Positions 1 to 64,000 of a stretch of DNA of 64,000 nt are shown piece by piece. The number at the start of each line of letters is the position of its first letter. The first letter of the stretch is position 1. Both the position numbers and the translations under genes were made by a program. This stretch comes from Planctomycetota bacterium (lineage in GTDB: Bacteria > Planctomycetota > UBA8108 > SXIK01). The notes under the pieces were generated by a model. That model did no database searches. It was given only the letters and a program-made list of their open reading frames with translations, and was not told the DNA's origin. The stretch is taken from positions 8,480,001 to 8,544,000 of the forward strand of contig OZ244999.1 in the NCBI GenBank assembly GCA_965223265.1, in the 5' to 3' direction.

Positions 1-1308
1 ACGGTGGGCGCCACGAATTCCGCGGCGCGCCCACTGTCTCCAGCGTTGGCGATCGGTGAGCGCATCGTAGAGCGCTGACCCGAGAGCTGCCCGATCGAGG
101 GGATCCACTAACGCACCGTTTTTGCAGTTCTTGACGATGTCTTGCGGTCCGCCATCGTTTGTGGCGACGATCGGCAGGCCGCTCGCCGCGGCCTCGATCA
201 GCGTCAGGCCGAAGGGCTCTGTGAGCGCGGGATTAACGAAGACGCCCTTTCTCTGTGCTACGAGGCGGTAGAGATCTGGGACGTCATCCGGGTCGTGGTG
301 CTTCGGGTAGGCGACGGATCCGTGGAGATCGTAGTCGTCGATCAGATGGATGACTTCCTCGAGCACCGCACGTGACTCGCGATCCATACCTTTAATCGTC
401 TCACGATTGCCGAGGACGATGACCAAATTGGCGAGCTTTCGGAGTTCGGAGTGCTCGCCGTAAGCGTGGATCAGCGTGCTGACGTTCTTGCGCGGATCGG
501 GGCGGCAGAGCGTCAGAATCGGCGGCTTTCCTGGGTTCTCCAGAAAACGGTCAACTTGCTGCTGAATCGCAGGTTTGGCCGAAAAGCGCGCTGGGGGATG
601 AAAGCGGTCCAAATCGACGCCGGGAGGAATCACGCGCATGCGGCTGGGGGCATAGTCGTCATAGAGACTGTACTGATCGTCGACTTCCTGCTGAGTGCTC
701 GCGATGACGCATGCAGCGTTGTCGAGTGCTGTCTCCTCGGCTTCGATGCGCGCACGCATGCGATACTGGCGCTCGATCGACTCGGCCGATACGCCTTTCT
801 CCATCAGTCGCATCCTCTTGACGCGACCGAGCGAGTGCCCAGTGTGGACGAGAGGCACACCCAAGTACCCCGAAAGGAGTGAGCCAACGTATCCGGCGTC
901 GGCATAGTGGCTGTGAATCACGTCGGGGATCTTGCGAACTCGCCGGAGGTACTTGAGAACTTCGTCGGCGAAGTCATCGAGATGTGGCCACAGAAGTTCT
1001 TTGCGGATGTAGCGTCTCGGGCCGCACGGTAAGCGGACGAGGTACGCATTCTCGCAAAGCTCCTCGCATTCTCGTGAGTAATCGGCATCAACTTTCTCGT
1101 CTTCGACCTTGCGCGTTAGAAGGTCGACACGCCCGACCTCAGGCCGTGCGGCGAGCGCTCGGGCGAGTTCGAGGACGTACTTCACCTGTCCGCCGGTGTC
1201 CGCGTCCCTGCCAAGCTCTGGCTCTAGGCTACGAATGAGTCCGTGGATGCTGATGAGCTGAATGTAGAGCCCTGGGGTTTCTGGGTCAGACGTTTCAGAG
1301 TCGACCAT
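1..1308 (-). CDS. Sucrose-phosphate synthase (GT4 glycosyltransferase), partial, runs off the left edge
   Basis: Not in the ORF track. Manual translation from ATG 1308 gives MVDSETSDPETPGLYIQLISIHGLIRSLEPELGRDADTGGQVKYVLELARAL and, near the window start, GVFVNPALTEPFGLTLIEAAASGLPIVATNDGGPQDIV; both are hallmark SPS motifs. AGAGGAG RBS upstream. Confidence 0.9.
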   Translation of the reverse strand, partial: MVDSETSDPETPGLYIQLISIHGLIRSLEPELGRDADTGGQVKYVLELARALAARPEVGRVDLLTRKVEDEKVDADYSRECEELCENAYLVRLPCGPRRYIRKELLWPHLDDFADEVLKYLRRVRKIPDVIHSHYADAGYVGSLLSGYLGVPLVHTGHSLGRVKRMRLMEKGVSAESIERQYRMRARIEAEETALDNAACVIASTQQEVDDQYSLYDDYAPSRMRVIPPGVDLDRFHPPARFSAKPAIQQQVDRFLENPGKPPILTLCRPDPRKNVSTLIHAYGEHSELRKLANLVIVLGNRETIKGMDRESRAVLEEVIHLIDDYDLHGSVAYPKHHDPDDVPDLYRLVAQRKGVFVNPALTEPFGLTLIEAAASGLPIVATNDGGPQDIVKNCKNGALVDPLDRAALGSALYDALTDRQRWRQWARRGIRGAHR

Positions 1309-1622
1309 GTTTGATTCGTTACTCCTCTATTCCCCAGGCTTCACCTCGGCCCCGTGACCGTTTCGTGTTGGCGGCTGCCACGCCACCGCTTTCGTTCACG
1401 ATCCGTGAATTCGATGCTCTCTGCGTTCACACGAGACGCACCAGCGTTTCGAACGCTGAGTCCGAGCATGACGCAAGACGGCGAAGCCCTTGCGCGTAGA
1501 CGATTGGTCAACGTCGACTATACTATCCGAACGACCTGACCCGCTCACGCCGAAATTCTCGCCGCCATCTTCCGAAGCGGCGCCACGTGTCGTTCGCAAA
1601 GTTCGATCAGGGAGTGTGAGAT

Positions 1623-3143
1623 GTGGATCGCCGGTGTCGAAACGAACAATTCGAGATCCTCCCGAGCAGAGGCCCCGTACAGACGAATGGTCCTCCCGTA
1701 CAGACGAAAGGTCATCGCCTCGTGATCGACTCAGCTATCGCGCGATTGTCTCGATTCTGCCGACTCTGCGTCGGCTTGTTTGCCGTCGCCGGCCTCATCC
1801 TGTCGCATGAATCGGCGTTCGCCAAAGAGGCCGCCTCACGACCCAATGTCGTTCTGATCATCTCCGACGATCAGGCGTGGAACGATTACGGGTTCATGGG
1901 CCACAAGGTCATTCGCACGCCGCGACTCGATCGTCTCGCTTCGGAGTCGGCGCTTTTCACGCGCGGCTATGTAGCGACCAGCCTTTGTCGACCATCTCTT
2001 GCCTCGATCATCACCGGCCTCTATGCCCACCAGCACCGGATCATCGGCAACGACCCATCGGTGCCGAAGGATCGCCCGAGGAATCCACGCCGGGACCCCG
2101 CCTATCTCAAGCGCTGCGACGAGATGATCAGCCTCATCGACAAGGTGCCGACGCTGCCCCGCCTCCTGTCGAAACGCGGTTATCTGAGCCACCAAAGCGG
2201 AAAGTGGTGGGAGGGAGACTTTTCGCGTGGCGGATTCACGCACGGCATGACGCACGGCGACCCAGCCCGCAAGGGTCGCCACGGCGACGAGGGGCTTAAG
2301 ATTGGTCGTGAGGGTATGGAGCCGATCAAGGAGTTCATCGACGCCGCTGGCGAGCGGCCGTTCTTCGTCTGGTACGCTCCATTCTTGCCACACAATCCGC
2401 ACAATCCACCTGAGCGTCTGCTGGCGAAATATCGATCTCCTGACCGCCACGAGAATCTGTCAAAGTACTACGCTATGTGCGAATGGTTCGACGAGACGTG
2501 CGGCGAGCTTCTCGACCATCTCGACCGGCGTGGTTTGACGCAAAGAACGCTCGTCATCTACATCACCGACAACGGCTGGATTCAACGCACACCAGAGACG
2601 CCGGTGCCGCCGAGCTGGCGCTGGAGCTACGCACCGCGCTCGAAGCTCTCTCCCTACGATGCTGGCGCACGCACGCCCGTCATGCTTCGCTGGCCTGGGA
2701 AGATTCAGCCGGCGCAGCATCAAGGACTTGTCACCTCGCTCGACATCGCGCCGACGATCCTGTCAGCATGCGGCATTGGGCCAGCCGCTGGGATGTCCGG
2801 CATCGATCTCCTCGAGGTGTGTGCGGGCAAAGCCAAATCACCGAACGCCGTTTTTGGCGAGCTCTTCGCTCATGATGTGATCGACATCGAGGATCCGAGC
2901 AAGACGCTTGTCTATCGGTGGTGCGTCACCGATCGATGGAAACTGATCTTGCCTGAGCGGGGCATCGCCGGAAGATATGACCCCGTATTTCAGCGCGGCG
3001 ACTTCACCCCCGAGCTCTTCGACATCCGTGCCGACCCGTTTGAGACACGAGACCTGGCGGCGAGTCATCCGGACGTGGTTTCGCGGCTCAAAGCAGAGAT
3101 CGATGCCTGGTGGCGACCGGGAGGCGGTCAAAGCGCGAAGTGA
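1623..3143 (+). CDS. Sulfatase (formylglycine-dependent, S1 family), secreted
   Basis: RPNVVLIISDDQ, SLCRPSLASIITGLY signature, ITDNGW, ELFDIRADPFETRDLA. Signal-peptide-like segment; true start probably downstream (~1722). Confidence 0.9.
   Translation: MDRRCRNEQFEILPSRGPVQTNGPPVQTKGHRLVIDSAIARLSRFCRLCVGLFAVAGLILSHESAFAKEAASRPNVVLIISDDQAWNDYGFMGHKVIRTPRLDRLASESALFTRGYVATSLCRPSLASIITGLYAHQHRIIGNDPSVPKDRPRNPRRDPAYLKRCDEMISLIDKVPTLPRLLSKRGYLSHQSGKWWEGDFSRGGFTHGMTHGDPARKGRHGDEGLKIGREGMEPIKEFIDAAGERPFFVWYAPFLPHNPHNPPERLLAKYRSPDRHENLSKYYAMCEWFDETCGELLDHLDRRGLTQRTLVIYITDNGWIQRTPETPVPPSWRWSYAPRSKLSPYDAGARTPVMLRWPGKIQPAQHQGLVTSLDIAPTILSACGIGPAAGMSGIDLLEVCAGKAKSPNAVFGELFAHDVIDIEDPSKTLVYRWCVTDRWKLILPERGIAGRYDPVFQRGDFTPELFDIRADPFETRDLAASHPDVVSRLKAEIDAWWRPGGGQSAK
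1674..1715. repeat. Tandem 21-bp direct repeat (2 copies)
   Basis: cccgtacagacgaatggtcct / cccgtacagacgaaaggtcat. Confidence 0.7.
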
Positions 3144-3177
3144 GGCTGTGATCGACAGGTAGTGGCTAAACTCTGCC

Positions 3178-3960
3178 TTAGAAATCGCGCGTGTAGCCAG
3201 CGGTCCAGCCGCCGTCGACCGTGACAATGTGGCCGTTCATGTAAGTATTCTCTGGATCGGCAAGGAAAAGCGCTGCGACGGCGATTTCGTCTGGCGTTGC
3301 CGGGCGTCCCAGCGGCACGTGGTCGAGCATCTGTTGGACGCGACTGTGAAACTTGCCGTCGTCGCCGTAGAAGAGCTTCCGGGTACCGTCGGTCAACGTC
3401 GACCCAGGCGCAATGCCGTTGACGAGAATGCCGTGTGCACCGAGCTCGATCGCCATCGCACGGGTCAAATTGACGACACCGGCCTTGGCGGCGACAAAGG
3501 CGCACTGCAAGCGAAGTGGGACGAGTCCAGCAATCGACGCGATGTTGATGATGCGGCCGCTCCCTTGCTTCCGCATGCCCTGGGAGACGATCCGGCTGAC
3601 CTCAAAAAGACCCGAGAGGTCGACAGCCAAGATGCGGTCCCACTCCTCGCGCGGAAACTGCTCCACTGTGACCCGATGCGCGAGCGTGTTGACGCCGGCA
3701 TTGTTGACCAGGATATCGAGCTTGCCGCATTCCTTGGCGATCGCCTCGACTGTGGCGGTGATCTGTGCTGAGTCGCGAACGTCCATCGCGCGCGCCTTGG
3801 CGTTCGGCCACTTAGACGCAGCGTTCGCCGCGTCGTCCGCGTCGAGATCGGTGTAGTAGACGACCGCACCCGAGTCCGCAAAGCGATCGGCGATCGCCTG
3901 GCCTATGCCGCGGGCGGCGCCTGTGACGAGCGCGACGTGACCGTCAAGATTGGATTGCAT
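3178..3960 (-). CDS. Short-chain dehydrogenase/reductase (SDR)
   Basis: TGAARGIG, ILVNNAGV, NIASIAG; catalytic position reads FVAAK instead of YxxxK; VDGG end. Start taken at MQSNLDG. Confidence 0.9.
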   Translation of the reverse strand: MQSNLDGHVALVTGAARGIGQAIADRFADSGAVVYYTDLDADDAANAASKWPNAKARAMDVRDSAQITATVEAIAKECGKLDILVNNAGVNTLAHRVTVEQFPREEWDRILAVDLSGLFEVSRIVSQGMRKQGSGRIINIASIAGLVPLRLQCAFVAAKAGVVNLTRAMAIELGAHGILVNGIAPGSTLTDGTRKLFYGDDGKFHSRVQQMLDHVPLGRPATPDEIAVAALFLADPENTYMNGHIVTVDGGWTAGYTRDF

Positions 3961-4090
3961 TGTCGATGGTCCTGTATCGATGATCGCTACGGCTGACACT
4001 GCCGCGTTTGGATGCGTCGACCCGTTGGTTGTGCCGGACGGAGTCCTTCAATTCTCGCCTGTCGTTGTTTAGGAGAATGAGGCTTGCGCC

Positions 4091-4648
4091 TTAGAGTATC
4101 TCACGGCCATGTTCTGCGGCGCGTTTCTGCTGATAGGCAGCGCGGATGTCGCACTCTCGAATGCGTCCGGTCCTGCCACTTCCTTGCACCCGTCGCCAAT
4201 CGACGCCGAGCTGTGCCGAAAGGCGTGCTGCTCGCGGACTGATGGTGATGCCGTCGCGCTCCAGTGGGGTCCTCGCACGCGCTGGTCGCTGCTGCATCGC
4301 ATCGACCGCGGGAGTCTTCTCTGGTTGCACGACGACGTGATCATTCGCGGCGGAACTGACGCTGGCAGTCGCCTCCGCGGTCGGTAAGCTCGGCGCTTCT
4401 TCCCCAGGGGCAACGATGAATGCGATCACCTGTCCAACGCGCACGATCTCACCGCCGCGCGGAGAGCCCGGTGGCAAGCGGAGCACACCTGAGTCGTTCG
4501 CTTCGATCTCTTCGGTCGACTTTTCGCCCTCCAGAAGAAAGAGCGGTTCCCCGGCGACCACCGCATCGCCGTCCTGCTTGAGCCATTCGACGAACGTCCC
4601 TTCTTCCATGGTCCAGCCGAGGCGCGGTACGAGAATTTCATTGGCCAT
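4091..4648 (-). CDS. Lipoyl domain + E3-binding (PSBD) protein; E2-like but lacking the acyltransferase domain
   Basis: MANEILVPRLGWTMEEGTFVEWLK...EGEKSTEEIEA (lipoyl-Lys), Ala/Pro linker, ISPRAARLSAQLGVDWRRVQGSGRTGRIRECDI, then stop. Confidence 0.85.
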   Translation of the reverse strand: MANEILVPRLGWTMEEGTFVEWLKQDGDAVVAGEPLFLLEGEKSTEEIEANDSGVLRLPPGSPRGGEIVRVGQVIAFIVAPGEEAPSLPTAEATASVSSAANDHVVVQPEKTPAVDAMQQRPARARTPLERDGITISPRAARLSAQLGVDWRRVQGSGRTGRIRECDIRAAYQQKRAAEHGREIL

Positions 4649-4840
4649 TTTTTGCTCTGCTTTCCGGGGCCGCCTTCTTTGTTTCCATTCTCTCAAGTTA
4701 TCAAGGAACTGTCGATCGTGACAACGGCGTGTCACGTCGCCGGACACGCCGACAGCAAGAGTGCGCCGATTCTTGTGGACTCGCAACACCGCCGAAACGC
4801 CAGACAGGGAGTGATGCCAGCGAGTTCGAGTTTCCTCGGC

Positions 4841-4994
4841 CTAGGTTTTTGCCCGGGAAAAACTCTCCGTGTGGCGAAACGGGGGTAGAATCGCGACGTT
4901 CGCGATCCTTCTGCGGAGGGTGGACGTACCTCTTAGCGGCAATCGGGCGAAGCGCGAGTCGAAACCCGAATGGAGTTTTCCAACGAGCCGCTAG
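4841..4994. mobile_element. Degenerate MITE-like element
   Basis: CTAG at both ends; inner inverted ends ggaaaaactc / gagttttcc; right end ttttccaacgagccgctag resembles the ends of the other MITE-like copies. Confidence 0.4.
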
Positions 4995-5064
4995 GCTAGT
5001 CGGCTGTTAGCTCGAATTCGGCTATTTCGCGTTGGATTGACCAGAAGAGCGTACCGGGGCTCCT

Positions 5065-8000
5065 ATGCTTTTTGGACTCTCCGTTACCCATAGAAATCGG
5101 TTGAGAGTCCCGTCGGTGATGCTGCTCGTTACTGCCGCTGTCGTCGCGACCGACTTGGCGCGGCAATCCTTCGCTCAGACCGTCACCGAGATTCACTACC
5201 ACCCACCGGAGGGTGAGGAAGAGCTCGAGTTTATCGAGATCACGAACGAATACTCCGGACCGCAAGACCTCTCGGGTTTCGCGTTCGTCGAAGGGATTCG
5301 GTTCGTCCTACCACCGGGGACCGTGCTGCGTGGCGGTGAGTCACTCGTTGTGTGCGCCGATGCAGAGGCGGTACGCACTCGCTATGGCATCGACAATGTT
5401 GTTGGTGACTTCGAGGGCCGGTTGGACTCTGGCGGTGAGCGTGTGACTCTCGTCAATCACGTTGGCGTGGTCGTGCTGACACTGCGCTACGATGACGACG
5501 GCAAGTGGCCGCTTGCACCTGACGGCGCCGGGCACACACTCGAGCTACGCAAGATCTATCTCGACCCTTCAGAGCCGGAGAGTTGGCGACAGAGTTTCGA
5601 TCTGGGCGGCACACCTGGACGCTTTGACTCGCCCCTCCTGCGGCCAGACGTACCGCCGCCTGAGGTGCACATTGATCACGGCGATTTATGGCGCTTCGCC
5701 AAGGGGACGGCGCCGTTTTCTACGCCCACCGACGGTTGGCGGCAGATCGACTTCGACGATTCTTCCTGGCTCGTCGGTGCTTCCCCGTTCGCCGGGCCAG
5801 ACGTCGAGGTAGAACCTCTCGGAACGCTTCTCGACGATATGGTCGACAGTTATACCGGACTCGCCGTGCGGCACCGATTCTTCGTCGAAGCCGGCGAGAT
5901 CGCGTCGCATCGATTCTTCTTGGCGATCTCTTACGACGACGGATTCTGCGCCTTCCTCAACGGCGAGGAGTTTGCGCGATCGAATTGCCCGCTGGACCCG
6001 ACGTTCGAGAGTCGCGCTGCGGGCAGTCATGTTGCCGATGTTGAAGAACGCTTCTTCGTTCCACCAAGTTTGCTTCGCGGCGGCGAGAACGTCATCGCCG
6101 TGCAAGGCCTGAATGTATCCCGGCGGCAAGGTGATTTTGTTCTGGCGCCTCGACTGACCAAGGAGTCGACCTCGCCCGGTGAGACCGTCCTCGTCGATCA
6201 CGGGCATCGATGGCGATTCGCGAAGGGGACAGGCCCGTTTTCAGAGCCGAACGACGCTTGGTTGGATCCCGACTTTGATGACAGCGGCTGGTTGAGTGGA
6301 CGCTCCAGTTTCGGTTTCGGCGATGAGGAGCACGCAACGGTGCTCGACGACATGCGGGGCAACTACACGTCGATCGCACTGCGGACGAGTTTTGAATGGA
6401 CGGAGGAACTCGATCAACAGGACGGGGACCTTCTGCTCTTGGTTGACTACGACGACGGATTCTGTGCCTTCCTCAACGGCACGTTTGTCGGACGCGACGG
6501 GTGCCCCGAGGAGGTCGCGTGGAACTCTGTTGCCACGCGGGTACGGGAGGCCGGCGAGGTGACGGCGGTTCTATTGCCGCGCAAGCTTCTGCGCCTCGGA
6601 AGCAATTGGCTGTCGCTCGTCGGCGTCAATACCTCGCGCGCTGGCGATGATTTTAGCCTGACCCCGCGTCTGATGTTTCGCCGTTCCAGCTCACCTCCAA
6701 CACTGCCGGAATTCCCGGTGGTGTTCAACGAGCTGCAGCGCGGCAGCGCCGCCGACGGCGGCTGGGTTGAGCTGTACAACACTGCTTCCGAAGCCGTCGA
6801 CCTGAGCGGACTGCAGCTTGCTCGCGATCCAGACAGCACCGCACCGTTCGTGTTTGCTCCCGGTGAGAGTATCGAGGGCGGCGGCTTTCTTGTCGTGGCG
6901 GCGGCGGGCGCTGGGCTGGACTTGGGGCCGGGCGCTGAGACGGTGCAGCTATTTGTGTGGAACGAAGACGGGCTCGTCGTTGCAGCGGCGTCGTTCGACC
7001 ATGCCGCCGCGATCAATGACCCCGCCGGAGTCACGGAGGCGCTCTTTCCCGACGGCGGTGGCAGGGCGTGGGCTACCACGACGCCGACACCGGGGAGCGC
7101 GAACGAAATCGATCGCGTCGCAGACTTGGTGATTCACGAGATCTTTTATCACCCACCGCTCGAGCGGGAGGGGGAGTTCATCGAGCTGTTTCACCGCGGT
7201 TCGGTGCCGCTCGATATCTCAGGCTTTCGCTTCACGAAGGGGATCGAGTTCACTTTTCCGGGTGGTACTATCGTCGCCCCCGGTGATTTCGTCGTCATTG
7301 CGAAGCAGCCGGAGAACCTCGAGCGAACGTACAGCCTGACCGGTGTCTACGGGCCTTTCGACGGTGTCCTCGCTGACGCCGGGGAGAACGTGCGACTGGT
7401 CGATCGACTCGGGAATCTAGTTGACGAAGTGCGCTACTTCGATAGCGGTCGTTGGCCTGACCTTGCCGACGGCCGCGGTTCGAGCCTGGAGCTCGTCGAC
7501 CCACGGCAGGACAACGATCACCCTTCAGCGTGGGCGGCGAGTGATGAAACTGGGAAGGCCGAATGGGAACAGTTCACATTTGCGGCGAACGACCTCCGTG
7601 TCTCCCGTGGGCCGGACCTCAACTTGTATATGGGATCACGCGGCGTCTGTCTCGTTGACGACATCAGGCTCGTACGCCGCGGCACGACGCGAAATCTTGT
7701 CCCGAATCCAAGCTTCGAGCGTGGCGTCGAGCCATGGCGAGCTCTTGGAACGCACGTCGAGTCTGAAGTCGTCTCGGGCGATGCGCCCGCTGGGGACGCG
7801 GCACTGCGCGTCGTGGCCACCGGTAAGGGAAATCCACGCTGCAACCGCGTCGAGATCGAACTCGACGAGCGACTGGTCGACGGTAGCTTCGACGTTTCGC
7901 TCTGGGCAAAGTGGCAGAGCGGAAGCTCGCTCCTGCTTTTCGAGAGCGACTATGCCGCTGGGCCGTACCGGTCGCCGTTTGAAAACGGCGGTATGAACGC

Positions 8001-10080
8001 AAACATGTCTGCGACTCCGATCGCTGCTCGACTGCGTGTCGCGGTACCGCTCGATTTGGGTACACCCGGTGCTGAGAATTCTGTCAGTCGACAGCTCCGA
8101 CTTGCGACCGGGGAGGTTAACCTCGGTCCAATCATCCGCGATGTGCGGCATGTTCCAGTTTCGCCACTGCCGAATGCATCGGTGACTGTTTTTGCGGCGA
8201 TCTCTGATGCCGATGGGGTGGGGCGCGTCGAGGTGTTCTACCGCGATGAAGAAGAGGATCAACAGCAGGGCGATGGATTCGCTGCGGTGGCAATGGTTCC
8301 GGTGAGTGCAGCCGACGACACAGGAGCCCAGATCTATGCTGCCGAGATCCCAGCGGTTTCGTTTCCGACAACCAAGAGCTTCTATATCGAAGCGGTCGAC
8401 TCCCTCGGTAGTGTCGAACGCTTTCCCGTCGATGCGCCTGACCGTCGCTGTGTCTACCGAGTCAAAGGGTTCGATAGTGAGCGGGTGCGCGTTCTCCTGA
8501 CTGATGAGGCCGACTTCGATCTCTTCTCACGTCACATATCATCGAATCGCCGTGTCGATGCGACGTTCAGCCTCGATGACGAGCGTGTCATGTACAACGT
8601 TCAGCTGCGTTATCGCGGGAGCCCATGGGGACGAACCGTTCGCGAAGGACTCCGCGTTCGCTTCGGCGGTGATGATGCGCTGATTTTTGGGCGCAAGAAC
8701 GTCAACCTCACCATCCGCGACCGACTCGATAGTGTTGGGTACCTTCTTACGGGACACGCCGGTACGGCTGAGAAACGTGTCCTGGTTTCGAACTATCGGT
8801 TTCTTTCGGCGCGCTTTCGGGGCGCTCGCATGGGCATGGCGGGGTTGTTCGAGCCGTTCGACCGCACACTCGCGGAGGCGTGGTACGGCAAGGATGCGGC
8901 GTCGCGTGCCGTTTTCCTCAAAGGGAACGGCCGCATGCATTACGACAACGACTGCGTGTTCACGTTCTGGGACGGCGCCAGTCTTGTCTACCGCGGCGAG
9001 GAAGCGGTGGACTATCGCTTCTACTATGAGCATTCCGCGAACCAGGAGCGTGATGAATGGAGCTCGTTCGCCGATCTGACTCGGGTCATGGATCGAGAGG
9101 TTACGTCGGACGAGGAGTTCGATCGACTCGTGGACTCCGTTCTCGATGTCGAAACTTTTCTCCGCGCCGTCGGTGCGCGCGCTCTCATGGGAGGCGGCGA
9201 TGCTCTCCTCGTCCACACCGGACACAATGGTTTCATGGTGCGGGACCCGAACGACGGTCTCTGGGAGCATGCCCCGTTTGACTACGGCGGCGGTGCCGTC
9301 AACCCGACGACGGCGCTTCTCGAGATGCGCGAACCGAACGTTCAGCGACTGCTCGAGCGGACACCGATTCAAAGACGCTACTTGCAGATTCTCCACGAGT
9401 TCGTCAGCGGGTACCTCTCGAGTGATTCGCTGCGGATCTATGTCGAAGCGCTGGTCGAAGACATCGGGATCGGCGGCGACGAGCTGAGACGGTTCATCTC
9501 CGGCAGCCGAACACAGGTAGCGGAGTGGCTCGGGCAGTTCACGGCTGTGCCGCTGCGGATCCTGACGAATGACGGGGAGAATTATGTCGCGCCGTCGTCA
9601 AGCATCGACCTTGAAGGCGAGGCGCCGATCGACGTCGCGGCTCTTTTCCTACGCCGAGGTGGTGAGGCGGCGAGGCCGTTGGACATCGTCTGGCTGACGT
9701 CAACGCAGTGGCGCGCCTCGCTGCAGCTCGAGACCGGACCGAACGTCTTCGAGATCACCGGGGAAGACTCGTCCGGCGCCGTCACCGGAGCGGCGTCGAT
9801 CACGATCACACTCGGATCGGAGTCAACGTTTCGACGTGGCGACGTCAACGACGACGGCCGCTTCAACGTCTCGGACCCTTTGCGAACGATCCTCTTTCTC
9901 TTTCGAGGCCAGCCGCTTTTGTGTCTCGACGCTGCCGACGTCGATGACAACGGCGAGGTCGATCTCAGCGACGCCATCGCGGAGCTCAACTTCTTGTTCC
10001 GACGTGGAGAACCCCCTGCTGCGCCATATCCGAATGCCGGACCGGATACGAGCGCCGACACTCTCGGCTGCGTTCGCTGA
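5065..10080 (+). CDS. Secreted multidomain protein: lamin-tail domains, jelly-roll/CBM-like modules, CotH-like kinase domain, Ig-like domain, C-terminal dockerin
   Basis: Signal peptide (..SFAQ); TEIHYHP..EFIEI and HEIFYHP..EFIEL (LTD); two DDGFCAFLNG modules; LRYRGSPWGR and DALLVHTGHNGF..WEHAPFDY (CotH-like); FRRGDVNDDGRFNVSD..CLDAADVDDNGEVDLSD (dockerin). Confidence 0.85.
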   Translation: MLFGLSVTHRNRLRVPSVMLLVTAAVVATDLARQSFAQTVTEIHYHPPEGEEELEFIEITNEYSGPQDLSGFAFVEGIRFVLPPGTVLRGGESLVVCADAEAVRTRYGIDNVVGDFEGRLDSGGERVTLVNHVGVVVLTLRYDDDGKWPLAPDGAGHTLELRKIYLDPSEPESWRQSFDLGGTPGRFDSPLLRPDVPPPEVHIDHGDLWRFAKGTAPFSTPTDGWRQIDFDDSSWLVGASPFAGPDVEVEPLGTLLDDMVDSYTGLAVRHRFFVEAGEIASHRFFLAISYDDGFCAFLNGEEFARSNCPLDPTFESRAAGSHVADVEERFFVPPSLLRGGENVIAVQGLNVSRRQGDFVLAPRLTKESTSPGETVLVDHGHRWRFAKGTGPFSEPNDAWLDPDFDDSGWLSGRSSFGFGDEEHATVLDDMRGNYTSIALRTSFEWTEELDQQDGDLLLLVDYDDGFCAFLNGTFVGRDGCPEEVAWNSVATRVREAGEVTAVLLPRKLLRLGSNWLSLVGVNTSRAGDDFSLTPRLMFRRSSSPPTLPEFPVVFNELQRGSAADGGWVELYNTASEAVDLSGLQLARDPDSTAPFVFAPGESIEGGGFLVVAAAGAGLDLGPGAETVQLFVWNEDGLVVAAASFDHAAAINDPAGVTEALFPDGGGRAWATTTPTPGSANEIDRVADLVIHEIFYHPPLEREGEFIELFHRGSVPLDISGFRFTKGIEFTFPGGTIVAPGDFVVIAKQPENLERTYSLTGVYGPFDGVLADAGENVRLVDRLGNLVDEVRYFDSGRWPDLADGRGSSLELVDPRQDNDHPSAWAASDETGKAEWEQFTFAANDLRVSRGPDLNLYMGSRGVCLVDDIRLVRRGTTRNLVPNPSFERGVEPWRALGTHVESEVVSGDAPAGDAALRVVATGKGNPRCNRVEIELDERLVDGSFDVSLWAKWQSGSSLLLFESDYAAGPYRSPFENGGMNANMSATPIAARLRVAVPLDLGTPGAENSVSRQLRLATGEVNLGPIIRDVRHVPVSPLPNASVTVFAAISDADGVGRVEVFYRDEEEDQQQGDGFAAVAMVPVSAADDTGAQIYAAEIPAVSFPTTKSFYIEAVDSLGSVERFPVDAPDRRCVYRVKGFDSERVRVLLTDEADFDLFSRHISSNRRVDATFSLDDERVMYNVQLRYRGSPWGRTVREGLRVRFGGDDALIFGRKNVNLTIRDRLDSVGYLLTGHAGTAEKRVLVSNYRFLSARFRGARMGMAGLFEPFDRTLAEAWYGKDAASRAVFLKGNGRMHYDNDCVFTFWDGASLVYRGEEAVDYRFYYEHSANQERDEWSSFADLTRVMDREVTSDEEFDRLVDSVLDVETFLRAVGARALMGGGDALLVHTGHNGFMVRDPNDGLWEHAPFDYGGGAVNPTTALLEMREPNVQRLLERTPIQRRYLQILHEFVSGYLSSDSLRIYVEALVEDIGIGGDELRRFISGSRTQVAEWLGQFTAVPLRILTNDGENYVAPSSSIDLEGEAPIDVAALFLRRGGEAARPLDIVWLTSTQWRASLQLETGPNVFEITGEDSSGAVTGAASITITLGSESTFRRGDVNDDGRFNVSDPLRTILFLFRGQPLLCLDAADVDDNGEVDLSDAIAELNFLFRRGEPPAAPYPNAGPDTSADTLGCVR

Positions 10081-10147
10081 GTCGTCGGCCGCTCGCGAGA
10101 CGGAGACGGACTCAGCACGACAAGAAAAACGCCGAGGGCGCAGAGGC

Positions 10148-10187
10148 GCAGAGAGCTGCAGAGAACTGCAGAGAACTGCAGAGAACG
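10148..10187. repeat. Tandem 10-bp repeat GCAGAGAACT, about 4 copies, in a purine-rich region between convergent genes
   Basis: gcagagagct gcagagaact gcagagaact gcagagaacg, preceded by gcgcagag. Confidence 0.8.
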
Positions 10188-10346
10188 GTAAAGCATGAAG
10201 AAGGCCTTTTGAAAGAAGGAAAGCAAGCAAAGGAGAAGAGAGGAGACGAAGCTGCCGTCATCAAGCGTGCCCCATGCCCTGCGTTTTTCTCCTGCGCCCC
10301 GCAGCCCATTGATCAAAAGCGTCACGCTGCCGCCCCTTGTGCGACG

Positions 10347-11327
10347 TCATTCTGCCATCAAGTCTCGAATCGCAGCGCCTATGGTGTCGACGCTCGGCAC
10401 CACCGCGGACTCAAGGGGCGGGCTGTAGGGCGTCGGCGCGTGCGCGCCGTTGAGGCGCCGAATCGGTGCGTCAAGCTCGTCGAAAGCCTGATCGACAACC
10501 TGCGCCGCGACCTCGGCGCCGATACCAAACGGCGCAAACGTTTCGTCGACGATGAGCAGGCGACCTGTCCGCGCCACCGACTCCAGCACCGTGTCGCCGT
10601 CGAGAGGCGCGACGCTCCGCAGGTCGATCACCTCAACGGAGACGTCTTCTTCCTCCAGCCGCTCTGCTGACTGTAACGCCGCGGGCACCATCGCCGCCAG
10701 CGTCACGACAGTGACGTCAGCCCCCTCGCGCGCCACACGTGCGCTCCCGAAGTCGATTTCGTAGTCGTCAACAGGAACATGCCCCTTGGACCCGAGCAAA
10801 GCCTTTGGTTCAAGAAACAGCACAGGGTCATCGCAACGAAGCGCTCGCTTGAGGAGTCCCTTGGCATCGTAGGGTGTCGTCGGCACAACGACGCGCAGGC
10901 CAGGGAAATGGCCATACATCGTGTAATAGCTGCCGGAGTGGTGCGTCGCCGAGGAATGAGCGACGCCGATGGAACCGCGCAAGAGGACAGGCATTCGCAA
11001 TCGGCCGCTGCTCATGTACTGCATCTTGGCGATCTGGTTCACGATCTCGCCAACTGCGTCGAGGATAAAGTCGGCGAACATGAAATCCACGACAGGCCGC
11101 GTTCCGGTCATCGCGGCACCCGCCGCGAGTCCGACGAAACCACGTTCGCAGATGGGTGTATCACAGAGCCTCTCCGGTCCGTAGAGGTCGTAGAGACCGG
11201 TCGTCGAGTTGAAGTTGCCGCCTCGTTTGCCGATACCCTCACCCATGACGAAGATCTTGGGATTGCGAGCCATCTCTTCGGAGAGACCCTCGAGCGTCGC
11301 TTGCATGTAGGTGATCTCGCGACTCAT
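10347..11327 (-). CDS. 2-oxoacid/acetoin dehydrogenase E1 beta subunit
   Basis: FVMGEGIG, DTPICERGFVG, DFMFADF, HHSG, EVIDLRSVAPLD, PTPYSPPLE. Start MSREITY overlaps the E1alpha stop. Confidence 0.92.
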   Translation of the reverse strand: MSREITYMQATLEGLSEEMARNPKIFVMGEGIGKRGGNFNSTTGLYDLYGPERLCDTPICERGFVGLAAGAAMTGTRPVVDFMFADFILDAVGEIVNQIAKMQYMSSGRLRMPVLLRGSIGVAHSSATHHSGSYYTMYGHFPGLRVVVPTTPYDAKGLLKRALRCDDPVLFLEPKALLGSKGHVPVDDYEIDFGSARVAREGADVTVVTLAAMVPAALQSAERLEEEDVSVEVIDLRSVAPLDGDTVLESVARTGRLLIVDETFAPFGIGAEVAAQVVDQAFDELDAPIRRLNGAHAPTPYSPPLESAVVPSVDTIGAAIRDLMAE

Positions 11328-12325
11328 GCGTCCTCCCCGGCTGAAGTAGCCGCGAAGACGTGGCGCGTCGCGGTCGAGGGCTCCGGCCACGGACTGGCCT
11401 TAGCGAATTCGTGTGCGTCCGCGACGAGTTGTTCGACTCTCTCGTCGATGGAGTCGAGACGGGCCGCGTGGTCCTTCGCATCGCCTGCGATGCGTTCGCG
11501 GAGTCGCACGATCGGGTCGCGTGCCTTCCAGTCCTCTACTTCCTCGCGCGTGCGGTATGAAAAGTCGCCCATGCCTTCGGCGTGTGGACGCGTCCGGTAA
11601 GTCTTGCACTCTAGAAGCGTCGCCCCCTCGCGCGTGCGCGCTCGCGCCACGGCTTCCTCGGCCGCGCTGTACACGGCGAGCACATCGTTGCCGTCGACCT
11701 CCTGCGCGGAGAGTCCCGCGGTGCGGCCTCGCTCAGCGACACTCGGATTGCCACTGGAGTAGGAAAATGGGACTTCGGTGGCGTACTGATTGTTCTCGCA
11801 CACGAAGAGTACCGGCAGCTTCCAGATCGCAGCCATATTGAGGCCTTCGTGGAAGGCCCCGTTATTGGCAGCCCCGTCGCCGAAGAACGCCACCGCGACT
11901 CCATCATTTTTGAGAAGCTTGAAGCTGTACGCTGCGCCGGCAGCCTGCAGAATCGATGGCCCGACGATGCCGCTCGTGCCCATGAGGCCGACCTCGGGTG
12001 CGAACAGGTGCATGCTGCCGCCGCGTCCTTGCGAGCACCCCGTGACCCGACCGAACAGTTCGGCCATCAGTTCCTTCGGTTGCACCCCTTTGGCGAGGGC
12101 ATGGCCGTGGCCGCGGTGCGTACTGAAGACAACGTCGCTGCGCCTGAGGTGCGCACACACACCGGTTGCAGTCGCTTCTTGACCGACATAGGTGTGGCAG
12201 GCCCCGTGGATGAGGCCACGCTGGTGGGACCGTGCCAGTTGCTCCTCGCACGTCCGGATGAGCTGCATCGTTTCGTAGAGTTCAAAGAGGACATCGCCTC
12301 GCGGAGCATTTTTTTTGGCGTTCAT
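11324..12325 (-). CDS. 2-oxoacid/acetoin dehydrogenase E1 alpha subunit (TPP-dependent)
   Basis: HTYVGQEA, STHRGHGH, GRGGSMH, TPP motif FFGDGA..ENN, TYRTRPHAEG. Confidence 0.92.
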   Translation of the reverse strand: MNAKKNAPRGDVLFELYETMQLIRTCEEQLARSHQRGLIHGACHTYVGQEATATGVCAHLRRSDVVFSTHRGHGHALAKGVQPKELMAELFGRVTGCSQGRGGSMHLFAPEVGLMGTSGIVGPSILQAAGAAYSFKLLKNDGVAVAFFGDGAANNGAFHEGLNMAAIWKLPVLFVCENNQYATEVPFSYSSGNPSVAERGRTAGLSAQEVDGNDVLAVYSAAEEAVARARTREGATLLECKTYRTRPHAEGMGDFSYRTREEVEDWKARDPIVRLRERIAGDAKDHAARLDSIDERVEQLVADAHEFAKASPWPEPSTATRHVFAATSAGEDA

Positions 12326-12438
12326 TATCTGCAACTGTTCGGACTTGCGCGAAGGCTACGTTCTCTTGGTGCCTTGCCTACGATTCTTTTGTACTGCTGA
12401 GGGCCACGCTCATCACACCCGCGCCCTTCCGCAGCATC

Positions 12439-13371
12439 TCATTTTGGTGCTTCACCGACCGCGAGCACGAGATTCTTTGCTTCCAAGCTGATGGGGTTCG
12501 AGTAGTGGTAGATTCTGCACTTTTCGACTCCATCCTCGACAACGGGGGTCGGCTGCTCGATCACGAAGTCTGCGAAGTCTGGTGCGTTGAAGGCGACGAA
12601 CGCGAGTCGGATGCAGTCGACGGCCGGTGTGTAACGACGGCTGAGGTCCGGGAACGCGATCGGGCCAGTGTCGACTTGATACATTTTTTTGTCGAGGCTT
12701 ACGTTCATGGTTTTGGTGGGACACTCAATGACGGCGCGTAGCCCGGTCTCGGGATGCGAGATTTCGGTCTGCGTGACAAGCGGTATGCCCGCCGCCGTCG
12801 CGTCGCGGATCGCGTCCCAGGTGTCGAGGATTCTGACGGGTTGACCGAGCTGCAGCTTGAACGTCGGCTTGCCCCATACGTCTTCAGCCTTTCTAAGGTC
12901 CCGGTATCTATCCGTCATGCGTGCGTGCCGCCTGAGAATCAAAAGTTCCTTGCCGCCGCCGTAGATCGGCATGAAGTCGTAGTTGTCTTCGACGAACAGG
13001 TTCTTCTCCGCGAAGGTGTGTTCGCTCTTGCACGAGCCGCACTGATAGAACACCGTCAACTCGTTGCCTTTGTCGTCGAACAGCACGGTGCGGCTTTCGA
13101 TCCAAAAGCGAACGGCGTTGGACGATTTCGGATTGCAGAGAAACGAACGGCCATAGTCGAGGCAGCCCGCCGCTAGCAGTTGACGTTTCCCGCCAGGCGC
13201 CGCAGATGCCGAACGGGACGTCAACCCGGCCAGCCCTGCCGCCGAAGCGGCGGCTGTGGTCAACGCTGCAGACGACAGCGCTGAGCGTGCGCCTTGGTCG
13301 AGGAACTCACGCCGTGAGCTCGTCTTCTCGACGTTTTGGTTTCGTTCGGTTCCTTCGTTCGGCTGTTGCAT
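12439..13371 (-). CDS. Tat-exported hypothetical protein with a CxxC..H motif
   Basis: SSRREFL twin-arginine motif plus Ala-rich h-region ending ASA; YQCGSCKSEHTF. Confidence 0.75.
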   Translation of the reverse strand: MQQPNEGTERNQNVEKTSSRREFLDQGARSALSSAALTTAAASAAGLAGLTSRSASAAPGGKRQLLAAGCLDYGRSFLCNPKSSNAVRFWIESRTVLFDDKGNELTVFYQCGSCKSEHTFAEKNLFVEDNYDFMPIYGGGKELLILRRHARMTDRYRDLRKAEDVWGKPTFKLQLGQPVRILDTWDAIRDATAAGIPLVTQTEISHPETGLRAVIECPTKTMNVSLDKKMYQVDTGPIAFPDLSRRYTPAVDCIRLAFVAFNAPDFADFVIEQPTPVVEDGVEKCRIYHYSNPISLEAKNLVLAVGEAPK

Positions 13372-13466
13372 GGATCGACCTCTCGACTCTTGGCTCTGAG
13401 ACAACCCGGCCCCGCTTCGCACTCGTTCTAAGGTGCGTTCGTTCCGCAATGCAAGACCAATGCGCG

Positions 13467-14591
13467 TTAAAGCGCCGCCTCCAGGATCTGCGCTGCGTCG
13501 TCGAGCGTCACCTGCCTCGGGTTTGAGGGCGTCGAGTGATCCTCCAGGGCGGCTGCAGCGATCCCATCTAAGTCGGCGACTGACAGACCGAGTTCGCTCA
13601 GACGCGTCGGCAGTCCGATAGCCCTGACCAGATCTTCTGCGGCGCAGGCCAAGGATTCGCCGTCGTTCCCGGAACCGACTGCTCCTGCCATGCGTTGCAT
13701 CTTCTGCGGGCAGGTGGCTGCGTTGAACCGGAGGACGTGTGGTAGAAAGATGGCGTTGAGCATGCCGTGGTGCGGGCGCTTGTCGGTGAGAGAGCCGAGC
13801 GGATGGCTGAGACTATGAATCAGGCCGAGGCCTTTTTGGAACGTGAGCCCGCCTTCGAGGGCTGCCATCATGAGCTCGCTCCTCGCGTCGATGTCTTGGT
13901 TGTGCTCAACGGCGCGGCGGAGATTCTTCCATGCACGCTCGAGGCCGTCGAGAGCGATCGCTTCGGCGACGGGATTGAACTTCGGGCTCGAAAAGGTCTC
14001 GACGCAGTGCGAAATCGCATCCATTCCGGTCGCCGCAGTCAGCCGCGGCGGCAGTCCGAGCGTCAGTTCGGGATCACAGATCGCTGCCTCCGGGATCATG
14101 TGTGGGCTGACCAGAGCAAGCTTCGAGCCACTCGCAAGTGTCACCAGAGCGGCACGACCGACTTCGCTACCCGTTCCCGCCGTGGTGGGAACCGCGACGA
14201 GTGGAGGCTTCTTTCCCGTGATGCGCTCGAGCCCTCCGCGGATGAGTGCATAGCTTTCGAGAGGCGGAGCATGGGTCGCCAGGAGCGCGATACACTTGGC
14301 GCAGTCAATCGGGGAACCGCCGCCAACTGCCACAACGCCATCGCACTCGAGCTCACCGAACAGTTTAGCGCCGGCGATCGCACTCTCCTCATCGGGATTC
14401 GTCTGCACGTCTCGAAAGACGCCGGCGAACTCGATTTCGAGGCGTTCAAGCAATCCCGCTTGCTCAACACCTGTGTCCGTCACAAGAAGCGGTCGACGCA
14501 CGCCGAGGTCGGCCAGGACCTGAGGCAAAACTTTGATCGCCCCGCGTGCGAAGTGGATGCCGGTGAGATAGGAGATTGTCGGTGCTTGCAT
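13467..14591 (-). CDS. Iron-containing alcohol dehydrogenase
   Basis: GGGSPID, PTTAGTGSE, GMDAISHCVE, GLIHSLSH, HHG. Confidence 0.93.
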   Translation of the reverse strand: MQAPTISYLTGIHFARGAIKVLPQVLADLGVRRPLLVTDTGVEQAGLLERLEIEFAGVFRDVQTNPDEESAIAGAKLFGELECDGVVAVGGGSPIDCAKCIALLATHAPPLESYALIRGGLERITGKKPPLVAVPTTAGTGSEVGRAALVTLASGSKLALVSPHMIPEAAICDPELTLGLPPRLTAATGMDAISHCVETFSSPKFNPVAEAIALDGLERAWKNLRRAVEHNQDIDARSELMMAALEGGLTFQKGLGLIHSLSHPLGSLTDKRPHHGMLNAIFLPHVLRFNAATCPQKMQRMAGAVGSGNDGESLACAAEDLVRAIGLPTRLSELGLSVADLDGIAAAALEDHSTPSNPRQVTLDDAAQILEAAL

Positions 14592-14841
14592 GCGGGAGAC
14601 TCTAACTTGCGCTGGGCGCGGACGGCGAGCGAAAACCGTCGGTCTCGGTGCAGTACGAGCGAGCGCACGAAAAAGACCGGTGGCAGGGTTGACGAAGAGC
14701 GTACAATGGAGCGTGCGGTGGCTGAGTTGGGCAGCACCGCGTCTAGTCGCACTCTCGACCCTTGGTCCGGCCGCGCTGTGCCGTGAGGGTTTGTGACGGA
14801 ATTCACCAGCTCCTAAAGTCGCACAATCCAGCGGAGGGTCT

Positions 14842-17800
14842 ATGAGGGTGGGATTGGTTCGATCTGCCGCTCGGGAGGATGACGCGTGCCCTCCGGGTTC
14901 AAGACCGTGGCGTCAATGGACGCTCCTCGGTTGCCTACTTCTCGCGGCGGCGACGTTCGCCACAGCGGACGCCGGCGACTGTAACGGCAACGGCATCGAG
15001 GATGTCGACGACATCGCCGCAGCGGTCAGCGAAGACTGCAACCTCAACGAGCTCCCCGATGAGTGTGAGACGGTGCCGCTGCCGTTTCGCGGTCAAACGA
15101 GAGTGGAAACGCCCTCCCAAGTGCACGCGATCGTCACGGCAGACTTTGACGCCGACGGCAACCAGGACATCGCGGTGGGCTATGCCAACGGATTGTCGAT
15201 CGCTCTGGACGCCGTCAATTCCGCGAGTGGTGAGATTTCGTTCCTCGACTATCGTTTCGAGGCGCGTTCGCAGGTGTGGCGCGCTGGCGACGTCGATGCC
15301 GATGGCGACATCGATTTGGTCACGGTCGGTGCGAATCGACTGCTCATTGCGCTCAACGATGGGACCGGTGGATTCGGCGAAATGCAGTCAGTCCTTTCGC
15401 CAGATCACGGCCTTCTCGAGCTTGCCGTCGGAGACGTTGACAGCGACGGCAGAGCCGACCTTGCGGTTTCGAATCGCAGTTCACCTCGGGTCTCCATCGT
15501 TTTCAGTCGTGCCGATGGAACGTTTTCCGATTTTCACCACCTTGAGGTCGGTCGCAATCCTGCGGCCGTCGAGCTGACTGATATCGACACCGACGGCGAT
15601 CTCGACCTTCTGGTCGTGAATCGCGATGACGATGAGGTCTCTCTTTTACTTGGCGACGGGCGTGGTGAGTTTGAGCCGCAGCGACGCTTCGTAGTCCCCG
15701 ACCGTCCTGAGGAAATTGCCATGGGGGATCTCAACTCAGACGGACTTGTCGACGCTGTCCTGAGGCATCGAAGCGCTGTATCCGTGCTGATGAACACCGG
15801 TAGCGGTTTCGATGCAGCACGCAGCCTCCTCTTCCCGCGTGAGTTTCCCACCTCGATTGCTGCCGGCGACGTTGATGGCGACGGTGATATAGATATCGTC
15901 GCTGGCTTTCGCAACCCGAACGGTAGCGCGGTCTTCCTCAATCGGGGCGGTGGTGAGTTTAACACAGCCGTTGCGTTCCCGATTGGACTCGAAGGCACGG
16001 CGACTTCGACGGCTTTGGCTGACATCGACGCGGACGGCGACACGGACTTTCTGCAGGGGCACGTGGCGATTCCGGCTTTGACGATCGTGACCAACTCTGA
16101 CGCCAGTCGGCTGATCGAACTTTCCTTTCCCGCAACGATTCCTGCCCAAGGGGAGCCGCACACTGCCGCGCTCGGCGACATCGATGGTGACGGCGACCTC
16201 GACTTCGTGTCAGGAAACAACAACGACGGCGACATTTCAGTACTGACGAACCCTGGTGACGGCCGGTTTGTCTTCCACTCGCAGCCTTTGACCGGCGCGA
16301 GTTATTTCTCGATGGTCTTGGCGGATATTGACCTCGACGGCGATCTCGATATCGCGTCGTCGGACACGCGCCGCGGAAGCGTCTATGCGATGAAGAACGA
16401 TGGGGGAGGAGTGTTTACGCCGTCATTTTCAGTCGAGATTGGCGGCAACCCGTTTCACCTCGGCGCAGCTGATTTTGATCTCGATGGCGACATCGATCTC
16501 GTTACGTGCGACCGTTCGCGCGGCTTTGTGACGCCGCTTTTCAATGATGGTTCCGGTACCTTTGAGCCACAACCGTTCGCTCCAGCCGGTAACGTGCCTC
16601 TGGCAGTGGCCACGGCCGATTTTGACCTAGACGGTGACGTGGACGTCGCTACGGCCAACAACGGCTCCCGAGATGTCGCGGTGCTGATGAACCATGGCGA
16701 CGGTACGTTCGAGACGCGGGTCACGTACCCGTTGGTTGCCCGACCAACTTTCGTGGTTGCAGCGGATTTCGACGGCGATGGTCACGTCGATCTGGCGACA
16801 GCAAACGAACAGAGCCAGAACGTGACGCTTTTTTGGAATCAGCGCGACGGTGGTTTCCAGCCAGGCGGAGTTTTCGGCGTTGCCTTGCCGCCGTATTCGA
16901 TGATCGCGTCAGACCTCGATGCGGACGGATTCGCTGAGCTCGTGGCCGTGAGTGAGCGCACCAGTTCGATCTCCGTCTTGGTCAACGGCGGCGATCGTTC
17001 GTTCTCTCTGTCGACCAAGCACAGGGTAGGAGGGGGCCCACGTTTCGCCGTTGCCGGCGACATCGATGCCGACGGCACCAACGATATCATCGCCGCGAAT
17101 CGCGTCGGCGAGACGCTCACGGTGTTCCACAACGCGACGCGTTCAGGACCTGAATACCTCGAATCAATGTGCACCGAGCGTGACTTCGTCACTGTTTCAG
17201 TGCCGACGGGCGAAGGGACGCGCGACGGCAAGTACGTCGTACCGGCGCGCGTCGATCCGACTCTGCTCCCACCCCTCTTTCAGAACGTGTCGCGTTTTTT
17301 GCTCCACGAGGATTTTCTGTCCAAGGCGTTTCGTGAGAGGTTCCCGACACTTGAAGGCGATATCGAGCAGTACAACCAGCTGACGGGTCGTCGCGGCAGT
17401 CGCGACTACTACGTCGGCGTGCTCAGGCGTATGCGGGAGGCCCCAAATGCGCGCTACGTGTTCACCGTCGTTGCCGACACCGGTTTTGATCCACGCGAGG
17501 TGTTGAATCTCGAGGAAGTGACGTGGGTGTACAATTCCCTGATGAGCGCGTTTGACATCGCCCCACTTGAGTACTGGCCGGACACGGAGCTGGCTCGGCG
17601 AGAGGCAGAGGCGTGGACAAACGCGCCGTTTTCGATTTTCTTCGGTGAACTCGGCGGCGGGTTTCGCTACGAGGCGTACACGACGGGCACAGGGTATGGT
17701 CGCGTGCGCCTCCTGACTCTCGAGGAGTTCGAGGCGGCGAATCAAACGGGTCTTTTCACGTTTCAGGACATCGTCGTCATCGAGCAGGCTCCGCGTGACA

Positions 17801-20289
17801 TTGAGGGGGTCGTCGGTGGTGTCATCACGGCCCAGCCGCAAGGTGCGCTCAGTCACGTCGCGATCCGAACCGCCCGGCGTGGCACGCCAAACGCTTTCGT
17901 CGCGCAGGCGCTCACGGAACTCGAAGAGCATGAAGGCGAACTCGTGCGCCTGGAAGTGTTCGATACAGAATACGCTCTTGAACCAGCTACGGTGGAGGCA
18001 GCGGAGGATTTTTGGGCGCGGAATCGCCCAACGCTTTCAGTGGCTCCGACGCTAGATCTCGACTACCGCCGTCTCGACAGCTTTGATGAGATGGACACCG
18101 TCGCGACCGACAGCTATTCGCCGGTGGCGCGCTACGGCGGCAAGGCGACGAATCTGGCTCGACTGCAAACGTTTCTGACTGGCGAGTTCGCGCCGTACGG
18201 CGAGCGGGGATTTGCCATCCCAGTTGCACACTACTTTGACTTCATGCGCTCCAACGTGATCGACATCGACGGGCGAATACTGACGTACGCCGACTATGTT
18301 TTGGAGCTTCTCATGTCGCCAGAGATCCAGTCCGATCCAGCGCGACGCTTCGAGGCGCTCCAGGAATTTCGCTCGCGGGTTCGGGAGGAAGGTGTTGTCG
18401 ATCCGGCCCTGGTGCAGGAGCTGGCCGATCGCATCACGAGTGTTTTCGGTGATGCGACGACCATGGTGCGGTTTCGATCGTCGTCAAACGTTGAAGATTC
18501 ACTCGAGTTCAATGGCGCCGGGCTTTACGAGTCAACCTCGGTATGTGCAGCAGACACACTCGATACAGAGATTCAAAACGGTTCGCACTGCGACCCGTCT
18601 CGCGACAATGCACGCACGATCGAACGTGCCCTCAAAAAAGTCTGGTCGAGCTTGTGGACATTTAGAGCCCACGAAGAGCGCTCTTTCTTTCAGATAGATC
18701 CCGCTGTCGTCGGCATGGCGATCGTCGTCAATCGCGCGTTTCTCGACGAGTCGGCAAACGGCGTCGCGTTCACGGGCAACCCGCGTTCGGCAGCGGACCG
18801 TCGCTACCTCATCACCGCCCAGGTCGGCGAGGAAAGCGTCGTCAGTCCCGAGCCTGGAGTGACGGTCGAACGCGACCTGCTCGACGTGCGCGACGGGGAG
18901 GTCGTGCGCGTCATTCGTGATCGCAGCTCGTCTCTTCTAGAGCCGGGAGAGTCTGTGGTCAGTGACGAGAAACTCATGGAGCTCGGTCGTGTTTTGGCGC
19001 ATGTCGATGCTCGCTACGAGATCGACCCCGGCGAACACGATCCACTGAACATTCTTCTCGACTTTGAGTTCAAGATCGAACGCGACGATTCGTTGGCGAT
19101 CAAACAGGTTCGACCTTTCCTGATTCCCTCGACCGGGCCTGCCACGCCAACCTTCACGCTGGAGATTCCTTCCGGGACTACGGTGTGTGGCGTGTTTTCG
19201 AAAGAGCGCCCCGGGCGGTCGCCGCGCACGGAGCTGGAGAACAAGAGCATCGTGCGCTTTCTCCCCGGAGAGTTTCTTTTGCCGACCGTGAGTGACGTGT
19301 TTTCTATGAACTGGATCGACGAAGTCGTCTTTGGTCCCGAACAGCTCGTCGGATCACCGGCCACCGACGGTGTCGTACGGATGATCCGTGTTGCCGACGC
19401 CGGGGGACAGACGATCTATCGTTTCAATTACGAGCAGACATTCGATCTGCCGACGGGCGCGCAGTTGGGTGTCCAAGTCGTCGGTGTCAGTTTCCGCGGT
19501 CGCGGCTCCGAGGCCATCGATGAGCGTCGGGTTTTGAATGAGGACTACGTGACGTTCGAACTCGTGATGCCGGCGGACCTCGACGGTATCACGAGGTTGA
19601 ACTATGGATCATGCTCGCATCGACTTCTGCCGCAGTTCGAAATCAACGTGACGACAGATGATGGTTCCAGCTTCCGCGTCTACGAGCGTTTTCTCGAGGC
19701 GCTGAGCGATTTCGACACTGGTCCTGCGAGTGTCCAGCGTGCGGAGATCACGATCGGTGCCACCCAGCAGATTGTCGATGACTATTGGCGTCTCGTTTAC
19801 GCAGCGCGGCGCCACAACCTTGACGCAACCTATTGGGTGCTGCTGGATCCTGAGATCGTCGTCGCTGGGATCGAGCAGCCTATCGCGGTCGTCCAAATCG
19901 AAGCGCCGGAGCCACCGGAGAGGCCTGATCCGGCCGTCAGTTTTCTCAGTCGCGACCTCGAGGTGATCGCGCGACCCGGCGTCACGAGTTTTGAGAAGAC
20001 CAGGGTTGTCGCAGTCGATACCTTTGTCCGCGGTGACGCCAACGTCAGCGGCGAGGTCGATATTGCCGATGCGATTGGCATTCTTCGGTATCTCTTTCGT
20101 GGTGAGACGTCGGTGACGTGCGTGAAGGCAGCTGACGCCAACGATGACGGCAAGATCAACGTGTCAGACCCCATCGCCATTGTGCTGCGACTGGTTGCAG
20201 GCCGCGCACCACTTCCCGAGCCGACTTCCTGCGGTGCAGATCCGACTCCGGACGCACTGCTTTGCGACCTGCCCGCGACGTGTCCTTGA
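14842..20289 (+). CDS. Secreted FG-GAP (14 repeats) + phospho-His + PEP/pyruvate-binding ATP-grasp + dockerin protein
   Basis: Signal peptide; DCNGNG..DECE Ca-binding repeat; 14 DxDxDGxxD repeats; ALSHVAIRTARRGTP; YGGKATNL; RFRSSSNVED..AGLYES; KKVWSSLW; ANGVAFT; DFEFK..KQVRP; FVRGDAN..ADANDDGKINVSD dockerin. Confidence 0.88.
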   Translation: MRVGLVRSAAREDDACPPGSRPWRQWTLLGCLLLAAATFATADAGDCNGNGIEDVDDIAAAVSEDCNLNELPDECETVPLPFRGQTRVETPSQVHAIVTADFDADGNQDIAVGYANGLSIALDAVNSASGEISFLDYRFEARSQVWRAGDVDADGDIDLVTVGANRLLIALNDGTGGFGEMQSVLSPDHGLLELAVGDVDSDGRADLAVSNRSSPRVSIVFSRADGTFSDFHHLEVGRNPAAVELTDIDTDGDLDLLVVNRDDDEVSLLLGDGRGEFEPQRRFVVPDRPEEIAMGDLNSDGLVDAVLRHRSAVSVLMNTGSGFDAARSLLFPREFPTSIAAGDVDGDGDIDIVAGFRNPNGSAVFLNRGGGEFNTAVAFPIGLEGTATSTALADIDADGDTDFLQGHVAIPALTIVTNSDASRLIELSFPATIPAQGEPHTAALGDIDGDGDLDFVSGNNNDGDISVLTNPGDGRFVFHSQPLTGASYFSMVLADIDLDGDLDIASSDTRRGSVYAMKNDGGGVFTPSFSVEIGGNPFHLGAADFDLDGDIDLVTCDRSRGFVTPLFNDGSGTFEPQPFAPAGNVPLAVATADFDLDGDVDVATANNGSRDVAVLMNHGDGTFETRVTYPLVARPTFVVAADFDGDGHVDLATANEQSQNVTLFWNQRDGGFQPGGVFGVALPPYSMIASDLDADGFAELVAVSERTSSISVLVNGGDRSFSLSTKHRVGGGPRFAVAGDIDADGTNDIIAANRVGETLTVFHNATRSGPEYLESMCTERDFVTVSVPTGEGTRDGKYVVPARVDPTLLPPLFQNVSRFLLHEDFLSKAFRERFPTLEGDIEQYNQLTGRRGSRDYYVGVLRRMREAPNARYVFTVVADTGFDPREVLNLEEVTWVYNSLMSAFDIAPLEYWPDTELARREAEAWTNAPFSIFFGELGGGFRYEAYTTGTGYGRVRLLTLEEFEAANQTGLFTFQDIVVIEQAPRDIEGVVGGVITAQPQGALSHVAIRTARRGTPNAFVAQALTELEEHEGELVRLEVFDTEYALEPATVEAAEDFWARNRPTLSVAPTLDLDYRRLDSFDEMDTVATDSYSPVARYGGKATNLARLQTFLTGEFAPYGERGFAIPVAHYFDFMRSNVIDIDGRILTYADYVLELLMSPEIQSDPARRFEALQEFRSRVREEGVVDPALVQELADRITSVFGDATTMVRFRSSSNVEDSLEFNGAGLYESTSVCAADTLDTEIQNGSHCDPSRDNARTIERALKKVWSSLWTFRAHEERSFFQIDPAVVGMAIVVNRAFLDESANGVAFTGNPRSAADRRYLITAQVGEESVVSPEPGVTVERDLLDVRDGEVVRVIRDRSSSLLEPGESVVSDEKLMELGRVLAHVDARYEIDPGEHDPLNILLDFEFKIERDDSLAIKQVRPFLIPSTGPATPTFTLEIPSGTTVCGVFSKERPGRSPRTELENKSIVRFLPGEFLLPTVSDVFSMNWIDEVVFGPEQLVGSPATDGVVRMIRVADAGGQTIYRFNYEQTFDLPTGAQLGVQVVGVSFRGRGSEAIDERRVLNEDYVTFELVMPADLDGITRLNYGSCSHRLLPQFEINVTTDDGSSFRVYERFLEALSDFDTGPASVQRAEITIGATQQIVDDYWRLVYAARRHNLDATYWVLLDPEIVVAGIEQPIAVVQIEAPEPPERPDPAVSFLSRDLEVIARPGVTSFEKTRVVAVDTFVRGDANVSGEVDIADAIGILRYLFRGETSVTCVKAADANDDGKINVSDPIAIVLRLVAGRAPLPEPTSCGADPTPDALLCDLPATCP

Positions 20290-20413
20290 CGGCTCTGTTG
20301 AGCGTGCAGCGCTCGCGAAGAAGTGTTTGCTGCTGCTGCGTTGGCTGGTTACCGTGGTGGCCGCTGAGCGGGTCGGATCGAAGTCTTCTGCAGGCGCTAG
20401 GTTGGAGTGATTC

Positions 20414-21175
20414 GTGAGTCGATTGCAGCATCGAGTGGCCGTCGTGACCGGCGGCGGTCGCGGTATCGGACGGGCGACCGCGGCGCTGTTTTTGCGCGAA
20501 GGCGCCTGCGTCGACGTCTGGGAGGTGTCACCGCGCGGCGCAGATCGAGTGCGAGAGCAGCTGCGAGAGGAGCTGGGCTCGACAGCGGGGGAACGCCTCC
20601 ACGTCGAACTCGTCGATGTTGCCGATCCATCGGAGGTCGAGACGGCGCTGCAATCCACACAATCGCGGCGCGGCGGGCTTGATATCCTGGTCAACAACGC
20701 CGGAATCATCGCCGATGGATTTGCCACCGATTTGACGCTCGAAGATTGGGAGCGCGTCCTGCGCGTCAATCTCACGGGAACGTTTCTTTGCTCCCAGGCG
20801 GCGATACCGCTTCTACGCGCGCGCGGCGGCGGCTCGATCATCAACACTTCGTCGATTTCCGCTCTCGGCAACAAAGGCCAGGTCAACTATTCGGCGTCAA
20901 AGGCCGGCGTTGTCGGGCTGACGCGAACTCTTGCGAAGGAGCTGGCGCGTGATGCGATTCGCGTCAATGCTGTCGCACCGGGGGTCATTGACACAGAGAT
21001 GTTCGCACTCGTCCCCGAGAAAGTTCGCAGCAAATTCCTGGCACGAGTGCCGCTTGGGCGGCTCGGTGAGCCGCTCGACATTGCTCGCTTACACCTCTTT
21101 CTCGCGAGCGACGACTCCGCCTACATCACCGGACAGACGATTTTCTGCGACGGCGGCGTGTCTCTCGGCGAATGA
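20414..21175 (+). CDS. FabG-like SDR (3-oxoacyl-ACP reductase family)
   Basis: TGGGRGIG, NNAG, GQVNYSASKAG, NAVAPGVIDTEM. Confidence 0.9.
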   Translation: MSRLQHRVAVVTGGGRGIGRATAALFLREGACVDVWEVSPRGADRVREQLREELGSTAGERLHVELVDVADPSEVETALQSTQSRRGGLDILVNNAGIIADGFATDLTLEDWERVLRVNLTGTFLCSQAAIPLLRARGGGSIINTSSISALGNKGQVNYSASKAGVVGLTRTLAKELARDAIRVNAVAPGVIDTEMFALVPEKVRSKFLARVPLGRLGEPLDIARLHLFLASDDSAYITGQTIFCDGGVSLGE

Positions 21176-21204
21176 GGCAAGGGCGTGCGGTGCGGCGCGT
21201 TGTG

Positions 21205-21326
21205 CTAACAGCCCGCTGAAAGTCACTCGGCCGAAGAAACCGGCCACTTCACGCCCAGACGGGCCGCGTCAATACTCGAAAACCCCGAAGATTCGGCTCG
21301 AAGCACCTTTTCAGGCAGGCTGTTAA
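21205..21326. mobile_element. MITE-like element (~120 bp) with terminal inverted repeats
   Basis: CTAA-CAGCCCGCTGAAA ... TTTTCAGGCAGGCTG-TTAA; the interior matches copies at 38024 and 45052. Confidence 0.75.
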
Positions 21327-21511
21327 CGACGCGCTGGCTCTGGCTGGAACGCCTGCATCGCTGGAATCACCCGCCCGCCGCGCAGAAAGAGTACCTCCTG
21401 CGAGAGGATCTGCTCAATCCTTTCCACCGCTGAAAGCGACAGCCACGTCTCCTTCTCGAGGGTGCGAATACTGCCGCGCTCAACGACTTGCACTTGATCG
21501 AAGTCGTACAT
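21323..21511 (-). CDS. Small hypothetical protein (62 aa)
   Basis: Strong RBS AAAGGAGGT before ATG; MYDFDQVQVVERGSIRTLEKETWLSLSAVERIEQILSQEVLFLRGG has a globular-looking composition. Confidence 0.65.
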   Translation of the reverse strand: MYDFDQVQVVERGSIRTLEKETWLSLSAVERIEQILSQEVLFLRGGRVIPAMQAFQPEPARR

Positions 21512-21812
21512 AGTGCCTACCTCCTTTCCGGCCGTCCGGACCATTCTCTACTCGAGGTGTGCAAGGGACATGCCGAAGGCTTGATTCTCGAGCGTCCATA
21601 ACTAAGTCGTTGTCACGAAACGGATAAAGGGTGCGTGAGGACAAACACCCGCGACCTGCCGCCCAACGCATGGAGTCCACCTGGTGGACAGACGCTATGG
21701 ATCTGAGCGGTCGCTGGACGTCGGCGAGCGGACGTTACCTTCAGTTCTTGTCCCTCCTGTGGCAAGCTCATAGGTTGGGTTTCATTGGACACATTGAGAG
21801 CGAGAGATTTGC

Positions 21813-23285
21813 ATGGGTGAGAAGGCACGCGTCCTGGGTGAGCTCGATCGCGGGCGCTACGAACCAAGATCGGTGCGCGAGGAAGTGCGCGCCAACTTGA
21901 TCTCTAAGCTGCGCGCGGGGGAGGCGCTGTTTCCGGGCATCGTCGGATTCGACGAGACAGTGATTCCACAGATCGTGAACGCCCTCTTGGCGCGTCACGA
22001 CATCATTTTTCTCGGCTTGCGCGGCCAGGCGAAGACGCGGATGGCCCGCCAGATCGTCGACCTCATGGACGAGGAAGCCCCCGTCATCGCTGGGTCGCCC
22101 CTGCGGGAGCACCCGCTGGCGCCGGTAACCGAGGTGTCCCGGCGTCTCGTTGCCGAGGCCGGCGGCGACCTGCCCATCGAATGGCTGCCTCGCGAGGAGC
22201 GCTACGGTGAGAAGCTGGCGACCCCCGATGTCACTATGGCCGACTTGATCGGTGACATCGATCCGCTCAAGGCCTCTCACCTCAAGCTTGATCTCGCTGA
22301 TCCTGCCGTGATTCATTTCGGCATCATCCCTCGGACCAACCGGGGCGTCTTCGCGATCAACGAGCTGCCGGACCTGGCTCCGCGCATTCAGGTGGGACTC
22401 CTCAATTTGCTCGAGGAGCGCGATTTTCAGATCCGTGGCTTTCCGATCCGCATCCCACTCGATGTCCTCATGGTGTTCACCGCCAACCCGGAGGACTACA
22501 CCAACCGCGGCAGTATCATCACGCCGCTCAAGGACCGGATCGCGTCGCAGATTCTCACGCACTACCCGCGCTCCGTAGCCGATTCGCGACGAATCACAGA
22601 GGCTGAGGCGTGGCTCGATCGAGGTGAGGCGTGTCCGCCAGTGGAGCTGCCTGATTTTGTTGCCGAGCTGATCGAGGAGATCGCCTTTCGTGGCCGGGAG
22701 TCGGAGTACGTCGACCAGACCTCCGGTGTCAGTGCCCGACTTTCCATTGCGGCTCGAGAGTTGCTCGTGAGCCAAGTCGAGCGCCGTTTGTTGATGCTGC
22801 CTGGAAGTGCACCGTTCCCGCGCCTCGTCGATCTCAGCCAACTCGTCCCAGCCGTCACCGGCAAGGTTGAACTGGTCTATGAGGGCGAGCAGGAAGGCGC
22901 TTTGAAAGTCGTCCGGCACCTCGTGGGAAATGCGTGTCGTGCCGTGTTTGATCGCCACTTTCCCGACATCATCAAGGAAGGCAGCGAGCCTCAGCTCAAA
23001 AGCGATCGATACAAGCCGGTGCTCGATTGGTTCGCCCAGGGAAACCAGTTGGAACTGTCGGATGGGATGTCCGACGACGAGTACGCGCAGGCCCTGAACG
23101 CCGTTCCTGGACTGTCTGCACTTGCCAAGAGTTTCCTTCCCGTCTCGAACCCTGCCGCCCACCGTGCGGTGATGGAGCTGGTGCTTGAAGGGCTGCACCA
23201 GCACTCATTACTCGCCAAAGAAGACGCGACCACGGGAGTTTCATACTCCGATATGCTCGGCATCATGCTTGAGGGTTTGAAGTGA
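21813..23285 (+). CDS. Mg-chelatase ChlI-like AAA+ ATPase
   Basis: GLRGQAKT Walker A variant, ADLIGDIDP, INELPDL, FTANPEDYTNRG. Confidence 0.88.
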   Translation: MGEKARVLGELDRGRYEPRSVREEVRANLISKLRAGEALFPGIVGFDETVIPQIVNALLARHDIIFLGLRGQAKTRMARQIVDLMDEEAPVIAGSPLREHPLAPVTEVSRRLVAEAGGDLPIEWLPREERYGEKLATPDVTMADLIGDIDPLKASHLKLDLADPAVIHFGIIPRTNRGVFAINELPDLAPRIQVGLLNLLEERDFQIRGFPIRIPLDVLMVFTANPEDYTNRGSIITPLKDRIASQILTHYPRSVADSRRITEAEAWLDRGEACPPVELPDFVAELIEEIAFRGRESEYVDQTSGVSARLSIAARELLVSQVERRLLMLPGSAPFPRLVDLSQLVPAVTGKVELVYEGEQEGALKVVRHLVGNACRAVFDRHFPDIIKEGSEPQLKSDRYKPVLDWFAQGNQLELSDGMSDDEYAQALNAVPGLSALAKSFLPVSNPAAHRAVMELVLEGLHQHSLLAKEDATTGVSYSDMLGIMLEGLK

Positions 23286-23322
23286 TGGCCCGAAACGTCG
23301 AAGCGTTCGCCGCGAGGTAGCC

Positions 23323-24414
23323 ATGAGAATCCGCTATCTCGACTGGAAGAGCGCTCGAGGTCACTTGGGCGAGCGGCTTAGGTTTCTAGAGAAGCTGTTT
23401 GCGTATTTACTCGTGCGCGAGGACGGTGACGTCGACCGCGCTCTCGAGCTGCTCGAGCATCTCGGTGAACGACACGACCTGTTCGATGACGAGCTGAGCT
23501 TTGAAGATTTCAAGAAACATCTGGAGTCTCGCAAGGTCGTGGCGCAGACCCCGACGGGGTTCTCGCTGACGCCGCGTGGTGAACGTTTCGTGCGCGCCGG
23601 TTCGCTCGCTCAGATTTTCTCGAATCTGAAGCCAGGGCGGGGTGGGCAGCATCGTACGCCCCACTCCGGGCGAGGTACCGAGCGACTTTCCGAGACACGA
23701 CCTTATCGATTCGGCGACGACCCTGAAGACATCGATTTTGTTCGTTCCTACAGAAACGCACTCGAGCGCGACGCTGCCACCGATCTGACGCTACGTGAGG
23801 AAGACCTTGAAGTGTACGAAACGGAGCGTCACGTTTCCGTCGCGACGTGTCTACTCCTCGACGTGAGTCACAGTATGATTCTTTATGGCGAAGACCGCAT
23901 CACACCCGCGAAGCGGGTCGCCCTGGCGTTGGCCGAATTGATCCTGACGCGTTTTCCGAAGGACGCGTTGCACGTGATCTTGTTTGGTGACGATGCACGT
24001 GAGATTTCGATCCGGGACCTAACGTACGCGGGTGTCGGGCCGTATCACACCAACACTCACGCCGCGCTGCGGCTCGCGCGCCGCATCTTGCAGCGAAAGA
24101 AACACGCGAACAAACAGATTTTCATGATCACCGACGGCAAGCCGTCGGCGCTGTTCGAAGGGAATGAACTCTATCTAAACTCGTTTGGCCTCGACCGCAA
24201 GATCGTCAACAAGACGCTCGACGAGGCGGCGGAGTGCCGGCGCTATGGCATTCCGATCACGACCTTCATGATCGCGAGCGACCCCTACCTGATGCAGTTT
24301 GTCGAAAATCTTACCGAGATCAACCGCGGCCGAGCGTTCTTCTCGGCGCTTGGTGATCTTGAGCACATGGTGTTCAAGGATTTCATCAACAACCGTCAGC
24401 GCCGAGTCCGTTGA
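23323..24414 (+). CDS. VWA-domain protein, partner of the upstream ATPase
   Basis: MIDAS motif DVSHSM, HTNT, MITDGKP. Confidence 0.88.
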   Translation: MRIRYLDWKSARGHLGERLRFLEKLFAYLLVREDGDVDRALELLEHLGERHDLFDDELSFEDFKKHLESRKVVAQTPTGFSLTPRGERFVRAGSLAQIFSNLKPGRGGQHRTPHSGRGTERLSETRPYRFGDDPEDIDFVRSYRNALERDAATDLTLREEDLEVYETERHVSVATCLLLDVSHSMILYGEDRITPAKRVALALAELILTRFPKDALHVILFGDDAREISIRDLTYAGVGPYHTNTHAALRLARRILQRKKHANKQIFMITDGKPSALFEGNELYLNSFGLDRKIVNKTLDEAAECRRYGIPITTFMIASDPYLMQFVENLTEINRGRAFFSALGDLEHMVFKDFINNRQRRVR

Positions 24415-24821
24415 GTGCTGTCGTCGACTACCGCATCCTGCTCCTGGCCCAGCAGCGACAGATCGTCCTGAATCGGGGAGAGATGTGCCCGCGCTCGAGG
24501 CGATGGATCGGAGCAGGCTCTTGCCATCGGGGAGACATTGCGTAAGATCCGGGGCAAGAGGGGGCCGGCTCGTTACCGGCTTCGAGTCCATCCCTAAAGC
24601 TTGCAAACGAATGACAGCCGGCGATTCTGCCCGTCATTTTTGTAGGCGTTGGGGGTTATCAGGGTGGTGAGGACGAGTGGTTGCATGAACGGTTCGTCGG
24701 CGGCCTGACGGCGGTGGGCCGGCGAAACGGGTTTCCGATGGTGTGCCCCGTGCCGCATCGCGGAGACGTGTGACCGCTTGAAACCGCTCCGAGACGCCGC
24801 CGACCACCGAAGGCAGGGAAC

Positions 24822-25460
24822 ATGAAAACCTATCTCACGGAGTTCATCGGAACGTTCTTTCTCGTTTTGACTATCGGGCTCGCCGTTCTCAGCGGCACCG
24901 ACATGGCGCCGATCGCCATCGGCGGCGTGCTCATGGTCATGATCTACATGGGCGGGCACATCTCCGGCGCGCACTATAACCCAGCGGTGACGCTCGCCGT
25001 ATTCATACGCGGCAAGTGTGCTGCGAAAGACATCGTGCCGTACATCATCGCACAGGTTGTGGGGGCGTTCGCGGCGTCCTGCGTCGTCTACGTGATTCAT
25101 GGGAAGACGTTCGCTGGCCCGGCTCCAGGTGCCGGCGTCAGCGCCGGCACCGCGGTGCTTGCAGAGGTACTCTTCACCTTCGCGCTGGCGCTGGTCATCC
25201 TGAACGTTGCTACGAGCAAGCGCACCGAGGGGAATTCGTTCTATGGCCTTGCCATCGGTTTCACCGTTTTGGCGGGCGCCTTCTCAGTCGGCGGCATATC
25301 CGGTGGGGCTTTTAACCCAGCGGTTGGTATCGGCCCGATCCTCGCTCACGTAATGTTTGGGGAAGGAGGGACGCTTGGGAATCTGTGGATCTATATCGTC
25401 GGCCCCTGCGTTGGTGCTGTGATCGCGGCGATTGTGTTCAAGATTCAGGAAGCAGACTGA
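24822..25460 (+). CDS. Aquaporin / MIP family channel
   Basis: EFIGTF, SGAHYNPAVT, GGAFNPAVG. Confidence 0.95.
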   Translation: MKTYLTEFIGTFFLVLTIGLAVLSGTDMAPIAIGGVLMVMIYMGGHISGAHYNPAVTLAVFIRGKCAAKDIVPYIIAQVVGAFAASCVVYVIHGKTFAGPAPGAGVSAGTAVLAEVLFTFALALVILNVATSKRTEGNSFYGLAIGFTVLAGAFSVGGISGGAFNPAVGIGPILAHVMFGEGGTLGNLWIYIVGPCVGAVIAAIVFKIQEAD

Positions 25461-25547
25461 CTTCGCGCGGGGCCACATCGCGTCCGTTTTACGGACACGA
25501 AGTGGCCCCACGTGTGATGACACGCCATCGCGGCGACGGGAGGAGTC

Positions 25548-27722
25548 TTGAACGACGTGACGGCTGTGAGCCCAGGCGGCGCGAGAGGCTCGGTCGCCCG
25601 TCGCGTTCGAATCGTGCGTGCTCCTGCCGAACAGTCGTCACCCCAGTGTGCGATATCCATATACCGTCCAGCGATTACGGCCGGGCTTTGTCTTTGTTTC
25701 TGTCTTTCCGAGGTCCTCGTCGCCGGTGTCGAGCCGAACGCCGTGTTGGGTGCCATCGCCGCAGCTGGTGACGCCGTTGGAGCCCGCGACGGAGCGAAGT
25801 CACAAGCGGCGACTCCCGCGACTCCCGCCGATTCCGGCGCCGTCGCGGTAGCGGCGAGCGGGCTACGAGTCGACTTTGGGCGCCGCGGTGCGTTGATCGC
25901 GGGGATGCCGCTCACGCTTCGTCTGCGGGCTGTCGACGCAAACGGACGCGTCGCTTTCGGTTTTCGCGCCAGCGCTGTGCTCGACGGTGTCGTGCACCAT
26001 GCCGATGGGCGCGCTATCCGTAGCGCTGAGCTCACGGACGGTGAGCTCGTGCTCGAGTCGGTACGCCTCACTGACGGCACGCTCACCGCGAGAGTCACTG
26101 CAGCGGACGGTCGACAGCTCTCGCTTCATCGCGACTGGACCGTGCTCCCGGGGTGGGTCTCGCTTCTGCCACCGCTTGTCGCTGTCGTACTTGCCATCGT
26201 CACGCGCCAAGTCCTGATTTCGCTTTTCTGTGGTCTCTGGGTCGGAGTGATTCTGTGGCTGACGGTGAATCCGTTCGCGGCGGCGTTGAGGTCGCTCGAC
26301 ACCTACATCGTGGGGGCACTCGCCGACCCCGACCATGCCTCTGTGATCATCTTCAGCCTCTCGCTCGGCGGTATGGTCGGAGTGATCACTCAGTCGGGTG
26401 GAGTTCGAGGCATCGTCGACGCCGTTTCGCGGTGGGCGCGTACGCCTCGCAGTGGCCAACTCACGACAGCGGGACTTGGGGTCGTGGTTTTCTTCGATGA
26501 CTACGCGAACTCGCTCATCGTCGGAAACACGATGCGGCCGCTCACCGACCGTTTGCGCATCAGCCGTGAGAAGCTCGCGTTTCTCGTCGACGCCACCGCC
26601 GCACCTGTTGCCACTGTCGGCGTTATTTCGACCTGGACCGCCTATCAGCTCTCTTTGATCCGCGAACAGACTGTGGTGCTCGAACGATTCGAGTCCGAGG
26701 CATATCTCTTTTTCCTCAGTTCGATTCCCTTCAGCTTTTACAGTCTTTCGGCTCTGGCACTGGTTTTTTGTGTCGCTGCCTCTGGGCGAGATTTCGGCTC
26801 CATGAGGCGCGCCGAGGAGAGAGCGCGTTCGACCGGCGAGTTGACGGCACCAGGAGCTCAACCTCTCTTTCTTCCCGACGCCGAAGTGGCCGTCGCCAGT
26901 GAACCGGGCAGGCACTGGACATTGGCGATCGTTCCGATCCTCGCGGTGATTCTTTTGACTGTTGCGGGCCTCTATTGGACCGGCCTACGCGCCCTCGACG
27001 CGCAGGCCGGACAAGCGACGCTGCGAGAGATCATCGGCGCGTCGGACTCGTTTCGGGCTCTACTCTGGGCGGCGTTTGGCGGTTCGATCGTTGCTGGCAC
27101 GATGGCTGTGCTGGCGGGCGAACGGGTGCGCGCTGTCACGGCCGCGTGGGTCGGCGGCGCCCGCGCTCTTGTGCTCGCTGCGTTCATACTCCTTCTGGCG
27201 TGGTCGCTGGGGCGGGTGACCAAAGAACTCGGCACCGGGGCGTACGTGCTGGCGCTCGTTGACGGTGTGGTCAGCGCTGGCTTCGTGCCAGCATTGACTT
27301 TTCTTGCTGCCGCGGTGATCTCATTTGCCACCGGCACCTCCTACGGCACCATGGCGATTCTGATTCCTGTGCTGCTGCCACTTGCAAACGAGCTGACACT
27401 GCGCGCGCCGATGGATCCCAGCACCGCCGCCGGCGTCGTTCAGGCAACCCTCGCCGCGGTTCTCAGCGGCGCGGTTTTCGGCGACCATTGCTCGCCGATC
27501 TCCGACACGACGGTTTTGAGTTCAATGGCAGCGGGATCCGACCACGTCGATCATGTGCGAACCCAGCTGCCTTATGCTGTGCTTGCCGCAGCACCGGCAC
27601 TGGCGGCGTTCCTTCTCTCCGGCCATGGTCTCCACCTTGCGATCGCCCTGCCGCTGGCGATGCTGGCGACCATCGGTGGATTCTGGCTTCTCAGCCGTCC
27701 GTGCCGCGTCCCCGACGTGTAG
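25548..27722 (+). CDS. Na+/H+ antiporter NhaC family protein with an N-terminal extracytoplasmic extension
   Basis: FFDDYANSLIVG, SREKLAFLVD, FATGTSYGT, FGDHCSPISDTT, HVDHVRTQLPYA. Start uncertain. Confidence 0.9.
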   Translation: MNDVTAVSPGGARGSVARRVRIVRAPAEQSSPQCAISIYRPAITAGLCLCFCLSEVLVAGVEPNAVLGAIAAAGDAVGARDGAKSQAATPATPADSGAVAVAASGLRVDFGRRGALIAGMPLTLRLRAVDANGRVAFGFRASAVLDGVVHHADGRAIRSAELTDGELVLESVRLTDGTLTARVTAADGRQLSLHRDWTVLPGWVSLLPPLVAVVLAIVTRQVLISLFCGLWVGVILWLTVNPFAAALRSLDTYIVGALADPDHASVIIFSLSLGGMVGVITQSGGVRGIVDAVSRWARTPRSGQLTTAGLGVVVFFDDYANSLIVGNTMRPLTDRLRISREKLAFLVDATAAPVATVGVISTWTAYQLSLIREQTVVLERFESEAYLFFLSSIPFSFYSLSALALVFCVAASGRDFGSMRRAEERARSTGELTAPGAQPLFLPDAEVAVASEPGRHWTLAIVPILAVILLTVAGLYWTGLRALDAQAGQATLREIIGASDSFRALLWAAFGGSIVAGTMAVLAGERVRAVTAAWVGGARALVLAAFILLLAWSLGRVTKELGTGAYVLALVDGVVSAGFVPALTFLAAAVISFATGTSYGTMAILIPVLLPLANELTLRAPMDPSTAAGVVQATLAAVLSGAVFGDHCSPISDTTVLSSMAAGSDHVDHVRTQLPYAVLAAAPALAAFLLSGHGLHLAIALPLAMLATIGGFWLLSRPCRVPDV

Positions 27723-27870
27723 CGACGCCGCTCGAACGACGTGTTCGCGTCGTGAATTCGCGTACGTTTGCGCTGTTTTTGTTCTCGCAAAGATGTTACT
27801 CATGACTCCAACGAATGCGGAGCGGCGGGTCGTCAAAGAACAACCATCTCTTTGTCCACAGGGGGTCCAC

Positions 27871-28407
27871 ATGTATCGTCTTTTCATCTATTTGTTTGTC
27901 GCTGGGTTCGTTTCTGTGGCCGGCTGCGACCAAGGCTCGAAGGATGCTGTCGGGGACGCGGTGAAGGACGTGGGCGAGGCCGCGTCGAAAACTGTCGAAT
28001 CGGCGGAAAAGACGGCTGATGGTGCTGCCGGAGCGGTTGGAGATGCCGCGGACGGCGCAGCCAAGGCCGTCGGTGGCCTTGCAGACCTCGATCTGGCCAA
28101 ACTTTCGGACGCGTCGTTCAGTGCTGACAACCTGAAAGAGATGGTCGCCTCGGCGACGCCGGACAGCCTGAAGGGCGTCGCGGACAAGATTGTCACTGCG
28201 ATCACGGAGCAGAAAGGCGTTGTCACCAAACTGCAGGACCAGATCAAAGGCCTAGGTCTTGGCGACGTCGGGGAGCTCAAGAACAAGCTCTCGTCGGCAC
28301 AGGACATCGTGAAGAATTTGCAGTCCAAGCTCCAGGTGGTCGTCGATAAGCTCCAGGCAAGCGGCATCGACATTTCCAAGTACACCAGCCTTCTCACGGG
28401 TAGCTGA
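27871..28407 (+). CDS. Ala/Asp/Lys-rich helical lipoprotein
   Basis: MYRLFIYLFVAGFVSVAG|C lipobox; GGGGG RBS-like element; coiled-coil-like C-terminus. Confidence 0.8.
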   Translation: MYRLFIYLFVAGFVSVAGCDQGSKDAVGDAVKDVGEAASKTVESAEKTADGAAGAVGDAADGAAKAVGGLADLDLAKLSDASFSADNLKEMVASATPDSLKGVADKIVTAITEQKGVVTKLQDQIKGLGLGDVGELKNKLSSAQDIVKNLQSKLQVVVDKLQASGIDISKYTSLLTGS

Positions 28408-28606
28408 TTGGTCTCACGATCATTCCGTATTCCCACGCCCGCCCTGCAAGAAGACGGCAGGACGCTGAAGAGCCGTGCGGCGGGAGTGGGACCTGTCGAA
28501 CGGCCGCCCCGACTCTGCCGCGCGCAGCGTCGGGGCGGCGATCGCAGTCGTTGCGATATCCTGCCAGCCCACAAACCCGGGGTTCTACGGCGGTACGGCC
28601 GGTAGT

Positions 28607-29941
28607 ATGCGGCTCAGCGACGTCCCGTTTTCACCGCGACGCTTTCCGTTCTTCTACGGTTGGGTGATCGGTGTCGTCGGAACGATTGGGATCGTCTGCA
28701 GCATCCCGGGGCAGACGATGGGCGTCAGCGTCTTTACGGACGACCTGATCGCCGCGCTTGCGATCTCGCGCGTTGATCTTTCAAACGCGTATATGTGGGG
28801 AACGCTGGCAAGTGGGTGTCTGCTGCCATTTGCCGGACGCCTGTACGATCTTTGGGGCGCACGCGTCATGGTCGTCTTCGCCAGCGCTGGCCTCGGAGCC
28901 ACACTCTGGTTCTTAAGCCAGTGTGACCGCACCACAGAGGGGCTTGTACCCTACTTCCGTGAGTCTCTGGAGCGTCGCGAGGTCGCCTGGATGGTGATCA
29001 CCGCAGGCTTTTTTAGTCTGCGTTTTTGGGGGCAAGGCGTCCTGACGATGGTTTCGCGCGCCATGCTCGTCAAGTGGTTTCAGCGCCACCGCGGCATAGT
29101 GTGCGGTTTCAGCGGCGCTGTCGTGTCGGCGACTTTTGCCGGTGCACCGAAAGCTCTGGCAAGGATCGTCGAGGCTCTTGGCTGGCGCGGCAGCCTGCTC
29201 CTGCTCGGTGTTTGGATCGGACTTGGCATGTTGCTCCTCGGTTGGATCTTCTATCGTGACAACCCCGAGGCGTGCGGCCTGCGTATGGACGGAGCCGCTG
29301 AGGGCACCGAGGAAGTCTTCGACCGCGATCGACCGAATCCGACAACGGTGCGGGAGTTCGGTCTACTGGAAGCCTTGAAGACCTTTTCCTTTTGGAGCCT
29401 CAACTACACCGTGGCCTTGCCGGCGATGATCGGGACAGCGATGACTTTCCACATCGGCTCGTTCGGCCGAAGTGCAGACCTGGGTTTGGAGGAGGCGACT
29501 GCCCTGTTCGTGCCGATGGCGATTGTCGCGATCTTCACGTCGATGGTCGGTGGGAAGCTGAGCGATCGAGTACGTATTCGCTACCTCGCATTGGCGCTCG
29601 TTCTCGGCGAGCTGATCGGGTGCGCTGGCCTTCTGGCTTTCGGCGTTCCCGCGGGCCGGCGGTTGATCTTCGTCGGCATGGGCATTGCTCACGGGCTGTT
29701 CGGTGTTCTGACAGCGGTTGTCTGGCCACGTTTCTACGGGCGCAAGCACCTGGGTGCGATCGCCAGCGTCAATCTTTCGGTGATCGTGTGTGCCAGCGCC
29801 GTTGGGCCCTATCTTTTTGCTCGGCTGGAACGTCCGGGCGGTGACTATGGCGTCGCGGTTTTTGTGTCGATGGCACTTTGCATGCTTGCGATTCCAGCAG
29901 TTCTTGCAGTTCGCAACCCGCAGACCACCGACGGTTCCTGA
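28607..29941 (+). CDS. MFS transporter
   Basis: FFYGWVI, motif A GRLYDLWGAR and GKLSDRVRIR, about 12 hydrophobic segments. Confidence 0.9.
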   Translation: MRLSDVPFSPRRFPFFYGWVIGVVGTIGIVCSIPGQTMGVSVFTDDLIAALAISRVDLSNAYMWGTLASGCLLPFAGRLYDLWGARVMVVFASAGLGATLWFLSQCDRTTEGLVPYFRESLERREVAWMVITAGFFSLRFWGQGVLTMVSRAMLVKWFQRHRGIVCGFSGAVVSATFAGAPKALARIVEALGWRGSLLLLGVWIGLGMLLLGWIFYRDNPEACGLRMDGAAEGTEEVFDRDRPNPTTVREFGLLEALKTFSFWSLNYTVALPAMIGTAMTFHIGSFGRSADLGLEEATALFVPMAIVAIFTSMVGGKLSDRVRIRYLALALVLGELIGCAGLLAFGVPAGRRLIFVGMGIAHGLFGVLTAVVWPRFYGRKHLGAIASVNLSVIVCASAVGPYLFARLERPGGDYGVAVFVSMALCMLAIPAVLAVRNPQTTDGS

Positions 29942-30063
29942 GCTTCACTCACTCTGTGAGAGGCGGTCGCTCGACGCTCACTCCCCCTGGCGGTCCTATC
30001 AGCCCTTTTTCAACAGGCCGCTATCTGCCGCTCCTGCGTCAGTAGCCAGTCGAATTGTGTGCA

Positions 30064-33000
30064 TCACTCGACGTCAACGACCAGCTCGGTGGAGAAGCTA
30101 CTCTGATTGCCGACGACATCGATTGCCGTGACAGCGAAGTAGTAACGTCCAGGCGGCAAACCGCTGACGGTATACTCGCTCGTCATCCCGATGTCGATCG
30201 CTTCGGCGTAAGCACCCGATTGCGTGCCGTAGAAAAGACGAAAACCGGCGAGATCAGTGAGCGGGGTGCCGTCGGCGCTCAAGGAGGGCGGGTCCCAGTC
30301 GAGCATAATCGAGCGGTCCGGGTTGGTGCCCGCGTAGCTCACGGCTGCTTCCGCCGAGAACCGTGACTCGTTGCCACTCGAATCGACCGCTGTGACGACG
30401 TAGTAGTAGGTTGTCTCGGGCGTCACGTTCGTGTCGCCGAACGTCGACTCCTTGCTTGTGCCGACGAGGCGGTAGCCAGTACCCGCTGTGGTTGACCGGT
30501 AGATTCCGAAGAACGTCACGACGGGACTTGTGTGATCCATCCAATCGAGCACCACGCGTCCCGTGGCCTCAATGGCCGTGAGCTGACTTGGAGGCAAGAG
30601 GTCGTCAGAACGCGGGTCGTCGGACTCCGGTGACGCGATTTCGATGGCGACCTCTTTCGAGAGCGGCGATTCGACTCCGTGGAGGTTGACAGCGCTCACG
30701 GCGTAGAAGTAGGTCGTACCGACCGTGACGTTCGAGTCCAAATAGGATGTCTCTGCAGTCGTATCAATCAGCCGGAACCCGCTACCCGAGCTCAGTGATC
30801 GGTAGATGCCGTAATGATCTATGTCCGGTTCCGCATTCGGCGTCCATGCGATCTGTCCCATCGCCGACGTACTGAACGCTAGGAGCCCACCTGGCGCATC
30901 AGGCGCCGCGCCACCGGACGTCCCCGCCGGCACGGTCGCCGAGACGGACGGCGACAGCTGCGACTCGCGTCCATTTGTCCCGACCGCTGTGACGGCGTAG
31001 TAGTACGTTGCACTGGGCTCCACGTCCGCGTCGAAGTAGTCGCTCGTTCGTGTCGTCGCGATCAAGCGGAAACCTGAGGACGGCGAAGTCGAACGGTAGA
31101 CGCCGAACGATGAGATATCGCCAGTTGGCGCGTCGTGCCAATCGAGCGTGACTCCGGAGGTCGTGGGCGTCGCCGTCAATCCGGTCGGCGGTTCCGGGGT
31201 GGGGTCGAGCAGCTCAGAACTGAGGGTCGCCGAGGGTTCGGATTCCTGGCCGCCTCGGTCGATGGCGGTGACGAAGTAGTAGTACCGGGTGCCGAGTGCG
31301 ACATCTGTGTCGCGAAACCCAGCGTCGTTGACCGTGGCTATGAGGAGGAAGCCGGTGTCAGGTGACTCAGATCGGTACACCGCGTATTCCACAACGTCGG
31401 CTTCGAGACTAGCGCTCCAGTCGAGAACGATCGCGTCGCGTTCGCCCGTGACCGTGAAAGCAGCAGGGGCGACAGGCGGCGAATCTGCTGGTGTTGCCTC
31501 GATCTCGTCGGAGAAGTCGGACGCCATGCCCCAATCGTTCAGCGCCCGAACCTTGTAGAAGTACGTCGACTCGTTCTTAACGTTTGTATCGCGATACTCG
31601 CTTCGATCGATCGTGGCGATGACCTGAAACCGGTCGCCTGAGACGGTCGAGCGGTGGACTTCGTAGCCTGCAAGGTCGGTCTCCGCGTTGTCTTCCCAAT
31701 CGAGGACGACAGCGCCGTCGTGAGAGGAGGCGAACAGTCCGCTTGGGGCCGAGGGCGCCGTCGTGTCGCTGGGTTCTTCATCGACGAATTCGAACCGAGC
31801 CGCATCCGCACACGCCGTTTGTTTCTTCTGCGCGTTGATGATGACTTCTCCCTCCTCGTCGAGGCTAAAGGTGCCCAGGAGATTCCACTGCCCGCCACCA
31901 GAGCGCTGATTGATTTGGACGTTTCTCGCGCCTTCGGTGGAATTGATCGTCACAGGAACCGTTGTTGCCCTGCCAGTAAACGACGTCCACCAGAGGTAGA
32001 CGCGATAGTTTCCCGGCGTGACGCCAGGTCGATACACGTACGTTCCCGCGTCACGCGAGTACTGAGCGTCGCCGCCGTAGGGGTCGTGCCCATGCGATTG
32101 ACGCCAGCTTCCGGTCTGGCTCGTGCCTGCACCGCCGTTGTCGAGAATTACAGACTGCGGGTTGGTGAGCGCCGCGAAACCCGTCGTAGTTTCCTCGCCA
32201 CCGCGACCTCCGGAGGGGAGAAAACAGACGGCGTCTGCGCTCGTTGCGCCTGTTCCTTCCGCCACCAAAGTGACGCGAGCGTCCTCGGCGAACCAGTAGG
32301 TGCCGACGTAATTCCATATGCCGGCGCCGCGCAGTTGGTTGACGCTGAAGCTTGTGGATCCATCAACGTGGTCGATGATGACGGGAACCGAGCCGGAGCG
32401 CCCGGGGAAATGTGACCAACGGAGAAACGTGTCGTACGGCGTCTGTGGCACCAGTGTCGCGGCGAAGGTCAGACGACCGCTGGTCGTGGCGAACAGGGAG
32501 TTCGGACCGTAGGCGCCGAGCCCCTGTGAGCGCCTCCACTCACCGCTGGTGACGACGTCGGATTGGGAGTTGTCGACGACGAGAGAGTCTTCCGCAGTCG
32601 TCTTCGATGCCGCCGCGACCTGACTGTCTATCTCCGCAGCGAAGAGTTCCATCGACGCCGCCGGATCGCTTGGCACGACGTCGACGATCCACGAAAACGA
32701 CATGGTCCTCGCACCGGCTTCGATTTCCTGCGCTTCTTCGTCGATCGTCGTGACGTTCTGGCGGCGATGGTCGACGACTGAAATGGTGACGGAGTGTGTG
32801 CCGACGTCGCTGGCGCTGGGTCTATAGGCGAACTCGGTTGAGTTAGAGTGACCTACGGCCGTGCCGTTCAGCCTCCATCGGTATTCGACGTCGCCTCCGT
32901 CGCCCAGCGTCCCTTGGGCGCGAAGCACGAGTTCGTCGCCGGCGCGGACGCGCGGATTGACCAACGGCCGCACTCTCTGCAGGAGCGGAGATGCTATCCC

Positions 33001-33813
33001 GTCGGAGTCTTCGAGCACGTGTACGAACCACGAATAGCTCAGCGACCGCTCAGTCATGGACTCTCCGGAGGCGCCGGCTTCCGAAAGGACTTGCCCGATG
33101 CTGTCGTCGCTCCGACCTAGCAGCTGCTCAAGTGCTGTCGATCGACGCTCGAGCACTTCGACGTCGATCGTGTGGACTCCGAGTCCGAGCGAGCCGCTTT
33201 CGACGACCAGCTCTGGTCCTGCTGCGTCCATTTCGACACCGTCGATCCACCAGCGGTACTCCAGTTCGTCGCCTGCGTCACCGTCAATGGCGAGCGCGGT
33301 CACGGCGAACTCCCCGCCGGGGGTTACGGTGAAATCGGACAGTGGACCCAAAGACTCCAATTGCGGTGGACGATTCAGCGCCAGCGGCGCCGAAGCTCCC
33401 CCGTTTTCCTCGGCGTCAAGGACGTTGACCTGCCAGAGCACCGAGAGCCTCGAGGTTTCGTCTGCTGTGCTCAGCCTGGCCTCGACTTCGTGCGCTCCGA
33501 CTCCGGTCGTCAGAGTGTCGAAAGCGAAACTGAAGGCGTCCGACTCTGTCAGGGCGCCATCGACGAACCAGTCGATCTCGACGGCCTCCGAGTCATCCGA
33601 GTTTTGCGCTACCACCGCGAACTCTGCGATCGCGCCGAGGAATGTCGTCGACCTCGACGCTGCAGGAGTCGTCGACTCGAGCAGAACGCGCTGACGTTGA
33701 GGTGGAGCGGACCCGCTGCCTGATCCACCACCACCACCACCGCAACTGAGAGAGGCAATCGAAAGGGTGAACAGGGGAACGAACTTTTGGCGCAGATGTC
33801 GAAGAGAGAACAA
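30064..33813 (-). CDS. Surface lipoprotein with Ig-like, two golvesin/Xly-CBD-like and about six fibronectin-III domains
   Basis: SLS|CGGGGGG lipobox; repeated LDW..D..Y.VYRS..YYY.VTA..ES..S units; ADAVCF/ADAARF modules. TTG start chosen after AAGGAG (ORF track extends to 33987). Confidence 0.85.
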   Translation of the reverse strand: MFSLRHLRQKFVPLFTLSIASLSCGGGGGGSGSGSAPPQRQRVLLESTTPAASRSTTFLGAIAEFAVVAQNSDDSEAVEIDWFVDGALTESDAFSFAFDTLTTGVGAHEVEARLSTADETSRLSVLWQVNVLDAEENGGASAPLALNRPPQLESLGPLSDFTVTPGGEFAVTALAIDGDAGDELEYRWWIDGVEMDAAGPELVVESGSLGLGVHTIDVEVLERRSTALEQLLGRSDDSIGQVLSEAGASGESMTERSLSYSWFVHVLEDSDGIASPLLQRVRPLVNPRVRAGDELVLRAQGTLGDGGDVEYRWRLNGTAVGHSNSTEFAYRPSASDVGTHSVTISVVDHRRQNVTTIDEEAQEIEAGARTMSFSWIVDVVPSDPAASMELFAAEIDSQVAAASKTTAEDSLVVDNSQSDVVTSGEWRRSQGLGAYGPNSLFATTSGRLTFAATLVPQTPYDTFLRWSHFPGRSGSVPVIIDHVDGSTSFSVNQLRGAGIWNYVGTYWFAEDARVTLVAEGTGATSADAVCFLPSGGRGGEETTTGFAALTNPQSVILDNGGAGTSQTGSWRQSHGHDPYGGDAQYSRDAGTYVYRPGVTPGNYRVYLWWTSFTGRATTVPVTINSTEGARNVQINQRSGGGQWNLLGTFSLDEEGEVIINAQKKQTACADAARFEFVDEEPSDTTAPSAPSGLFASSHDGAVVLDWEDNAETDLAGYEVHRSTVSGDRFQVIATIDRSEYRDTNVKNESTYFYKVRALNDWGMASDFSDEIEATPADSPPVAPAAFTVTGERDAIVLDWSASLEADVVEYAVYRSESPDTGFLLIATVNDAGFRDTDVALGTRYYYFVTAIDRGGQESEPSATLSSELLDPTPEPPTGLTATPTTSGVTLDWHDAPTGDISSFGVYRSTSPSSGFRLIATTRTSDYFDADVEPSATYYYAVTAVGTNGRESQLSPSVSATVPAGTSGGAAPDAPGGLLAFSTSAMGQIAWTPNAEPDIDHYGIYRSLSSGSGFRLIDTTAETSYLDSNVTVGTTYFYAVSAVNLHGVESPLSKEVAIEIASPESDDPRSDDLLPPSQLTAIEATGRVVLDWMDHTSPVVTFFGIYRSTTAGTGYRLVGTSKESTFGDTNVTPETTYYYVVTAVDSSGNESRFSAEAAVSYAGTNPDRSIMLDWDPPSLSADGTPLTDLAGFRLFYGTQSGAYAEAIDIGMTSEYTVSGLPPGRYYFAVTAIDVVGNQSSFSTELVVDVE

Positions 33814-34815
33814 AACCTCTTCACTCCTTTCCTCAAAGGCACGGGTCAGCCCGTACCTTCCTCCATTCCTTGAACGCAGCCTCATCGAGGCGACGGCATT
33901 GCACGGACTCCCGAAGGAGACCGCGCGTCCGCCGTCGAACCACCAATCCCAACAACTGTGCAGCCGAGCCGCACAGTTCCTGTTCACACTCTTTTCTTCT
34001 CGTTTGTTTCAGTGGCGGGAAGAACTCCCGTCCGTGCATGCATGAGCAACTACGGGGCCAATCGCGACCGCAGCGGTCTTAAGCGACGGAACCGATGCCT
34101 CGAACTTGCCTCAAACTGCACGTCTTGCGGTGGTTGCGTCGCGAACGTGGTCCGGGACGCTCGCCGCGCACGATCCGCGGGTGGGCTTGAACGCGGTGCT
34201 CGCTGCGCAGAGCTCTGTTTGATTTCCGGTCCCCGAACAGGACGCTCATTTCTCTAGCCCGCATTGCTCGCCAGATTCCTGCTGCGGGCCGTAAGTCGCG
34301 CCGTGGACTACGTCAGACTTCACGACTCGATCCTCGATGTGCAGGAAGCACGACTCCGGTCGAATCGCAAAGTCTTCCTTGCCACGACACGACTTACGGC
34401 TCCTCGCTACGGATTCTGGTGAACAATGCGGGCTAGCGAGGTTTGCGCACGTCACGTCGCCATGAGGATTGCAACCTGAGTACCGCAGTGCGTTTGAAGC
34501 ACCGGGCGCGGACACCAGCCGTCCGCGTTCTCGGCGTGTTTCTCAGTTTGCGGGACAGCTGCGCATGCTGTTGGTTTTCGCGACAGCGCTGCTATCGGAC
34601 TCGGGGCCGCGAAAGCTGGCGGGCATCACCGCAAAGTGCTATCCTAACGGCCCTTGAAAACTCCACCTCGTGTTACTCAGGCCCACCGAAAGCGGGCGCG
34701 AGCACCGAACTCGTGACGAGCACTGTGTTTGCCACGGGGATTTGGAGCTGAGGACACGGGGTTAACCGCTCTTGAGGCGACTTCGAGCGAGTCGCCGATT
34801 TCACCGGGGAATGGA

Positions 34816-36354
34816 ATGTTCGAGAGTATCACGCGCCGATTCAGTGACATCGTGCAGCGGATCGGGCCGCGCCAAAAGATCACCGAGAAAAACGTTCGGG
34901 AGACCTTGCGTGAGGTCCGCGTCGCGCTTCTTGAAGCTGATGTGGCATTCGAGGTCATCAAGGACTTTCTCAAGCGCGTTGAAGAGAAAGCGCTCGGCGA
35001 AGAGGTACTCAAAGGGGTCAACCCTGGCCAGCAGTTCATCAAGGCGGTCCATGAGGAACTCGTCGCGCTCATGGGGCCCGTGGACCCGGAGCTCGCGGTG
35101 GCTCGCAAGCCACCGACCGTCATTCTCATGGCCGGACTGCAGGGGAGCGGAAAGACGACAACCTGCGGCAAGCTTGCACTTCTGCTCCGCGACAAGCAGA
35201 AGCGGATGCCTCTTCTGGTCGCCGCAGACGTCCAGCGGCCGGCGGCTGTCGATCAGTTGAAGAAACTCGGTGCCGACACGGGAATTCCCGTATTCTCTGA
35301 GCCCGAGACGCCGCCTCCCGACATCTGTGCGCACGCCGTCAAGCAAGCCCGCCAGGAAGGCCATGACGTGGTGATCTTGGACACCGCGGGGCGGCTACAC
35401 ATCGATGACGAAATGATGCAGGAAGTCCGCGAGATCGCGACGCGCACGTCGCCAGACGAGGTGTTTCTTGTCTGCGATGCCATGGTCGGCCAAGACGCAG
35501 TGCGCAGTGCGCGAGAGTTCAACGAACAGCTGGAACTCACCGGCGTGATTCTCACCAAGCTGGACGGCGACGCCCGCGGCGGCGCAGCGCTCTCCGTCAA
35601 GAGCGTTACCGGCAAGCCCATCAAGTTCGTCGGTACCGGCGAGAAGCTCGTGGGCACGCTGGAGCCATTTCGCCCTGAAGGGATGGCAGAGCGCATCCTC
35701 GGCATGGGCGATGTCGTTTCGCTCGTCTCAAAGGTGAAGGAACACGTCGATGAAGAGGAGGCCGAGCGGCTGCGCTCGAAGCTGCTGGAAAACACGTTTA
35801 ATTTGAACGATTTTCTCGGGCAGCTACGCACGATGCGCAAGATGGGATCAATGGCCGACATGCTGAAGATGGTCCCTGGGCTCGGCGCGCACGTCGACGA
35901 CATGGACATCGACGAGGGAGAATTGGTCCGAGTCGAAGCAATCATTCAGTCGATGACGCCCCGGGAGCGAGTGCGCCCCGAGATTCTCAACACGATGCGG
36001 CGTGATCGGATCGCGCGCGGATCGGGCGTGACGCGTATGGACGTCGACGATCTGCTCAAGCAGTTCAGCGCTATGCGCAAGATGATGGATCAGATGGGGC
36101 GGGCCGGGGGCAAGGGGCCGCTCGGTAAGATCAAGCAGCTCGCTCATGCCAAACGGCAGATGGGGGACATTGGGGGCATGATGCGTCAGCTTATGGAGTC
36201 TGCCCCCGGGGCCGGAGCCGCCCAGCCGCCGCCACCGGACGGGGCGCGTCGCGGCGCCGGGACCAAAGGCTCGGTTGCCCGGCCGTCGCGCGAGCAGATT
36301 CGCGAACGACGCAAGAAAGAGCGCAAGAATCGCCGCAAGGCGCGACGCCGCTGA
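34816..36354 (+). CDS. ffh: Signal recognition particle protein
   Basis: ALLEADV, GLQGSGKTT, DTAGR, TKLDGDARGG, Met-rich M domain. Confidence 0.97.
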   Translation: MFESITRRFSDIVQRIGPRQKITEKNVRETLREVRVALLEADVAFEVIKDFLKRVEEKALGEEVLKGVNPGQQFIKAVHEELVALMGPVDPELAVARKPPTVILMAGLQGSGKTTTCGKLALLLRDKQKRMPLLVAADVQRPAAVDQLKKLGADTGIPVFSEPETPPPDICAHAVKQARQEGHDVVILDTAGRLHIDDEMMQEVREIATRTSPDEVFLVCDAMVGQDAVRSAREFNEQLELTGVILTKLDGDARGGAALSVKSVTGKPIKFVGTGEKLVGTLEPFRPEGMAERILGMGDVVSLVSKVKEHVDEEEAERLRSKLLENTFNLNDFLGQLRTMRKMGSMADMLKMVPGLGAHVDDMDIDEGELVRVEAIIQSMTPRERVRPEILNTMRRDRIARGSGVTRMDVDDLLKQFSAMRKMMDQMGRAGGKGPLGKIKQLAHAKRQMGDIGGMMRQLMESAPGAGAAQPPPPDGARRGAGTKGSVARPSREQIRERRKKERKNRRKARRR

Positions 36355-36428
36355 GCCGCTAGGATGGGTGGTGCCCGGGGTCATTGGTTGCAGCTGCGGA
36401 CGGCCTTTTCCCGGTGTTCGGTAAAGCC

Positions 36429-36456
36429 TTGCATGGGGTTCGGGCTGTGGCATAAT
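36429..36456 (+). promoter_or_regulatory. Putative sigma-70 promoter for rpsP
   Basis: TTGCAT-N16-CATAAT with TG extended -10. Confidence 0.45.
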
Positions 36457-36627
36457 AGGCGTTCTTTGTCTTGTCGCTCCCGTGCGACGAGTAGCCACCG
36501 CCTTCGGTTTCGGCCGGTTTTTTGGTGCTGCTGCAGACATCGCGCGGCGTAGCGTTACCGCGTGGATCGTTCGCGGGTCATTCGCGGATAGCGTTCCGCC
36601 AGTTCACTCAGAAGCGAGGCAAGCCAC

Positions 36628-37032
36628 ATGGCTGTCAGACTGCGGTTGGTGCGTGTTGGTAAGAAGGGGCGCCCATCTTACCGAATTTGTGCCATCGATC
36701 GGCGCCGCCAGCGCGATGGCGCGTACCTTGAGAATATCGGTTGTTACGACCCGTTTTGTGCGGACGCCCAGAAGCGCGTTCGACTCAAGCGAGACCGCGC
36801 TGAATACTGGATTTCGGTCGGCGCCACGCCTTCGCACACCGTGCGTAGTTTCCTCCGCCGCGAGAGGGTTGAGGGGATCGGAGCGGGTGTCCCGACGAAA
36901 CCACAGAAGCGCCGAAAAAAGAAGCTGTCGGCAAAGAGAATTGCTGCACGAGTCGTCAAGAGGCGTAAAGCCCGCAAGGGTGCCGCCAAAGCGGCCTCTG
37001 GCGCGACGGAAGCCGGTTCGAAAGACAGCTGA
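36628..37032 (+). CDS. rpsP: 30S ribosomal protein S16 with a long Lys/Arg-rich tail
   Basis: MAVRLRLVRVGKKGRPSYRI..RDG.YLE.IG.YDP..YWISVGATPS. Confidence 0.96.
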   Translation: MAVRLRLVRVGKKGRPSYRICAIDRRRQRDGAYLENIGCYDPFCADAQKRVRLKRDRAEYWISVGATPSHTVRSFLRRERVEGIGAGVPTKPQKRRKKKLSAKRIAARVVKRRKARKGAAKAASGATEAGSKDS

Positions 37033-37252
37033 AGAAAACAGTGATCGTCGCCCCGAGCATCTTTTCGACGGTGCCTTTCCGAGAGTACGCGCGGCGACCT
37101 GAGAGCCCCTGGACCTGAACTTTCGCCATCGCGGTGCTGGATTGACGTCGCGATCGCTCGTGTCGATGTGTTGACACCGCGCTGCCCTCTCGGAAGGGCC
37201 GCGCATGGGAGATGAGATATTCAATCGAGCCGACGGAGAGAGACGGATCGCC

Positions 37253-38017
37253 ATGTCGTTCAGCGTCGACATCTTGACCATCTTTCCCGGGATGTTCCCG
37301 GCAGTGCTCGGCGAGAGTATCGTCGGTCGCGCCCAATCGTCGGGGCTCGTTGAGATCGACTACACCGACATTCGGTCGTTCGCTCAGGACCGCCATTTGA
37401 GCGTGGACGACCGGCCTTACGGTGGCGGACCGGGGATGGTGTTCAAACCAGAACCCGTGTTCGCGGCTGTCGACCACGTTCTGGCGCAGGAGCGCGCGCC
37501 GGCGGGTAACACGCGTAAGTTGATCTTGTCGCCGCAGGGGCGACGGTTGGAGCAGGAGCACCTCCGCGACCTGGCGACGGCGAGCTGGGTGGTGCTGCTG
37601 TGCGGTCACTACGAGGGCTTCGACGAGCGCATCCATGTTGGCCTCTCGGAGGCAGGCTTCGAAGAGGTGTCGATTGGCGACTACGTCCTCTCGGGAGGTG
37701 AGATTCCTGCTATGGTCATTCTCGAGGGCGTCGTGCGTCTGCTGCCCGGCGCCATCGGTGATCCGGAGTCCGCAAATCGGGAGAGCTTCGAGGAAGGTCT
37801 TCTCGACTACCCGCAGTACACGCGACCGCCCGAGTTTCGCGGCATGAAGGTGCCCGAGGTGCTTCTCTCCGGAAACCACCCAGAAATCGCGCGTTGGCGA
37901 CAGGAGCAGGCGCTGCAGCGCACACGGCAGCGTCGGAGCGACCTGCTTGGCGATGGCACCGCGGTGGATGGTGCAGGGCTCATCAGCGCGGGAAACGACA
38001 GCAAGTCCGTTTGTTGA
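37253..38017 (+). CDS. trmD: tRNA (guanine-N1)-methyltransferase
   Basis: VDDRPYGGGPGM, LCGHYEGFDER, SIGDYVLSGGE, YPQYTRP. Confidence 0.97.
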   Translation: MSFSVDILTIFPGMFPAVLGESIVGRAQSSGLVEIDYTDIRSFAQDRHLSVDDRPYGGGPGMVFKPEPVFAAVDHVLAQERAPAGNTRKLILSPQGRRLEQEHLRDLATASWVVLLCGHYEGFDERIHVGLSEAGFEEVSIGDYVLSGGEIPAMVILEGVVRLLPGAIGDPESANRESFEEGLLDYPQYTRPPEFRGMKVPEVLLSGNHPEIARWRQEQALQRTRQRRSDLLGDGTAVDGAGLISAGNDSKSVC

Positions 38018-38023
38018 ATTTGA

Positions 38024-38185
38024 GCTGAGCTCGTTGAAAAATCATTCGGCCGAGAAACTGGCCTCTTCATGCCCAACTCGACAGCTTCAATACTCGAAAA
38101 CCTGGGAGATTGCCTCTGTTCGCCGCAGCCGGTCTGGACGGGAAGACCAGTTTTCGACTCGAAGCACTTTTGAGCAAACTGCTAA
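38024..38185. mobile_element. MITE-like element, longer copy (~160 bp), between trmD and rplS
   Basis: gttgaaaaatcattcggccgagaaactggcctcttca..tcaatactcgaaaacc..ctcgaagcacttttgagcaaactgctaa; colinear with the 21205 copy plus ~40 bp extra. Confidence 0.72.
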
Positions 38186-38206
38186 CGGTGAGTGAAAGGA
38201 TGTCAG

Positions 38207-38581
38207 ATGGAATTACTCAAGAAAGTCGAGGCGAGTAGCCTCAAAGAGTCGGTGCCTGATTTTCGCGTCGGCGACACGGTGGACGTTCACGTGCGCATTA
38301 AGGAAGGCGAGAAGGAACGCGTTCAAATCTTTTCTGGCACTGTCATCAAGATTCGCGGTGGACGCGGAATCCACGGCTCGTTCACGGTGCGCCGCATCGT
38401 GCAGAGTGAAGGCGTCGAGCGGGTCTTTCCGTTCCACGCACCCACGATTCAGGACGTCGTCGTCAAGCGGCCTGGCCAGGTGCGTCGCGCCAAACTCTAC
38501 TATCTGCGCAATCGCGTTGGTAAGGCGACGAAGGTGAAGGAACGTGTCGAGTACGGCAAGAAATCGAAGCGCTCTAAGTGA
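38207..38581 (+). CDS. rplS: 50S ribosomal protein L19
   Basis: FRVGDTV, EGEKERVQIF, FTVRR, GVERVFP, VRRAKLYYLR. Confidence 0.97.
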   Translation: MELLKKVEASSLKESVPDFRVGDTVDVHVRIKEGEKERVQIFSGTVIKIRGGRGIHGSFTVRRIVQSEGVERVFPFHAPTIQDVVVKRPGQVRRAKLYYLRNRVGKATKVKERVEYGKKSKRSK

Positions 38582-38701
38582 ACTACTGTTCTGGATTCGT
38601 TTTCTGCACCGACACAAGGTTTCTCGGGGTAGCAACCTCAGAAGGCGCTGAGTCTCGCCGAGCTTGTCGGCTGGGCTCGACGCGAAATGGCCACTCGGAA
38701 G

Positions 38702-39127
38702 CTATAGCTGCAGGAACGCCGGGTACCATTTGATTTCGCAGGTCCTGAGCCGGCCGTTTTCGCGGCGTTCGAACGTCACCGTCACAGCGTCGAGCCGAAG
38801 CATGCCGGGTGGGTCGGTGAGTTCACGATAGTATTTCCAGCAGCTGCGACGCAGCGCCCGTCGCTTGCGGGCGTCGAACGCCTCGAGGCCGGTGAAGTTG
38901 GATTTCAAGTGGGTGGATCTCGACTTGACCTCCACGAAAACGAGTGTGCCTTCGTCCACCCCGACGAGGTCGATTTCGCCGCGGCCGACGCGCGCGTTGC
39001 GGTCGGTGATCGTCAGCCCTTGGGCGCGAAGATAGCGGGCGGCCTCGCGCTCGCCGCGACGCGCAAGTGAGCGACTGACCGGGGTGCGTGCCCATCGCGG
39101 CCAGCGGAAGAGAGTTCCTATCCCCAA
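38702..39127 (-). CDS. yraN: YraN family (UPF0102) PD-(D/E)XK nuclease-like protein
   Basis: GEREAARYL, GEIDLV, LVFVEVKSR, RLDAV. TTG start after GAGGT; start uncertain. Confidence 0.88.
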   Translation of the reverse strand: MGIGTLFRWPRWARTPVSRSLARRGEREAARYLRAQGLTITDRNARVGRGEIDLVGVDEGTLVFVEVKSRSTHLKSNFTGLEAFDARKRRALRRSCWKYYRELTDPPGMLRLDAVTVTFERRENGRLRTCEIKWYPAFLQL

Positions 39128-39533
39128 GTCTGTTACCTCACACTGCCGCCTCGCGCTCGCTGCGACGGTTTCGCCGCGGGTGCCGTGGTCTGACGGACGC
39201 CACGGCGTCATCTCCAGCAATGATCTCGGCGGTGATCCCCGAAGTGGCGAGTCCAAAGCGCCGAACGCTTTGAACTCGCCGACTCGGTTACCGGCCACAA
39301 GCCGGGGGCGCGCCGGACGCGAAAGGCAGATTGCCCCGACGCCGATATGATAACATGAAGATCCCATGACGAACCTCGGCTCCATCCGTCCCAGGCGACA
39401 GCTCGCTACGCCGTTCATGGGTGGGTGTCGGCTGCGTCGTTTGGCGCGGCGACCGAGTCAAGGTTCCCGGCGTCTAGACGCCGTTTGCTTCATGGGAGAA
39501 CTGATCCTCTCGAAACGACCGAATAGCCGCTAA

Positions 39534-40283
39534 ATGAAGAACTCTTCCAACTCGGAAACCGCGACTCGACGTCTTGACGCTGCGGACGACAGGATTTCTG
39601 TGTGCGAAAGCCGGATCGGATACTCTTTCCGGGACGCGACGTTTCTTTCGCAGGCGCTGACACATTCGTCGATCAAGAGTGACGAGTCGCCCTCCAACGA
39701 ACGCCTTGAATTCCTTGGTGATTCGGTCCTCGGCCTCGTCATGACTGAGTTCCTTTACAACTTTTACGACGAGAAGGACGAGGGAGAGCTCACCAAGATC
39801 AAGTCGGTCGTCGTCAGCACCGTGGTGCTGGCCCGTGAAAGCGCACGCCTCGGCTTGAGCGAACTCTACAATGTCGGCAAGGGGGTCGGCCAAAAGCGGC
39901 TGCCGGTGTCGCTTCAAGCGAATGTCTTTGAAGCGGTCGTGGCAGCCATCTACAAGGACGGCGGGCTTGAGTTCGCGCGCCGGTTCATCCTGCGGAACCT
40001 CTATCACCATGTCTTGGCAGTCGCCAAGAATCAGCACAAGAAGAACTACAAGTCGCTGCTGCAGCAATGGATGCAGAAGGAATATAACCAGACGCCAACC
40101 TACGCCGTGATGTCAGAGCACGGACCCGATCACCGCAAGAACTTCGAGGTCGTTGCCGTCGTCGGGAAGACGCGCTACAAGAGCGGACGAGGAACCTCGA
40201 AGAAGGAGGCGGAGCAGCTCGCGGCGCGCGAAACGCTCCTCCAGCTCCTGGGTCCGGAGTCGACTTGGGACAACATCGTCTGA
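39534..40283 (+). CDS. rnc: Ribonuclease III
   Basis: ALTHSS, NERLEFLGDSVL, dsRBD NYKSLLQQ..GPDH..SKKEAEQLAA. Confidence 0.97.
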   Translation: MKNSSNSETATRRLDAADDRISVCESRIGYSFRDATFLSQALTHSSIKSDESPSNERLEFLGDSVLGLVMTEFLYNFYDEKDEGELTKIKSVVVSTVVLARESARLGLSELYNVGKGVGQKRLPVSLQANVFEAVVAAIYKDGGLEFARRFILRNLYHHVLAVAKNQHKKNYKSLLQQWMQKEYNQTPTYAVMSEHGPDHRKNFEVVAVVGKTRYKSGRGTSKKEAEQLAARETLLQLLGPESTWDNIV

Positions 40284-40394
40284 ATCAACCGGCGCGCTCC
40301 TCATGTGTTCTGTCGGCCTAACCCCAGCACCTGAAGAAATGACGAGTCAACACGGTGTGCCATCCCCCGCGCGACGCGACGCTTTGTCGCCACT

Positions 40395-43300
40395 TTGTCT
40401 TCGCGTTCGCGACGACGACCGGTCGCTATGAGTTTCGAACGCGGTGCTAGCGAATCTGCTTCGTCGGGCGACGCAGCGCCGAAGATGGTGTCTGACTCGC
40501 GCGATGGAATCGCCTCGCTCTTGCGCCAGTATGCGGAGTCGCCGGAGGTCGCAGCCGCACATGAGCTCGTTGCGTCGGCCGCGGCGCCAAAGCTCGGAGG
40601 TTTTTGGGGGGCGTCGCTAGGATTCTTCGCGGCTGCTTTCATGTCCAGCCGTGGAGCTCCACGACAGCTGCTCGTAGTGACGGCAAGTCTCGATCGCGCG
40701 TCAGAGCTCTATGAAGAGTTCGCCGCCTTTCTTCCATCGACGGTCAGCTCTTTTCCCGCCTGGGAGTCGCTTTTTCTCGCCGACTCGACGCCCGATGGCG
40801 ACGTCTACCAGCGCCGCGTGACGGCGCTCGAGCAGTTGCTGCGACGAGATGCCGCGCCAGCGATTGTCGTGGCGCCAATTCAGGCGATCGTGCAGCCGGT
40901 CCCGCGTCCTGACGCTCTGACTGAAGAGCGGATTGAGCTCTGCGTCGGCGATGACTTCGGACCGAGAGACTTGGCTGAATCCTTGGCTGCAAAGGGATAC
41001 CGCGCAACCACGCTTGTGGAGAACTGGGGCGAGTTCTCACTGCGAGGGGACGTGCTCGACTTCTATCCTCTTCAGAGCCAACACCCGCTGCGGGTCGAGT
41101 TCTTCGGGGACACGATCGACTCCATTCGCTCGTTCTCGTCGACGACGCAGCGGTCGCTTCCGGACTCTTCGCAGGGATCCTTCCGCCTCCTGACTCTCGA
41201 CCGTGATTCAATGTTTCAGGACTGCATTCGCGATGAAGAGTGCCTGATCACGGACTACCTGAGCGAGTCGGCCGTCGTCTTTTTCGATGATCTCGAGGCG
41301 ATCAAGGAAAGAGCTTCGAGGGTTCTAAAGAATCTCTTGCCCTCCGGTGCGGATTCTATCGCTGAGAGATTCTTCGCCCGGGTTTTTCGTCCTCGGAGTG
41401 TTGACGTCCACGCCCTGCCTACCGCGCAGTCGGACGAGAGCGTCAATCTGGGCTTCGGTTCTGTTGAACGACTCGTCTCGAGAGACATCTCCCGGATCTG
41501 CGACGAGTTGTCGGTGTACGTCGAGTCGGGCGGCGGCGCCATCGTGTATTGCGAATCCGAGGCAGAAGCGAAACGCTTTCGTGAAATCCTCGCCGATCAC
41601 GATTGTAGTGACTTGCCGCGGCTCGAAGTCGAGCTCGGGCCGGTGAGGCGCGGTTTCGAAATCCGCCAGCTGAATCGATCCGTACTGACGAGCCGCGAGC
41701 TGTTCCATCGCCACCTCGTTCAACGAGTCCGACAGCGCCCCATCAAATCGCGCGCGATCGAGTCGTTCGTGGAGCTCTCGAGCGGCGACTACGTCGTTCA
41801 CATGGTGCATGGAATCGCGAAGTTTCATGGCATGGAGCGATTCAAAAAGGATGGAGTCGAACAGGAGTTTCTATCGCTAGGCTTTCGAGGCGGCGTCAAG
41901 ATTTACGTCCCGGTCTCGAAGATCGATCTGATCCAGAAGTACGTCGGCAGTGGTGGACGGCCGCCGCTTCTCGATCGTATCGGCGGCAAGAGTTGGTCCA
42001 AGAAAAAGGAGAGTGTCGAGACCGCGCTGCTCGACTTTGCAGGAGATCTCCTCCAGATTCAGGCTCTTCGCCATGAAAGAACCGGGATCCGTTTTCCCGA
42101 GGACTCACAGATGCAGCGCGAGTTTGAGGCACTTTTTCCGTTCGACGACACCCCCGACCAAGTGGTGGCGACCGAGGCAATCAAGGAGGACATGCAGTCG
42201 CCGCGACCCATGGATCGTCTGATTTGTGGTGACGTCGGCTACGGCAAGACCGAGCTGGCCATGCGATCTGCGTTCAAAGCGGTCGAGGGTGGTAAGCAAG
42301 TCGCGGTCCTCGTGCCGACGACAGTCCTGGCGCAGCAGCACTTCCGCACGTTTTCTGCGCGCATGAAATCGTTTCCCATGATTCTTGAGGTGCTGAGTCG
42401 TTTTCGTACTGGCCGAGAGCAAACCGAGATCCTCGCTGCCGCAGCGGAGGGGCGGGTAGATATTCTCATCGGAACGCATCGACTGCTGTCGAAGGACGTC
42501 GTTTTCAAAGATCTCGGGCTCGTCATCGTCGACGAGGAACAACGATTCGGTGTTGAGCACAAGGAGAAGCTCAAGCGTCTGCGGTCGACTGTGGACGTCC
42601 TGACACTGACGGCGACTCCCATTCCCCGCACGCTTCACATGTCGGTACTCGGGTTGAGAGACATATCGAGTCTGCGAACGCCGCCGCTCGGGCGAACTGC
42701 CGTTAAGACCGAGGTGATCCGATTTGAGCCGAAGCGGATCCGAGAGATGATCATCCGCGAGCTCAATCGTGACGGGCAGGTGTTCTTCATTCACAACCGC
42801 ATCCATGACATCGACCGCGTACGGCACGAGCTCGAGAGAGCGGTGCCGGAAGCACGCTTTGCCGTAGCTCACGGACGCATGAAGGAAGAAGAACTTGAAG
42901 AGGTGATGGTGAAGTTCATCGGCCAAGAGGTCGACGTCCTTCTGTCGACGACGATCGTCGAGAATGGCATAGATATCCGTAACGCAAACACGATGTTCAT
43001 CGACGAAGCGGATCGCTACGGACTCTCCGAGATGCATCAGCTGCGCGGGCGCGTGGGCCGCCACACCCACCAAGCCTTTTGCTACCTGATCCTGCCGGAT
43101 CACCGACGGATCAATCCGGATGCGGAGAAACGACTGCAGGCTTTGGTGGAGTTTGCGGACCTCGGTGCCGGATTCCAAATCGCCATGCGTGATTTGGAGA
43201 TCCGCGGCTCCGGAAATATCCTCGGCCCAGAGCAGAGCGGGCACATCGCCGCCGTCGGATATGACATGTATTGCCGGCTGCTTGAGAAGACCGTGCGCCG

Positions 43301-43838
43301 TTTACGCAACGAAGACTATGCTGAGCCAGTGCATGTGGAGGTTGATCTTGCGGTGCAGGCGATGATTCCCGATGAGTATCTCTCCAGCGAGGGACTCAAG
43401 CTCGAGATCTACCGGCACGTCTCGTACGCACGCACGCCTGAGGATCTCGACGAGCTGGCCGACGAGCTGAAGGATCGCTTCGGGGAGCTCCCCGACGCAG
43501 TGAGGACACTTCTCGACATTCAAATGCTTCGTGTCCTGGCGGCGGCGAATGGTATCGAGCGTCTCACCCAAGAGGCGTCGAACCTCGTCCTCGAGGGGCG
43601 GGAGACACTCAAGAATCTACTTGAAAACTGCACTCAACCGGTCACGGTATTGAATAGCCGAACGGTGGCGATTCCCCTGGTGGATCGGCGGCGCAAACGC
43701 CGCGCCGCCGCCGTCGAGGTCGACGATGAGTTCGTTTTTCGAGTCGCGCTGCGTTGGCTGCAGACCAAGGAGTTCCCGCAAGATCTATTGAGACCCGGGA
43801 GAGCAGCGCGTGCCCGTCGAGTTGACGTGAAGAGGTGA
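40395..43838 (+). CDS. mfd: Transcription-repair coupling factor
   Basis: GDYVVH..HG, MDRLICGDVGYGKTE, VDEEQRFGV, TATPIPRT, QLRGRVGR, RDLEIRG.GN.LG, TRCF domain. Start uncertain (40428 or 40485). Confidence 0.96.
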   Translation: MSSRSRRRPVAMSFERGASESASSGDAAPKMVSDSRDGIASLLRQYAESPEVAAAHELVASAAAPKLGGFWGASLGFFAAAFMSSRGAPRQLLVVTASLDRASELYEEFAAFLPSTVSSFPAWESLFLADSTPDGDVYQRRVTALEQLLRRDAAPAIVVAPIQAIVQPVPRPDALTEERIELCVGDDFGPRDLAESLAAKGYRATTLVENWGEFSLRGDVLDFYPLQSQHPLRVEFFGDTIDSIRSFSSTTQRSLPDSSQGSFRLLTLDRDSMFQDCIRDEECLITDYLSESAVVFFDDLEAIKERASRVLKNLLPSGADSIAERFFARVFRPRSVDVHALPTAQSDESVNLGFGSVERLVSRDISRICDELSVYVESGGGAIVYCESEAEAKRFREILADHDCSDLPRLEVELGPVRRGFEIRQLNRSVLTSRELFHRHLVQRVRQRPIKSRAIESFVELSSGDYVVHMVHGIAKFHGMERFKKDGVEQEFLSLGFRGGVKIYVPVSKIDLIQKYVGSGGRPPLLDRIGGKSWSKKKESVETALLDFAGDLLQIQALRHERTGIRFPEDSQMQREFEALFPFDDTPDQVVATEAIKEDMQSPRPMDRLICGDVGYGKTELAMRSAFKAVEGGKQVAVLVPTTVLAQQHFRTFSARMKSFPMILEVLSRFRTGREQTEILAAAAEGRVDILIGTHRLLSKDVVFKDLGLVIVDEEQRFGVEHKEKLKRLRSTVDVLTLTATPIPRTLHMSVLGLRDISSLRTPPLGRTAVKTEVIRFEPKRIREMIIRELNRDGQVFFIHNRIHDIDRVRHELERAVPEARFAVAHGRMKEEELEEVMVKFIGQEVDVLLSTTIVENGIDIRNANTMFIDEADRYGLSEMHQLRGRVGRHTHQAFCYLILPDHRRINPDAEKRLQALVEFADLGAGFQIAMRDLEIRGSGNILGPEQSGHIAAVGYDMYCRLLEKTVRRLRNEDYAEPVHVEVDLAVQAMIPDEYLSSEGLKLEIYRHVSYARTPEDLDELADELKDRFGELPDAVRTLLDIQMLRVLAAANGIERLTQEASNLVLEGRETLKNLLENCTQPVTVLNSRTVAIPLVDRRRKRRAAAVEVDDEFVFRVALRWLQTKEFPQDLLRPGRAARARRVDVKR

Positions 43839-45088
43839 AAGTGAACGAGGTCGAGGTTGTCAGCGCCAGTTCCGAAGCGGTGGCGGATTCCTCGCGGGGA
43901 GCTTTTGCAATGAGCCTGACGACCCTGAGCGCCGCTCTTCTTTGCGGCACGACGATCTTTGGCCAGGTCGAGCCGCGTGCCGGTATCGTCGCTGAGGTCG
44001 GCGACTCGATCATCACACGGGCGGAGCTCGACCAGGAGCTCTTCTATAACCGCACCACGGCACCGGTGACGGTGTCAGGACGCTTGCTCGCCTGGCATCG
44101 CCTTCAGCACGAGCATCAGGTGCTCGAGCAACTCATCGACTACAAGTTGATCCTTGAGCGAGTCCGACGCCTTGAAGCAAAGGAAGAAAAGCCGTTCGTC
44201 TCCGAGGGAGAGGTTGAGCACGGATTGCAGGCGCGCTTGAAGAAACTGAAGGAGGAGGGATATTCGCCGCGCTCGGTGGATGATCTCTACAAGTATTTCC
44301 GCACGAGTTTAGGGTTCGACAAGAAGCGGACTCGGGAGTTTATTCGTAACCGGATCGCCGTCAGTAAATTCAAACACACCATGCATCAGAAGTTTCTGAA
44401 CGGTTGGGTAGCACCTCAGGAAGCACGCTATTACTACGAGACGCACAAGGATTCTTTCACCACGCCCCTGGAGATTTCGTTTCGGCGCATCTTTCTGAGG
44501 GAGGGACGGCTCAACGTTCAAGAAGCGATCGATGCGATCAAGACCGGCCTGAAGGACGGTGAGGATTTCGTCGAGCTCGCGGCCGTGTGGTCGCAGGAGG
44601 CCGTCGAAGGGAATCCTGATCTCGCAGGGGCACTCCAGACCAAGGACTTCGAGGAGATCAAACACTACCACCAGCCGACGCCTCAGGTCCTCGCCACGCT
44701 CAAGGCGGGAGAGGTCTCCGAGCCGGTTCACACGGCGGTGGGTGTCTTTTTCTACAAGGTTGAAGACGTCGTGCAGGGAACACCTGAATCGTTTACGGAA
44801 GCCTTTGATCGTATCCAACAGCTCATTCTGTATCGTCGTCGCCTCGCGATCGATGAGCGTTTATTGCGGGAGGCGAGGAAGGGGGCTCACATCAGGATCC
44901 TACTTCCGCCGTTGCCGCCGCGACCTGACACTGACGAGCCAAGTGCGGATTCCGAGACGACAGACGACACGGAGGCCGAGCCTTCTCAGCCAGAGAGCGA
45001 AAAGGAAGAGGGTGGGCTCGGAAAACCTGAACCCGAGACGGGCGCGTCACGATCTGGGCGTGAAGAGGCCAGTTTCTCGGCCGAATGA
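43835..45088 (+). CDS. SurA/PpiC-type peptidyl-prolyl isomerase
   Basis: IVAEVGDSIIT (SurA-N), FVELAAVWS, LKAGEVSEPVHT..G; follows mfd; start possibly 43910. Confidence 0.8.
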   Translation: MKVNEVEVVSASSEAVADSSRGAFAMSLTTLSAALLCGTTIFGQVEPRAGIVAEVGDSIITRAELDQELFYNRTTAPVTVSGRLLAWHRLQHEHQVLEQLIDYKLILERVRRLEAKEEKPFVSEGEVEHGLQARLKKLKEEGYSPRSVDDLYKYFRTSLGFDKKRTREFIRNRIAVSKFKHTMHQKFLNGWVAPQEARYYYETHKDSFTTPLEISFRRIFLREGRLNVQEAIDAIKTGLKDGEDFVELAAVWSQEAVEGNPDLAGALQTKDFEEIKHYHQPTPQVLATLKAGEVSEPVHTAVGVFFYKVEDVVQGTPESFTEAFDRIQQLILYRRRLAIDERLLREARKGAHIRILLPPLPPRPDTDEPSADSETTDDTEAEPSQPESEKEEGGLGKPEPETGASRSGREEASFSAE

Positions 45089-45109
45089 CTTTTTCAGGCG
45101 GGCTGTTAA
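45052..45109 (-). mobile_element. Partial MITE-like copy in reverse orientation, overlapping the isomerase 3' end
   Basis: Reverse complement ttaacagcccgcctgaaaaagtcattcggccgagaaactggcctcttcacgcccaga matches the left arm of the 21205 and 38024 copies. Confidence 0.75.
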
Positions 45110-45178
45110 CGTTAGAAGCCTGTTGAACTCTGTGGACTGTTTGTCCGCCGGGGGCCCTGACAGCGATGACCACGACAC

Positions 45179-45751
45179 ATGAAGGATGGCAAATCCCGGG
45201 TCGCGTGGGTTGAGACGGTGACGCCGTCGGCAGCGACTGGAGCGCTGGCACGAGAGTACGAGGCCGCACTCGAGCGCAGCGGTCGAGTCTCAAACGTCTT
45301 GCGGATTTCGAGTCTCAACCCGAAGACGCTGTCGACGTGGGTGAGGCTCTACCGCGACGTGATGTTCAGTGACTCCCCTTTGACGCGAGTCGAACGGGAG
45401 CTGATCGCCGTTGTGGTCTCGCAGGTGAACGGTTGCCACTACTGACTGGTGGCTCATGCAGAGGACCTCCGGTCGGAGGTTACGCCAGATCGCGCCGAAT
45501 GGGTCCAGGAAGTGCAGCGTAACTGGCGCGATGCGACATTGACCGCCAGAGAAAGTGCGCTCTGCGAGTACGCCGATAAGCTGACTCGCGATCCGCCACA
45601 TGTGGTGGAGGCTGACATTCAAGCACTGCGCGCCGCAGGTCTGGATGATCGGGCGATCGTCGACACCGCCCACGTGGTTGGGTTCTTCGCTTACGCAAAC
45701 CGTTTGGTCGATGGGCTCGGCTGTCAGCTGGAACCCGATCGGAAAGCTTGA
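45179..45751 (+). CDS. AhpD-like / CMD-family peroxidase-related selenoprotein (Sec at TGA 45443-45445)
   Basis: ORFs 45179-45445 and 45449-45751 are in frame: ERELIAVVVSQVNGCHY-TGA-LVAH equals the CxxC..H motif as CxxU; C-terminal FFAYANRLVDGLG; hairpin downstream of the UGA. Confidence 0.87.
45464..45481 (+). promoter_or_regulatory. Putative bacterial SECIS hairpin
   Basis: GACCTCC-GGTC-GGAGGTT; the G-initiated apical loop starts 26 nt after the UGA. Confidence 0.7.
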
Positions 45752-45799
45752 AGCGACTACTTCACCCGGAAGGGCGCGTTCGACCGGCTCCGGCAGGTA

Positions 45800-46579
45800 T
45801 CAGTCGGCCGGCGTCACGATGTAGCCACCGCTTCGATCGTCTCTCTCCAGGTGGAGGAGCTTTTCGCGTTGGGCTTCGTGGAGGAGATGTGAAAACGATC
45901 GAAAGCCGAAATACTGTTCGTTGAACTCTGGGTGCTTTCGCTTGATCGTTTGCTTCACCATCGAGCTCCAAATGATATCTCGGTCCTGTCGCACCAGCAC
46001 ACGCAGTGCGTCGAGAACGCGCTCGTAGGCCTGCCGCTCCTTTCCGGCGACACTCTGGAGCTTCTGTTTCACAACTGCCTGCGGCGAGTCGAGCACAATG
46101 TCGTCGTAATAGATGAATTCATCGCAGTTGTCGACGAGTAGATCGCTCGTTGAGTTTTTCACTCCGACACCGATGACGAACTTGTCATTCTCCTTGAGCT
46201 TCGAGACGAGCGGCGAAAAATCGCTATCGCCACTCGCTATGACAAAGCAGTTGATATGATCTTTGGCATAGCACAGGTCCATCGCATCGACGACCATGCG
46301 TATGTCGGCTGAATTCTTGCCGCTGTAACTCTTGCGAGGGATCTCGATCAGCTCGATTCCTTCTTCGTGGAATGAGCGCTTGTACCTGCCGTAGGTTTCC
46401 CAGTCAGCGTAGGCTTTCTTAACGACGATCTTGCCGATTTCTACGACGCGTTCGAGCAGCTTTCGAATGTCGAATTCTTTGTACTTCGCGTCGCGGACGC
46501 CCAGGGCGATGTTTTCGAAGTCGCAGAAGAACGCAATCCTTGCGTCCTCGGGGTCGAGTCCACCGGGAACATGAGCCAC
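45800..46579 (-). CDS. NYN domain protein (LabA/DUF88) with C-terminal OST-HTH/LOTUS domain
   Basis: FCDFENI, AYADW, KNSADIRMVVDAMD, SGDSDFSPL, CDEFIYY, FNEQYFGFRSFSHLL. Confidence 0.92.
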   Translation of the reverse strand: MAHVPGGLDPEDARIAFFCDFENIALGVRDAKYKEFDIRKLLERVVEIGKIVVKKAYADWETYGRYKRSFHEEGIELIEIPRKSYSGKNSADIRMVVDAMDLCYAKDHINCFVIASGDSDFSPLVSKLKENDKFVIGVGVKNSTSDLLVDNCDEFIYYDDIVLDSPQAVVKQKLQSVAGKERQAYERVLDALRVLVRQDRDIIWSSMVKQTIKRKHPEFNEQYFGFRSFSHLLHEAQREKLLHLERDDRSGGYIVTPAD

Positions 46580-46840
46580 TTGTTCCTGCTTTCGTCTTTG
46601 GTCGTTGTCGGCCTATCTGACGTCGCGTCAACAACTCACCCGAGACGGTCGGGCGGTCGAAGATCAAGGCCTCATCCGTCGACAAAGAAGTCACTTAGCC
46701 GGCGCGTCGTGCTTGATCGAACGACAGCCGCGGCGACGGTCTCTCCAACTTTCGTAGCGGATTATAGCCGTTGGTCCCGATATCGCCAAGGCTGTGGTCT
46801 GGACATTCGCTCCGCGTGTTGTGTGGTCGATCTCGGGAAA

Positions 46841-48211
46841 TCACGCCGTTGCTGTCGTCATCTCGCGCAGCAGATGCGCCATCATCAGGATGCCCCGAAA
46901 GTAGTCCTGTAGTCGAAAGCGCTCGTTGGGCGCGTGAGCGCCGTCGTCCGGCAGGCCGAGCCCGATCAAGAGGCTATCAACGCCGAGCTCAGACTGAAAC
47001 GTGTTGACGACTGGAATCGATCCGCCTTCTCGAATGAACACCGGTTCACGGCCAAACGCGATGGCGAGCGCCCGCGATGCGGCTTGCACCGCCTTTCCTT
47101 CTCTCGGAACGAGCACGGGCCGTGCCCCGTGGTGATCGATCACCTCGACCTCGACTGAATCGGGCGCGACCTCTTTCAGAAAGTTCGTTACGAGTGCGGC
47201 GATCGCGGCGGGATCCTGATCAGGAACCAGACGCATAGAGAATTTGGCCCGCGCTTCACTTGGAATGACTGTTTTTGCCCCTTCGCCTGTGAATCCACTG
47301 ACAAGGCCGTTGACGTCGAACGTCGGTCGAGCCCAGCGACGTTCCAGGTTCGTGTACCCTTCCTCGCCGACACTCGACTTAAAGCCAAGCTCGCTTTGAA
47401 ATGCGTCTTCGTCGAAATCAAGAGCCGCAAGAGCGTCCCTCTCCCAAGCTTCGAGGTCACGGACATCGTCGTAAAATCCTGGGATGGCCACGCGACCGAA
47501 TGGACCCTGGCACGCCGCGATCATCCGCGCGAGCACGTTCGCCGCGTTCGGCACCGCACCACCATAGGATCCTGAATGCAGATCGGTTTTGGCGCCGCGC
47601 ACCACGAGTTCGAGGTATGCCAAGCCCTTCAGCCCGTATGTGATCGCGGGGACGTCGGGAGCAAACTGGCTTGAGTCAGCGATCAAGACAACGTCGGACT
47701 CGAGACGTTCTTTCTCAGAACGAATGAAAGCCGCCAGGTTCGGGCTACCAACCTCCTCTTCTCCTTCAACCAAGAATTTGACGTTGATCGGGAGCGCGCC
47801 GAAGACGTGTTGGGCCGCTTCAACACCCTTGACAAGAGCGAATAGCTGGCCCTTGTCATCCGTTGCGCCGCGCGCGACGACGTAGCCATCCTCCTGCGTC
47901 GGTTCGAACGGACCGTGTCGCCACTCGTCGAGCGGGTCCGGTGGTTGAACATCGTAGTGGCCGTAGACCAGGAGTGTCGGCTGGGCCGAGTCGACGAGCT
48001 TTTCGGCGTAAACGATTGGGTGTCCTGGAGTCGGGAAAACTTGAGAGGTTAGCCCCATACCCACAAACTTTCGATGCAACCAGTCGGCGCAGTCGCGCAC
48101 GGCTGTGGCTTGCGACGCGTCGGTGCTGACGCTCGGAATCTTCAAGATTTCAAAGAGTTCTTCGAGGGCTTTCTGGCGTCTCTCGTCGACGAATTCGGTC
48201 AGGTCTTTCAT
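46841..48211 (-). CDS. M20 family dipeptidase
   Basis: YGHYDVQP, ARGATDDKGQ, EGEEEVGS, DLHSG, GGSIP, HAPNE. Confidence 0.93.
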   Translation of the reverse strand: MKDLTEFVDERRQKALEELFEILKIPSVSTDASQATAVRDCADWLHRKFVGMGLTSQVFPTPGHPIVYAEKLVDSAQPTLLVYGHYDVQPPDPLDEWRHGPFEPTQEDGYVVARGATDDKGQLFALVKGVEAAQHVFGALPINVKFLVEGEEEVGSPNLAAFIRSEKERLESDVVLIADSSQFAPDVPAITYGLKGLAYLELVVRGAKTDLHSGSYGGAVPNAANVLARMIAACQGPFGRVAIPGFYDDVRDLEAWERDALAALDFDEDAFQSELGFKSSVGEEGYTNLERRWARPTFDVNGLVSGFTGEGAKTVIPSEARAKFSMRLVPDQDPAAIAALVTNFLKEVAPDSVEVEVIDHHGARPVLVPREGKAVQAASRALAIAFGREPVFIREGGSIPVVNTFQSELGVDSLLIGLGLPDDGAHAPNERFRLQDYFRGILMMAHLLREMTTATA

Positions 48212-48558
48212 CGGGCGATCCTTGAGCTTTGAGGTGCTTCGTGTAGCGCTAGTCGACGTCAGCACGGACAGGCCATCCGGGTCCGCGGCATTTTACCGTG
48301 GGGAATTCATGAAAGCCTACCATCAGCGCGCTTTAGGATCGCGCGAGGTCGCGCTTCAGTGTCGGCTGGTCCTTCCGACCGCCGGTCGCGTCTTCGATCG
48401 TGGAAGCGTTGGGTCAGGACGGCTGCCACACGGATCCACAGTAACAATTCGTACTCTTCTGCGTCAGGGAACATGTCGACCAGCCTGGTTGCGACTGGCT
48501 GGAAAAGCAGCACGTGCTCAATTATCCTGTGAGCGGTTTGCTTTCTGCAGGTTGCCGA

Positions 48559-51500
48559 ATGCCCGAACGGTTCGAGATTTTTGGTAGAGGAGAAACCGAG
48601 GGCGTCGAGGCGCTCTACCGGAACCACCGGGACGGTCGACCGAGCGCGGCCTTGATTGAGGATATCGTCCAGCAGCGCATTGGGACGCTCGAGCGGCTTC
48701 GCGCTATGCGTGCGGACGAAGCGAGTTTGGTCCTTTCTGAGGCGGTTTCGGGTCTCGAGCGCCGTGTCACGACGATTACCGATGGGACGGCCTCGCCGTT
48801 CGATGCGGAGATACTTCTCGCCCAGCAGCTGCGCTGGTGCTTGTGGCTTAGCGACTTGGTCACCGATCAGCTTGGCCGCGACCCCTTTGCGTACATCGAG
48901 GACGATATCGACTGGGTCGAACGTTCGACGCGCCGGCTTGGCGATTGGGACCGCGAGCTCCAGGGAGAGGCGAGTCAGCTCGCGGCGCAAGTCGACTTCT
49001 TGAAGGAACGCGTCACAGGTCGAAAGTGCTCTCGCTTTCTCGCACCGGTCGCGCCAGCAGTTGAATCGGAGCCGCCGCTCGAACGCGCCTTCAGGCTTTG
49101 GTACGCCGTCAGTGAATCGTTCACGCTCGAAATGCGTATTGCCAAGCTCGGCCGCGGCACCGGTGATCCGGCTGCCGAAGCGGGAACGTCGAAAGGCGAG
49201 GGGCAGAGCTCGCGGACAGTAGGATCGAGCGAGCTTCTGCGTCTTCAAGAACGGCGCGGTGAGCTGCGAAGCGAGCTGCAGCGGACGCTCTGCGATCTGC
49301 AACCAGCGGAGATCGCAGAGTTCTGTCGTCCATGTGCCAGCGAGCTTCTGGACCATTCCTCAGGGCTTCTTACTGAAACCGCCACGTCGCGGGCACGGCA
49401 CAGAATCGCCTCGCTACGCGCGCTACGCAGTCAGCTCGACTTTTTCCTCAAGATCACGACGCCTGAGCGGGCGACCGTGCTGAGTCAACTCGAGGGGGAG
49501 GGGTGCCGAGAGCTCGCACGAAAATTTCGACAGCTGGACCGGCTGCGTTCGAGGACGCTGAACGCTGAACGGGAGGAGGTCGCGGCACATCGGTTGCGAC
49601 GCTTCTTCGGAGCTTCACGGGTGAAGGTTTGGGAGAACTTCATCCTTGTGCTCGTCTGCGCGTTCCTCGCGCTCGTGATCGCGGACTGGTGGCTTTCCTC
49701 ACTCCTTGTTGATGACGACAAGACCGTAGGGATGCGAGTCGAGGATTCGCGTGGTGGGTTGCTACCCGCGGGTGTCGCCCAGGCCGAGGGGCGGGTGAAC
49801 TTGGGGACGGTCGCGGCTTCCCGAGAGTTCGTGGTAACAGAGGCGAGCGTCGATCAGAATCGGATCCGCAGGTGGATACGGTCGCTCCACATCGTCGACC
49901 TCGTCTTCTGCGTGATTTTTCAACTCGACTTTTTCATTCGCTGGGGTTTTGCCGGTTGGCGAGGGTGGTTCTTTCGTCGTCACTTTTTCTTCGAGAGCTT
50001 GCCAGCTCTTCCTTATGCGCTCCTGCTGCCGTATCTCCAAGGTGTGATCGTCTTTCGCCTGCAGCGTTTTGTGCGGCTTCTCCGTGTTTTTCGTGTGTTC
50101 GCGTTTTTCGTTCGTGGTGCCGATCAGGCAGTCGAGCGGTTTCGCCCTGTGATCGATCGCGACATCATTCTCTTCGAAACTGGTGAGACGCAGGAGTTCC
50201 CGGAGTCACCACTGAAAATTCGCTTGCTCGATCTCGGCGAGCGTTTTTCGAGGGCGGTTCGCAGCGTATATCGCGATCTTGGCTGGGCCGAAAGGCCTCG
50301 CGTGCTCTCACGGTGTGTTCAGGCGCTTGACGTGGAATCGCAGCTCGTCGGTGCTATGTCACTGCCCTATCGCCGCGATCTCATGCACTTTGCCAAGGAG
50401 GTACGGCTTGAAGTGCTGATTGGGCGGTGCCTCAATTGCGATGTTGGTCGCGCCTTGACCTATTTTGGACGTGAAGGTGCGCAGCGCATCGCGCAGTGGC
50501 TCCGTCGGTTGGACATCCCCATTTTTCGCCGGGCACCGTTTGTGCGCCGCTTGATGCCTGCCGCTCGTATTCCCGACCCGTCCGAGGCTGCGAGTGCGGC
50601 CGTGAAGGCGATGGGGCAGATTCTGCAAGAGTTTCTTGGGGTCATGCGGTTTTGGGGAGACATGGCTGGGATCACCACCGGGCCGCAGATTCTTGATCGC
50701 ATCGCGACCGCGCTCGTCATGGCGACGAAACGCCCCGCGGTTCGACTGTTTCTTCTCGCCAGCCTGTTTCTCTTCTTGGACCTACTCTCAGGGCTCGTCG
50801 GTGAGAATTCGTTCATCGGCGTTGCCTCGACGAAAGTGTTTCAGCTGTTGGGTCTGCCTCTCTACATCGTGGGTGGTCTCTGCCTCGTGTTGCTCTTCAT
50901 GGGTTTCTGGTTCAAGCGCATCGCTGGCGAGGCGCTTTCGGAGCATCTCCGGGTCGCAGATGCCCATTTTCTCACTTTGATCAAGCACTGGAAACTGCCG
51001 CGCTGCGAACGTGATCTGCGTCGCATGTACCGGAGTGTCCTGGCTCCAGAGTTTCATTTGCGCGGCATTTCCGGATTGGACGACGCTTCGTCTATCCGTT
51101 TTCTTGCGGCACCGGTCCGCTCCAAGTTGCTTCACAACTCAGGCCTGGCGGATACCTCCGTGGAACCGTGTCGGGAGTTTCACGACGAGAGGCAAGCGAT
51201 CGCTTTGCACTATGAGACTTACTTGGATAGCCCGGTTCTGCACCGCGAAGACAACGCCACGTCGATACAGCTCCTCGGCAACCTCGCGCTTCGAGATCTG
51301 CGCACCAATACGATCGGACTTTCACGTCGGCAGTTTCGCAAGCTCGAGCGGCTCAACTTGGAGCGGCAGAGCATCCTCTCCTTAGGACCTTACTTTTGGT
51401 TTCGGTTCATCACGGAGAGCCTGGCGATTGAGACGGCGAAGCTCGTCAGGGAGTACAACGCCTCATGCATAGCAATCAGTGACCTGCCGCACGCCACCGA

Positions 51501-52854
51501 GGGTGAGAAGGCGCGGTTTCAGGCTTTTCTCACTCGGCATCAGGAAGGGCGGGACGAAATCCATGTACGCCGCTCGGCGCGTTCGTCGGCGCGAACGGAG
51601 GAGTTCCTCACCGATGAGTTCTCGGCGCTGAACTTCCTGATGCCAGACGACGAGCGCGATCTCCGCATCAAAGAGCGTTTCGGGGACGACGTTTTTCGCG
51701 CATTGAAGGCGGATCGACGCGGCGTTGTCCGCGACATTTTCGGGACACGGCCATATCACATGCTGCCGCGCCACGAACGCGTCTTCAATCCTTACCGACT
51801 TTTTCACAAGTATCTTGGCGGGGCGAAGTTCTTCCTCCTGCCGCTGGTTTTCGTGCTTGGCGCCCTACGTTTGCTCTCGAAGGCCCTGCAGCAAGTCGTT
51901 TTCCTCGTGCGTGAAGTGCTCGGTCGGGAGAGGTTCCGTCGCAGTCAACGCAACCGATTCGCGAGTTTCGACGTCGCGGTGCGAAAGATCGATCGGATGC
52001 GCAAGCCGTTTTTCATGGAAGCGCTGAAGCTACGCGCCACGGTCGACATCGATTATCTCGGCCTGAACGTGCCGGGAGTGCCTGAACGCGACAGTCGCGT
52101 CACCTACGAGGACGATCTGAACTTCGTCACTGCCACCGAAGCTGAGCGACATCCTGTTGAGGAGGCGAGAAGGAACGCGGTGAGGGACCTTCGACGCTTG
52201 CGCGGTTTCTTTTCCCAGCGTGGCTGGACTCGCGACGGTTTTTCGGGCCTCTTCGAAGCGCTCGAGTTGCCAGAGTCGATGCGCGGTGACCGGACGTCAA
52301 TCCTGCGTGCCCTTGCGACTGCTTTCGTGACGGACCACGGGGGGCTGCGCCAGACGATCACTGCGCCTCAGATCGTTCGGGAATTCATCGACACAGCGCT
52401 CGCGGCACGAGAGTCATTCGGTAGTCGGGTCGAACACGCCTTCTTCAGTCTCTTGTTCTTTTTGCCAACGCGCCGCCGCCGCCGCCGATTTCTTCGCGAC
52501 TATCTGGAACACGCTACGGGTGGGCAGTCACTCGATCCAAAGCGTCGTCAGAAGCTTTGGAGAGCCTTGGCGGCGGCAGACCCGGACAAGGAAGCCGCTT
52601 TTGAATCCGTCGTCAGGGTAGCGCAAGAGAAGGCGCTTGGACGCGACGCCACGGTGGAAAGTTTTCGCCAAGTAGCGCACGACCACGGAGTTTGGACGCA
52701 GCGACTGATCACCGTGCGCACGATTCAAACGATCACCGTCCTCGACATCGAATGCTATCGCGACCTCATTTGGGTCCTTGGAGACTACGAGTCGGAGGTC
52801 CCGAAGCTGCGAGCCGATCATCGAGGCGTTCTGCCGGTGAGCGAGGGGCGCTGA
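48559..52854 (+). CDS. Large membrane protein with an Ion_trans S1-S4 (voltage-sensor-like) domain; function unknown
   Basis: S1 ENFILVLVCAFLALVIADW, S2 IVDLVFCVIFQLDFFIRW, S3 FFFESLPALPY, S4 FRLQRFVRLLRVFRVF; further TM segments; large helical soluble regions. Confidence 0.78.
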   Translation: MPERFEIFGRGETEGVEALYRNHRDGRPSAALIEDIVQQRIGTLERLRAMRADEASLVLSEAVSGLERRVTTITDGTASPFDAEILLAQQLRWCLWLSDLVTDQLGRDPFAYIEDDIDWVERSTRRLGDWDRELQGEASQLAAQVDFLKERVTGRKCSRFLAPVAPAVESEPPLERAFRLWYAVSESFTLEMRIAKLGRGTGDPAAEAGTSKGEGQSSRTVGSSELLRLQERRGELRSELQRTLCDLQPAEIAEFCRPCASELLDHSSGLLTETATSRARHRIASLRALRSQLDFFLKITTPERATVLSQLEGEGCRELARKFRQLDRLRSRTLNAEREEVAAHRLRRFFGASRVKVWENFILVLVCAFLALVIADWWLSSLLVDDDKTVGMRVEDSRGGLLPAGVAQAEGRVNLGTVAASREFVVTEASVDQNRIRRWIRSLHIVDLVFCVIFQLDFFIRWGFAGWRGWFFRRHFFFESLPALPYALLLPYLQGVIVFRLQRFVRLLRVFRVFAFFVRGADQAVERFRPVIDRDIILFETGETQEFPESPLKIRLLDLGERFSRAVRSVYRDLGWAERPRVLSRCVQALDVESQLVGAMSLPYRRDLMHFAKEVRLEVLIGRCLNCDVGRALTYFGREGAQRIAQWLRRLDIPIFRRAPFVRRLMPAARIPDPSEAASAAVKAMGQILQEFLGVMRFWGDMAGITTGPQILDRIATALVMATKRPAVRLFLLASLFLFLDLLSGLVGENSFIGVASTKVFQLLGLPLYIVGGLCLVLLFMGFWFKRIAGEALSEHLRVADAHFLTLIKHWKLPRCERDLRRMYRSVLAPEFHLRGISGLDDASSIRFLAAPVRSKLLHNSGLADTSVEPCREFHDERQAIALHYETYLDSPVLHREDNATSIQLLGNLALRDLRTNTIGLSRRQFRKLERLNLERQSILSLGPYFWFRFITESLAIETAKLVREYNASCIAISDLPHATEGEKARFQAFLTRHQEGRDEIHVRRSARSSARTEEFLTDEFSALNFLMPDDERDLRIKERFGDDVFRALKADRRGVVRDIFGTRPYHMLPRHERVFNPYRLFHKYLGGAKFFLLPLVFVLGALRLLSKALQQVVFLVREVLGRERFRRSQRNRFASFDVAVRKIDRMRKPFFMEALKLRATVDIDYLGLNVPGVPERDSRVTYEDDLNFVTATEAERHPVEEARRNAVRDLRRLRGFFSQRGWTRDGFSGLFEALELPESMRGDRTSILRALATAFVTDHGGLRQTITAPQIVREFIDTALAARESFGSRVEHAFFSLLFFLPTRRRRRRFLRDYLEHATGGQSLDPKRRQKLWRALAAADPDKEAAFESVVRVAQEKALGRDATVESFRQVAHDHGVWTQRLITVRTIQTITVLDIECYRDLIWVLGDYESEVPKLRADHRGVLPVSEGR

Positions 52855-52933
52855 TAGACGGAGACAGAACCCCGTCGATGAAGCGGCCGCTTGACGCTTC
52901 GTAACCGTGACAACTTCAAGCGATCTTCTTCCT

Positions 52934-53971
52934 TTACCTCTCTTTAAGATCTTCGCCTTTCTCTCCAAAATGTTTTTCCACAAGCAACCGAGCAAGATTC
53001 CTGTTTCCCTCGGCCTCCGTAGCGTTAGACGCCACTCTTGCAAGAGAGGAGCGAATCGAACTTCGAGTACCATCTTCTAACAGGTGGTTCAAATCGTTGA
53101 GAAGAGTTTCGATACTTTCGAGGGCATTGGCCCGAACATCCGCGTCCTGATCCAACAGGCTTTGTTTTGCAATCATGAGTGAGTCGAGTGACTGAATAGA
53201 GGACAACATAAAGAGAGCAAAGGCCCGGGTCGGGGCCGATTGAGCGCGAACCCCTTCCTTCAAGGCAGAGAGCGCCTCCGGGTTCCCGTTGTACGCAAAG
53301 CCAGACAACCCTCGTAGTCTTGCCCGCGCCGTTGCCAAGTCTGAGGTCTCCAAATCAAGAAGATCTTTTAGAATAGCTCCTAGACCGGAGCCTGTTTTGT
53401 TGCAGTGCAAAGCAAAAGCTTTTAATGCCCCGCCAGCCATGTCTCTATTCTCCTCGGACGAATCAGTTCTAAGGATTTTCAGCAGTCGAGGCGCACAGAA
53501 TAGAGCCGAACAGCCAGTAGAAGTAAGGAGACCGAGAAGGTGACGGCGAGTTTCTGCATCTCCCTCCTCTAGTAGATCCAGCACCGCCTGCCGATTGTCC
53601 GCTGCCAAACCGCATTTCTGAACGATTCGATCTAATTCATACCCACCACCGCCGGTCGTCGCCAGTATTTCTATTAACCGCGGAATTGCGGTTTCTTGCG
53701 ACGCAGGATCTCCCCTTCTTAAAGCATCGAGTGCGTGAACGAGCACGGATGTGTCAGGGCTCTCCAGGGCGAGCAGGACGACTCTATAAGCATGTGAGTT
53801 TGACTCGTATAAATCTGGAAGTCGCTTGGCGGCGGCGGCGCGAACGTTTCTGTTTTCGCTCTGGAGCTGTTGAGCGACGAGAACAACCAGGTAAACCTTG
53901 AAATACAGGGCAACAAAGATAACAACGACCAGAGCGGCAGACGAAACGACAAACAAAGTTCGCTTACTCAT
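52934..53971 (-). CDS. Membrane-anchored HEAT-repeat protein, AT-richer than its flanks
   Basis: N-terminal TM helix; VRAAAAKRL, TRAFALFML, DQDADVRANALESI; sampled 60-nt lines are 43-57% GC. Confidence 0.75.
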   Translation of the reverse strand: MSKRTLFVVSSAALVVVIFVALYFKVYLVVLVAQQLQSENRNVRAAAAKRLPDLYESNSHAYRVVLLALESPDTSVLVHALDALRRGDPASQETAIPRLIEILATTGGGGYELDRIVQKCGLAADNRQAVLDLLEEGDAETRRHLLGLLTSTGCSALFCAPRLLKILRTDSSEENRDMAGGALKAFALHCNKTGSGLGAILKDLLDLETSDLATARARLRGLSGFAYNGNPEALSALKEGVRAQSAPTRAFALFMLSSIQSLDSLMIAKQSLLDQDADVRANALESIETLLNDLNHLLEDGTRSSIRSSLARVASNATEAEGNRNLARLLVEKHFGEKGEDLKER

Positions 53972-54154
53972 TTGACTCGTCCTGTCCAACAATTCGATCG
54001 ATACGAAAAGCACTGCTGTGACGACGTCGACTTTCCTGGATGATCTCGAATCTCGAAGGAAAGTCGAGTGTTGCATCAGGTCGACTCTCGGGCAACGTCG
54101 ACCAGACGAAACGCCACTGTCGGTTGAGGATTGAGACGACGTTACTGTGCGCCG

Positions 54155-55426
54155 TCAACGTCCCGGTGCGGTGTCTTCCTTGGCGCCGGCCACGAGGCGC
54201 ACGCAGACCAGCTCGCTGTCTGAGCGCGCGAAAACGTCCTGGCCGGCGAACGCCGGATGGGCCCATGTGCGGCCAATGATGCTTGCCCGTCCGAGATCGA
54301 CGTAGCCTTGCGGTTGCACGCGGCCGAGGAGCAGCTCGCCGCTGGAATTCAGTGCCACGACGTGGCCGTCATCTCCGGCCCACACGATCGAAGCGTGGGG
54401 ATTTCGCTCTTTCGGGTTCACTTGATAGTCATCGCGCCATGCCACTTCGCCGTCTTGCCAGCGAACGGCGAGGAAGCCGCGCGCTTTGTCCAGCGTGAAG
54501 ACCCGCTCACCGTGTGCCAGCGGTGTCGCCATCAGGCAGCTCGGCACTCTGGCTTCCCAGACCAACTTGGCGCTGTCGGGTTGCAAGCGATAGACGCGAC
54601 TTCCGTCCCAATATCCCGAAAGGAATAGGTGTCCTTCGTGAACCAGAGGATTGGCGATCGCGACGTCGAAGTTGCTTGTCCTGAAGGGCGCGGTCCAGCG
54701 CACGACGCCGTCGGAGGGTCGCACGCCATGTGCCGCGTCCGCGGTCCAGATGATGATCTGCGTTTCGTCGCCGACGGTTGCGATGACCGGGCTGGCGTAG
54801 CCCGGGCGATCGTCGAGGGCGCGCCACCGTTCCTTCCCGCTGCGACGATCGAGCGCGATCAACGTACCACCCGGACGGGCGCCGAGTTGGAGGATGAGCA
54901 AGTCGCCATGGACAAGAGGTGACGCCGAGTGGCCCCACTGGGGTGTCTGGGCGCTGAGCTCTCGCGCCGCGTCGATCTGCCAGCGCGGTTCGCCTTTGCG
55001 GCGATCGAATGCGTGCACGTGACCAACGGCTCCGACCGTGTAGATCGTGTGCTTCGAGATGGTCGGCGTTGCTCGAGGGCCGCTGCCGTAGTCGAGGTCG
55101 CCGTAATCAGCGCTATAGCGAAACTCCCACAGCTTCGTCCCGTCGCGACGATCGACGACGAGGGCGCGCTCCGTACCATCGGTACCGCGATCCATGACCA
55201 CGACCTGATCCGCCTCGACCGCAACGCCTGCATAACCGCCACCAACCTCGACACGCCAGCGCTCTTTAACGTTCTCCGGCGACAGGCGCGGCGGCAGCTG
55301 CACGTCGCGCCACCTAGCTTCCGCTCCTGGCCCTAAAAAGCGGGGCCAGTCCGTTGCTGCTAATTGCGCCGCCGACATGAGGGCAGCGAATGCTGTCAGG
55401 GTCCAAGTCGCTCTCGTCATGTTCAT
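54155..55426 (-). CDS. PQQ-like beta-propeller (BamB-like) secreted protein
   Basis: Signal peptide, DWPRFLGP, GPRATP, repeated G..W motifs, GYASP, TWAHPA. Confidence 0.88.
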   Translation of the reverse strand: MNMTRATWTLTAFAALMSAAQLAATDWPRFLGPGAEARWRDVQLPPRLSPENVKERWRVEVGGGYAGVAVEADQVVVMDRGTDGTERALVVDRRDGTKLWEFRYSADYGDLDYGSGPRATPTISKHTIYTVGAVGHVHAFDRRKGEPRWQIDAARELSAQTPQWGHSASPLVHGDLLILQLGARPGGTLIALDRRSGKERWRALDDRPGYASPVIATVGDETQIIIWTADAAHGVRPSDGVVRWTAPFRTSNFDVAIANPLVHEGHLFLSGYWDGSRVYRLQPDSAKLVWEARVPSCLMATPLAHGERVFTLDKARGFLAVRWQDGEVAWRDDYQVNPKERNPHASIVWAGDDGHVVALNSSGELLLGRVQPQGYVDLGRASIIGRTWAHPAFAGQDVFARSDSELVCVRLVAGAKEDTAPGR

Positions 55427-55505
55427 GGAAGGATAGGAGGCTGCCCTAGCGACATCGTCTGCTCGCCGCAGCGAGCGCCGGCGCCGGGGGGTAAGGACTT
55501 TCGTG

Positions 55506-55991
55506 CTAGAGGAAACCTCCGACACATTCACCGACGGCGAGCAGTGCCTCCGTCTCGGTCGCCGAAAACTCGTGGGGAGTCGGTTTGGCAACGCCGAGAG
55601 TGCCTCGAAGGACACCGTCCACAAGCAGCGGGAGTGCAATGCTTCCTTCTACCTTCGTCTCTTTGGCGGCCGGGCGCGCGACCCCGGATTCGTCCGTCTG
55701 TAGGTTGCAAGTCTGCACCGGTTCGAGCCGTGCCGCCGCGAGACCCGCCATTCCCTTACCGCGTGGAATGCACTGCACCTGGCCGAGGATCGACGCCGGG
55801 ATTCCGCGCTGGGCGACGAGCTCCAGTTCGTCGCTGTCCGAGTGGTAGCGGTGTAGAGTGCCCACGGTGCAGTCAAACGCCTGGAGAATCTTTTCTAGCG
55901 TCGTCTGATAAGTGGTCGCCGACGGTTCTCCGGACAATAGGAGATGGAGCTCGGAGAGGAGTTGAGGGCGGGGGGCGTTGGCACTCGGCAT
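55506..55991 (-). CDS. Stand-alone GAF domain protein
   Basis: LELVAQRGIP, IPRGKGMAGLAA, SIALPLL..LRGTLGVA. Confidence 0.85.
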   Translation of the reverse strand: MPSANAPRPQLLSELHLLLSGEPSATTYQTTLEKILQAFDCTVGTLHRYHSDSDELELVAQRGIPASILGQVQCIPRGKGMAGLAAARLEPVQTCNLQTDESGVARPAAKETKVEGSIALPLLVDGVLRGTLGVAKPTPHEFSATETEALLAVGECVGGFL

Positions 55992-56107
55992 GGCTCAGCC
56001 CCACATCCTACGCGAGAATCTCTGCCGGCAACATAGCCGGCTTTCGGAATGTGCTGCTAGCTCCACCGACGTTTTGGCAGCGACGCCAGGAGCGAAACAG
56101 GGCGCAC

Positions 56108-56150
56108 AAAAAAAACGCGGGCGCAGGAGGTCGAGTCTCCTGCGCCCGCG
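56108..56150 (-). terminator. Rho-independent terminator of the PEP-CTERM gene
   Basis: Perfect 14-bp stem CGCGGGCGCAGGAG / CTCCTGCGCCCGCG, 7-nt loop, followed by T8 on the minus strand. Confidence 0.9.
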
Positions 56151-56170
56151 ATGCATGTCTTAACGACTGA

Positions 56171-56800
56171 CTATTTCCGGGTGCGTCGACGACGCCGCGC
56201 CAGCGCGAGGGCTCCGGCGCCAAGTCCAAGCAGCGCAACGGTGCCCGGCTCCGGCACAGAACCGATGCCTCCACCGCCACCGCCGGCGTAAACACCCAAG
56301 CCGTAGATCATGAACTCATCACCGTAGCTCGGCGCGGTGATTTTGACCATGCTGGTCGGCTCGATGTCGACCGTCGCCAACCAAGTCCCGTCCTCATGGT
56401 AGGTTGGGACTTTTGCGCTGTGCAGCTCACCGTTCACTTCGATCTGAAAATCATCGTTCCAGTCCCCGAAAGTGAACGTGATGCTCTTGATTTCCACGAC
56501 TTCGGAGAAGCTGAACTCGACGGTCTCAGCGCCGCTCCAGCCGTCGGTCAGCATGCCACCGATGCCCAGTCCGCCGAACGACTGGACCACGTTGGCCGCG
56601 GCCCCATTCTCCCAGCCACTGACAGTGACCGCCAGGCCACCCGGCTGGGAAGAGAATCTAGCTTCGTGACCTAGATTGTTGACGTCCCAAAAGTGGGGCG
56701 AGGCGAAATTGAAGTGAAACTCATCTGCCTGAAGGCTTTGCATGCCAAAAAGGCAGACTCCGACAAAGAAGCCCGGTACGGCTTTTCGCAAAAAACTCAT
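56171..56800 (-). CDS. PEP-CTERM sorting domain protein
   Basis: Signal peptide MSFLRK..LQA; C-terminus VPEPGTVALLGLGAGALALARRRRRTRK. Confidence 0.92.
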   Translation of the reverse strand: MSFLRKAVPGFFVGVCLFGMQSLQADEFHFNFASPHFWDVNNLGHEARFSSQPGGLAVTVSGWENGAAANVVQSFGGLGIGGMLTDGWSGAETVEFSFSEVVEIKSITFTFGDWNDDFQIEVNGELHSAKVPTYHEDGTWLATVDIEPTSMVKITAPSYGDEFMIYGLGVYAGGGGGGIGSVPEPGTVALLGLGAGALALARRRRRTRK

Positions 56801-56873
56801 CCTTACGCGCCTTTCGTTCCTCGTGAGGTGTAAACGTTGACGAGCTTTAATTTTGCGGGGCCGAAAAGCCAGT

Positions 56874-56889
56874 TGCAACAAAAATGCCG
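56874..56889 (-). promoter_or_regulatory. Sigma-54 (-24/-12) promoter
   Basis: CGGCAT-TTTTG-TTGCA, exact GG-N10-GC spacing, ~75 nt upstream of the PEP-CTERM start. Confidence 0.65.
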
Positions 56890-57108
56890 AGTCAATACGG
56901 TACTGTTTCACAGAGACGTTCCTCGATGTAGTCCGGATCGTGTTCCCGTTTCCCTCTTCACAGAACTTTCCACTTCCCTAACAGTGTGTTGGAAAGCACA
57001 CCAAAATATCCCAAGCAAACTTTATGCCGCGGCTGCGTTTCGCCCTCAAGCGGTTAGGTAGCCGTGAGTTATGCGGTGGGGCTTGGTTATCGTCTCTCTT
57101 TAGGTTTG

Positions 57109-57205
57109 TGTAAGCCGACCTTACGGAGTTCTGCCAGATAGGCCTGCCTGTCTCTATAACTGACTTTAAACCAGAAGGTTACGGAGTATGTTAGGACTCT
57201 TTACA
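57109..57205. promoter_or_regulatory. Two putative enhancer (bEBP) boxes
   Basis: TGTAAGCCGACCTTACG (57109-57125) and TGTTAGGACTCTTTACA (57189-57205), TGT-N11-AC(A/G). Confidence 0.5.
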
Positions 57206-57314
57206 CGTCGTTCACGTCCACCGAACGTTGAGCCACTCTTTTTCGCGTCAGGACCTGGAGAACCTCGGGCTGCGTGATGTAGAGTCCTCTCGATCTTGGA
57301 CTCGAGGTGCACTC

Positions 57315-58742
57315 ATGAGACGTTCGCGCGGTTTGCTTGTTTGTCTTGTCGGAGTCCATTGCGGCCTCCTGCTTTTTGGCTGTCGCTCTCGACCAACCGT
57401 TCCGGACCTCGGCGAAATCTACAACCGAGCCGCCCAATACCACGGGGAAGGACGCAATCCGGTCATCGTGATCCCCGGCATTTTGGGGTCGCGGCTCGTC
57501 AAGGGCGACGACGGCTCGGCGGTCTGGGGTCTCTTCGGCGGAGACTACGCGGATCCGTCGACCGCCGACGGAGCCGGGTTGATCGCGGTGCCGATGCGCG
57601 AGGGCGCGGCGCTGCACGAGCTTACCGACGACGTTGTTCCCGATGGCGTTCTCGACAGCCTCGAGGTGAACGTGTTTGGACTGCCGATCGAGTTCCAAGC
57701 GTACATGCAGATTCTGGGTACGCTCGGCGTCGGCGGCTACCGCGATGAGCAGTTTGGCCTGGCGGGTGCGATCGACTATGGCGATGACCACTTCACGTGC
57801 TTTCAGTTCGGCTACGATTGGCGCCGCGACAATGCGGAGAACGCCAAGCGTTTGCATGAGTTCATTCTCGAGAAACGTGCCTACATCGCCGCGGAGCTGC
57901 GCAAGCGCGGCCTGCCACCGCGGGAGATCAAGTTCGACCTCATCGCGCATTCGATGGGGGGGCTGATCTCGCGCTACTATCTGCGCTACGGCGCTGCGGA
58001 CCTGCCCACCGACGGCTCGACGCCGGAAGTGACGTGGGCGGGAGCGGAGAACGTGGAGCGAGCCATTCTTGTTGGCACCCCGAACGCCGGATCGATCTAC
58101 GCGTTCGACCAGCTCGTGCACGGAATTTCATTCTCTCGACTTTTCCCGAAGTACTCCGCCGCCCTTCTTGGCACCATGCCCTCGATCTACCAGCTCATGC
58201 CACGACCACGCCATGGCGCGTTCGTCCAGCGCGAGACTGGGCAGGCCATAGAAGACATCTTCGACGCCTCCACATGGCAGCAGATGAAGTGGGGCTTGGC
58301 CTCGTTTCGCCAGGACGAAACGTTGGAGCTTTTGCTTCCAGATGTTCCTGACGCGGCAGCCCGGCGCCGTATCGCGCTAGATCACCAGCGCAAGTGTCTC
58401 GATCGAGCTCGTCGATTTGCCGCCGCCCTCGACCTCCCTGCGGCGCCGCCGGACGGACTCAGACTTTATCTTATCGCAGGCGACTCCATGATGACGGGTG
58501 CCGTGGCGGCGATCAGTCGACACGGAGCCGTGGAGATCGTCGAGACCGCCCCCGGTGATGGGACAGTGCTGCGCTCCAGTGCGCTCATGGACGAACGCGT
58601 CGGTTCTGAGTGGAGCCCGCACGTTCGCTCGCCTGTGGACTGGCGCCAAGCGACGTTTCTTTTCACGGATCACTTAGGTCTGACGAGTGATCCTGCCTTC
58701 ACGGACAACGTTCTCTACATCCTTCTGGAAGACCCGCGGTAA
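57315..58742 (+). CDS. LCAT-like lipase/acyltransferase lipoprotein (alpha/beta hydrolase)
   Basis: LLFG|C lipobox, VIPGILGSRL, YDWRRD, nucleophile elbow AHSMGG, GTPNAGS, GDGTV, DH. Confidence 0.88.
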   Translation: MRRSRGLLVCLVGVHCGLLLFGCRSRPTVPDLGEIYNRAAQYHGEGRNPVIVIPGILGSRLVKGDDGSAVWGLFGGDYADPSTADGAGLIAVPMREGAALHELTDDVVPDGVLDSLEVNVFGLPIEFQAYMQILGTLGVGGYRDEQFGLAGAIDYGDDHFTCFQFGYDWRRDNAENAKRLHEFILEKRAYIAAELRKRGLPPREIKFDLIAHSMGGLISRYYLRYGAADLPTDGSTPEVTWAGAENVERAILVGTPNAGSIYAFDQLVHGISFSRLFPKYSAALLGTMPSIYQLMPRPRHGAFVQRETGQAIEDIFDASTWQQMKWGLASFRQDETLELLLPDVPDAAARRRIALDHQRKCLDRARRFAAALDLPAAPPDGLRLYLIAGDSMMTGAVAAISRHGAVEIVETAPGDGTVLRSSALMDERVGSEWSPHVRSPVDWRQATFLFTDHLGLTSDPAFTDNVLYILLEDPR

Positions 58743-58843
58743 CGCGGATCGGCGGCGTTTGATTTCGTTCGCCCGGCCTGGCTTGGCCAGCTGAGCAACA
58801 CCCGAAGTCGCAAACGACTTCGACAGTTGACTGCGAGGATCAA

Positions 58844-59551
58844 ATGACGGACCGACTCAAGAATCTCACGTATCCCGTGGTCCAGATCTCTCTCGACCTG
58901 ACGTCCATTGACGAGGCGCTCGACACCGCGTCGATGGCTGTCGAAGCGGGAGTTGATTGGCTTGAGGTGGGCACCCCCCTCATCTTGGCAGAGGGACTGC
59001 ATGCCGTGCGTCAACTGCGCGATCGTTTCCCCTCGCATCCAGTCGTGGCGGATCTGAAGACGATGGATGGGGGCTATCTTGAGGCTGAAATGATGGCGAA
59101 GGCGGGCGCAGACCTCGTCGTTGTGATGGGACGAGCCCACGAAGCGACGATCAGAGCCGTGGTCGAGGCTTGTTGCGACTACGGAATCAAGTGCATGGGC
59201 GACGACCTTGGCGCCGAAGACAAACCTGCCAACGCACGATGGATGCAAGATCTCGGTGTTGATTTTATCATTCATCATGTTGGCTATGACGAGCGGCGTT
59301 TAATCCCTGACGTTCATCCCCTCAACGAGCTCGAGTCGGTCGTCAAGGCCGTCGATATTCCCGTCCAAGCCGTCGGTGGACTCACGATCCGCCAGGCGAT
59401 CGAGTGTCCTCGCCACGGTGCACCCCTCGTCGTTCTCGGCGCGCCGCTGGTGATCGATGCCGACGAGTTCAAGACCTCGACGAATGATCTCCGCTCAGTC
59501 CTGACGAAGATCGTTACAGAAATTCGTACCACACCCTATGTTCGCCCTTGA
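58844..59551 (+). CDS. OMP decarboxylase/HUMPS family protein (3-hexulose-6-phosphate synthase-like)
   Basis: VQISLD, LEVGTPL, ADLKTMDGG, HHVGYD, AVGGL. Confidence 0.85.
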   Translation: MTDRLKNLTYPVVQISLDLTSIDEALDTASMAVEAGVDWLEVGTPLILAEGLHAVRQLRDRFPSHPVVADLKTMDGGYLEAEMMAKAGADLVVVMGRAHEATIRAVVEACCDYGIKCMGDDLGAEDKPANARWMQDLGVDFIIHHVGYDERRLIPDVHPLNELESVVKAVDIPVQAVGGLTIRQAIECPRHGAPLVVLGAPLVIDADEFKTSTNDLRSVLTKIVTEIRTTPYVRP

Positions 59552-59629
59552 CGCCGATACACCTCCCCTGACGCGCCGCTTCAATCACCCGGTGCCGATC
59601 GCGCGACTTGGTCGTTTGGAGAGCGACTC

Positions 59630-60676
59630 ATGACCCTTGCGGTTGTTCACTACGCTTTGCAGGAGATGGCGGTCGAGCTGCGCGAGTTCGACCGACCATC
59701 GATCGGTCCGGACGATGTCCTCTTGCGCGTCGGCGCCGTGAGTGTTTGCGGCTCGGACGTGCACCAGGCGCACAACACGCACACCTGGGCGGTCAATCTT
59801 CCCGTTGTGCTTGGGCACGAATTCGCCGGCACCGTCGCCGAGATCGGCGACAGGGTCGACGGTTTCGCTATCGGTGACCGCGTCGTCTCCGAGACGGCCG
59901 CTGAAATCTGCGGGCGCTGCGTTCTGTGTCGCCAGGGACGCTACAACTTGTGTCCCGAGCGTAAGGGGTTTGGCTACGGCACCCACGGCGCGATGACCAG
60001 CTATGTACGGGTGCCCGCGCGTTGTCTGCACCATATTCCGGACTCGCTACCGTTTGAGCACGCGGCGCTGACCGAACCGTGCTGCGTCGCCTACCACGCG
60101 ACCTGCTTGAACGCCACGATTCGACCTGGCGATACGGTCGTTGTTCTTGGTCCCGGTCCGATCGGTCTTTTGTGTGCGCGGATGGCGGTACTCGCGGGGG
60201 CGTGTCCCGTCATCGCGATCGGCCTGACTCGCGACCAACCGCGCCTGGAAACCGCGCAGCGGCACCTCGGTGCAACGCACGGCGTCGACGCGCAGCGCGA
60301 AGATCCGCTCGAACTCGTCCGGTCTCTCGGCGACGGCTTTGGAGCGGACGTTGTGATCGATGCAGCGGGTTCCTCGGCGACGGTGCGGCTGGCTCAGAGC
60401 CTTGTGCGTCCGGACGGCGTGATTAGCAAAGTCGGCTGGGGGCCCGAGCCGCTTGATTGCACACTCGATCCGATCGTGCTGAAGAACGTCACGCTGCAGG
60501 GAAGTTTCAGCCATACCTATGCCATGTGGGAGAAGGTGCTGCACCTGCTAGCGGCCGGGAAGATCCCCGTTGAGCGGATCGTCGGTTGCCAGTTGCCGCT
60601 CACGGAGTGGCGCCAGGCATTCGACGCGATGCACGCGGGAGAGCTGATCAAGGGTGTTCTGATTCCGCAGGAGTAA
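59630..60676 (+). CDS. Zinc-binding (MDR) dehydrogenase, sorbitol/threonine DH-like
   Basis: VCGSDVH, GHE, structural Zn site CGRCVLC..C, GPGPIG. Confidence 0.92.
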   Translation: MTLAVVHYALQEMAVELREFDRPSIGPDDVLLRVGAVSVCGSDVHQAHNTHTWAVNLPVVLGHEFAGTVAEIGDRVDGFAIGDRVVSETAAEICGRCVLCRQGRYNLCPERKGFGYGTHGAMTSYVRVPARCLHHIPDSLPFEHAALTEPCCVAYHATCLNATIRPGDTVVVLGPGPIGLLCARMAVLAGACPVIAIGLTRDQPRLETAQRHLGATHGVDAQREDPLELVRSLGDGFGADVVIDAAGSSATVRLAQSLVRPDGVISKVGWGPEPLDCTLDPIVLKNVTLQGSFSHTYAMWEKVLHLLAAGKIPVERIVGCQLPLTEWRQAFDAMHAGELIKGVLIPQE

Positions 60677-60727
60677 GGCCTCTGTTTTCGTTCGGCTGGT
60701 CCTGGTGGATTGATTCGAAAGGCGGTC

Positions 60728-61627
60728 ATGAAGCGTCCACGCATCTCTGCGTTTCCTAAGTGTTATCTCGACGATTTAGTCGCGGGCCGCATGTCGCTCT
60801 TCGACTGGATTGACATGTCGGAGAGTTTGGGTGCCGAGGGGCTTGAGATGTATGACGCCTGGCTGCCGTCCGAACCAGCAGGGCTCGATCGCGTCGCACG
60901 CGCCATCGAGGCGACCGGACAGGAATGCCCGATGATGTGTTTTTCTCCTGACTTCACACACCCCGATCCGGTCTATCGACGCGAACAGCTCGAACGTCAG
61001 AAACAAGCGATCGATATGACCGTGGCACTCGGTGGAACATTCTGTCGTGTCCTCTCAGGGCAGCGTCGCCCTGACGTCTCGCGGGCCGACGGCATTCGCT
61101 GGGTCGTCGAATCCATCAACGCGGCGCTCGAATACGCTGCCGAGCGTGGCGTCATCCTGGCGATGGAAAATCATTTCAAGGACGGAGCGTGGAACTACCC
61201 TGAGTTCGCGCAGAGATCGGACTGCTTCTTCGAGGTGATCGGACAGATCGATTCGCCACTCTTCGGCGTGCAGTACGATCCGTCGAATACGGTCGTCGCA
61301 GGCGAGGATCCAGTTTGGTTTCTCGAGCAGGTCAAAGATCGAGTCGTGACCATGCACGCTTCTGATCGCTACCTCAGCCCGGGCTCTTCCATCGAAGACA
61401 TGCGGCAAAACGACGGCACCCTCGGTTACCCGGAGCACCTACAGCACGGCGTGACGGGTCAAGGGTTCAACGACTACGATGCGATCTTTACGATTCTTCG
61501 CTCGGTAGACTTTTGCGGCTGGATTTCGATCGAGGACGGCATGAACGGCATGGACGAGATGCGTGCGTCCGTCGACTTCCTCAAGGCCAAGATTGACGAG
61601 TTCTACGGAACTGCCGCAACTGAGTGA
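60728..61627 (+). CDS. Sugar-phosphate isomerase/epimerase (xylose-isomerase-like TIM barrel)
   Basis: MENH, YDPSN, MHASDR, ISIED. Confidence 0.88.
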   Translation: MKRPRISAFPKCYLDDLVAGRMSLFDWIDMSESLGAEGLEMYDAWLPSEPAGLDRVARAIEATGQECPMMCFSPDFTHPDPVYRREQLERQKQAIDMTVALGGTFCRVLSGQRRPDVSRADGIRWVVESINAALEYAAERGVILAMENHFKDGAWNYPEFAQRSDCFFEVIGQIDSPLFGVQYDPSNTVVAGEDPVWFLEQVKDRVVTMHASDRYLSPGSSIEDMRQNDGTLGYPEHLQHGVTGQGFNDYDAIFTILRSVDFCGWISIEDGMNGMDEMRASVDFLKAKIDEFYGTAATE

Positions 61628-61689
61628 ACGCGTACTCGAACGCAGCACTCCCGCCAAGCGCCGGCTCCCCTTCTCGCGCTCCTGCTGTC

Positions 61690-62703
61690 TCACCTCTCGG
61701 GCAGTCGCTCGACGAGTTGGCGGAGAAGGTCGCGCCGCAAACGGGCCAGTGCGACTTTTCGGCTTGGCTCGGTCGCGGCCTCAATGCGGGCGTTCAACTC
61801 GTAGACCTGAAGAAGCGATTCCGCGCCGCGGCGTCCGGCGATCAGCGGCGCGAGTCGACTTAACTCGCCGGCAGCTTCAGCTCGCTCTTTGGAATCCGCA
61901 TCTGACGAGTGTGCTATCCGCAGGGCATTACCGAACCTCGTCTGCGTTTCGCGGCTGGCGGTGGCAATCAGCCGCTCGAGCAGGGTCTCGACCTGCGACT
62001 GCTCCCAGCGAAATACGGCTTCGTTCGGATGCGTTTCAAACCAGCCAGTGTCATTGGCATGCCAGAAGAGCGGTACCCATGTGAACACCGGTCGCTCGTC
62101 TTCGAACACGGGTTGGTCGTTTTCCACCTTGTGCCGCCGCACCCACGCCGAAGCGTAATCACCGCCGTCTGCGGGAAGCTCGGCGGCGAATTCCATCGAT
62201 CCATCAATGCGCTTGAGTCGATAGCGTTTGTCGACGGGTCCGGTCGCCAGCTCCAGTTCGACGAACTTCCACGACTCCAGCTCGTTTGTTTCGAGTTCTT
62301 CCATTCGAGTCGCGAAGCTGTCCTTGAGTGACGGTTCCGTGAGGTGGGTGTCTAGAATCGACGCTAAGCCGGATTTCGGCGACGCATCTACGTTCGCTGT
62401 GACGTTCGCGTCGGCGCCGTCGCGTCGGGAAGAGCGGTTCGCGCTTGGGGCGGTCGGGCTCCATGTCCGGTCGCGTTCGCGCACTGTCGAGATCTGCCGC
62501 AGAGGGAATGTCATGACGCCGATCTTGCCGCGCAGCGTCAGTTCCCGGTCGGTGACGCGGATGATTTTTCCTTCGAAGACGTTCCCATCCTTCAGCGTGA
62601 CACGATCTGCGAGGAGACCTCCTCCGGAGCTGAGGCCGAGGACGAGGATGAGCCAGGATCCCAGCCAAATCCGTCGGCGTCGCGCTTCATCGATCGTCGC
62701 CAT
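61690..62703 (-). CDS. Secreted hypothetical protein
   Basis: RRRRIW plus hydrophobic signal, then ADRVTLKDGNVFEGKII beta-rich motif common in planctomycete proteins. Start uncertain. Confidence 0.65.
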   Translation of the reverse strand: MATIDEARRRRIWLGSWLILVLGLSSGGGLLADRVTLKDGNVFEGKIIRVTDRELTLRGKIGVMTFPLRQISTVRERDRTWSPTAPSANRSSRRDGADANVTANVDASPKSGLASILDTHLTEPSLKDSFATRMEELETNELESWKFVELELATGPVDKRYRLKRIDGSMEFAAELPADGGDYASAWVRRHKVENDQPVFEDERPVFTWVPLFWHANDTGWFETHPNEAVFRWEQSQVETLLERLIATASRETQTRFGNALRIAHSSDADSKERAEAAGELSRLAPLIAGRRGAESLLQVYELNARIEAATEPSRKVALARLRRDLLRQLVERLPER

Positions 62704-63114
62704 CGGGGTACCCAGCCGTCGTGTGAGCATGAGTCCTGTCCTTCGTCGGTCGGGATAAGGAGAGTCGGTGGGAGTCTGGAGAAGAGTAGCATCGAGTCTT
62801 ACGACCGCCGAATCGCGCCGGGTTATCAGCTGGTCGGGCGGGAGTCCCGTCACATCGGCCGGGTTGCCCGGCGTCCGATTACGCGATCGGGAGACGGGTC
62901 GAGACTGATCGCCGAACCGAGTTTTTCTGCTCGCGATTTTTGGAAGTTTGGGTCCTGAGGGGGAAATCGTTCGATGTGATCGGCCCGTCCGGAGATTGGT
63001 GAACAATCCGGCGATTTGAGTGAATCGGAACGGCCGTGGCGGCGTTCAATTCACGTTGTCACTCCACTTCGTTGGTACAATCGGGCATGCCGCGAAGATC
63101 TTGGGAGCCTCTGA

Positions 63115-64000
63115 ATGTTTCGCAACGCTTCTGGTTTCGCTTGTGTCCTTCTTGTGCTTCTTCTGGCTACGCTCGCGTGGGTGCTGCACCTAGCCGAGAG
63201 TGCCCCAGAGCACGGCACAGGACGCGTCAAGACACCTGTGGCTGACAAAGTCGCGCGGCGCGGTCATGCGAGCTCAGACGACTTGACAGCCGACGGCTTC
63301 GCGCCCGGTGGCGACCAGCGTTTTCCTTCCGACGCGGGTTTTGAGAGTGCCCCTCCCGCGGCTGTCGAGGCCTCGCCTGATGCTGCTGGCGGTGACCTGA
63401 TCGCCATGGCGTCTGCCGACCTGCCGGCGGAACGGGCGCAAGCCGACGACGCGGTGGTCCGCATCTACGACGCTGCCAGCGGCGCGGCTGTGACCGGTGC
63501 CGCGGCGCGCATGTCCGCCTACCACGGTAGCGTCGACCCAGCCTTCGCGGCGCACCCGCGGCTCGAGTTCGACTCGGGTGTCGTCGCAAGTGATGGGTCA
63601 CTCGCCGTCCCTGCCTTTCGGCCGAACGATCCCAATCTTCTTGTCCACGTGCAGATCGACCATCCCGACTACGCCGCGGCAACCGTCGTGCTCCATCGAC
63701 GCCCAGACGATGCTGCGCGCTGGCAACCTCGTGACGTCTATCTTCGACGCGCCTCGACCGCTCGCGTCCGCTTGGTGACGATCGAAGGCGAGCCGCTTGT
63801 GGAGGCTCCCGTGCGGGTCACCACCGTGCGTGGATCGTCAGACCTTCGCGACTCTGGAGAGGTGTGGATCGCGCCGCGCTCACGCGGGCAGCTCGTCGCC
63901 GCGAACGAATCGACCGTCTTCTATACGGACGCTGCGGGTGATCTGAGACTTCCGTACGTAACAGGCTTTTGCCTTCTTGAGCTGCTCGCCCCGGTTTACG
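63115..64000 (+). CDS. Membrane-anchored protein with carboxypeptidase-regulatory-like Ig repeats, partial, runs off the right edge
   Basis: Not in the ORF track. MFRNASGFACVLLVLLLATLAWVL TM segment, then VVRIYDAASGAAVTGA and later YTDAAG. Confidence 0.6.
   Translation, partial: MFRNASGFACVLLVLLLATLAWVLHLAESAPEHGTGRVKTPVADKVARRGHASSDDLTADGFAPGGDQRFPSDAGFESAPPAAVEASPDAAGGDLIAMASADLPAERAQADDAVVRIYDAASGAAVTGAAARMSAYHGSVDPAFAAHPRLEFDSGVVASDGSLAVPAFRPNDPNLLVHVQIDHPDYAAATVVLHRRPDDAARWQPRDVYLRRASTARVRLVTIEGEPLVEAPVRVTTVRGSSDLRDSGEVWIAPRSRGQLVAANESTVFYTDAAGDLRLPYVTGFCLLELLAPVY

Follow-up and report, generated by a model that had tools for sequence, protein, structure and literature searches.

Can a dikinase of the swivelling-histidine type work outside the cytoplasm, and what would it phosphorylate there? 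To our knowledge, such enzymes are known only as cytoplasmic or plastid proteins, and we know of no ATP source outside the cytoplasm, where ATP is not expected. The question is raised by a gene in a 64,000-nucleotide stretch of a Planctomycetota genome (the whole stretch analysed, hereafter the window). A preliminary description, made from the sequence alone, had taken its product for a secreted, dockerin-tagged dikinase with the domain order of glucan, water dikinase (GWD). Here the gene is followed up computationally.

Results

Domain layout of the gene

The gene and the parts of its product are as follows, with the evidence for each; all are on the + strand.

14842..20289, +: whole gene, 1815 aa plus stop; the sole long open frame there
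14833..14838, +: Shine-Dalgarno-like GGAGGG, 3 nt 5' of the ATG; read directly from the sequence
14842..14973, +: probable Sec leader, aa 1-42/44, core W26-A42, ATA or ADA site; sequence, and a layout common to 35/35 paralogues
14977..15069, +: DCNxNGxxD...DCNxNxxPDxCE module, aa 46-76; near-invariant columns in the 33-paralogue alignment
15094..16116, +: FG-GAP repeats 1-7, aa ~85-425, putative first 7-blade propeller; Pfam FG-GAP_3/FG-GAP and calcium loops, boundary inferred
16117..17151, +: FG-GAP repeats 8-14, aa ~426-770, putative second propeller; calcium loops and Pfam, boundary inferred
17164..17736, +: family-specific alpha/beta domain, aa 775-965, candidate acceptor-side domain; structure models and invariant residues
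17746..18048, +: swivelling phospho-histidine domain, aa ~969-1069; Foldseek and a weak GWD1_pHisD match
17854..17856, +: codon of His1005, predicted phospho-acceptor; regular-expression position, invariant in relatives
18121..19128, +: PPDK_N-type ATP-grasp nucleotide-binding domain, aa ~1094-1429; Pfam, Foldseek, hhalign and invariant motifs
19141..20013, +: family-specific all-beta domain, aa ~1434-1724; model secondary structure and invariant residues
20020..20193, +: dockerin type I module, aa 1727-1784; Pfam and PDB sequence matches
20194..20286, +: Cys-rich C-terminal tail, aa 1785-1815; conserved C and P columns, low pLDDT in the model

The module at aa 46-76 is a Cys-containing, calcium-loop-like motif with no match in Pfam. 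A scan for promoters and terminators around the gene gave no signal above that of shuffled sequences.

In the N-terminal part, Pfam found FG-GAP_3 in 12 stretches (E 9.7e-77) together with FG-GAP (E 2.8e-24), and the regular expression D.[DN].[DN]G..[DE] located 14 calcium loops from aa 101 to 740, spaced 47-52 aa apart, which agrees with the 14 repeats first counted. Judging from the repeat number in the sequence, they would be split into two putative 7-blade propellers, with loops at aa 101, 150, 198, 247, 296, 343 and 394 in the first and at aa 446, 495, 544, 593, 642, 691 and 740 in the second. The family propeller profile matches the 7-blade lectin PVL (2bwm, 8.7e-17), which binds GlcNAc and sialic acid. 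FG-GAP propellers in general have protein ligands as frequently as glycan ligands.

At the other end, the dockerin could be verified by Dockerin_1 of Pfam (aa 1731-1776, 26.1 bits, cut-off 22.9) and by sequence matches to dockerins in the PDB (1daq, 2.6e-4; 2mte, 3.4e-4). Is there a scaffold on which it could dock? With 150 of 481 candidates scored, dockerin matches in the genome number at least 109, versus three cohesin matches over the cut-off (32.1, 29.0 and 28.6 bits) and one under it. The dockerin therefore looks like a general tag of the exported proteins of this organism, and the docking on a cell-surface scaffold that had been proposed is unsupported.

The dikinase core

Is the catalytic part really that of a dikinase? 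PPDK_N of Pfam matches aa 1098-1426 with 64.6 bits (cut-off 27), and it matches 16/16 core relatives as well. The core was modelled with a pLDDT of 86.5 and has rifampin phosphotransferase (RPH), PpsA, HpeI and PPDK as top matches in the PDB; for the ATP-grasp part Foldseek gave 4.4e-15 to RPH (5hv1), 4.3e-10 to PpsA (2ols) and 9.6e-6 to PPDK (1kbl), and all whole-core matches below E 1e-3 belong to the dikinase family. Each of the ATP-grasp motifs in the preliminary description is present: GGK, RxRSSSNxED, DxExK and KQxRP are invariant in 48/48 relatives and align to the corresponding motifs of the genome's own PpsA. We take GGK, RxxSSxxxED, DxE and QxRP to be nucleotide/Mg motifs, with residue roles as in PPDK. 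The hhalign comparison with that PpsA covered aa 23-364 at a probability of 57%, with an insert visible.

The His of LSHVAIRTARRGTP was placed by regular expression at aa 1005, with its codon starting at 17854 as first reported. It is invariant in every alignment (33/33 paralogues, 48/48 aligned relatives, 39/39 sequences across phyla), and its surroundings, T..Q..LSH...R...RGTPN, are likewise invariant in the 39/39, which include homologues labelled Myxococcota, Omnitrophota and proteobacteria. GWD1_pHisD of Pfam matches aa 986-1043 with 15.5 bits, under its cut-off of 27, and gives weak matches in 12/16 core relatives (best E 6.3e-4), where PF00391 matches 0/16. With the model of aa 775-1084, Foldseek matched the His domain of RPH (5hv2; 120 columns, 23% identity, 6.5e-5), the phosphoryl-carrier domain of PPDK (2fm4; TMt 0.48) and 5fbt, each at a probability of 1.00; the matches of this part come from dikinases or from further proteins with a swivelling domain, MccF (4mjx, 7.2e-4) among them. 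By computation on the predicted structure, the His domain has the phosphoryl-carrier fold.

Pfam listed neither PEP-utilizers (PF00391) nor PEP-utilizers_C at E <= 0.1, and the domain following the ATP-grasp is all-beta in the model, in line with the earlier remark that no pyruvate TIM barrel is recognisable. With PPDK_N over threshold, intact motifs and a His domain of the carrier fold, the protein is placed by sequence and model in the swivelling-His dikinase superfamily, and catalysis is predicted.

Two domains, aa 775-965 and aa 1434-1724, had been overlooked before. The first, of about 190 aa, is alpha/beta in the model with pLDDT mostly >85. H822 and R854 are invariant across phyla, and R851, E886 and E892 in 48/48 relatives. 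It is carried by 313 representative clusters and is kept even in homologues without any propellers. Foldseek against the PDB gave no domain-specific match for it, and the ESM Atlas gave only leads below 0.9, namely a Myxococcota hypothetical protein (0.84) and a Chlorophyta cluster with GWD1_pHisD in 65% (0.80). The all-beta domain, with C1449, C1591, H1658 and N1659 invariant, has no match in Pfam, the PDB (Foldseek) or the ESM Atlas, and is absent from homologues of ~700-820 aa in other phyla. Either domain is a more plausible place for the acceptor site than the propellers; the acceptor role itself is a guess, because no structural relative was found for either.

Evidence for export

Where would the protein act? 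A hydrophobic stretch (W26-A42) ends in A-T-A and is closely followed by D46-C-N, and at the equivalent place ahead of the DCN motif a 12-mer with a Kyte-Doolittle mean >1.6 is found in 35/35 paralogues, which favours the signal peptide assumed earlier. The n-region of the present copy is long (25 aa) and contains acidic residues; no in-frame ATG, GTG or TTG occurs from codon 5 to the hydrophobic stretch. By eye, an N-terminal hydrophobic leader was seen in 16/16 distant homologue ORFs examined, several with a lipobox Cys. C1235 and C1250, both invariant, bound the ATP-grasp insert, which hhalign shows to be missing from the genome's cytoplasmic PpsA. Calcium-loop propellers, dockerins and invariant Cys pairs are extracytoplasmic features. 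Together with the leader and with the leaders or lipoboxes of distant homologues, they support, at the level of sequence, that the protein is exported to the periplasm or the cell surface, much as the preliminary description had placed it. A search for a nucleotide carrier of the TLC type gave 0 matches in the genome; it says little because the control genomes likewise gave 0, leaving no positive control.

Paralogues, neighbours and distant homologues

How widespread is this protein? A count of paralogues, advised in the preliminary description, gave 33 full-length and 2 propeller-less copies in the genome, 36-74% identical and making up 1.98% of its 9.18 Mb; the scale of this family of 35 had not been noticed before. 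There are signs of selection: all 33 long copies are open reading frames, and in their alignment the column identity is 0.6-0.78 in the catalytic part vs 0.39-0.5 in the propellers. One canonical PpsA and one canonical PPDK are also encoded in the genome.

For the 35 paralogues, the ORFs up to 8 kb away were compared all against all, and no specific partner was found among the clusters scanned (LTD/CotH, CARDB, sulfatase, MR_MLE, DUF1501, PSD1/PSCyt2 and PQQ_2), which represent families very abundant genome-wide. CotH atypical kinases with LTD, CHB_HEX_C_1, Fn3_assoc and dockerin modules occupy 53 loci, one of them at 5065-10080 of the window. Their co-location with the dikinase-like genes is weak and does not convince: 9/35 lie within 10 kb vs 4.8 expected, a number reached in 133/2000 shuffles, and tandem paralogues are not independent.

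Beyond this genome, homologues occur in records labelled Myxococcota, Omnitrophota, Parcubacteria and proteobacteria, labels that may be unreliable for metagenome-assembled genomes. Relatives of ~750-820 aa were also seen within the same class. In 10 relatives with other architectures PPDK_N is kept in 8, and the propellers are replaced by LTD, by beta-helix with CHB_HEX_C_1 and Fn3_assoc, by Laminin_G_3, by BNR_2 or by Lcl_C; the accessory domains are all of extracellular types. A literature search found no paper on the family, and supplements might list such proteins.

Discussion

Proposed function

The combination of propellers with a phospho-His enzyme of GWD domain order, in 33 genes of one genome, suggests phosphorylation outside the cell. 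We propose that the protein, whose domain order is that of GWD, is exported and transfers phosphate through its His to an extracellular polymer, and we put the probability of this reading at roughly 0.5. As in PpsA, GWD and RPH, the ATP-grasp would bind a nucleoside triphosphate and His1005 would accept the beta-phosphate, while AMP is released and water receives the gamma-phosphate. Next, the His domain would pivot to an acceptor site of the upstream alpha/beta domain (aa 775-965), perhaps formed together with the all-beta domain (aa 1434-1724), where a hydroxyl group would be phosphorylated. The two variable propellers may direct the enzyme to its target, a polymer or surface outside the cell that is most likely a glycan, and the dockerin-like tag may hold it near the cell; the 33 paralogues would have their chemistry in common and differ in targeting.

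What else might such a protein do? One alternative keeps the chemistry and takes the ATP from other cells: as a weapon, secreted or dependent on contact, or as an enzyme of detoxification, the protein would phosphorylate an envelope polymer, a metabolite or an antibiotic (as RPH does) of prey or competitors, in lysing cells or after delivery. RPH is indeed the top structural match (4.4e-15), and the FG-GAP profile also matches the propellers of the Tc-toxin proteins TcB/YenB (5.7e-9). Relatives are labelled Myxococcota, Omnitrophota and Parcubacteria, groups with predatory or epibiotic life according to the available part of bioRxiv 10.1101/2023.11.21.568195 and to general knowledge, yet these labels may be unreliable. 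The match to RPH, however, is restricted to the ATP-grasp and His domains, with the rifampin-binding domain absent; no recurring delivery system, immunity gene or toxin-like neighbour stands beside the paralogues; and the catalytic end is conserved here, the end at which polymorphic weapons are usually variable. We consider such a role unlikely.

A similarly low probability is given to the possibility that no ATP is spent outside the cell, the His serving for reverse transfer or for transfer between phospho-compounds (phosphate scavenging), or the whole protein being a nucleotide-binding sensor or adhesin. Dikinase reactions, e.g. that of PPDK, are reversible, the problem of the missing ATP would be avoided, and genes of the sulfatase/phosphodiesterase type are present in the flank of the window and in paralogue neighbourhoods. 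However, a full set of Mg/nucleotide and His motifs that stays invariant over large distances fits turnover better than binding, no phosphatase-like or transporter partner recurs, and ATP made outside the cell would have no obvious use. It is very improbable that the protein stays in the cytoplasm, owing to a wrong start or a non-functional leader, as a conventional intracellular dikinase with unusual additions: the leader is judged from sequence and its n-region is long and partly acidic, but there is no alternative start before the hydrophobic stretch, leaders recur in all 35 paralogues and in distant homologues, and propellers, dockerin, Cys pairs and the extracellular-type domains of relatives all speak against it.

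The proposed phosphotransferase can be carried further, to a scenario that we hold to be rather unlikely as a whole: these Planctomycetota might use nucleotide energy to phosphorylate extracellular polymers. The exported family would then do in bacteria what GWD does for starch: insoluble glycans would be loosened or marked ahead of hydrolysis, and each of the 33 paralogues would find its own target through its propellers. Taken with the 53 exported-looking CotH kinases of the genome, this scenario would imply that the lineage has ATP or some other phospho-donor at hand beyond its cytoplasmic membrane.

Implications

A conserved family of this kind, if exported, would be the first case of swivelling-histidine dikinase chemistry outside the cytoplasm and would pose a testable question, that of the origin of the phosphoryl donor. 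Should the acceptor be a glycan, phosphorylation would be added to the known microbial attacks on recalcitrant polysaccharides. GWD and phosphoglucan, water dikinase (PWD) would gain bacterial relatives of equal domain order, and either of the two domains that lack relatives could prove to be a new acceptor-binding fold.

Comparison with known systems

As we read it, the protein is not a member of GWD, PpsA, PPDK or RPH, and how does it compare with them? The CotH kinases are a second large, apparently exported family of ATP-using phosphotransferases in the same genome, and their accessory modules match those of dikinase-core relatives elsewhere, whereas their protein-kinase-like fold is unrelated and uses no His intermediate. 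With PpsA and PPDK the protein has the ATP-grasp motifs and the His carrier fold in common; it differs by the lack of the PEP/pyruvate TIM barrel, by the reversed order of His domain and ATP-grasp and, judging from its sequence features, by export. The NCBIfam models of PpsA reach 34.3 and 28.6 bits, far below their cut-offs (598 and 739.75). RPH of Listeria monocytogenes (5hv1/5hv2/5fbt) is the top structural match for both ATP-grasp and His domain and also has an acceptor other than pyruvate, but it is cytoplasmic, and its order is ATP-grasp, rifampin-binding domain, His domain. The NCBIfam model of RPH matches just aa 1260-1356 and scores 28.2 bits there, where 999 are required, and no rifampin-binding domain was matched.

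GWD acts in compartments that contain ATP, the plastids or the cytosol. With GWD1 and PWD of plants and algae (EC 2.7.9.4 / 2.7.9.5) the protein shares the order of target-binding modules, acceptor-side domain (a candidate here), His domain and C-terminal PPDK_N, the L-S-H context of the His and the lack of a pyruvate domain. In contrast to them it has no CBM45 or CBM20 (Pfam found no CBM family), with FG-GAP propellers in their position, it carries an all-beta domain, a dockerin and a leader in addition, and its GWD1_pHisD score is sub-threshold. In the available text of PMC13553574, the His domain of GWD/PWD lies N-terminal to the ATP-binding domain, and among characterised dikinases only these two are known to share this order with the present protein, in which His1005 precedes PPDK_N (aa 1098-1426); the GWD-like order first proposed is thus upheld. 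Set against the published description of StGWD1 in the same text, the upstream domain here is ~190 aa and alpha/beta, whereas the central domain there has 444 aa and is all-alpha with 20 helices; the compact, RPH-like ATP-grasp is of the same type in both. For StGWD1, with this domain order, the same available text describes a pivoting mechanism (PMC13553574).

Domain structure

The genome with the window (C1:8480001-8544000) is a single contig of 9,179,496 bp (91.65% complete by markers), and Planctomycetota labels are found on relatives of the dikinase gene. The gene is solitary, with divergent Fe-ADH and E1 dehydrogenase genes upstream and an SDR gene downstream.

Features of the window (nt) and of the dikinase (aa)
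nt 14842-20289, + strand: dikinase ORF, 1815 aa
3 nt 5' of its ATG, + strand: Shine-Dalgarno-like GGAGGG, by direct reading of the sequence
12 stretches: FG-GAP_3 (Pfam E 9.7e-77); also FG-GAP (2.8e-24)
aa 101-740: 14 calcium loops (script)
aa ~775-965: alpha/beta (upstream) domain (AlphaFold2 model)
aa ~969-1069: His domain (AlphaFold2 model)
aa 986-1043: GWD1_pHisD (Pfam, 15.5 bits, sub-threshold; cut-off 27)
aa ~1094-1429: ATP-grasp (AlphaFold2 model)
aa 1098-1426: PPDK_N (Pfam, 64.6 bits; cut-off 27)
aa ~1434-1724: all-beta domain (AlphaFold2 model), with the dockerin C-terminal to it
aa 1731-1776: Dockerin_1 (Pfam, 26.1 bits; cut-off 22.9)
nt 5065-10080, + strand: 1671-aa protein, three Lamin Tail Domains (LTD) and a CotH kinase domain
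nt 21813-23285 and 23323-24414, + strand: downstream of the SDR gene, adjoining AAA_5-type ATPase and protein with a VWA domain (MoxR/VWA-like pair)
nt 30064-33987, - strand: 1307 aa, two Golvesin_C, fn3 and several Ig-like domains; large, probably surface protein
nt 48514-52854, + strand: 1446-aa ORF, weak Ion_trans match (E 2e-4, sub-cut-off), no further family

The preliminary description had listed 14 FG-GAP repeats, a phospho-His motif, a PEP-synthase/PPDK-type ATP-grasp and a dockerin, and each item is present by Pfam, the calcium-loop script or the His codon (codon 17854, which the script gives as His1005). A pyruvate-binding TIM barrel, which that description had not recognised either, is absent: the Pfam listing of the protein contains neither PEP-utilizers nor PEP-utilizers_C. 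NCBIfam models of PEP synthase (PpsA), rifampin phosphotransferase (RPH) and PigC/RedH cover the ATP-grasp only in part, with scores far under their cut-offs.

The AlphaFold2 model of aa 775-1815 (alignment of 48 rows, mean pLDDT 86.5) predicts two domains that had been missed, the alpha/beta and the all-beta domain. Compared with the PDB by Foldseek, the core model matched RPH (5hv1, 4.4e-15), PpsA (2ols, 4.3e-10), HpeI (9goj, 1.0e-9) and PPDK (1kbl, 9.6e-6), and nothing else below 1e-3. A second model (aa 775-1084, pLDDT 90.6) matched the RPH His domain (5hv2: 120 columns, 23% identity, prob 1.00), PPDK's phosphoryl-carrier domain on its own (2fm4: TMt 0.48, prob 1.00) and further swivelling beta/beta/alpha domains. 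Among 16 core relatives, none matched PF00391 in sequence, and 12 gave weak GWD1_pHisD matches. Since the second model matches 5hv2 and 2fm4, the phospho-His domain is confirmed by its predicted fold, despite the PF00391 mismatch.

Conservation and export

Conservation is uneven along the protein, with a mean column identity in the paralogue alignment of 0.6-0.78 in the catalytic part versus 0.39-0.50 in the propellers. The His and ATP-grasp residues are invariant in 48/48 aligned relatives: T996, Q1000, L1003, H1005, R1009, R1013, T1015 and P1016; R1097, G1099, G1100 and K1101; R1210, R1212, S1213-S1215, N1216, E1218 and D1219; D1407, E1409, K1411, K1421, Q1422 and R1424. By hhalign, aa 1094-1441 align on residues 23-364 of the genome's own PpsA with the ATP-grasp motifs paired, at a probability of only 57% (E 1.1e-4). 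The nucleotide site is intact, and the His domain is of carrier fold with an invariant His.

Is the protein exported? A conserved DCN motif is directly preceded, in each of the 35 paralogues, by a 12-mer that is hydrophobic (Kyte-Doolittle mean >1.6), and the hydrophobic stretch usually terminates in A-x-A. The window dikinase has no in-frame alternative start from codon 5 to this stretch. An insert absent from PpsA is flanked by invariant C1235 and C1250, and other Cys, at 1449, at 1591 and in the tail, do not vary either. An N-terminal hydrophobic leader was seen by eye in 16/16 homologue ORFs of other lineages, several with a lipobox Cys. Export signals are present in the family, as read from its sequences.

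Right behind the leader, at nt 14977-15069 and likewise in all 33 long paralogues, lies a near-invariant DCNxNGxxD...DCNxNxxPDxCE module, which has no Pfam match and looks like a Cys-stapled calcium-loop pair.

Mechanism and targeting

His1005 would be autophosphorylated with ATP and would then pass the phosphoryl to an acceptor hydroxyl, the acceptor being held by the upstream domain and perhaps also the all-beta domain. The phosphoryl donor poses the chief problem for this reading. ATP is not known to have a source outside the cytoplasm, and a search of the genome, which had no positive control, gave no match to a TLC-type nucleotide carrier.

The FG-GAP propellers would serve for targeting. 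A glycan ligand is only plausible, because the propeller profile matches the 7-blade lectin PVL (8.7e-17) but also secreted esterases, CRTAC1, TcB-type propellers and integrins. The dockerin itself is genuine; docking on a scaffold, as earlier proposed, is nevertheless unsupported, because the genome has at least 109 Dockerin_1 matches (150 of 481 candidates scored) versus 3 cohesin matches over cut-off. The earlier interpretation is supported in part. A 646-aa cohesin-bearing frame near 9018854-9019504 also has a dockerin.

This genome has another large family of ATP-using phosphotransferases that appear to be exported, the CotH proteins, with 53 loci, many carrying LTD, CHB_HEX_C_1, Fn3_assoc and dockerin modules. 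A CotH gene lies within 10 kb of 9/35 paralogues versus 4.8 expected (reached in 133/2000 shuffles) and within 20 kb of 16 versus 8.1 expected (24/2000), tandem paralogue copies not being independent. This co-location is weak.

Paralogues and distribution

Of the 38 PPDK_N matches in the genome, 35 belong to this family, which the preliminary description had missed; a single canonical PpsA accounts for one more, and a single PPDK frame for two. Of the members, 33 are 1794-1902 aa long, all with open frames, and two, at 1070 and 1075 aa, lack propellers; they take up 181,326 nt in all (1.98% of the genome). Pairwise identities run from 36.4% to 74.0% (median 41.5%, 528 pairs), the highest within tandem clusters; the window copy's nearest paralogue shares 47.7%. 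One full-length paralogue (2538867-2544467) starts 14 nt past the stop of canonical ppsA (G000:C1:2536409-2538853) on the same strand, an adjacency which may be accidental or may preserve a hint of how the family arose.

In the length band 998-3177 aa, a protein database search with aa 780-1450 gave 311 proteins, whose only names are 'FG-GAP-like repeat-containing', 'VCBS repeat-containing', 'PEP/pyruvate-binding domain-containing' or hypothetical. Among species-representative genomes, relatives are encoded in 146/162 pattern matches, most with Planctomycetota labels.

Other labels of relatives in species-representative genomes (MAG labels possibly wrong)
Verrucomicrobia: L048-L050
Omnitrophota: L077, L079, L090, L091, L095
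Nannocystis, Polyangia or Myxococcales: L076, L080, L082, L087, L089, L096
Enterobacterales or proteobacterium MAGs: L083-L085, L088
Parcubacteria: L092, L094

In the phylum sample, 10/201 genomes reach E <= 1e-30; full-length matches are confined to the order to which the window belongs. PPDK_N is matched in every one of the 21 genomes of this order, 5-18 times each versus 38 here (canonical enzymes included).

Since short homologues of ~700-820 aa span the upstream domain, His domain and ATP-grasp only, these three are the minimal unit. H822, R854 and the His motif are still invariant in a 39-row alignment with ten short homologues. The upstream domain alone found 313 clusters in 1.84 billion representatives (229 at 1e-10, 56 at 1e-30). 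Among ten hits of different layout, eight keep PPDK_N and two stop soon past the upstream domain. Their accessory modules are of extracellular types, mostly glycan-associated: CHB_HEX_C_1 with Fn3_assoc and beta-helix (3), LTD (3), Laminin_G_3 (2), fn3 (2), BNR_2 with dockerin (1), Lcl_C (1) and FG-GAP (1). In other genomes of the same class and phylum (G023, G081, G128:C72 and others), proteins of ~750-820 aa match only the His domain and ATP-grasp (profile positions ~150-686) and may be a sister family of the same domain order.

Comparison with known dikinases

No characterisation of this family was found in the literature searched. According to PMC13553574, the order in StGWD1 is CBM45, CBM45, central domain, His domain and ATP-binding domain; the His domain pivots, and the ATP domain is closer to RPH than to PPDK. 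The domain order claimed earlier is borne out to that extent: the His domain precedes the ATP-grasp as in StGWD1, and the RPH-like ATP domain is also common to both. In contrast, CBMs are missing from the present family, whose upstream domain is alpha/beta and ~190 aa long, while the StGWD1 central domain is described there as all-alpha with 444 aa. Thus the family is GWD-like in layout and probably in mechanism, but it falls outside GWD and PWD, the water dikinases of glucan and of phosphoglucan, since the CBMs are absent and the upstream domain differs in size and fold. Assignment to PpsA, PPDK or RPH was likewise rejected. Among the swivelling-His dikinases, the family stands as a variant that is new in both architecture and location.

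Follow-up and report, generated by a model that had tools for sequence, protein, structure and literature searches.

Does a bacterial gene carry a voltage sensor that is free of any ion-conducting pore? Pore-less voltage sensors, namely Hv1, the voltage-sensing phosphatases and TMEM266, have been treated as eukaryotic inventions. In the available text of a 2023 review, database searches found every prokaryotic voltage-sensor domain (VSD) together with a K+, Na+ or Ca2+ pore domain, and prokaryotes are said there to have no Hv channels; the available portions of two later voltage-sensor reviews mention no bacterial exception. The gene considered here lies in a 64,000-nucleotide stretch of a Planctomycetota genome (the window). 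If it encodes such a sensor, the role of the VSD as a portable building block extends back into bacteria, and the protein would offer a molecular handle on how bacteria read their own membrane potential, as well as a new voltage-controlled effector fold useful for mechanistic work and for engineering voltage-controlled proteins.

The reading frame at 48559-52854 on the plus strand is open throughout and translates into 1431 residues; the original prediction had the coordinates right, while its length of 1430 residues is corrected by the translation. The ATG at 48559 agrees with the starts of homologues, and M1 is conserved in at least 90% of alignment rows. An upstream alternative start, GTG at 48514, would add 15 residues. 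The gene is monocistronic at this locus. A six-frame genome search revealed a canonical six-transmembrane (6TM) K+ channel with TVGYG encoded elsewhere in the same genome, and the VSD gene is therefore not the cell's ordinary voltage-gated channel. The features of the locus and of the protein are as follows.

46841-48265, minus strand: M20 peptidase gene, divergent from the VSD gene
48559-52854, plus strand: whole VSD gene, 1431 codons plus stop
48559-49614, plus strand: N-terminal cytoplasmic helical, coiled-coil-like domain (residues 1-352), the least conserved part
49621-49692, plus strand: S1 (residues 355-378), acidic residues at both helix ends (E359, D376)
49693-49878, plus strand: S1-S2 loop (residues 379-440), unusually long here (family median 10 residues), low model confidence
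49879-49950, plus strand: S2 (residues 441-464), with D447, C451, F454, D457 and R461
49972-50037, plus strand: S3 (residues 472-493), with R474, acidic E479, P482 and P485
50044-50115, plus strand: S4 (residues 496-519), R500, R503, R506, R509 and R512 at every third position, plus R519
50116-50160, plus strand: cytoplasmic helical continuation of S4 (residues 520-534), proposed coupling element, motif R-G-x-D-R-x-V-x-R
50161-50652, plus strand: cytoplasmic middle domain (residues 535-698), mostly helices plus one small pair of strands in the models
50653-50700, plus strand: most conserved family motif (residues 699-714), W-G-D-x-x-G-I-T-T-G-P-Q-I-L-D-R, just before TM5
50734-50802, plus strand: TM5 (residues 726-748), P726 and R729 at its cytoplasmic start, G734
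50830-50910, plus strand: TM6 (residues 758-784), with G765, P767, G772, C775, G782 and W784
50911-51828, plus strand: conserved all-helical cytoplasmic domain (residues 785-1090), from the conservation profile and model
51829-51921, plus strand: basic helix (residues 1091-1121), hydrophobic at first and amphipathic further on, P1095 invariant, probably interfacial
51922-52851, plus strand: conserved all-helical C-terminal domain (residues 1122-1431), with R1142, R1146 and D1163 invariant
52934-54076, minus strand: HEAT-repeat gene, convergent with the VSD gene

Residues ~355-519 are a genuine S1-S4 VSD of the ion-channel type, in line with the voltage-sensor-like domain originally predicted. 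The Pfam Ion_trans profile (PF00520) matches residues 426-516 with an E-value of 2e-4, over profile positions 20-111 of 241 only. By hmmscan of the protein this match scores 21.1 bits, below the Pfam gathering cut-off of 25 bits; the same stretch reaches 28.1 bits in the six-frame genome search. A precomputed PF00520 match is present in some relatives and absent from most. A search with the single sequence recovered the KvAP VSD chains at E 5e-4, the family profile recovered them at E 5.5e-6, and the listed profile matches at E <0.003 are all VSD-bearing K+/Na+ channels. Outside the VSD, the family-profile search of the PDB returned nothing but weak coiled-coil matches. When S1-S4 was examined for a VSD fold, an AlphaFold model (model 2, pLDDT 83.3) superposed in Foldseek on the KvAP VSD 2kyh with a target-normalised TM-score of 0.66, an rmsd of 5.7 Å, a probability of 0.90 and an E-value of 3.1, the Foldseek E-values being non-significant for every match of the model. 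Full 6TM channels gave no superposition (TM 0.10-0.24, rmsd 18-26 Å). The four-helix S1-S4 bundle is common to this protein and the VSDs of K+/Na+ channels (KvAP 1ors/2kyh, NaChBac, Kv4.2, Nav1.5; the S1-S4 half of PF00520), as are the outer and inner acidic residues and the aromatic of S2, the acidic residue and prolines of S3, and the arginines at every third position of S4.

We then counted residue conservation in 127 diverse relatives, 24-50% identical to the query. The motifs noticed earlier are present in the translation: D447-LV-F450-C451-VI-F454-QL-D457-F458-FI-R461 in S2, E479-S-L-P482-A-L-P485-Y in S3, and R500-LQ-R503-FV-R506-LL-R509-VF-R512 in S4, with R500 at codon 50056, R512 at codon 50092 and R519 in addition. 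In S1, position 359 is E/D in 120 of the 127 sequences and position 376 in 112. S2 combines an outer acidic residue (D447, 126/127) with a charge-transfer-centre-type motif, F-x-x-[DE]-x-x-x-[RK], in which residue 454 is F in 86 sequences and L in 41, residue 457 is acidic in all 127, and R/K461 is found in 125; C451 is kept in 122. The S3 residues are similarly retained (R474 in 118, D/E479 in 116, P482 in 114, P485 in 126). The charge-transfer centre is thus preserved (F/L454 and D/E457 in 127/127, D/E479 in 116/127) along with the S4 charges, and its S2/S3 residues presumably map to Shaker F290/E293/D316. Conservation of the S4 arginines across homologues was likewise observed: R500-R512 are kept in 86-125 of the 127 sequences, with their S2/S3 counter-charges (R500 106, R503 86, R506 108, R509 108, R512 125), and R519 in 116. 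Between them, the positions vary freely among hydrophobic residues. Across the family S4 contains a median of 9 basic residues, and every-third runs reach 8; 7 of the 127 members have just 3-5. Most members therefore carry more S4 charges than the four to eight given for Kv and Nav sensors in the available text of a 2025 review. Compared with channel VSDs, the family is further distinguished by its essentially invariant S2 cysteine, C451, and by an S4 that is longer in most relatives. In model 1 the S4 helix continues to about residue 527, across a stretch in which D522 is nearly invariant (126/127) and R523 and V525 are common (102 and 104).

Beyond S4, the protein departs from the channels. 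Channels with a VSD have an S4-S5 linker followed by S5-P-loop-S6 and a filter, whereas here the VSD is followed by 200 soluble residues, a plain TM hairpin and ~650 cytoplasmic residues. An S5-pore helix/selectivity filter-S6 arrangement, attached through a short linker after S4, was not found in the protein. In agreement with the original prediction, residues 520-725 contain no hydrophobic span, accounting for its ~200 soluble residues, and its later TM hairpin is seen as helices at about 726-748 and 758-784. In most members the TM5-TM6 loop comprises 0-15 residues without conservation, and a few carry low-complexity inserts there; because the loop is short and unconserved, a P-loop pore is absent. 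A search for an ordinary pore domain gave none, the Ion_trans match stopping at 111/241, the loop being short and no 6TM channel superposing. In the family alignment the membrane parts of TM5 and TM6 are free of conserved polar or charged residues, and the cytoplasmic end of TM6 carries a conserved W-[LF]-[RK]-R.

The hydrophobic segment reported at ~51826-51910 exists, but its hydrophobic moment marks it as an arginine-faced amphipathic helix, probably not a membrane-spanning one. Family-wide, residues 1091-1121 have a mean of 4.3 Lys/Arg on one face, a hydrophobic moment of 0.56-0.60 and a mean hydrophobicity of ~0.1, and on these sequence properties the helix more likely lies at the membrane surface or is half-inserted than forms a seventh TM helix. 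Since this third hydrophobic segment is probably not membrane-spanning, six is the most likely number of TM helices in the protein. The C-terminal two thirds would be all cytoplasmic.

The original prediction placed large helical regions on either side of the VSD, and the model gives helical N-terminal and C-terminal parts. Family profile positions 18-325 in the N-terminal domain weakly match vimentin and designed coiled coils, and residues 232-352 are helical in model 1. The middle domain, residues 535-698, has no family or PDB match in Pfam, NCBIfam or a search of the family profile against the PDB. According to the conservation profile, the strongest conservation of the protein falls in its cytoplasmic parts; D701, for instance, is invariant (127/127). 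The ~900 residues beyond the VSD are highly conserved and all-helical, and no match to this module was found in Pfam, NCBIfam, PADLOC, the PDB (by sequence), Foldseek against the PDB, or the ESM Atlas. We accordingly use "effector" as a place-holder name, because the module matches nothing. The only conserved cysteines among the 127 sequences are C451 in S2 and C775 in TM6, and no conserved His, Ser or Cys occurs outside the membrane.

Searches recovered 54 relatives, the closest aligning over 93-99% of the query with 37-47% identity, and similarity is colinear over the full length: N-terminal helical domain, VSD, W-x-x-D-L-x-G-x-x-T-G-P-Q, TM hairpin and the conserved C-terminal 650 residues. 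The family comprises ~400 clusters at 50% identity, almost only from Planctomycetota, with members of ~1200-1500 residues, and has no name in any library searched. A 902-residue C-terminal query returned 404 representative clusters. Of the 150 that were listed, every near-full-length protein (1150-1650 residues) has 340-1080 residues, usually 400-630, N-terminal to the match. Shorter proteins numbered just 7, the majority of them on contigs of 1-8 kb, and this search gave no clearly stand-alone copy of the C-terminal module. The VSD and the C-terminal module are thus joined in every near-full-length member listed. The family is present in 41 of 201 sampled Planctomycetota genomes, and its function is therefore accessory. 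Gene-neighbourhood comparison showed no partner gene conserved family-wide.

Judged by sequence, this is an uncharacterised family in which a functional-looking VSD is joined to a large, conserved helical module where channels have their P-loop pore. The gene hints that a conventional channel is not the only means by which bacteria can read membrane voltage. We consider it probable, if only just, that the protein senses membrane potential and that its S4 drives a helical effector in the cytoplasm. A change in membrane potential would move the arginine-rich S4 across the S2/S3 charge-transfer centre. S4 is predicted to run as a single helix into the cytoplasm through R-G-x-D-R-x-V-x-R, and its movement may thereby reach the ~900-residue cytoplasmic assembly, which would be anchored at the membrane through the TM5-TM6 hairpin and the basic amphipathic helix. 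The output would be a conformational change of this assembly, a signal to partners or an unrecognised activity, rather than ion flow through a selectivity filter. More tentatively, and with somewhat less than even confidence, we propose that the family represents the first prokaryotic VSD freed from a pore, a dedicated transducer that turns membrane potential, the electrical component of the proton-motive force, directly into a conformational signal in the cytoplasm via a new 900-residue helical effector, and that in one clade it connects to an ECF sigma factor and to a protein of anti-sigma-like character, for voltage-responsive gene expression without ion flux.

The original prediction had left two alternatives, a sensor coupled to an effector and a non-canonical channel, and these are the two readings that remain after sequence and model analysis. 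A voltage-gated channel or transporter of non-canonical type, which we regard as rather unlikely, would either build a multi-subunit TM5-TM6 pore without a P-loop or pass ions or protons through the VSD itself. Two-TM channels with short loops are known (MCU, CorA, MscL), as is permeation through a VSD (Hv1, omega currents). The 6TM layout of S1-S4 plus two TM helices does resemble one channel subunit, the N-terminal coiled-coil-like region could drive oligomerisation, and the conserved G765, P767, G772 and G782 of TM6 would suit the gating helix of an oligomeric pore; together with W-[LF]-[RK]-R, these Gly/Pro residues may resemble channel hinge and bundle-crossing features. However, a TM5-TM6 loop of 0-15 unconserved residues leaves no possible filter between the two helices, neither helix keeps a polar or charged residue across the family, S4 and TM5 lie 200 residues apart where a channel has a short S4-S5 linker, and conservation is highest in the cytoplasmic parts. 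Hv1-like permeation is further disfavoured by the occurrence of RxWRxxR in 1 of 127 sequences. The conserved S1 acidic residues sit at the two helix ends, which may also speak against a counterpart of the Hv1 selectivity Asp inside S1.

The four-helix bundle might instead be a fossil, serving merely as a membrane anchor or structural domain, the part usually ascribed to S1-S4 in TRP or RyR channels, in a protein whose role is unrelated to voltage. The 7 members with as few as 3-5 basic residues in S4 and the hmmscan score of 21.1 against a 25-bit cut-off fit this explanation, which we nonetheless find highly improbable: 127 sequences at 24-50% identity to the query preserve the gating charges, the acidic residues of S1, S2 (both positions) and S3, and the S2 aromatic, while the hydrophobic residues between the arginines vary freely, and the median of 9 S4 charges exceeds the Kv/Nav range in the available text of the 2025 review. 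Such a pattern of S4 charges and counter-charges would be hard to keep without selection for charge movement. An equally improbable explanation is a voltage-regulated enzyme of new fold, comparable to the voltage-sensing phosphatases, with its active site in the cytoplasmic domains and a membrane lipid or envelope precursor as substrate. Many cytoplasmic residues are invariant or nearly so (D701, D713, D898, N908, Y966, N967, D1052, N1077, K1143, R1142, R1146, D1163, Y1166, D1186), and the basic juxtamembrane stretches and amphipathic helix would keep the domain at the lipid surface. In one clade the VSD gene adjoins a gene for a polytopic membrane protein, and a WbsX-type glycosyltransferase gene is nearby in two loci, yet this neighbour link is confined to that clade. 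The domain is all-helical, His, Ser and Cys are nowhere conserved outside the membrane, and no enzyme family or fold was recognised by Pfam, NCBIfam, the family profile against the PDB or structure search.

Compared with known systems, the membrane-potential sensor proposed here shares its concept with the voltage-sensing phosphatases (Ci-VSP, TPTE), in which the S4 of a pore-less VSD leads into a cytoplasmic module that basic residues keep at the membrane. These are eukaryotic, and the planctomycete module differs in being all-helical; Pfam and NCBIfam gave no PTEN-like phosphatase domain, and there is no conserved CX5R motif. Hv1 likewise has a VSD but no P-loop pore, as well as a coiled-coil-like region through which oligomerisation could occur. 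The planctomycete protein is more than five times larger, has two further TM helices and does not contain the S4 signature RxWRxxR. TMEM266 (HVRP1), a vertebrate non-conducting VSD protein with a cytoplasmic tail and no known conductance, is alike in this layout, the cytoplasmic parts here being far larger and conserved and the family bacterial. HCN channels have a P-loop pore and a cyclic-nucleotide-binding domain, neither of which is present in the planctomycete protein. Their very long S4, with about nine basic residues and reaching into the cytoplasm, does resemble that of the family in length and charge, and HCN1 appeared among the weak profile matches at E 0.03-0.17.

The VSD gene (window 48559-52854, plus strand) comprises 1431 codons in an uninterrupted frame; it is single-copy in a 9.18-Mb single-contig genome and alone on its strand at the locus. 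The S2, S3 and S4 motifs of the original prediction are all found in the translation, at the codons predicted: D447..F450-C451..F454..D457-F458..R461 in S2, E479-x-L-P-A-L-P-Y in S3, and R500, R503, R506, R509 and R512, then R519, in S4. An antisense open reading frame without a Pfam match (window 48307-49356, minus strand, 349 aa) overlaps the start of the VSD gene; in DNA this rich in G+C it has most likely arisen by chance.

The voltage-sensor domain of the query is real. Ion_trans is the sole Pfam match of the protein, aligning residues 426-516 to profile positions 20-111 of 241; it scores 21.1 bits (E 2e-4) in the protein scan, below the 25-bit cut-off, and the same stretch reaches 28.1 bits in a six-frame search of the query's own genome. 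The single query sequence matches the VSD chains of KvAP with an E-value of 5e-4, and a family profile built from 50 full-length relatives again finds KvAP best (5.5e-6), then the VSDs of Nav1.5, Kv4.2 and NaChBac, with no match among PDB sequences outside the VSD, bar weak coiled-coil matches on the N-terminal third. Against the canonical K+ channel of the same genome, this profile gives a weak S1-S3 alignment only (probability 41%). The voltage-sensor-like unit of the original prediction was also borne out by predicted structure: residues 340-830, modelled with AlphaFold from an alignment of 53 rows (pLDDT 83.3, pTM 0.62), superpose on the KvAP VSD NMR structure with a target-normalised TM-score of 0.66 and a probability of 0.90, all Foldseek E-values being non-significant. 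This 491-residue model returned no Foldseek match at E <= 0.001, and the KvAP VSD row was the only one with a meaningful TM-score. With the whole protein, the ESM Atlas gave only weak Ion_trans-type clusters (0.76-0.82, under the trust level).

We examined conservation of the sensor residues in 127 sequences with 24-50% identity to the query.

Conservation of voltage-sensor residues among 127 sequences
S1, E359 as E/D: 120/127
S1, D376 as E/D: 112/127
S2, D447: 126/127
S2, C451: 122/127
S2, F454: F in 86, L in 41
S2, position 457 acidic: 127/127
S2, R/K461: 125/127
S3, D/E479: 116/127
S3, P485: 126/127
S4, R500: 106/127
S4, R503: 86/127
S4, R506: 108/127
S4, R509: 108/127
S4, R512: 125/127
S4, R519: 116/127

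In S2, an acidic residue stands seven positions ahead of the motif F-x-x-[DE]-x-x-x-[RK], which we take to be the gating-charge transfer centre arrangement of Shaker-type sensors. The residues between the S4 arginines are variable and hydrophobic, and S4 in most relatives is longer than that of the query, with a median of nine basic residues and every-third-position runs of up to eight. The family has only two conserved cysteines, C451 (window 49909-49911), a turn beneath the outer acidic position of S2, and C775 in TM6 (window 50881-50883), kept in 115/127; if near each other in the fold, the two could form a metal or redox site. The S1-S2 loop (window 49693-49878) has about 60 residues here versus a family median of 10, is modelled with pLDDT <50, and is a lineage-specific insert.

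A conventional pore is absent from the VSD protein, in agreement with the original prediction. In a model of residues 232-1431 the S4 helix continues to about residue 527, and S4 is followed by about 200 soluble residues without a hydrophobic span before TM5 (residues 726-748) and TM6 (residues 758-784). The loop between TM5 and TM6 is unconserved and, in most members, 0-15 residues long, with low-complexity inserts in a few; it is too short to accommodate a filter with its pore helix. Inside the membrane, neither TM5 nor TM6 has a conserved polar or charged residue; the conserved residues of TM6 are G765, P767, G772, C775 and G782. Full 6TM channels (CNG, KCNQ2, NavAb) give TM-scores of only 0.10-0.24 against the 491-residue model, with rmsd values of 18-26 Å. 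The same genome also encodes a canonical 6TM K+ channel of 288 aa whose filter reads TVGYG (C1:6001389-6002255 on the genome's contig; locus L082:1411-2277); it is voltage-gated, has a Cys-rich C-terminal tail and matches profile positions 2-231 of Ion_trans with 121.8 bits. The third Ion_trans match in this genome is pore-only (26.2 bits, C1:6903377-6903619).

The third hydrophobic segment, residues 1091-1121, contains an invariant P1095; across the family, one of its faces bears 4.3 Lys/Arg on average, with a hydrophobic moment of 0.56-0.60 and a mean hydrophobicity of about 0.1. Judging from this composition, it is probably a surface or half-inserted helix, and the protein is thus likely to span the membrane six times, its two large flanks lying in the cytoplasm. 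We rejected a seventh TM helix at this segment, which would put the last 310 residues on the periplasmic side, because of the arginine face and high hydrophobic moment.

Residues 232-1431 were modelled with good confidence (pLDDT 85.1, pTM 0.79) as all-helical, and Foldseek against the PDB found no match to this model at E <= 0.001. Its best rows, ABCC/SUR chains, have a TM-score of 0.07 and were dismissed as noise. Likewise, the VSD protein matched no NCBIfam and no PADLOC family, and an ESM Atlas search with residues 530-1431 gave no usable match. The most conserved parts of the protein lie outside the VSD: the juxtamembrane motif 699-714 (W-G-D-x-x-G-I-T-T-G-P-Q-I-L-D-R, with D701 invariant), the stretch that follows TM6 and several blocks of the cytoplasmic region.

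Channel VSDs are closest to the VSD protein by sequence and fold, whereas voltage-sensing phosphatases, Hv1 and TMEM266 are closest by logic; the PTEN-like phosphatase domain that defines the voltage-sensing phosphatases and the S4 signature of Hv1 were looked for in the protein and were not found. According to the accessible part of a 2023 review, every known prokaryotic VSD has a pore domain and Hv channels are not found in prokaryotes; two later reviews, in their accessible parts, name no bacterial exception. In the main texts of mostly non-subscription literature, we found no paper on a pore-less prokaryotic VSD protein.

In all near-full-length members listed, the VSD is intact and conserved and is fused to a non-pore module that is conserved as well. 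Within the reach of sequence and structure prediction, this supports the original prediction of a membrane-potential sensor with an effector or a non-canonical channel; in place of a P-loop pore, the VSD of this bacterial protein would be coupled to a putative effector. As the most likely mechanism, which we favour with modest confidence, S4 movement would be passed to the conserved cytoplasmic extension (R519-G-x-D522-R-x-V-x-R) and from there to a helical assembly held at the inner membrane face, whose output would be conformational.

The protein could instead be a non-canonical channel, which we consider rather unlikely. A complex prediction for four copies of residues 695-806, comprising the TM5-TM6 hairpin and its flanks, scored 0.00 with the fold uncertain and speaks neither for nor against a channel. 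Conservation of the S4 arginines across homologues held as predicted, R500-R512 being kept in 86-125 of the 127 sequences, and a fossil VSD strikes us as improbable. Equally improbable is a voltage-regulated enzyme of new fold. The invariant R1142, R1146 and D1163 of the cytoplasmic part speak for it; against it, the family alignment shows neither a conserved His or Ser nor, in the cytoplasmic part, a conserved Cys.

A word-indexed search gave 54 relatives, 820-1480 aa long, the named ones being from Planctomycetota (Thermoguttaceae, Pirellulales). Searching exhaustively with the last 902 residues yielded 404 representative clusters, of which 338 have E <= 1e-10; in the 150 of these 404 that were listed, the near-full-length matches have 340-1080 residues, in most cases 400-630, N-terminal to the module. 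When shorter proteins were sought, only seven turned up, mostly from 1-8 kb contigs, with no clear case of a stand-alone C-terminal module. Relatives are encoded in 179 stretches (one genome per species). In an even sample of the phylum the family occurs in 41/201 genomes (24/129 of good quality), usually in one copy and consistently within certain families. Six sampled genomes (G053, G074, G010, G121, G047 and G167) have a match with in-frame stops or split in pieces, three pieces with several stops in G167; these are possible pseudogenes or assembly errors. Two relatives, one at locus L058 and one partial (protein P0080), come from records labelled as Ectothiorhodospiraceae and Thermoanaerobaculia MAGs, respectively, which may reflect binning error or gene transfer.

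The window neighbours of the VSD gene are common to the closest relatives only.

Neighbours of the VSD gene in the window
45800-46579, minus strand: NYN ribonuclease with OST-HTH domain; not conserved near distant relatives
46841-48265, minus strand: M20 peptidase gene, upstream and divergent
52934-54076, minus strand: HEAT-repeat gene, downstream and convergent
54155-55639, minus strand: PQQ/BamB-like beta-propeller; not conserved near distant relatives
56171-56911, minus strand: PEP-CTERM protein; not conserved near distant relatives
57228-58742, plus strand: LCAT-like lipase or acyltransferase; not conserved near distant relatives

Across 80 loci of relatives, we counted an M20 peptidase beside five, NYN beside two, and a PPIase and an LCAT-like gene beside one each; HEAT, PQQ and PEP-CTERM neighbours occurred at none. 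We therefore dismissed the M20 peptidase and HEAT-repeat genes as functional partners.

In a tree of 63 full-length genes, the query falls in a clade of nine (support 100); in six of these the M20 gene lies divergent to the VSD gene. Another gene order, which resembles an operon, marks a distinct clade of 18 (support 100): ECF sigma factor, single-TM ORF, VSD gene, polytopic membrane protein gene. The ECF sigma factor gene (Sigma70_r2/r4; Pfam on two) lies upstream on the same strand at 19/80 loci. The anti-sigma-like ORF, with one predicted TM helix and no Pfam match, is directly upstream of the VSD gene at about 21 loci, and the polytopic protein gene, also without a Pfam match, starts at or a few bases from the VSD stop codon at about 20. 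These counts are approximate, since the ORF clusters are crude and in part include antisense frames. Pfam assigned no family to the clade-specific neighbours c1 and c3, even at E <= 1. Neither ECF-type nor M20 neighbours occur in the remaining 36 tree rows, so the context is clade-specific and a lead only. Gene-neighbourhood analysis thus yielded no neighbours common to the whole family and one clade-specific ECF row. The operon-like row is seen among loci L032-L080, for example at L070:5567-7200 and L050:11021-12364, and a WbsX-type glycosyltransferase gene lies near it in two loci, L037 and L070.
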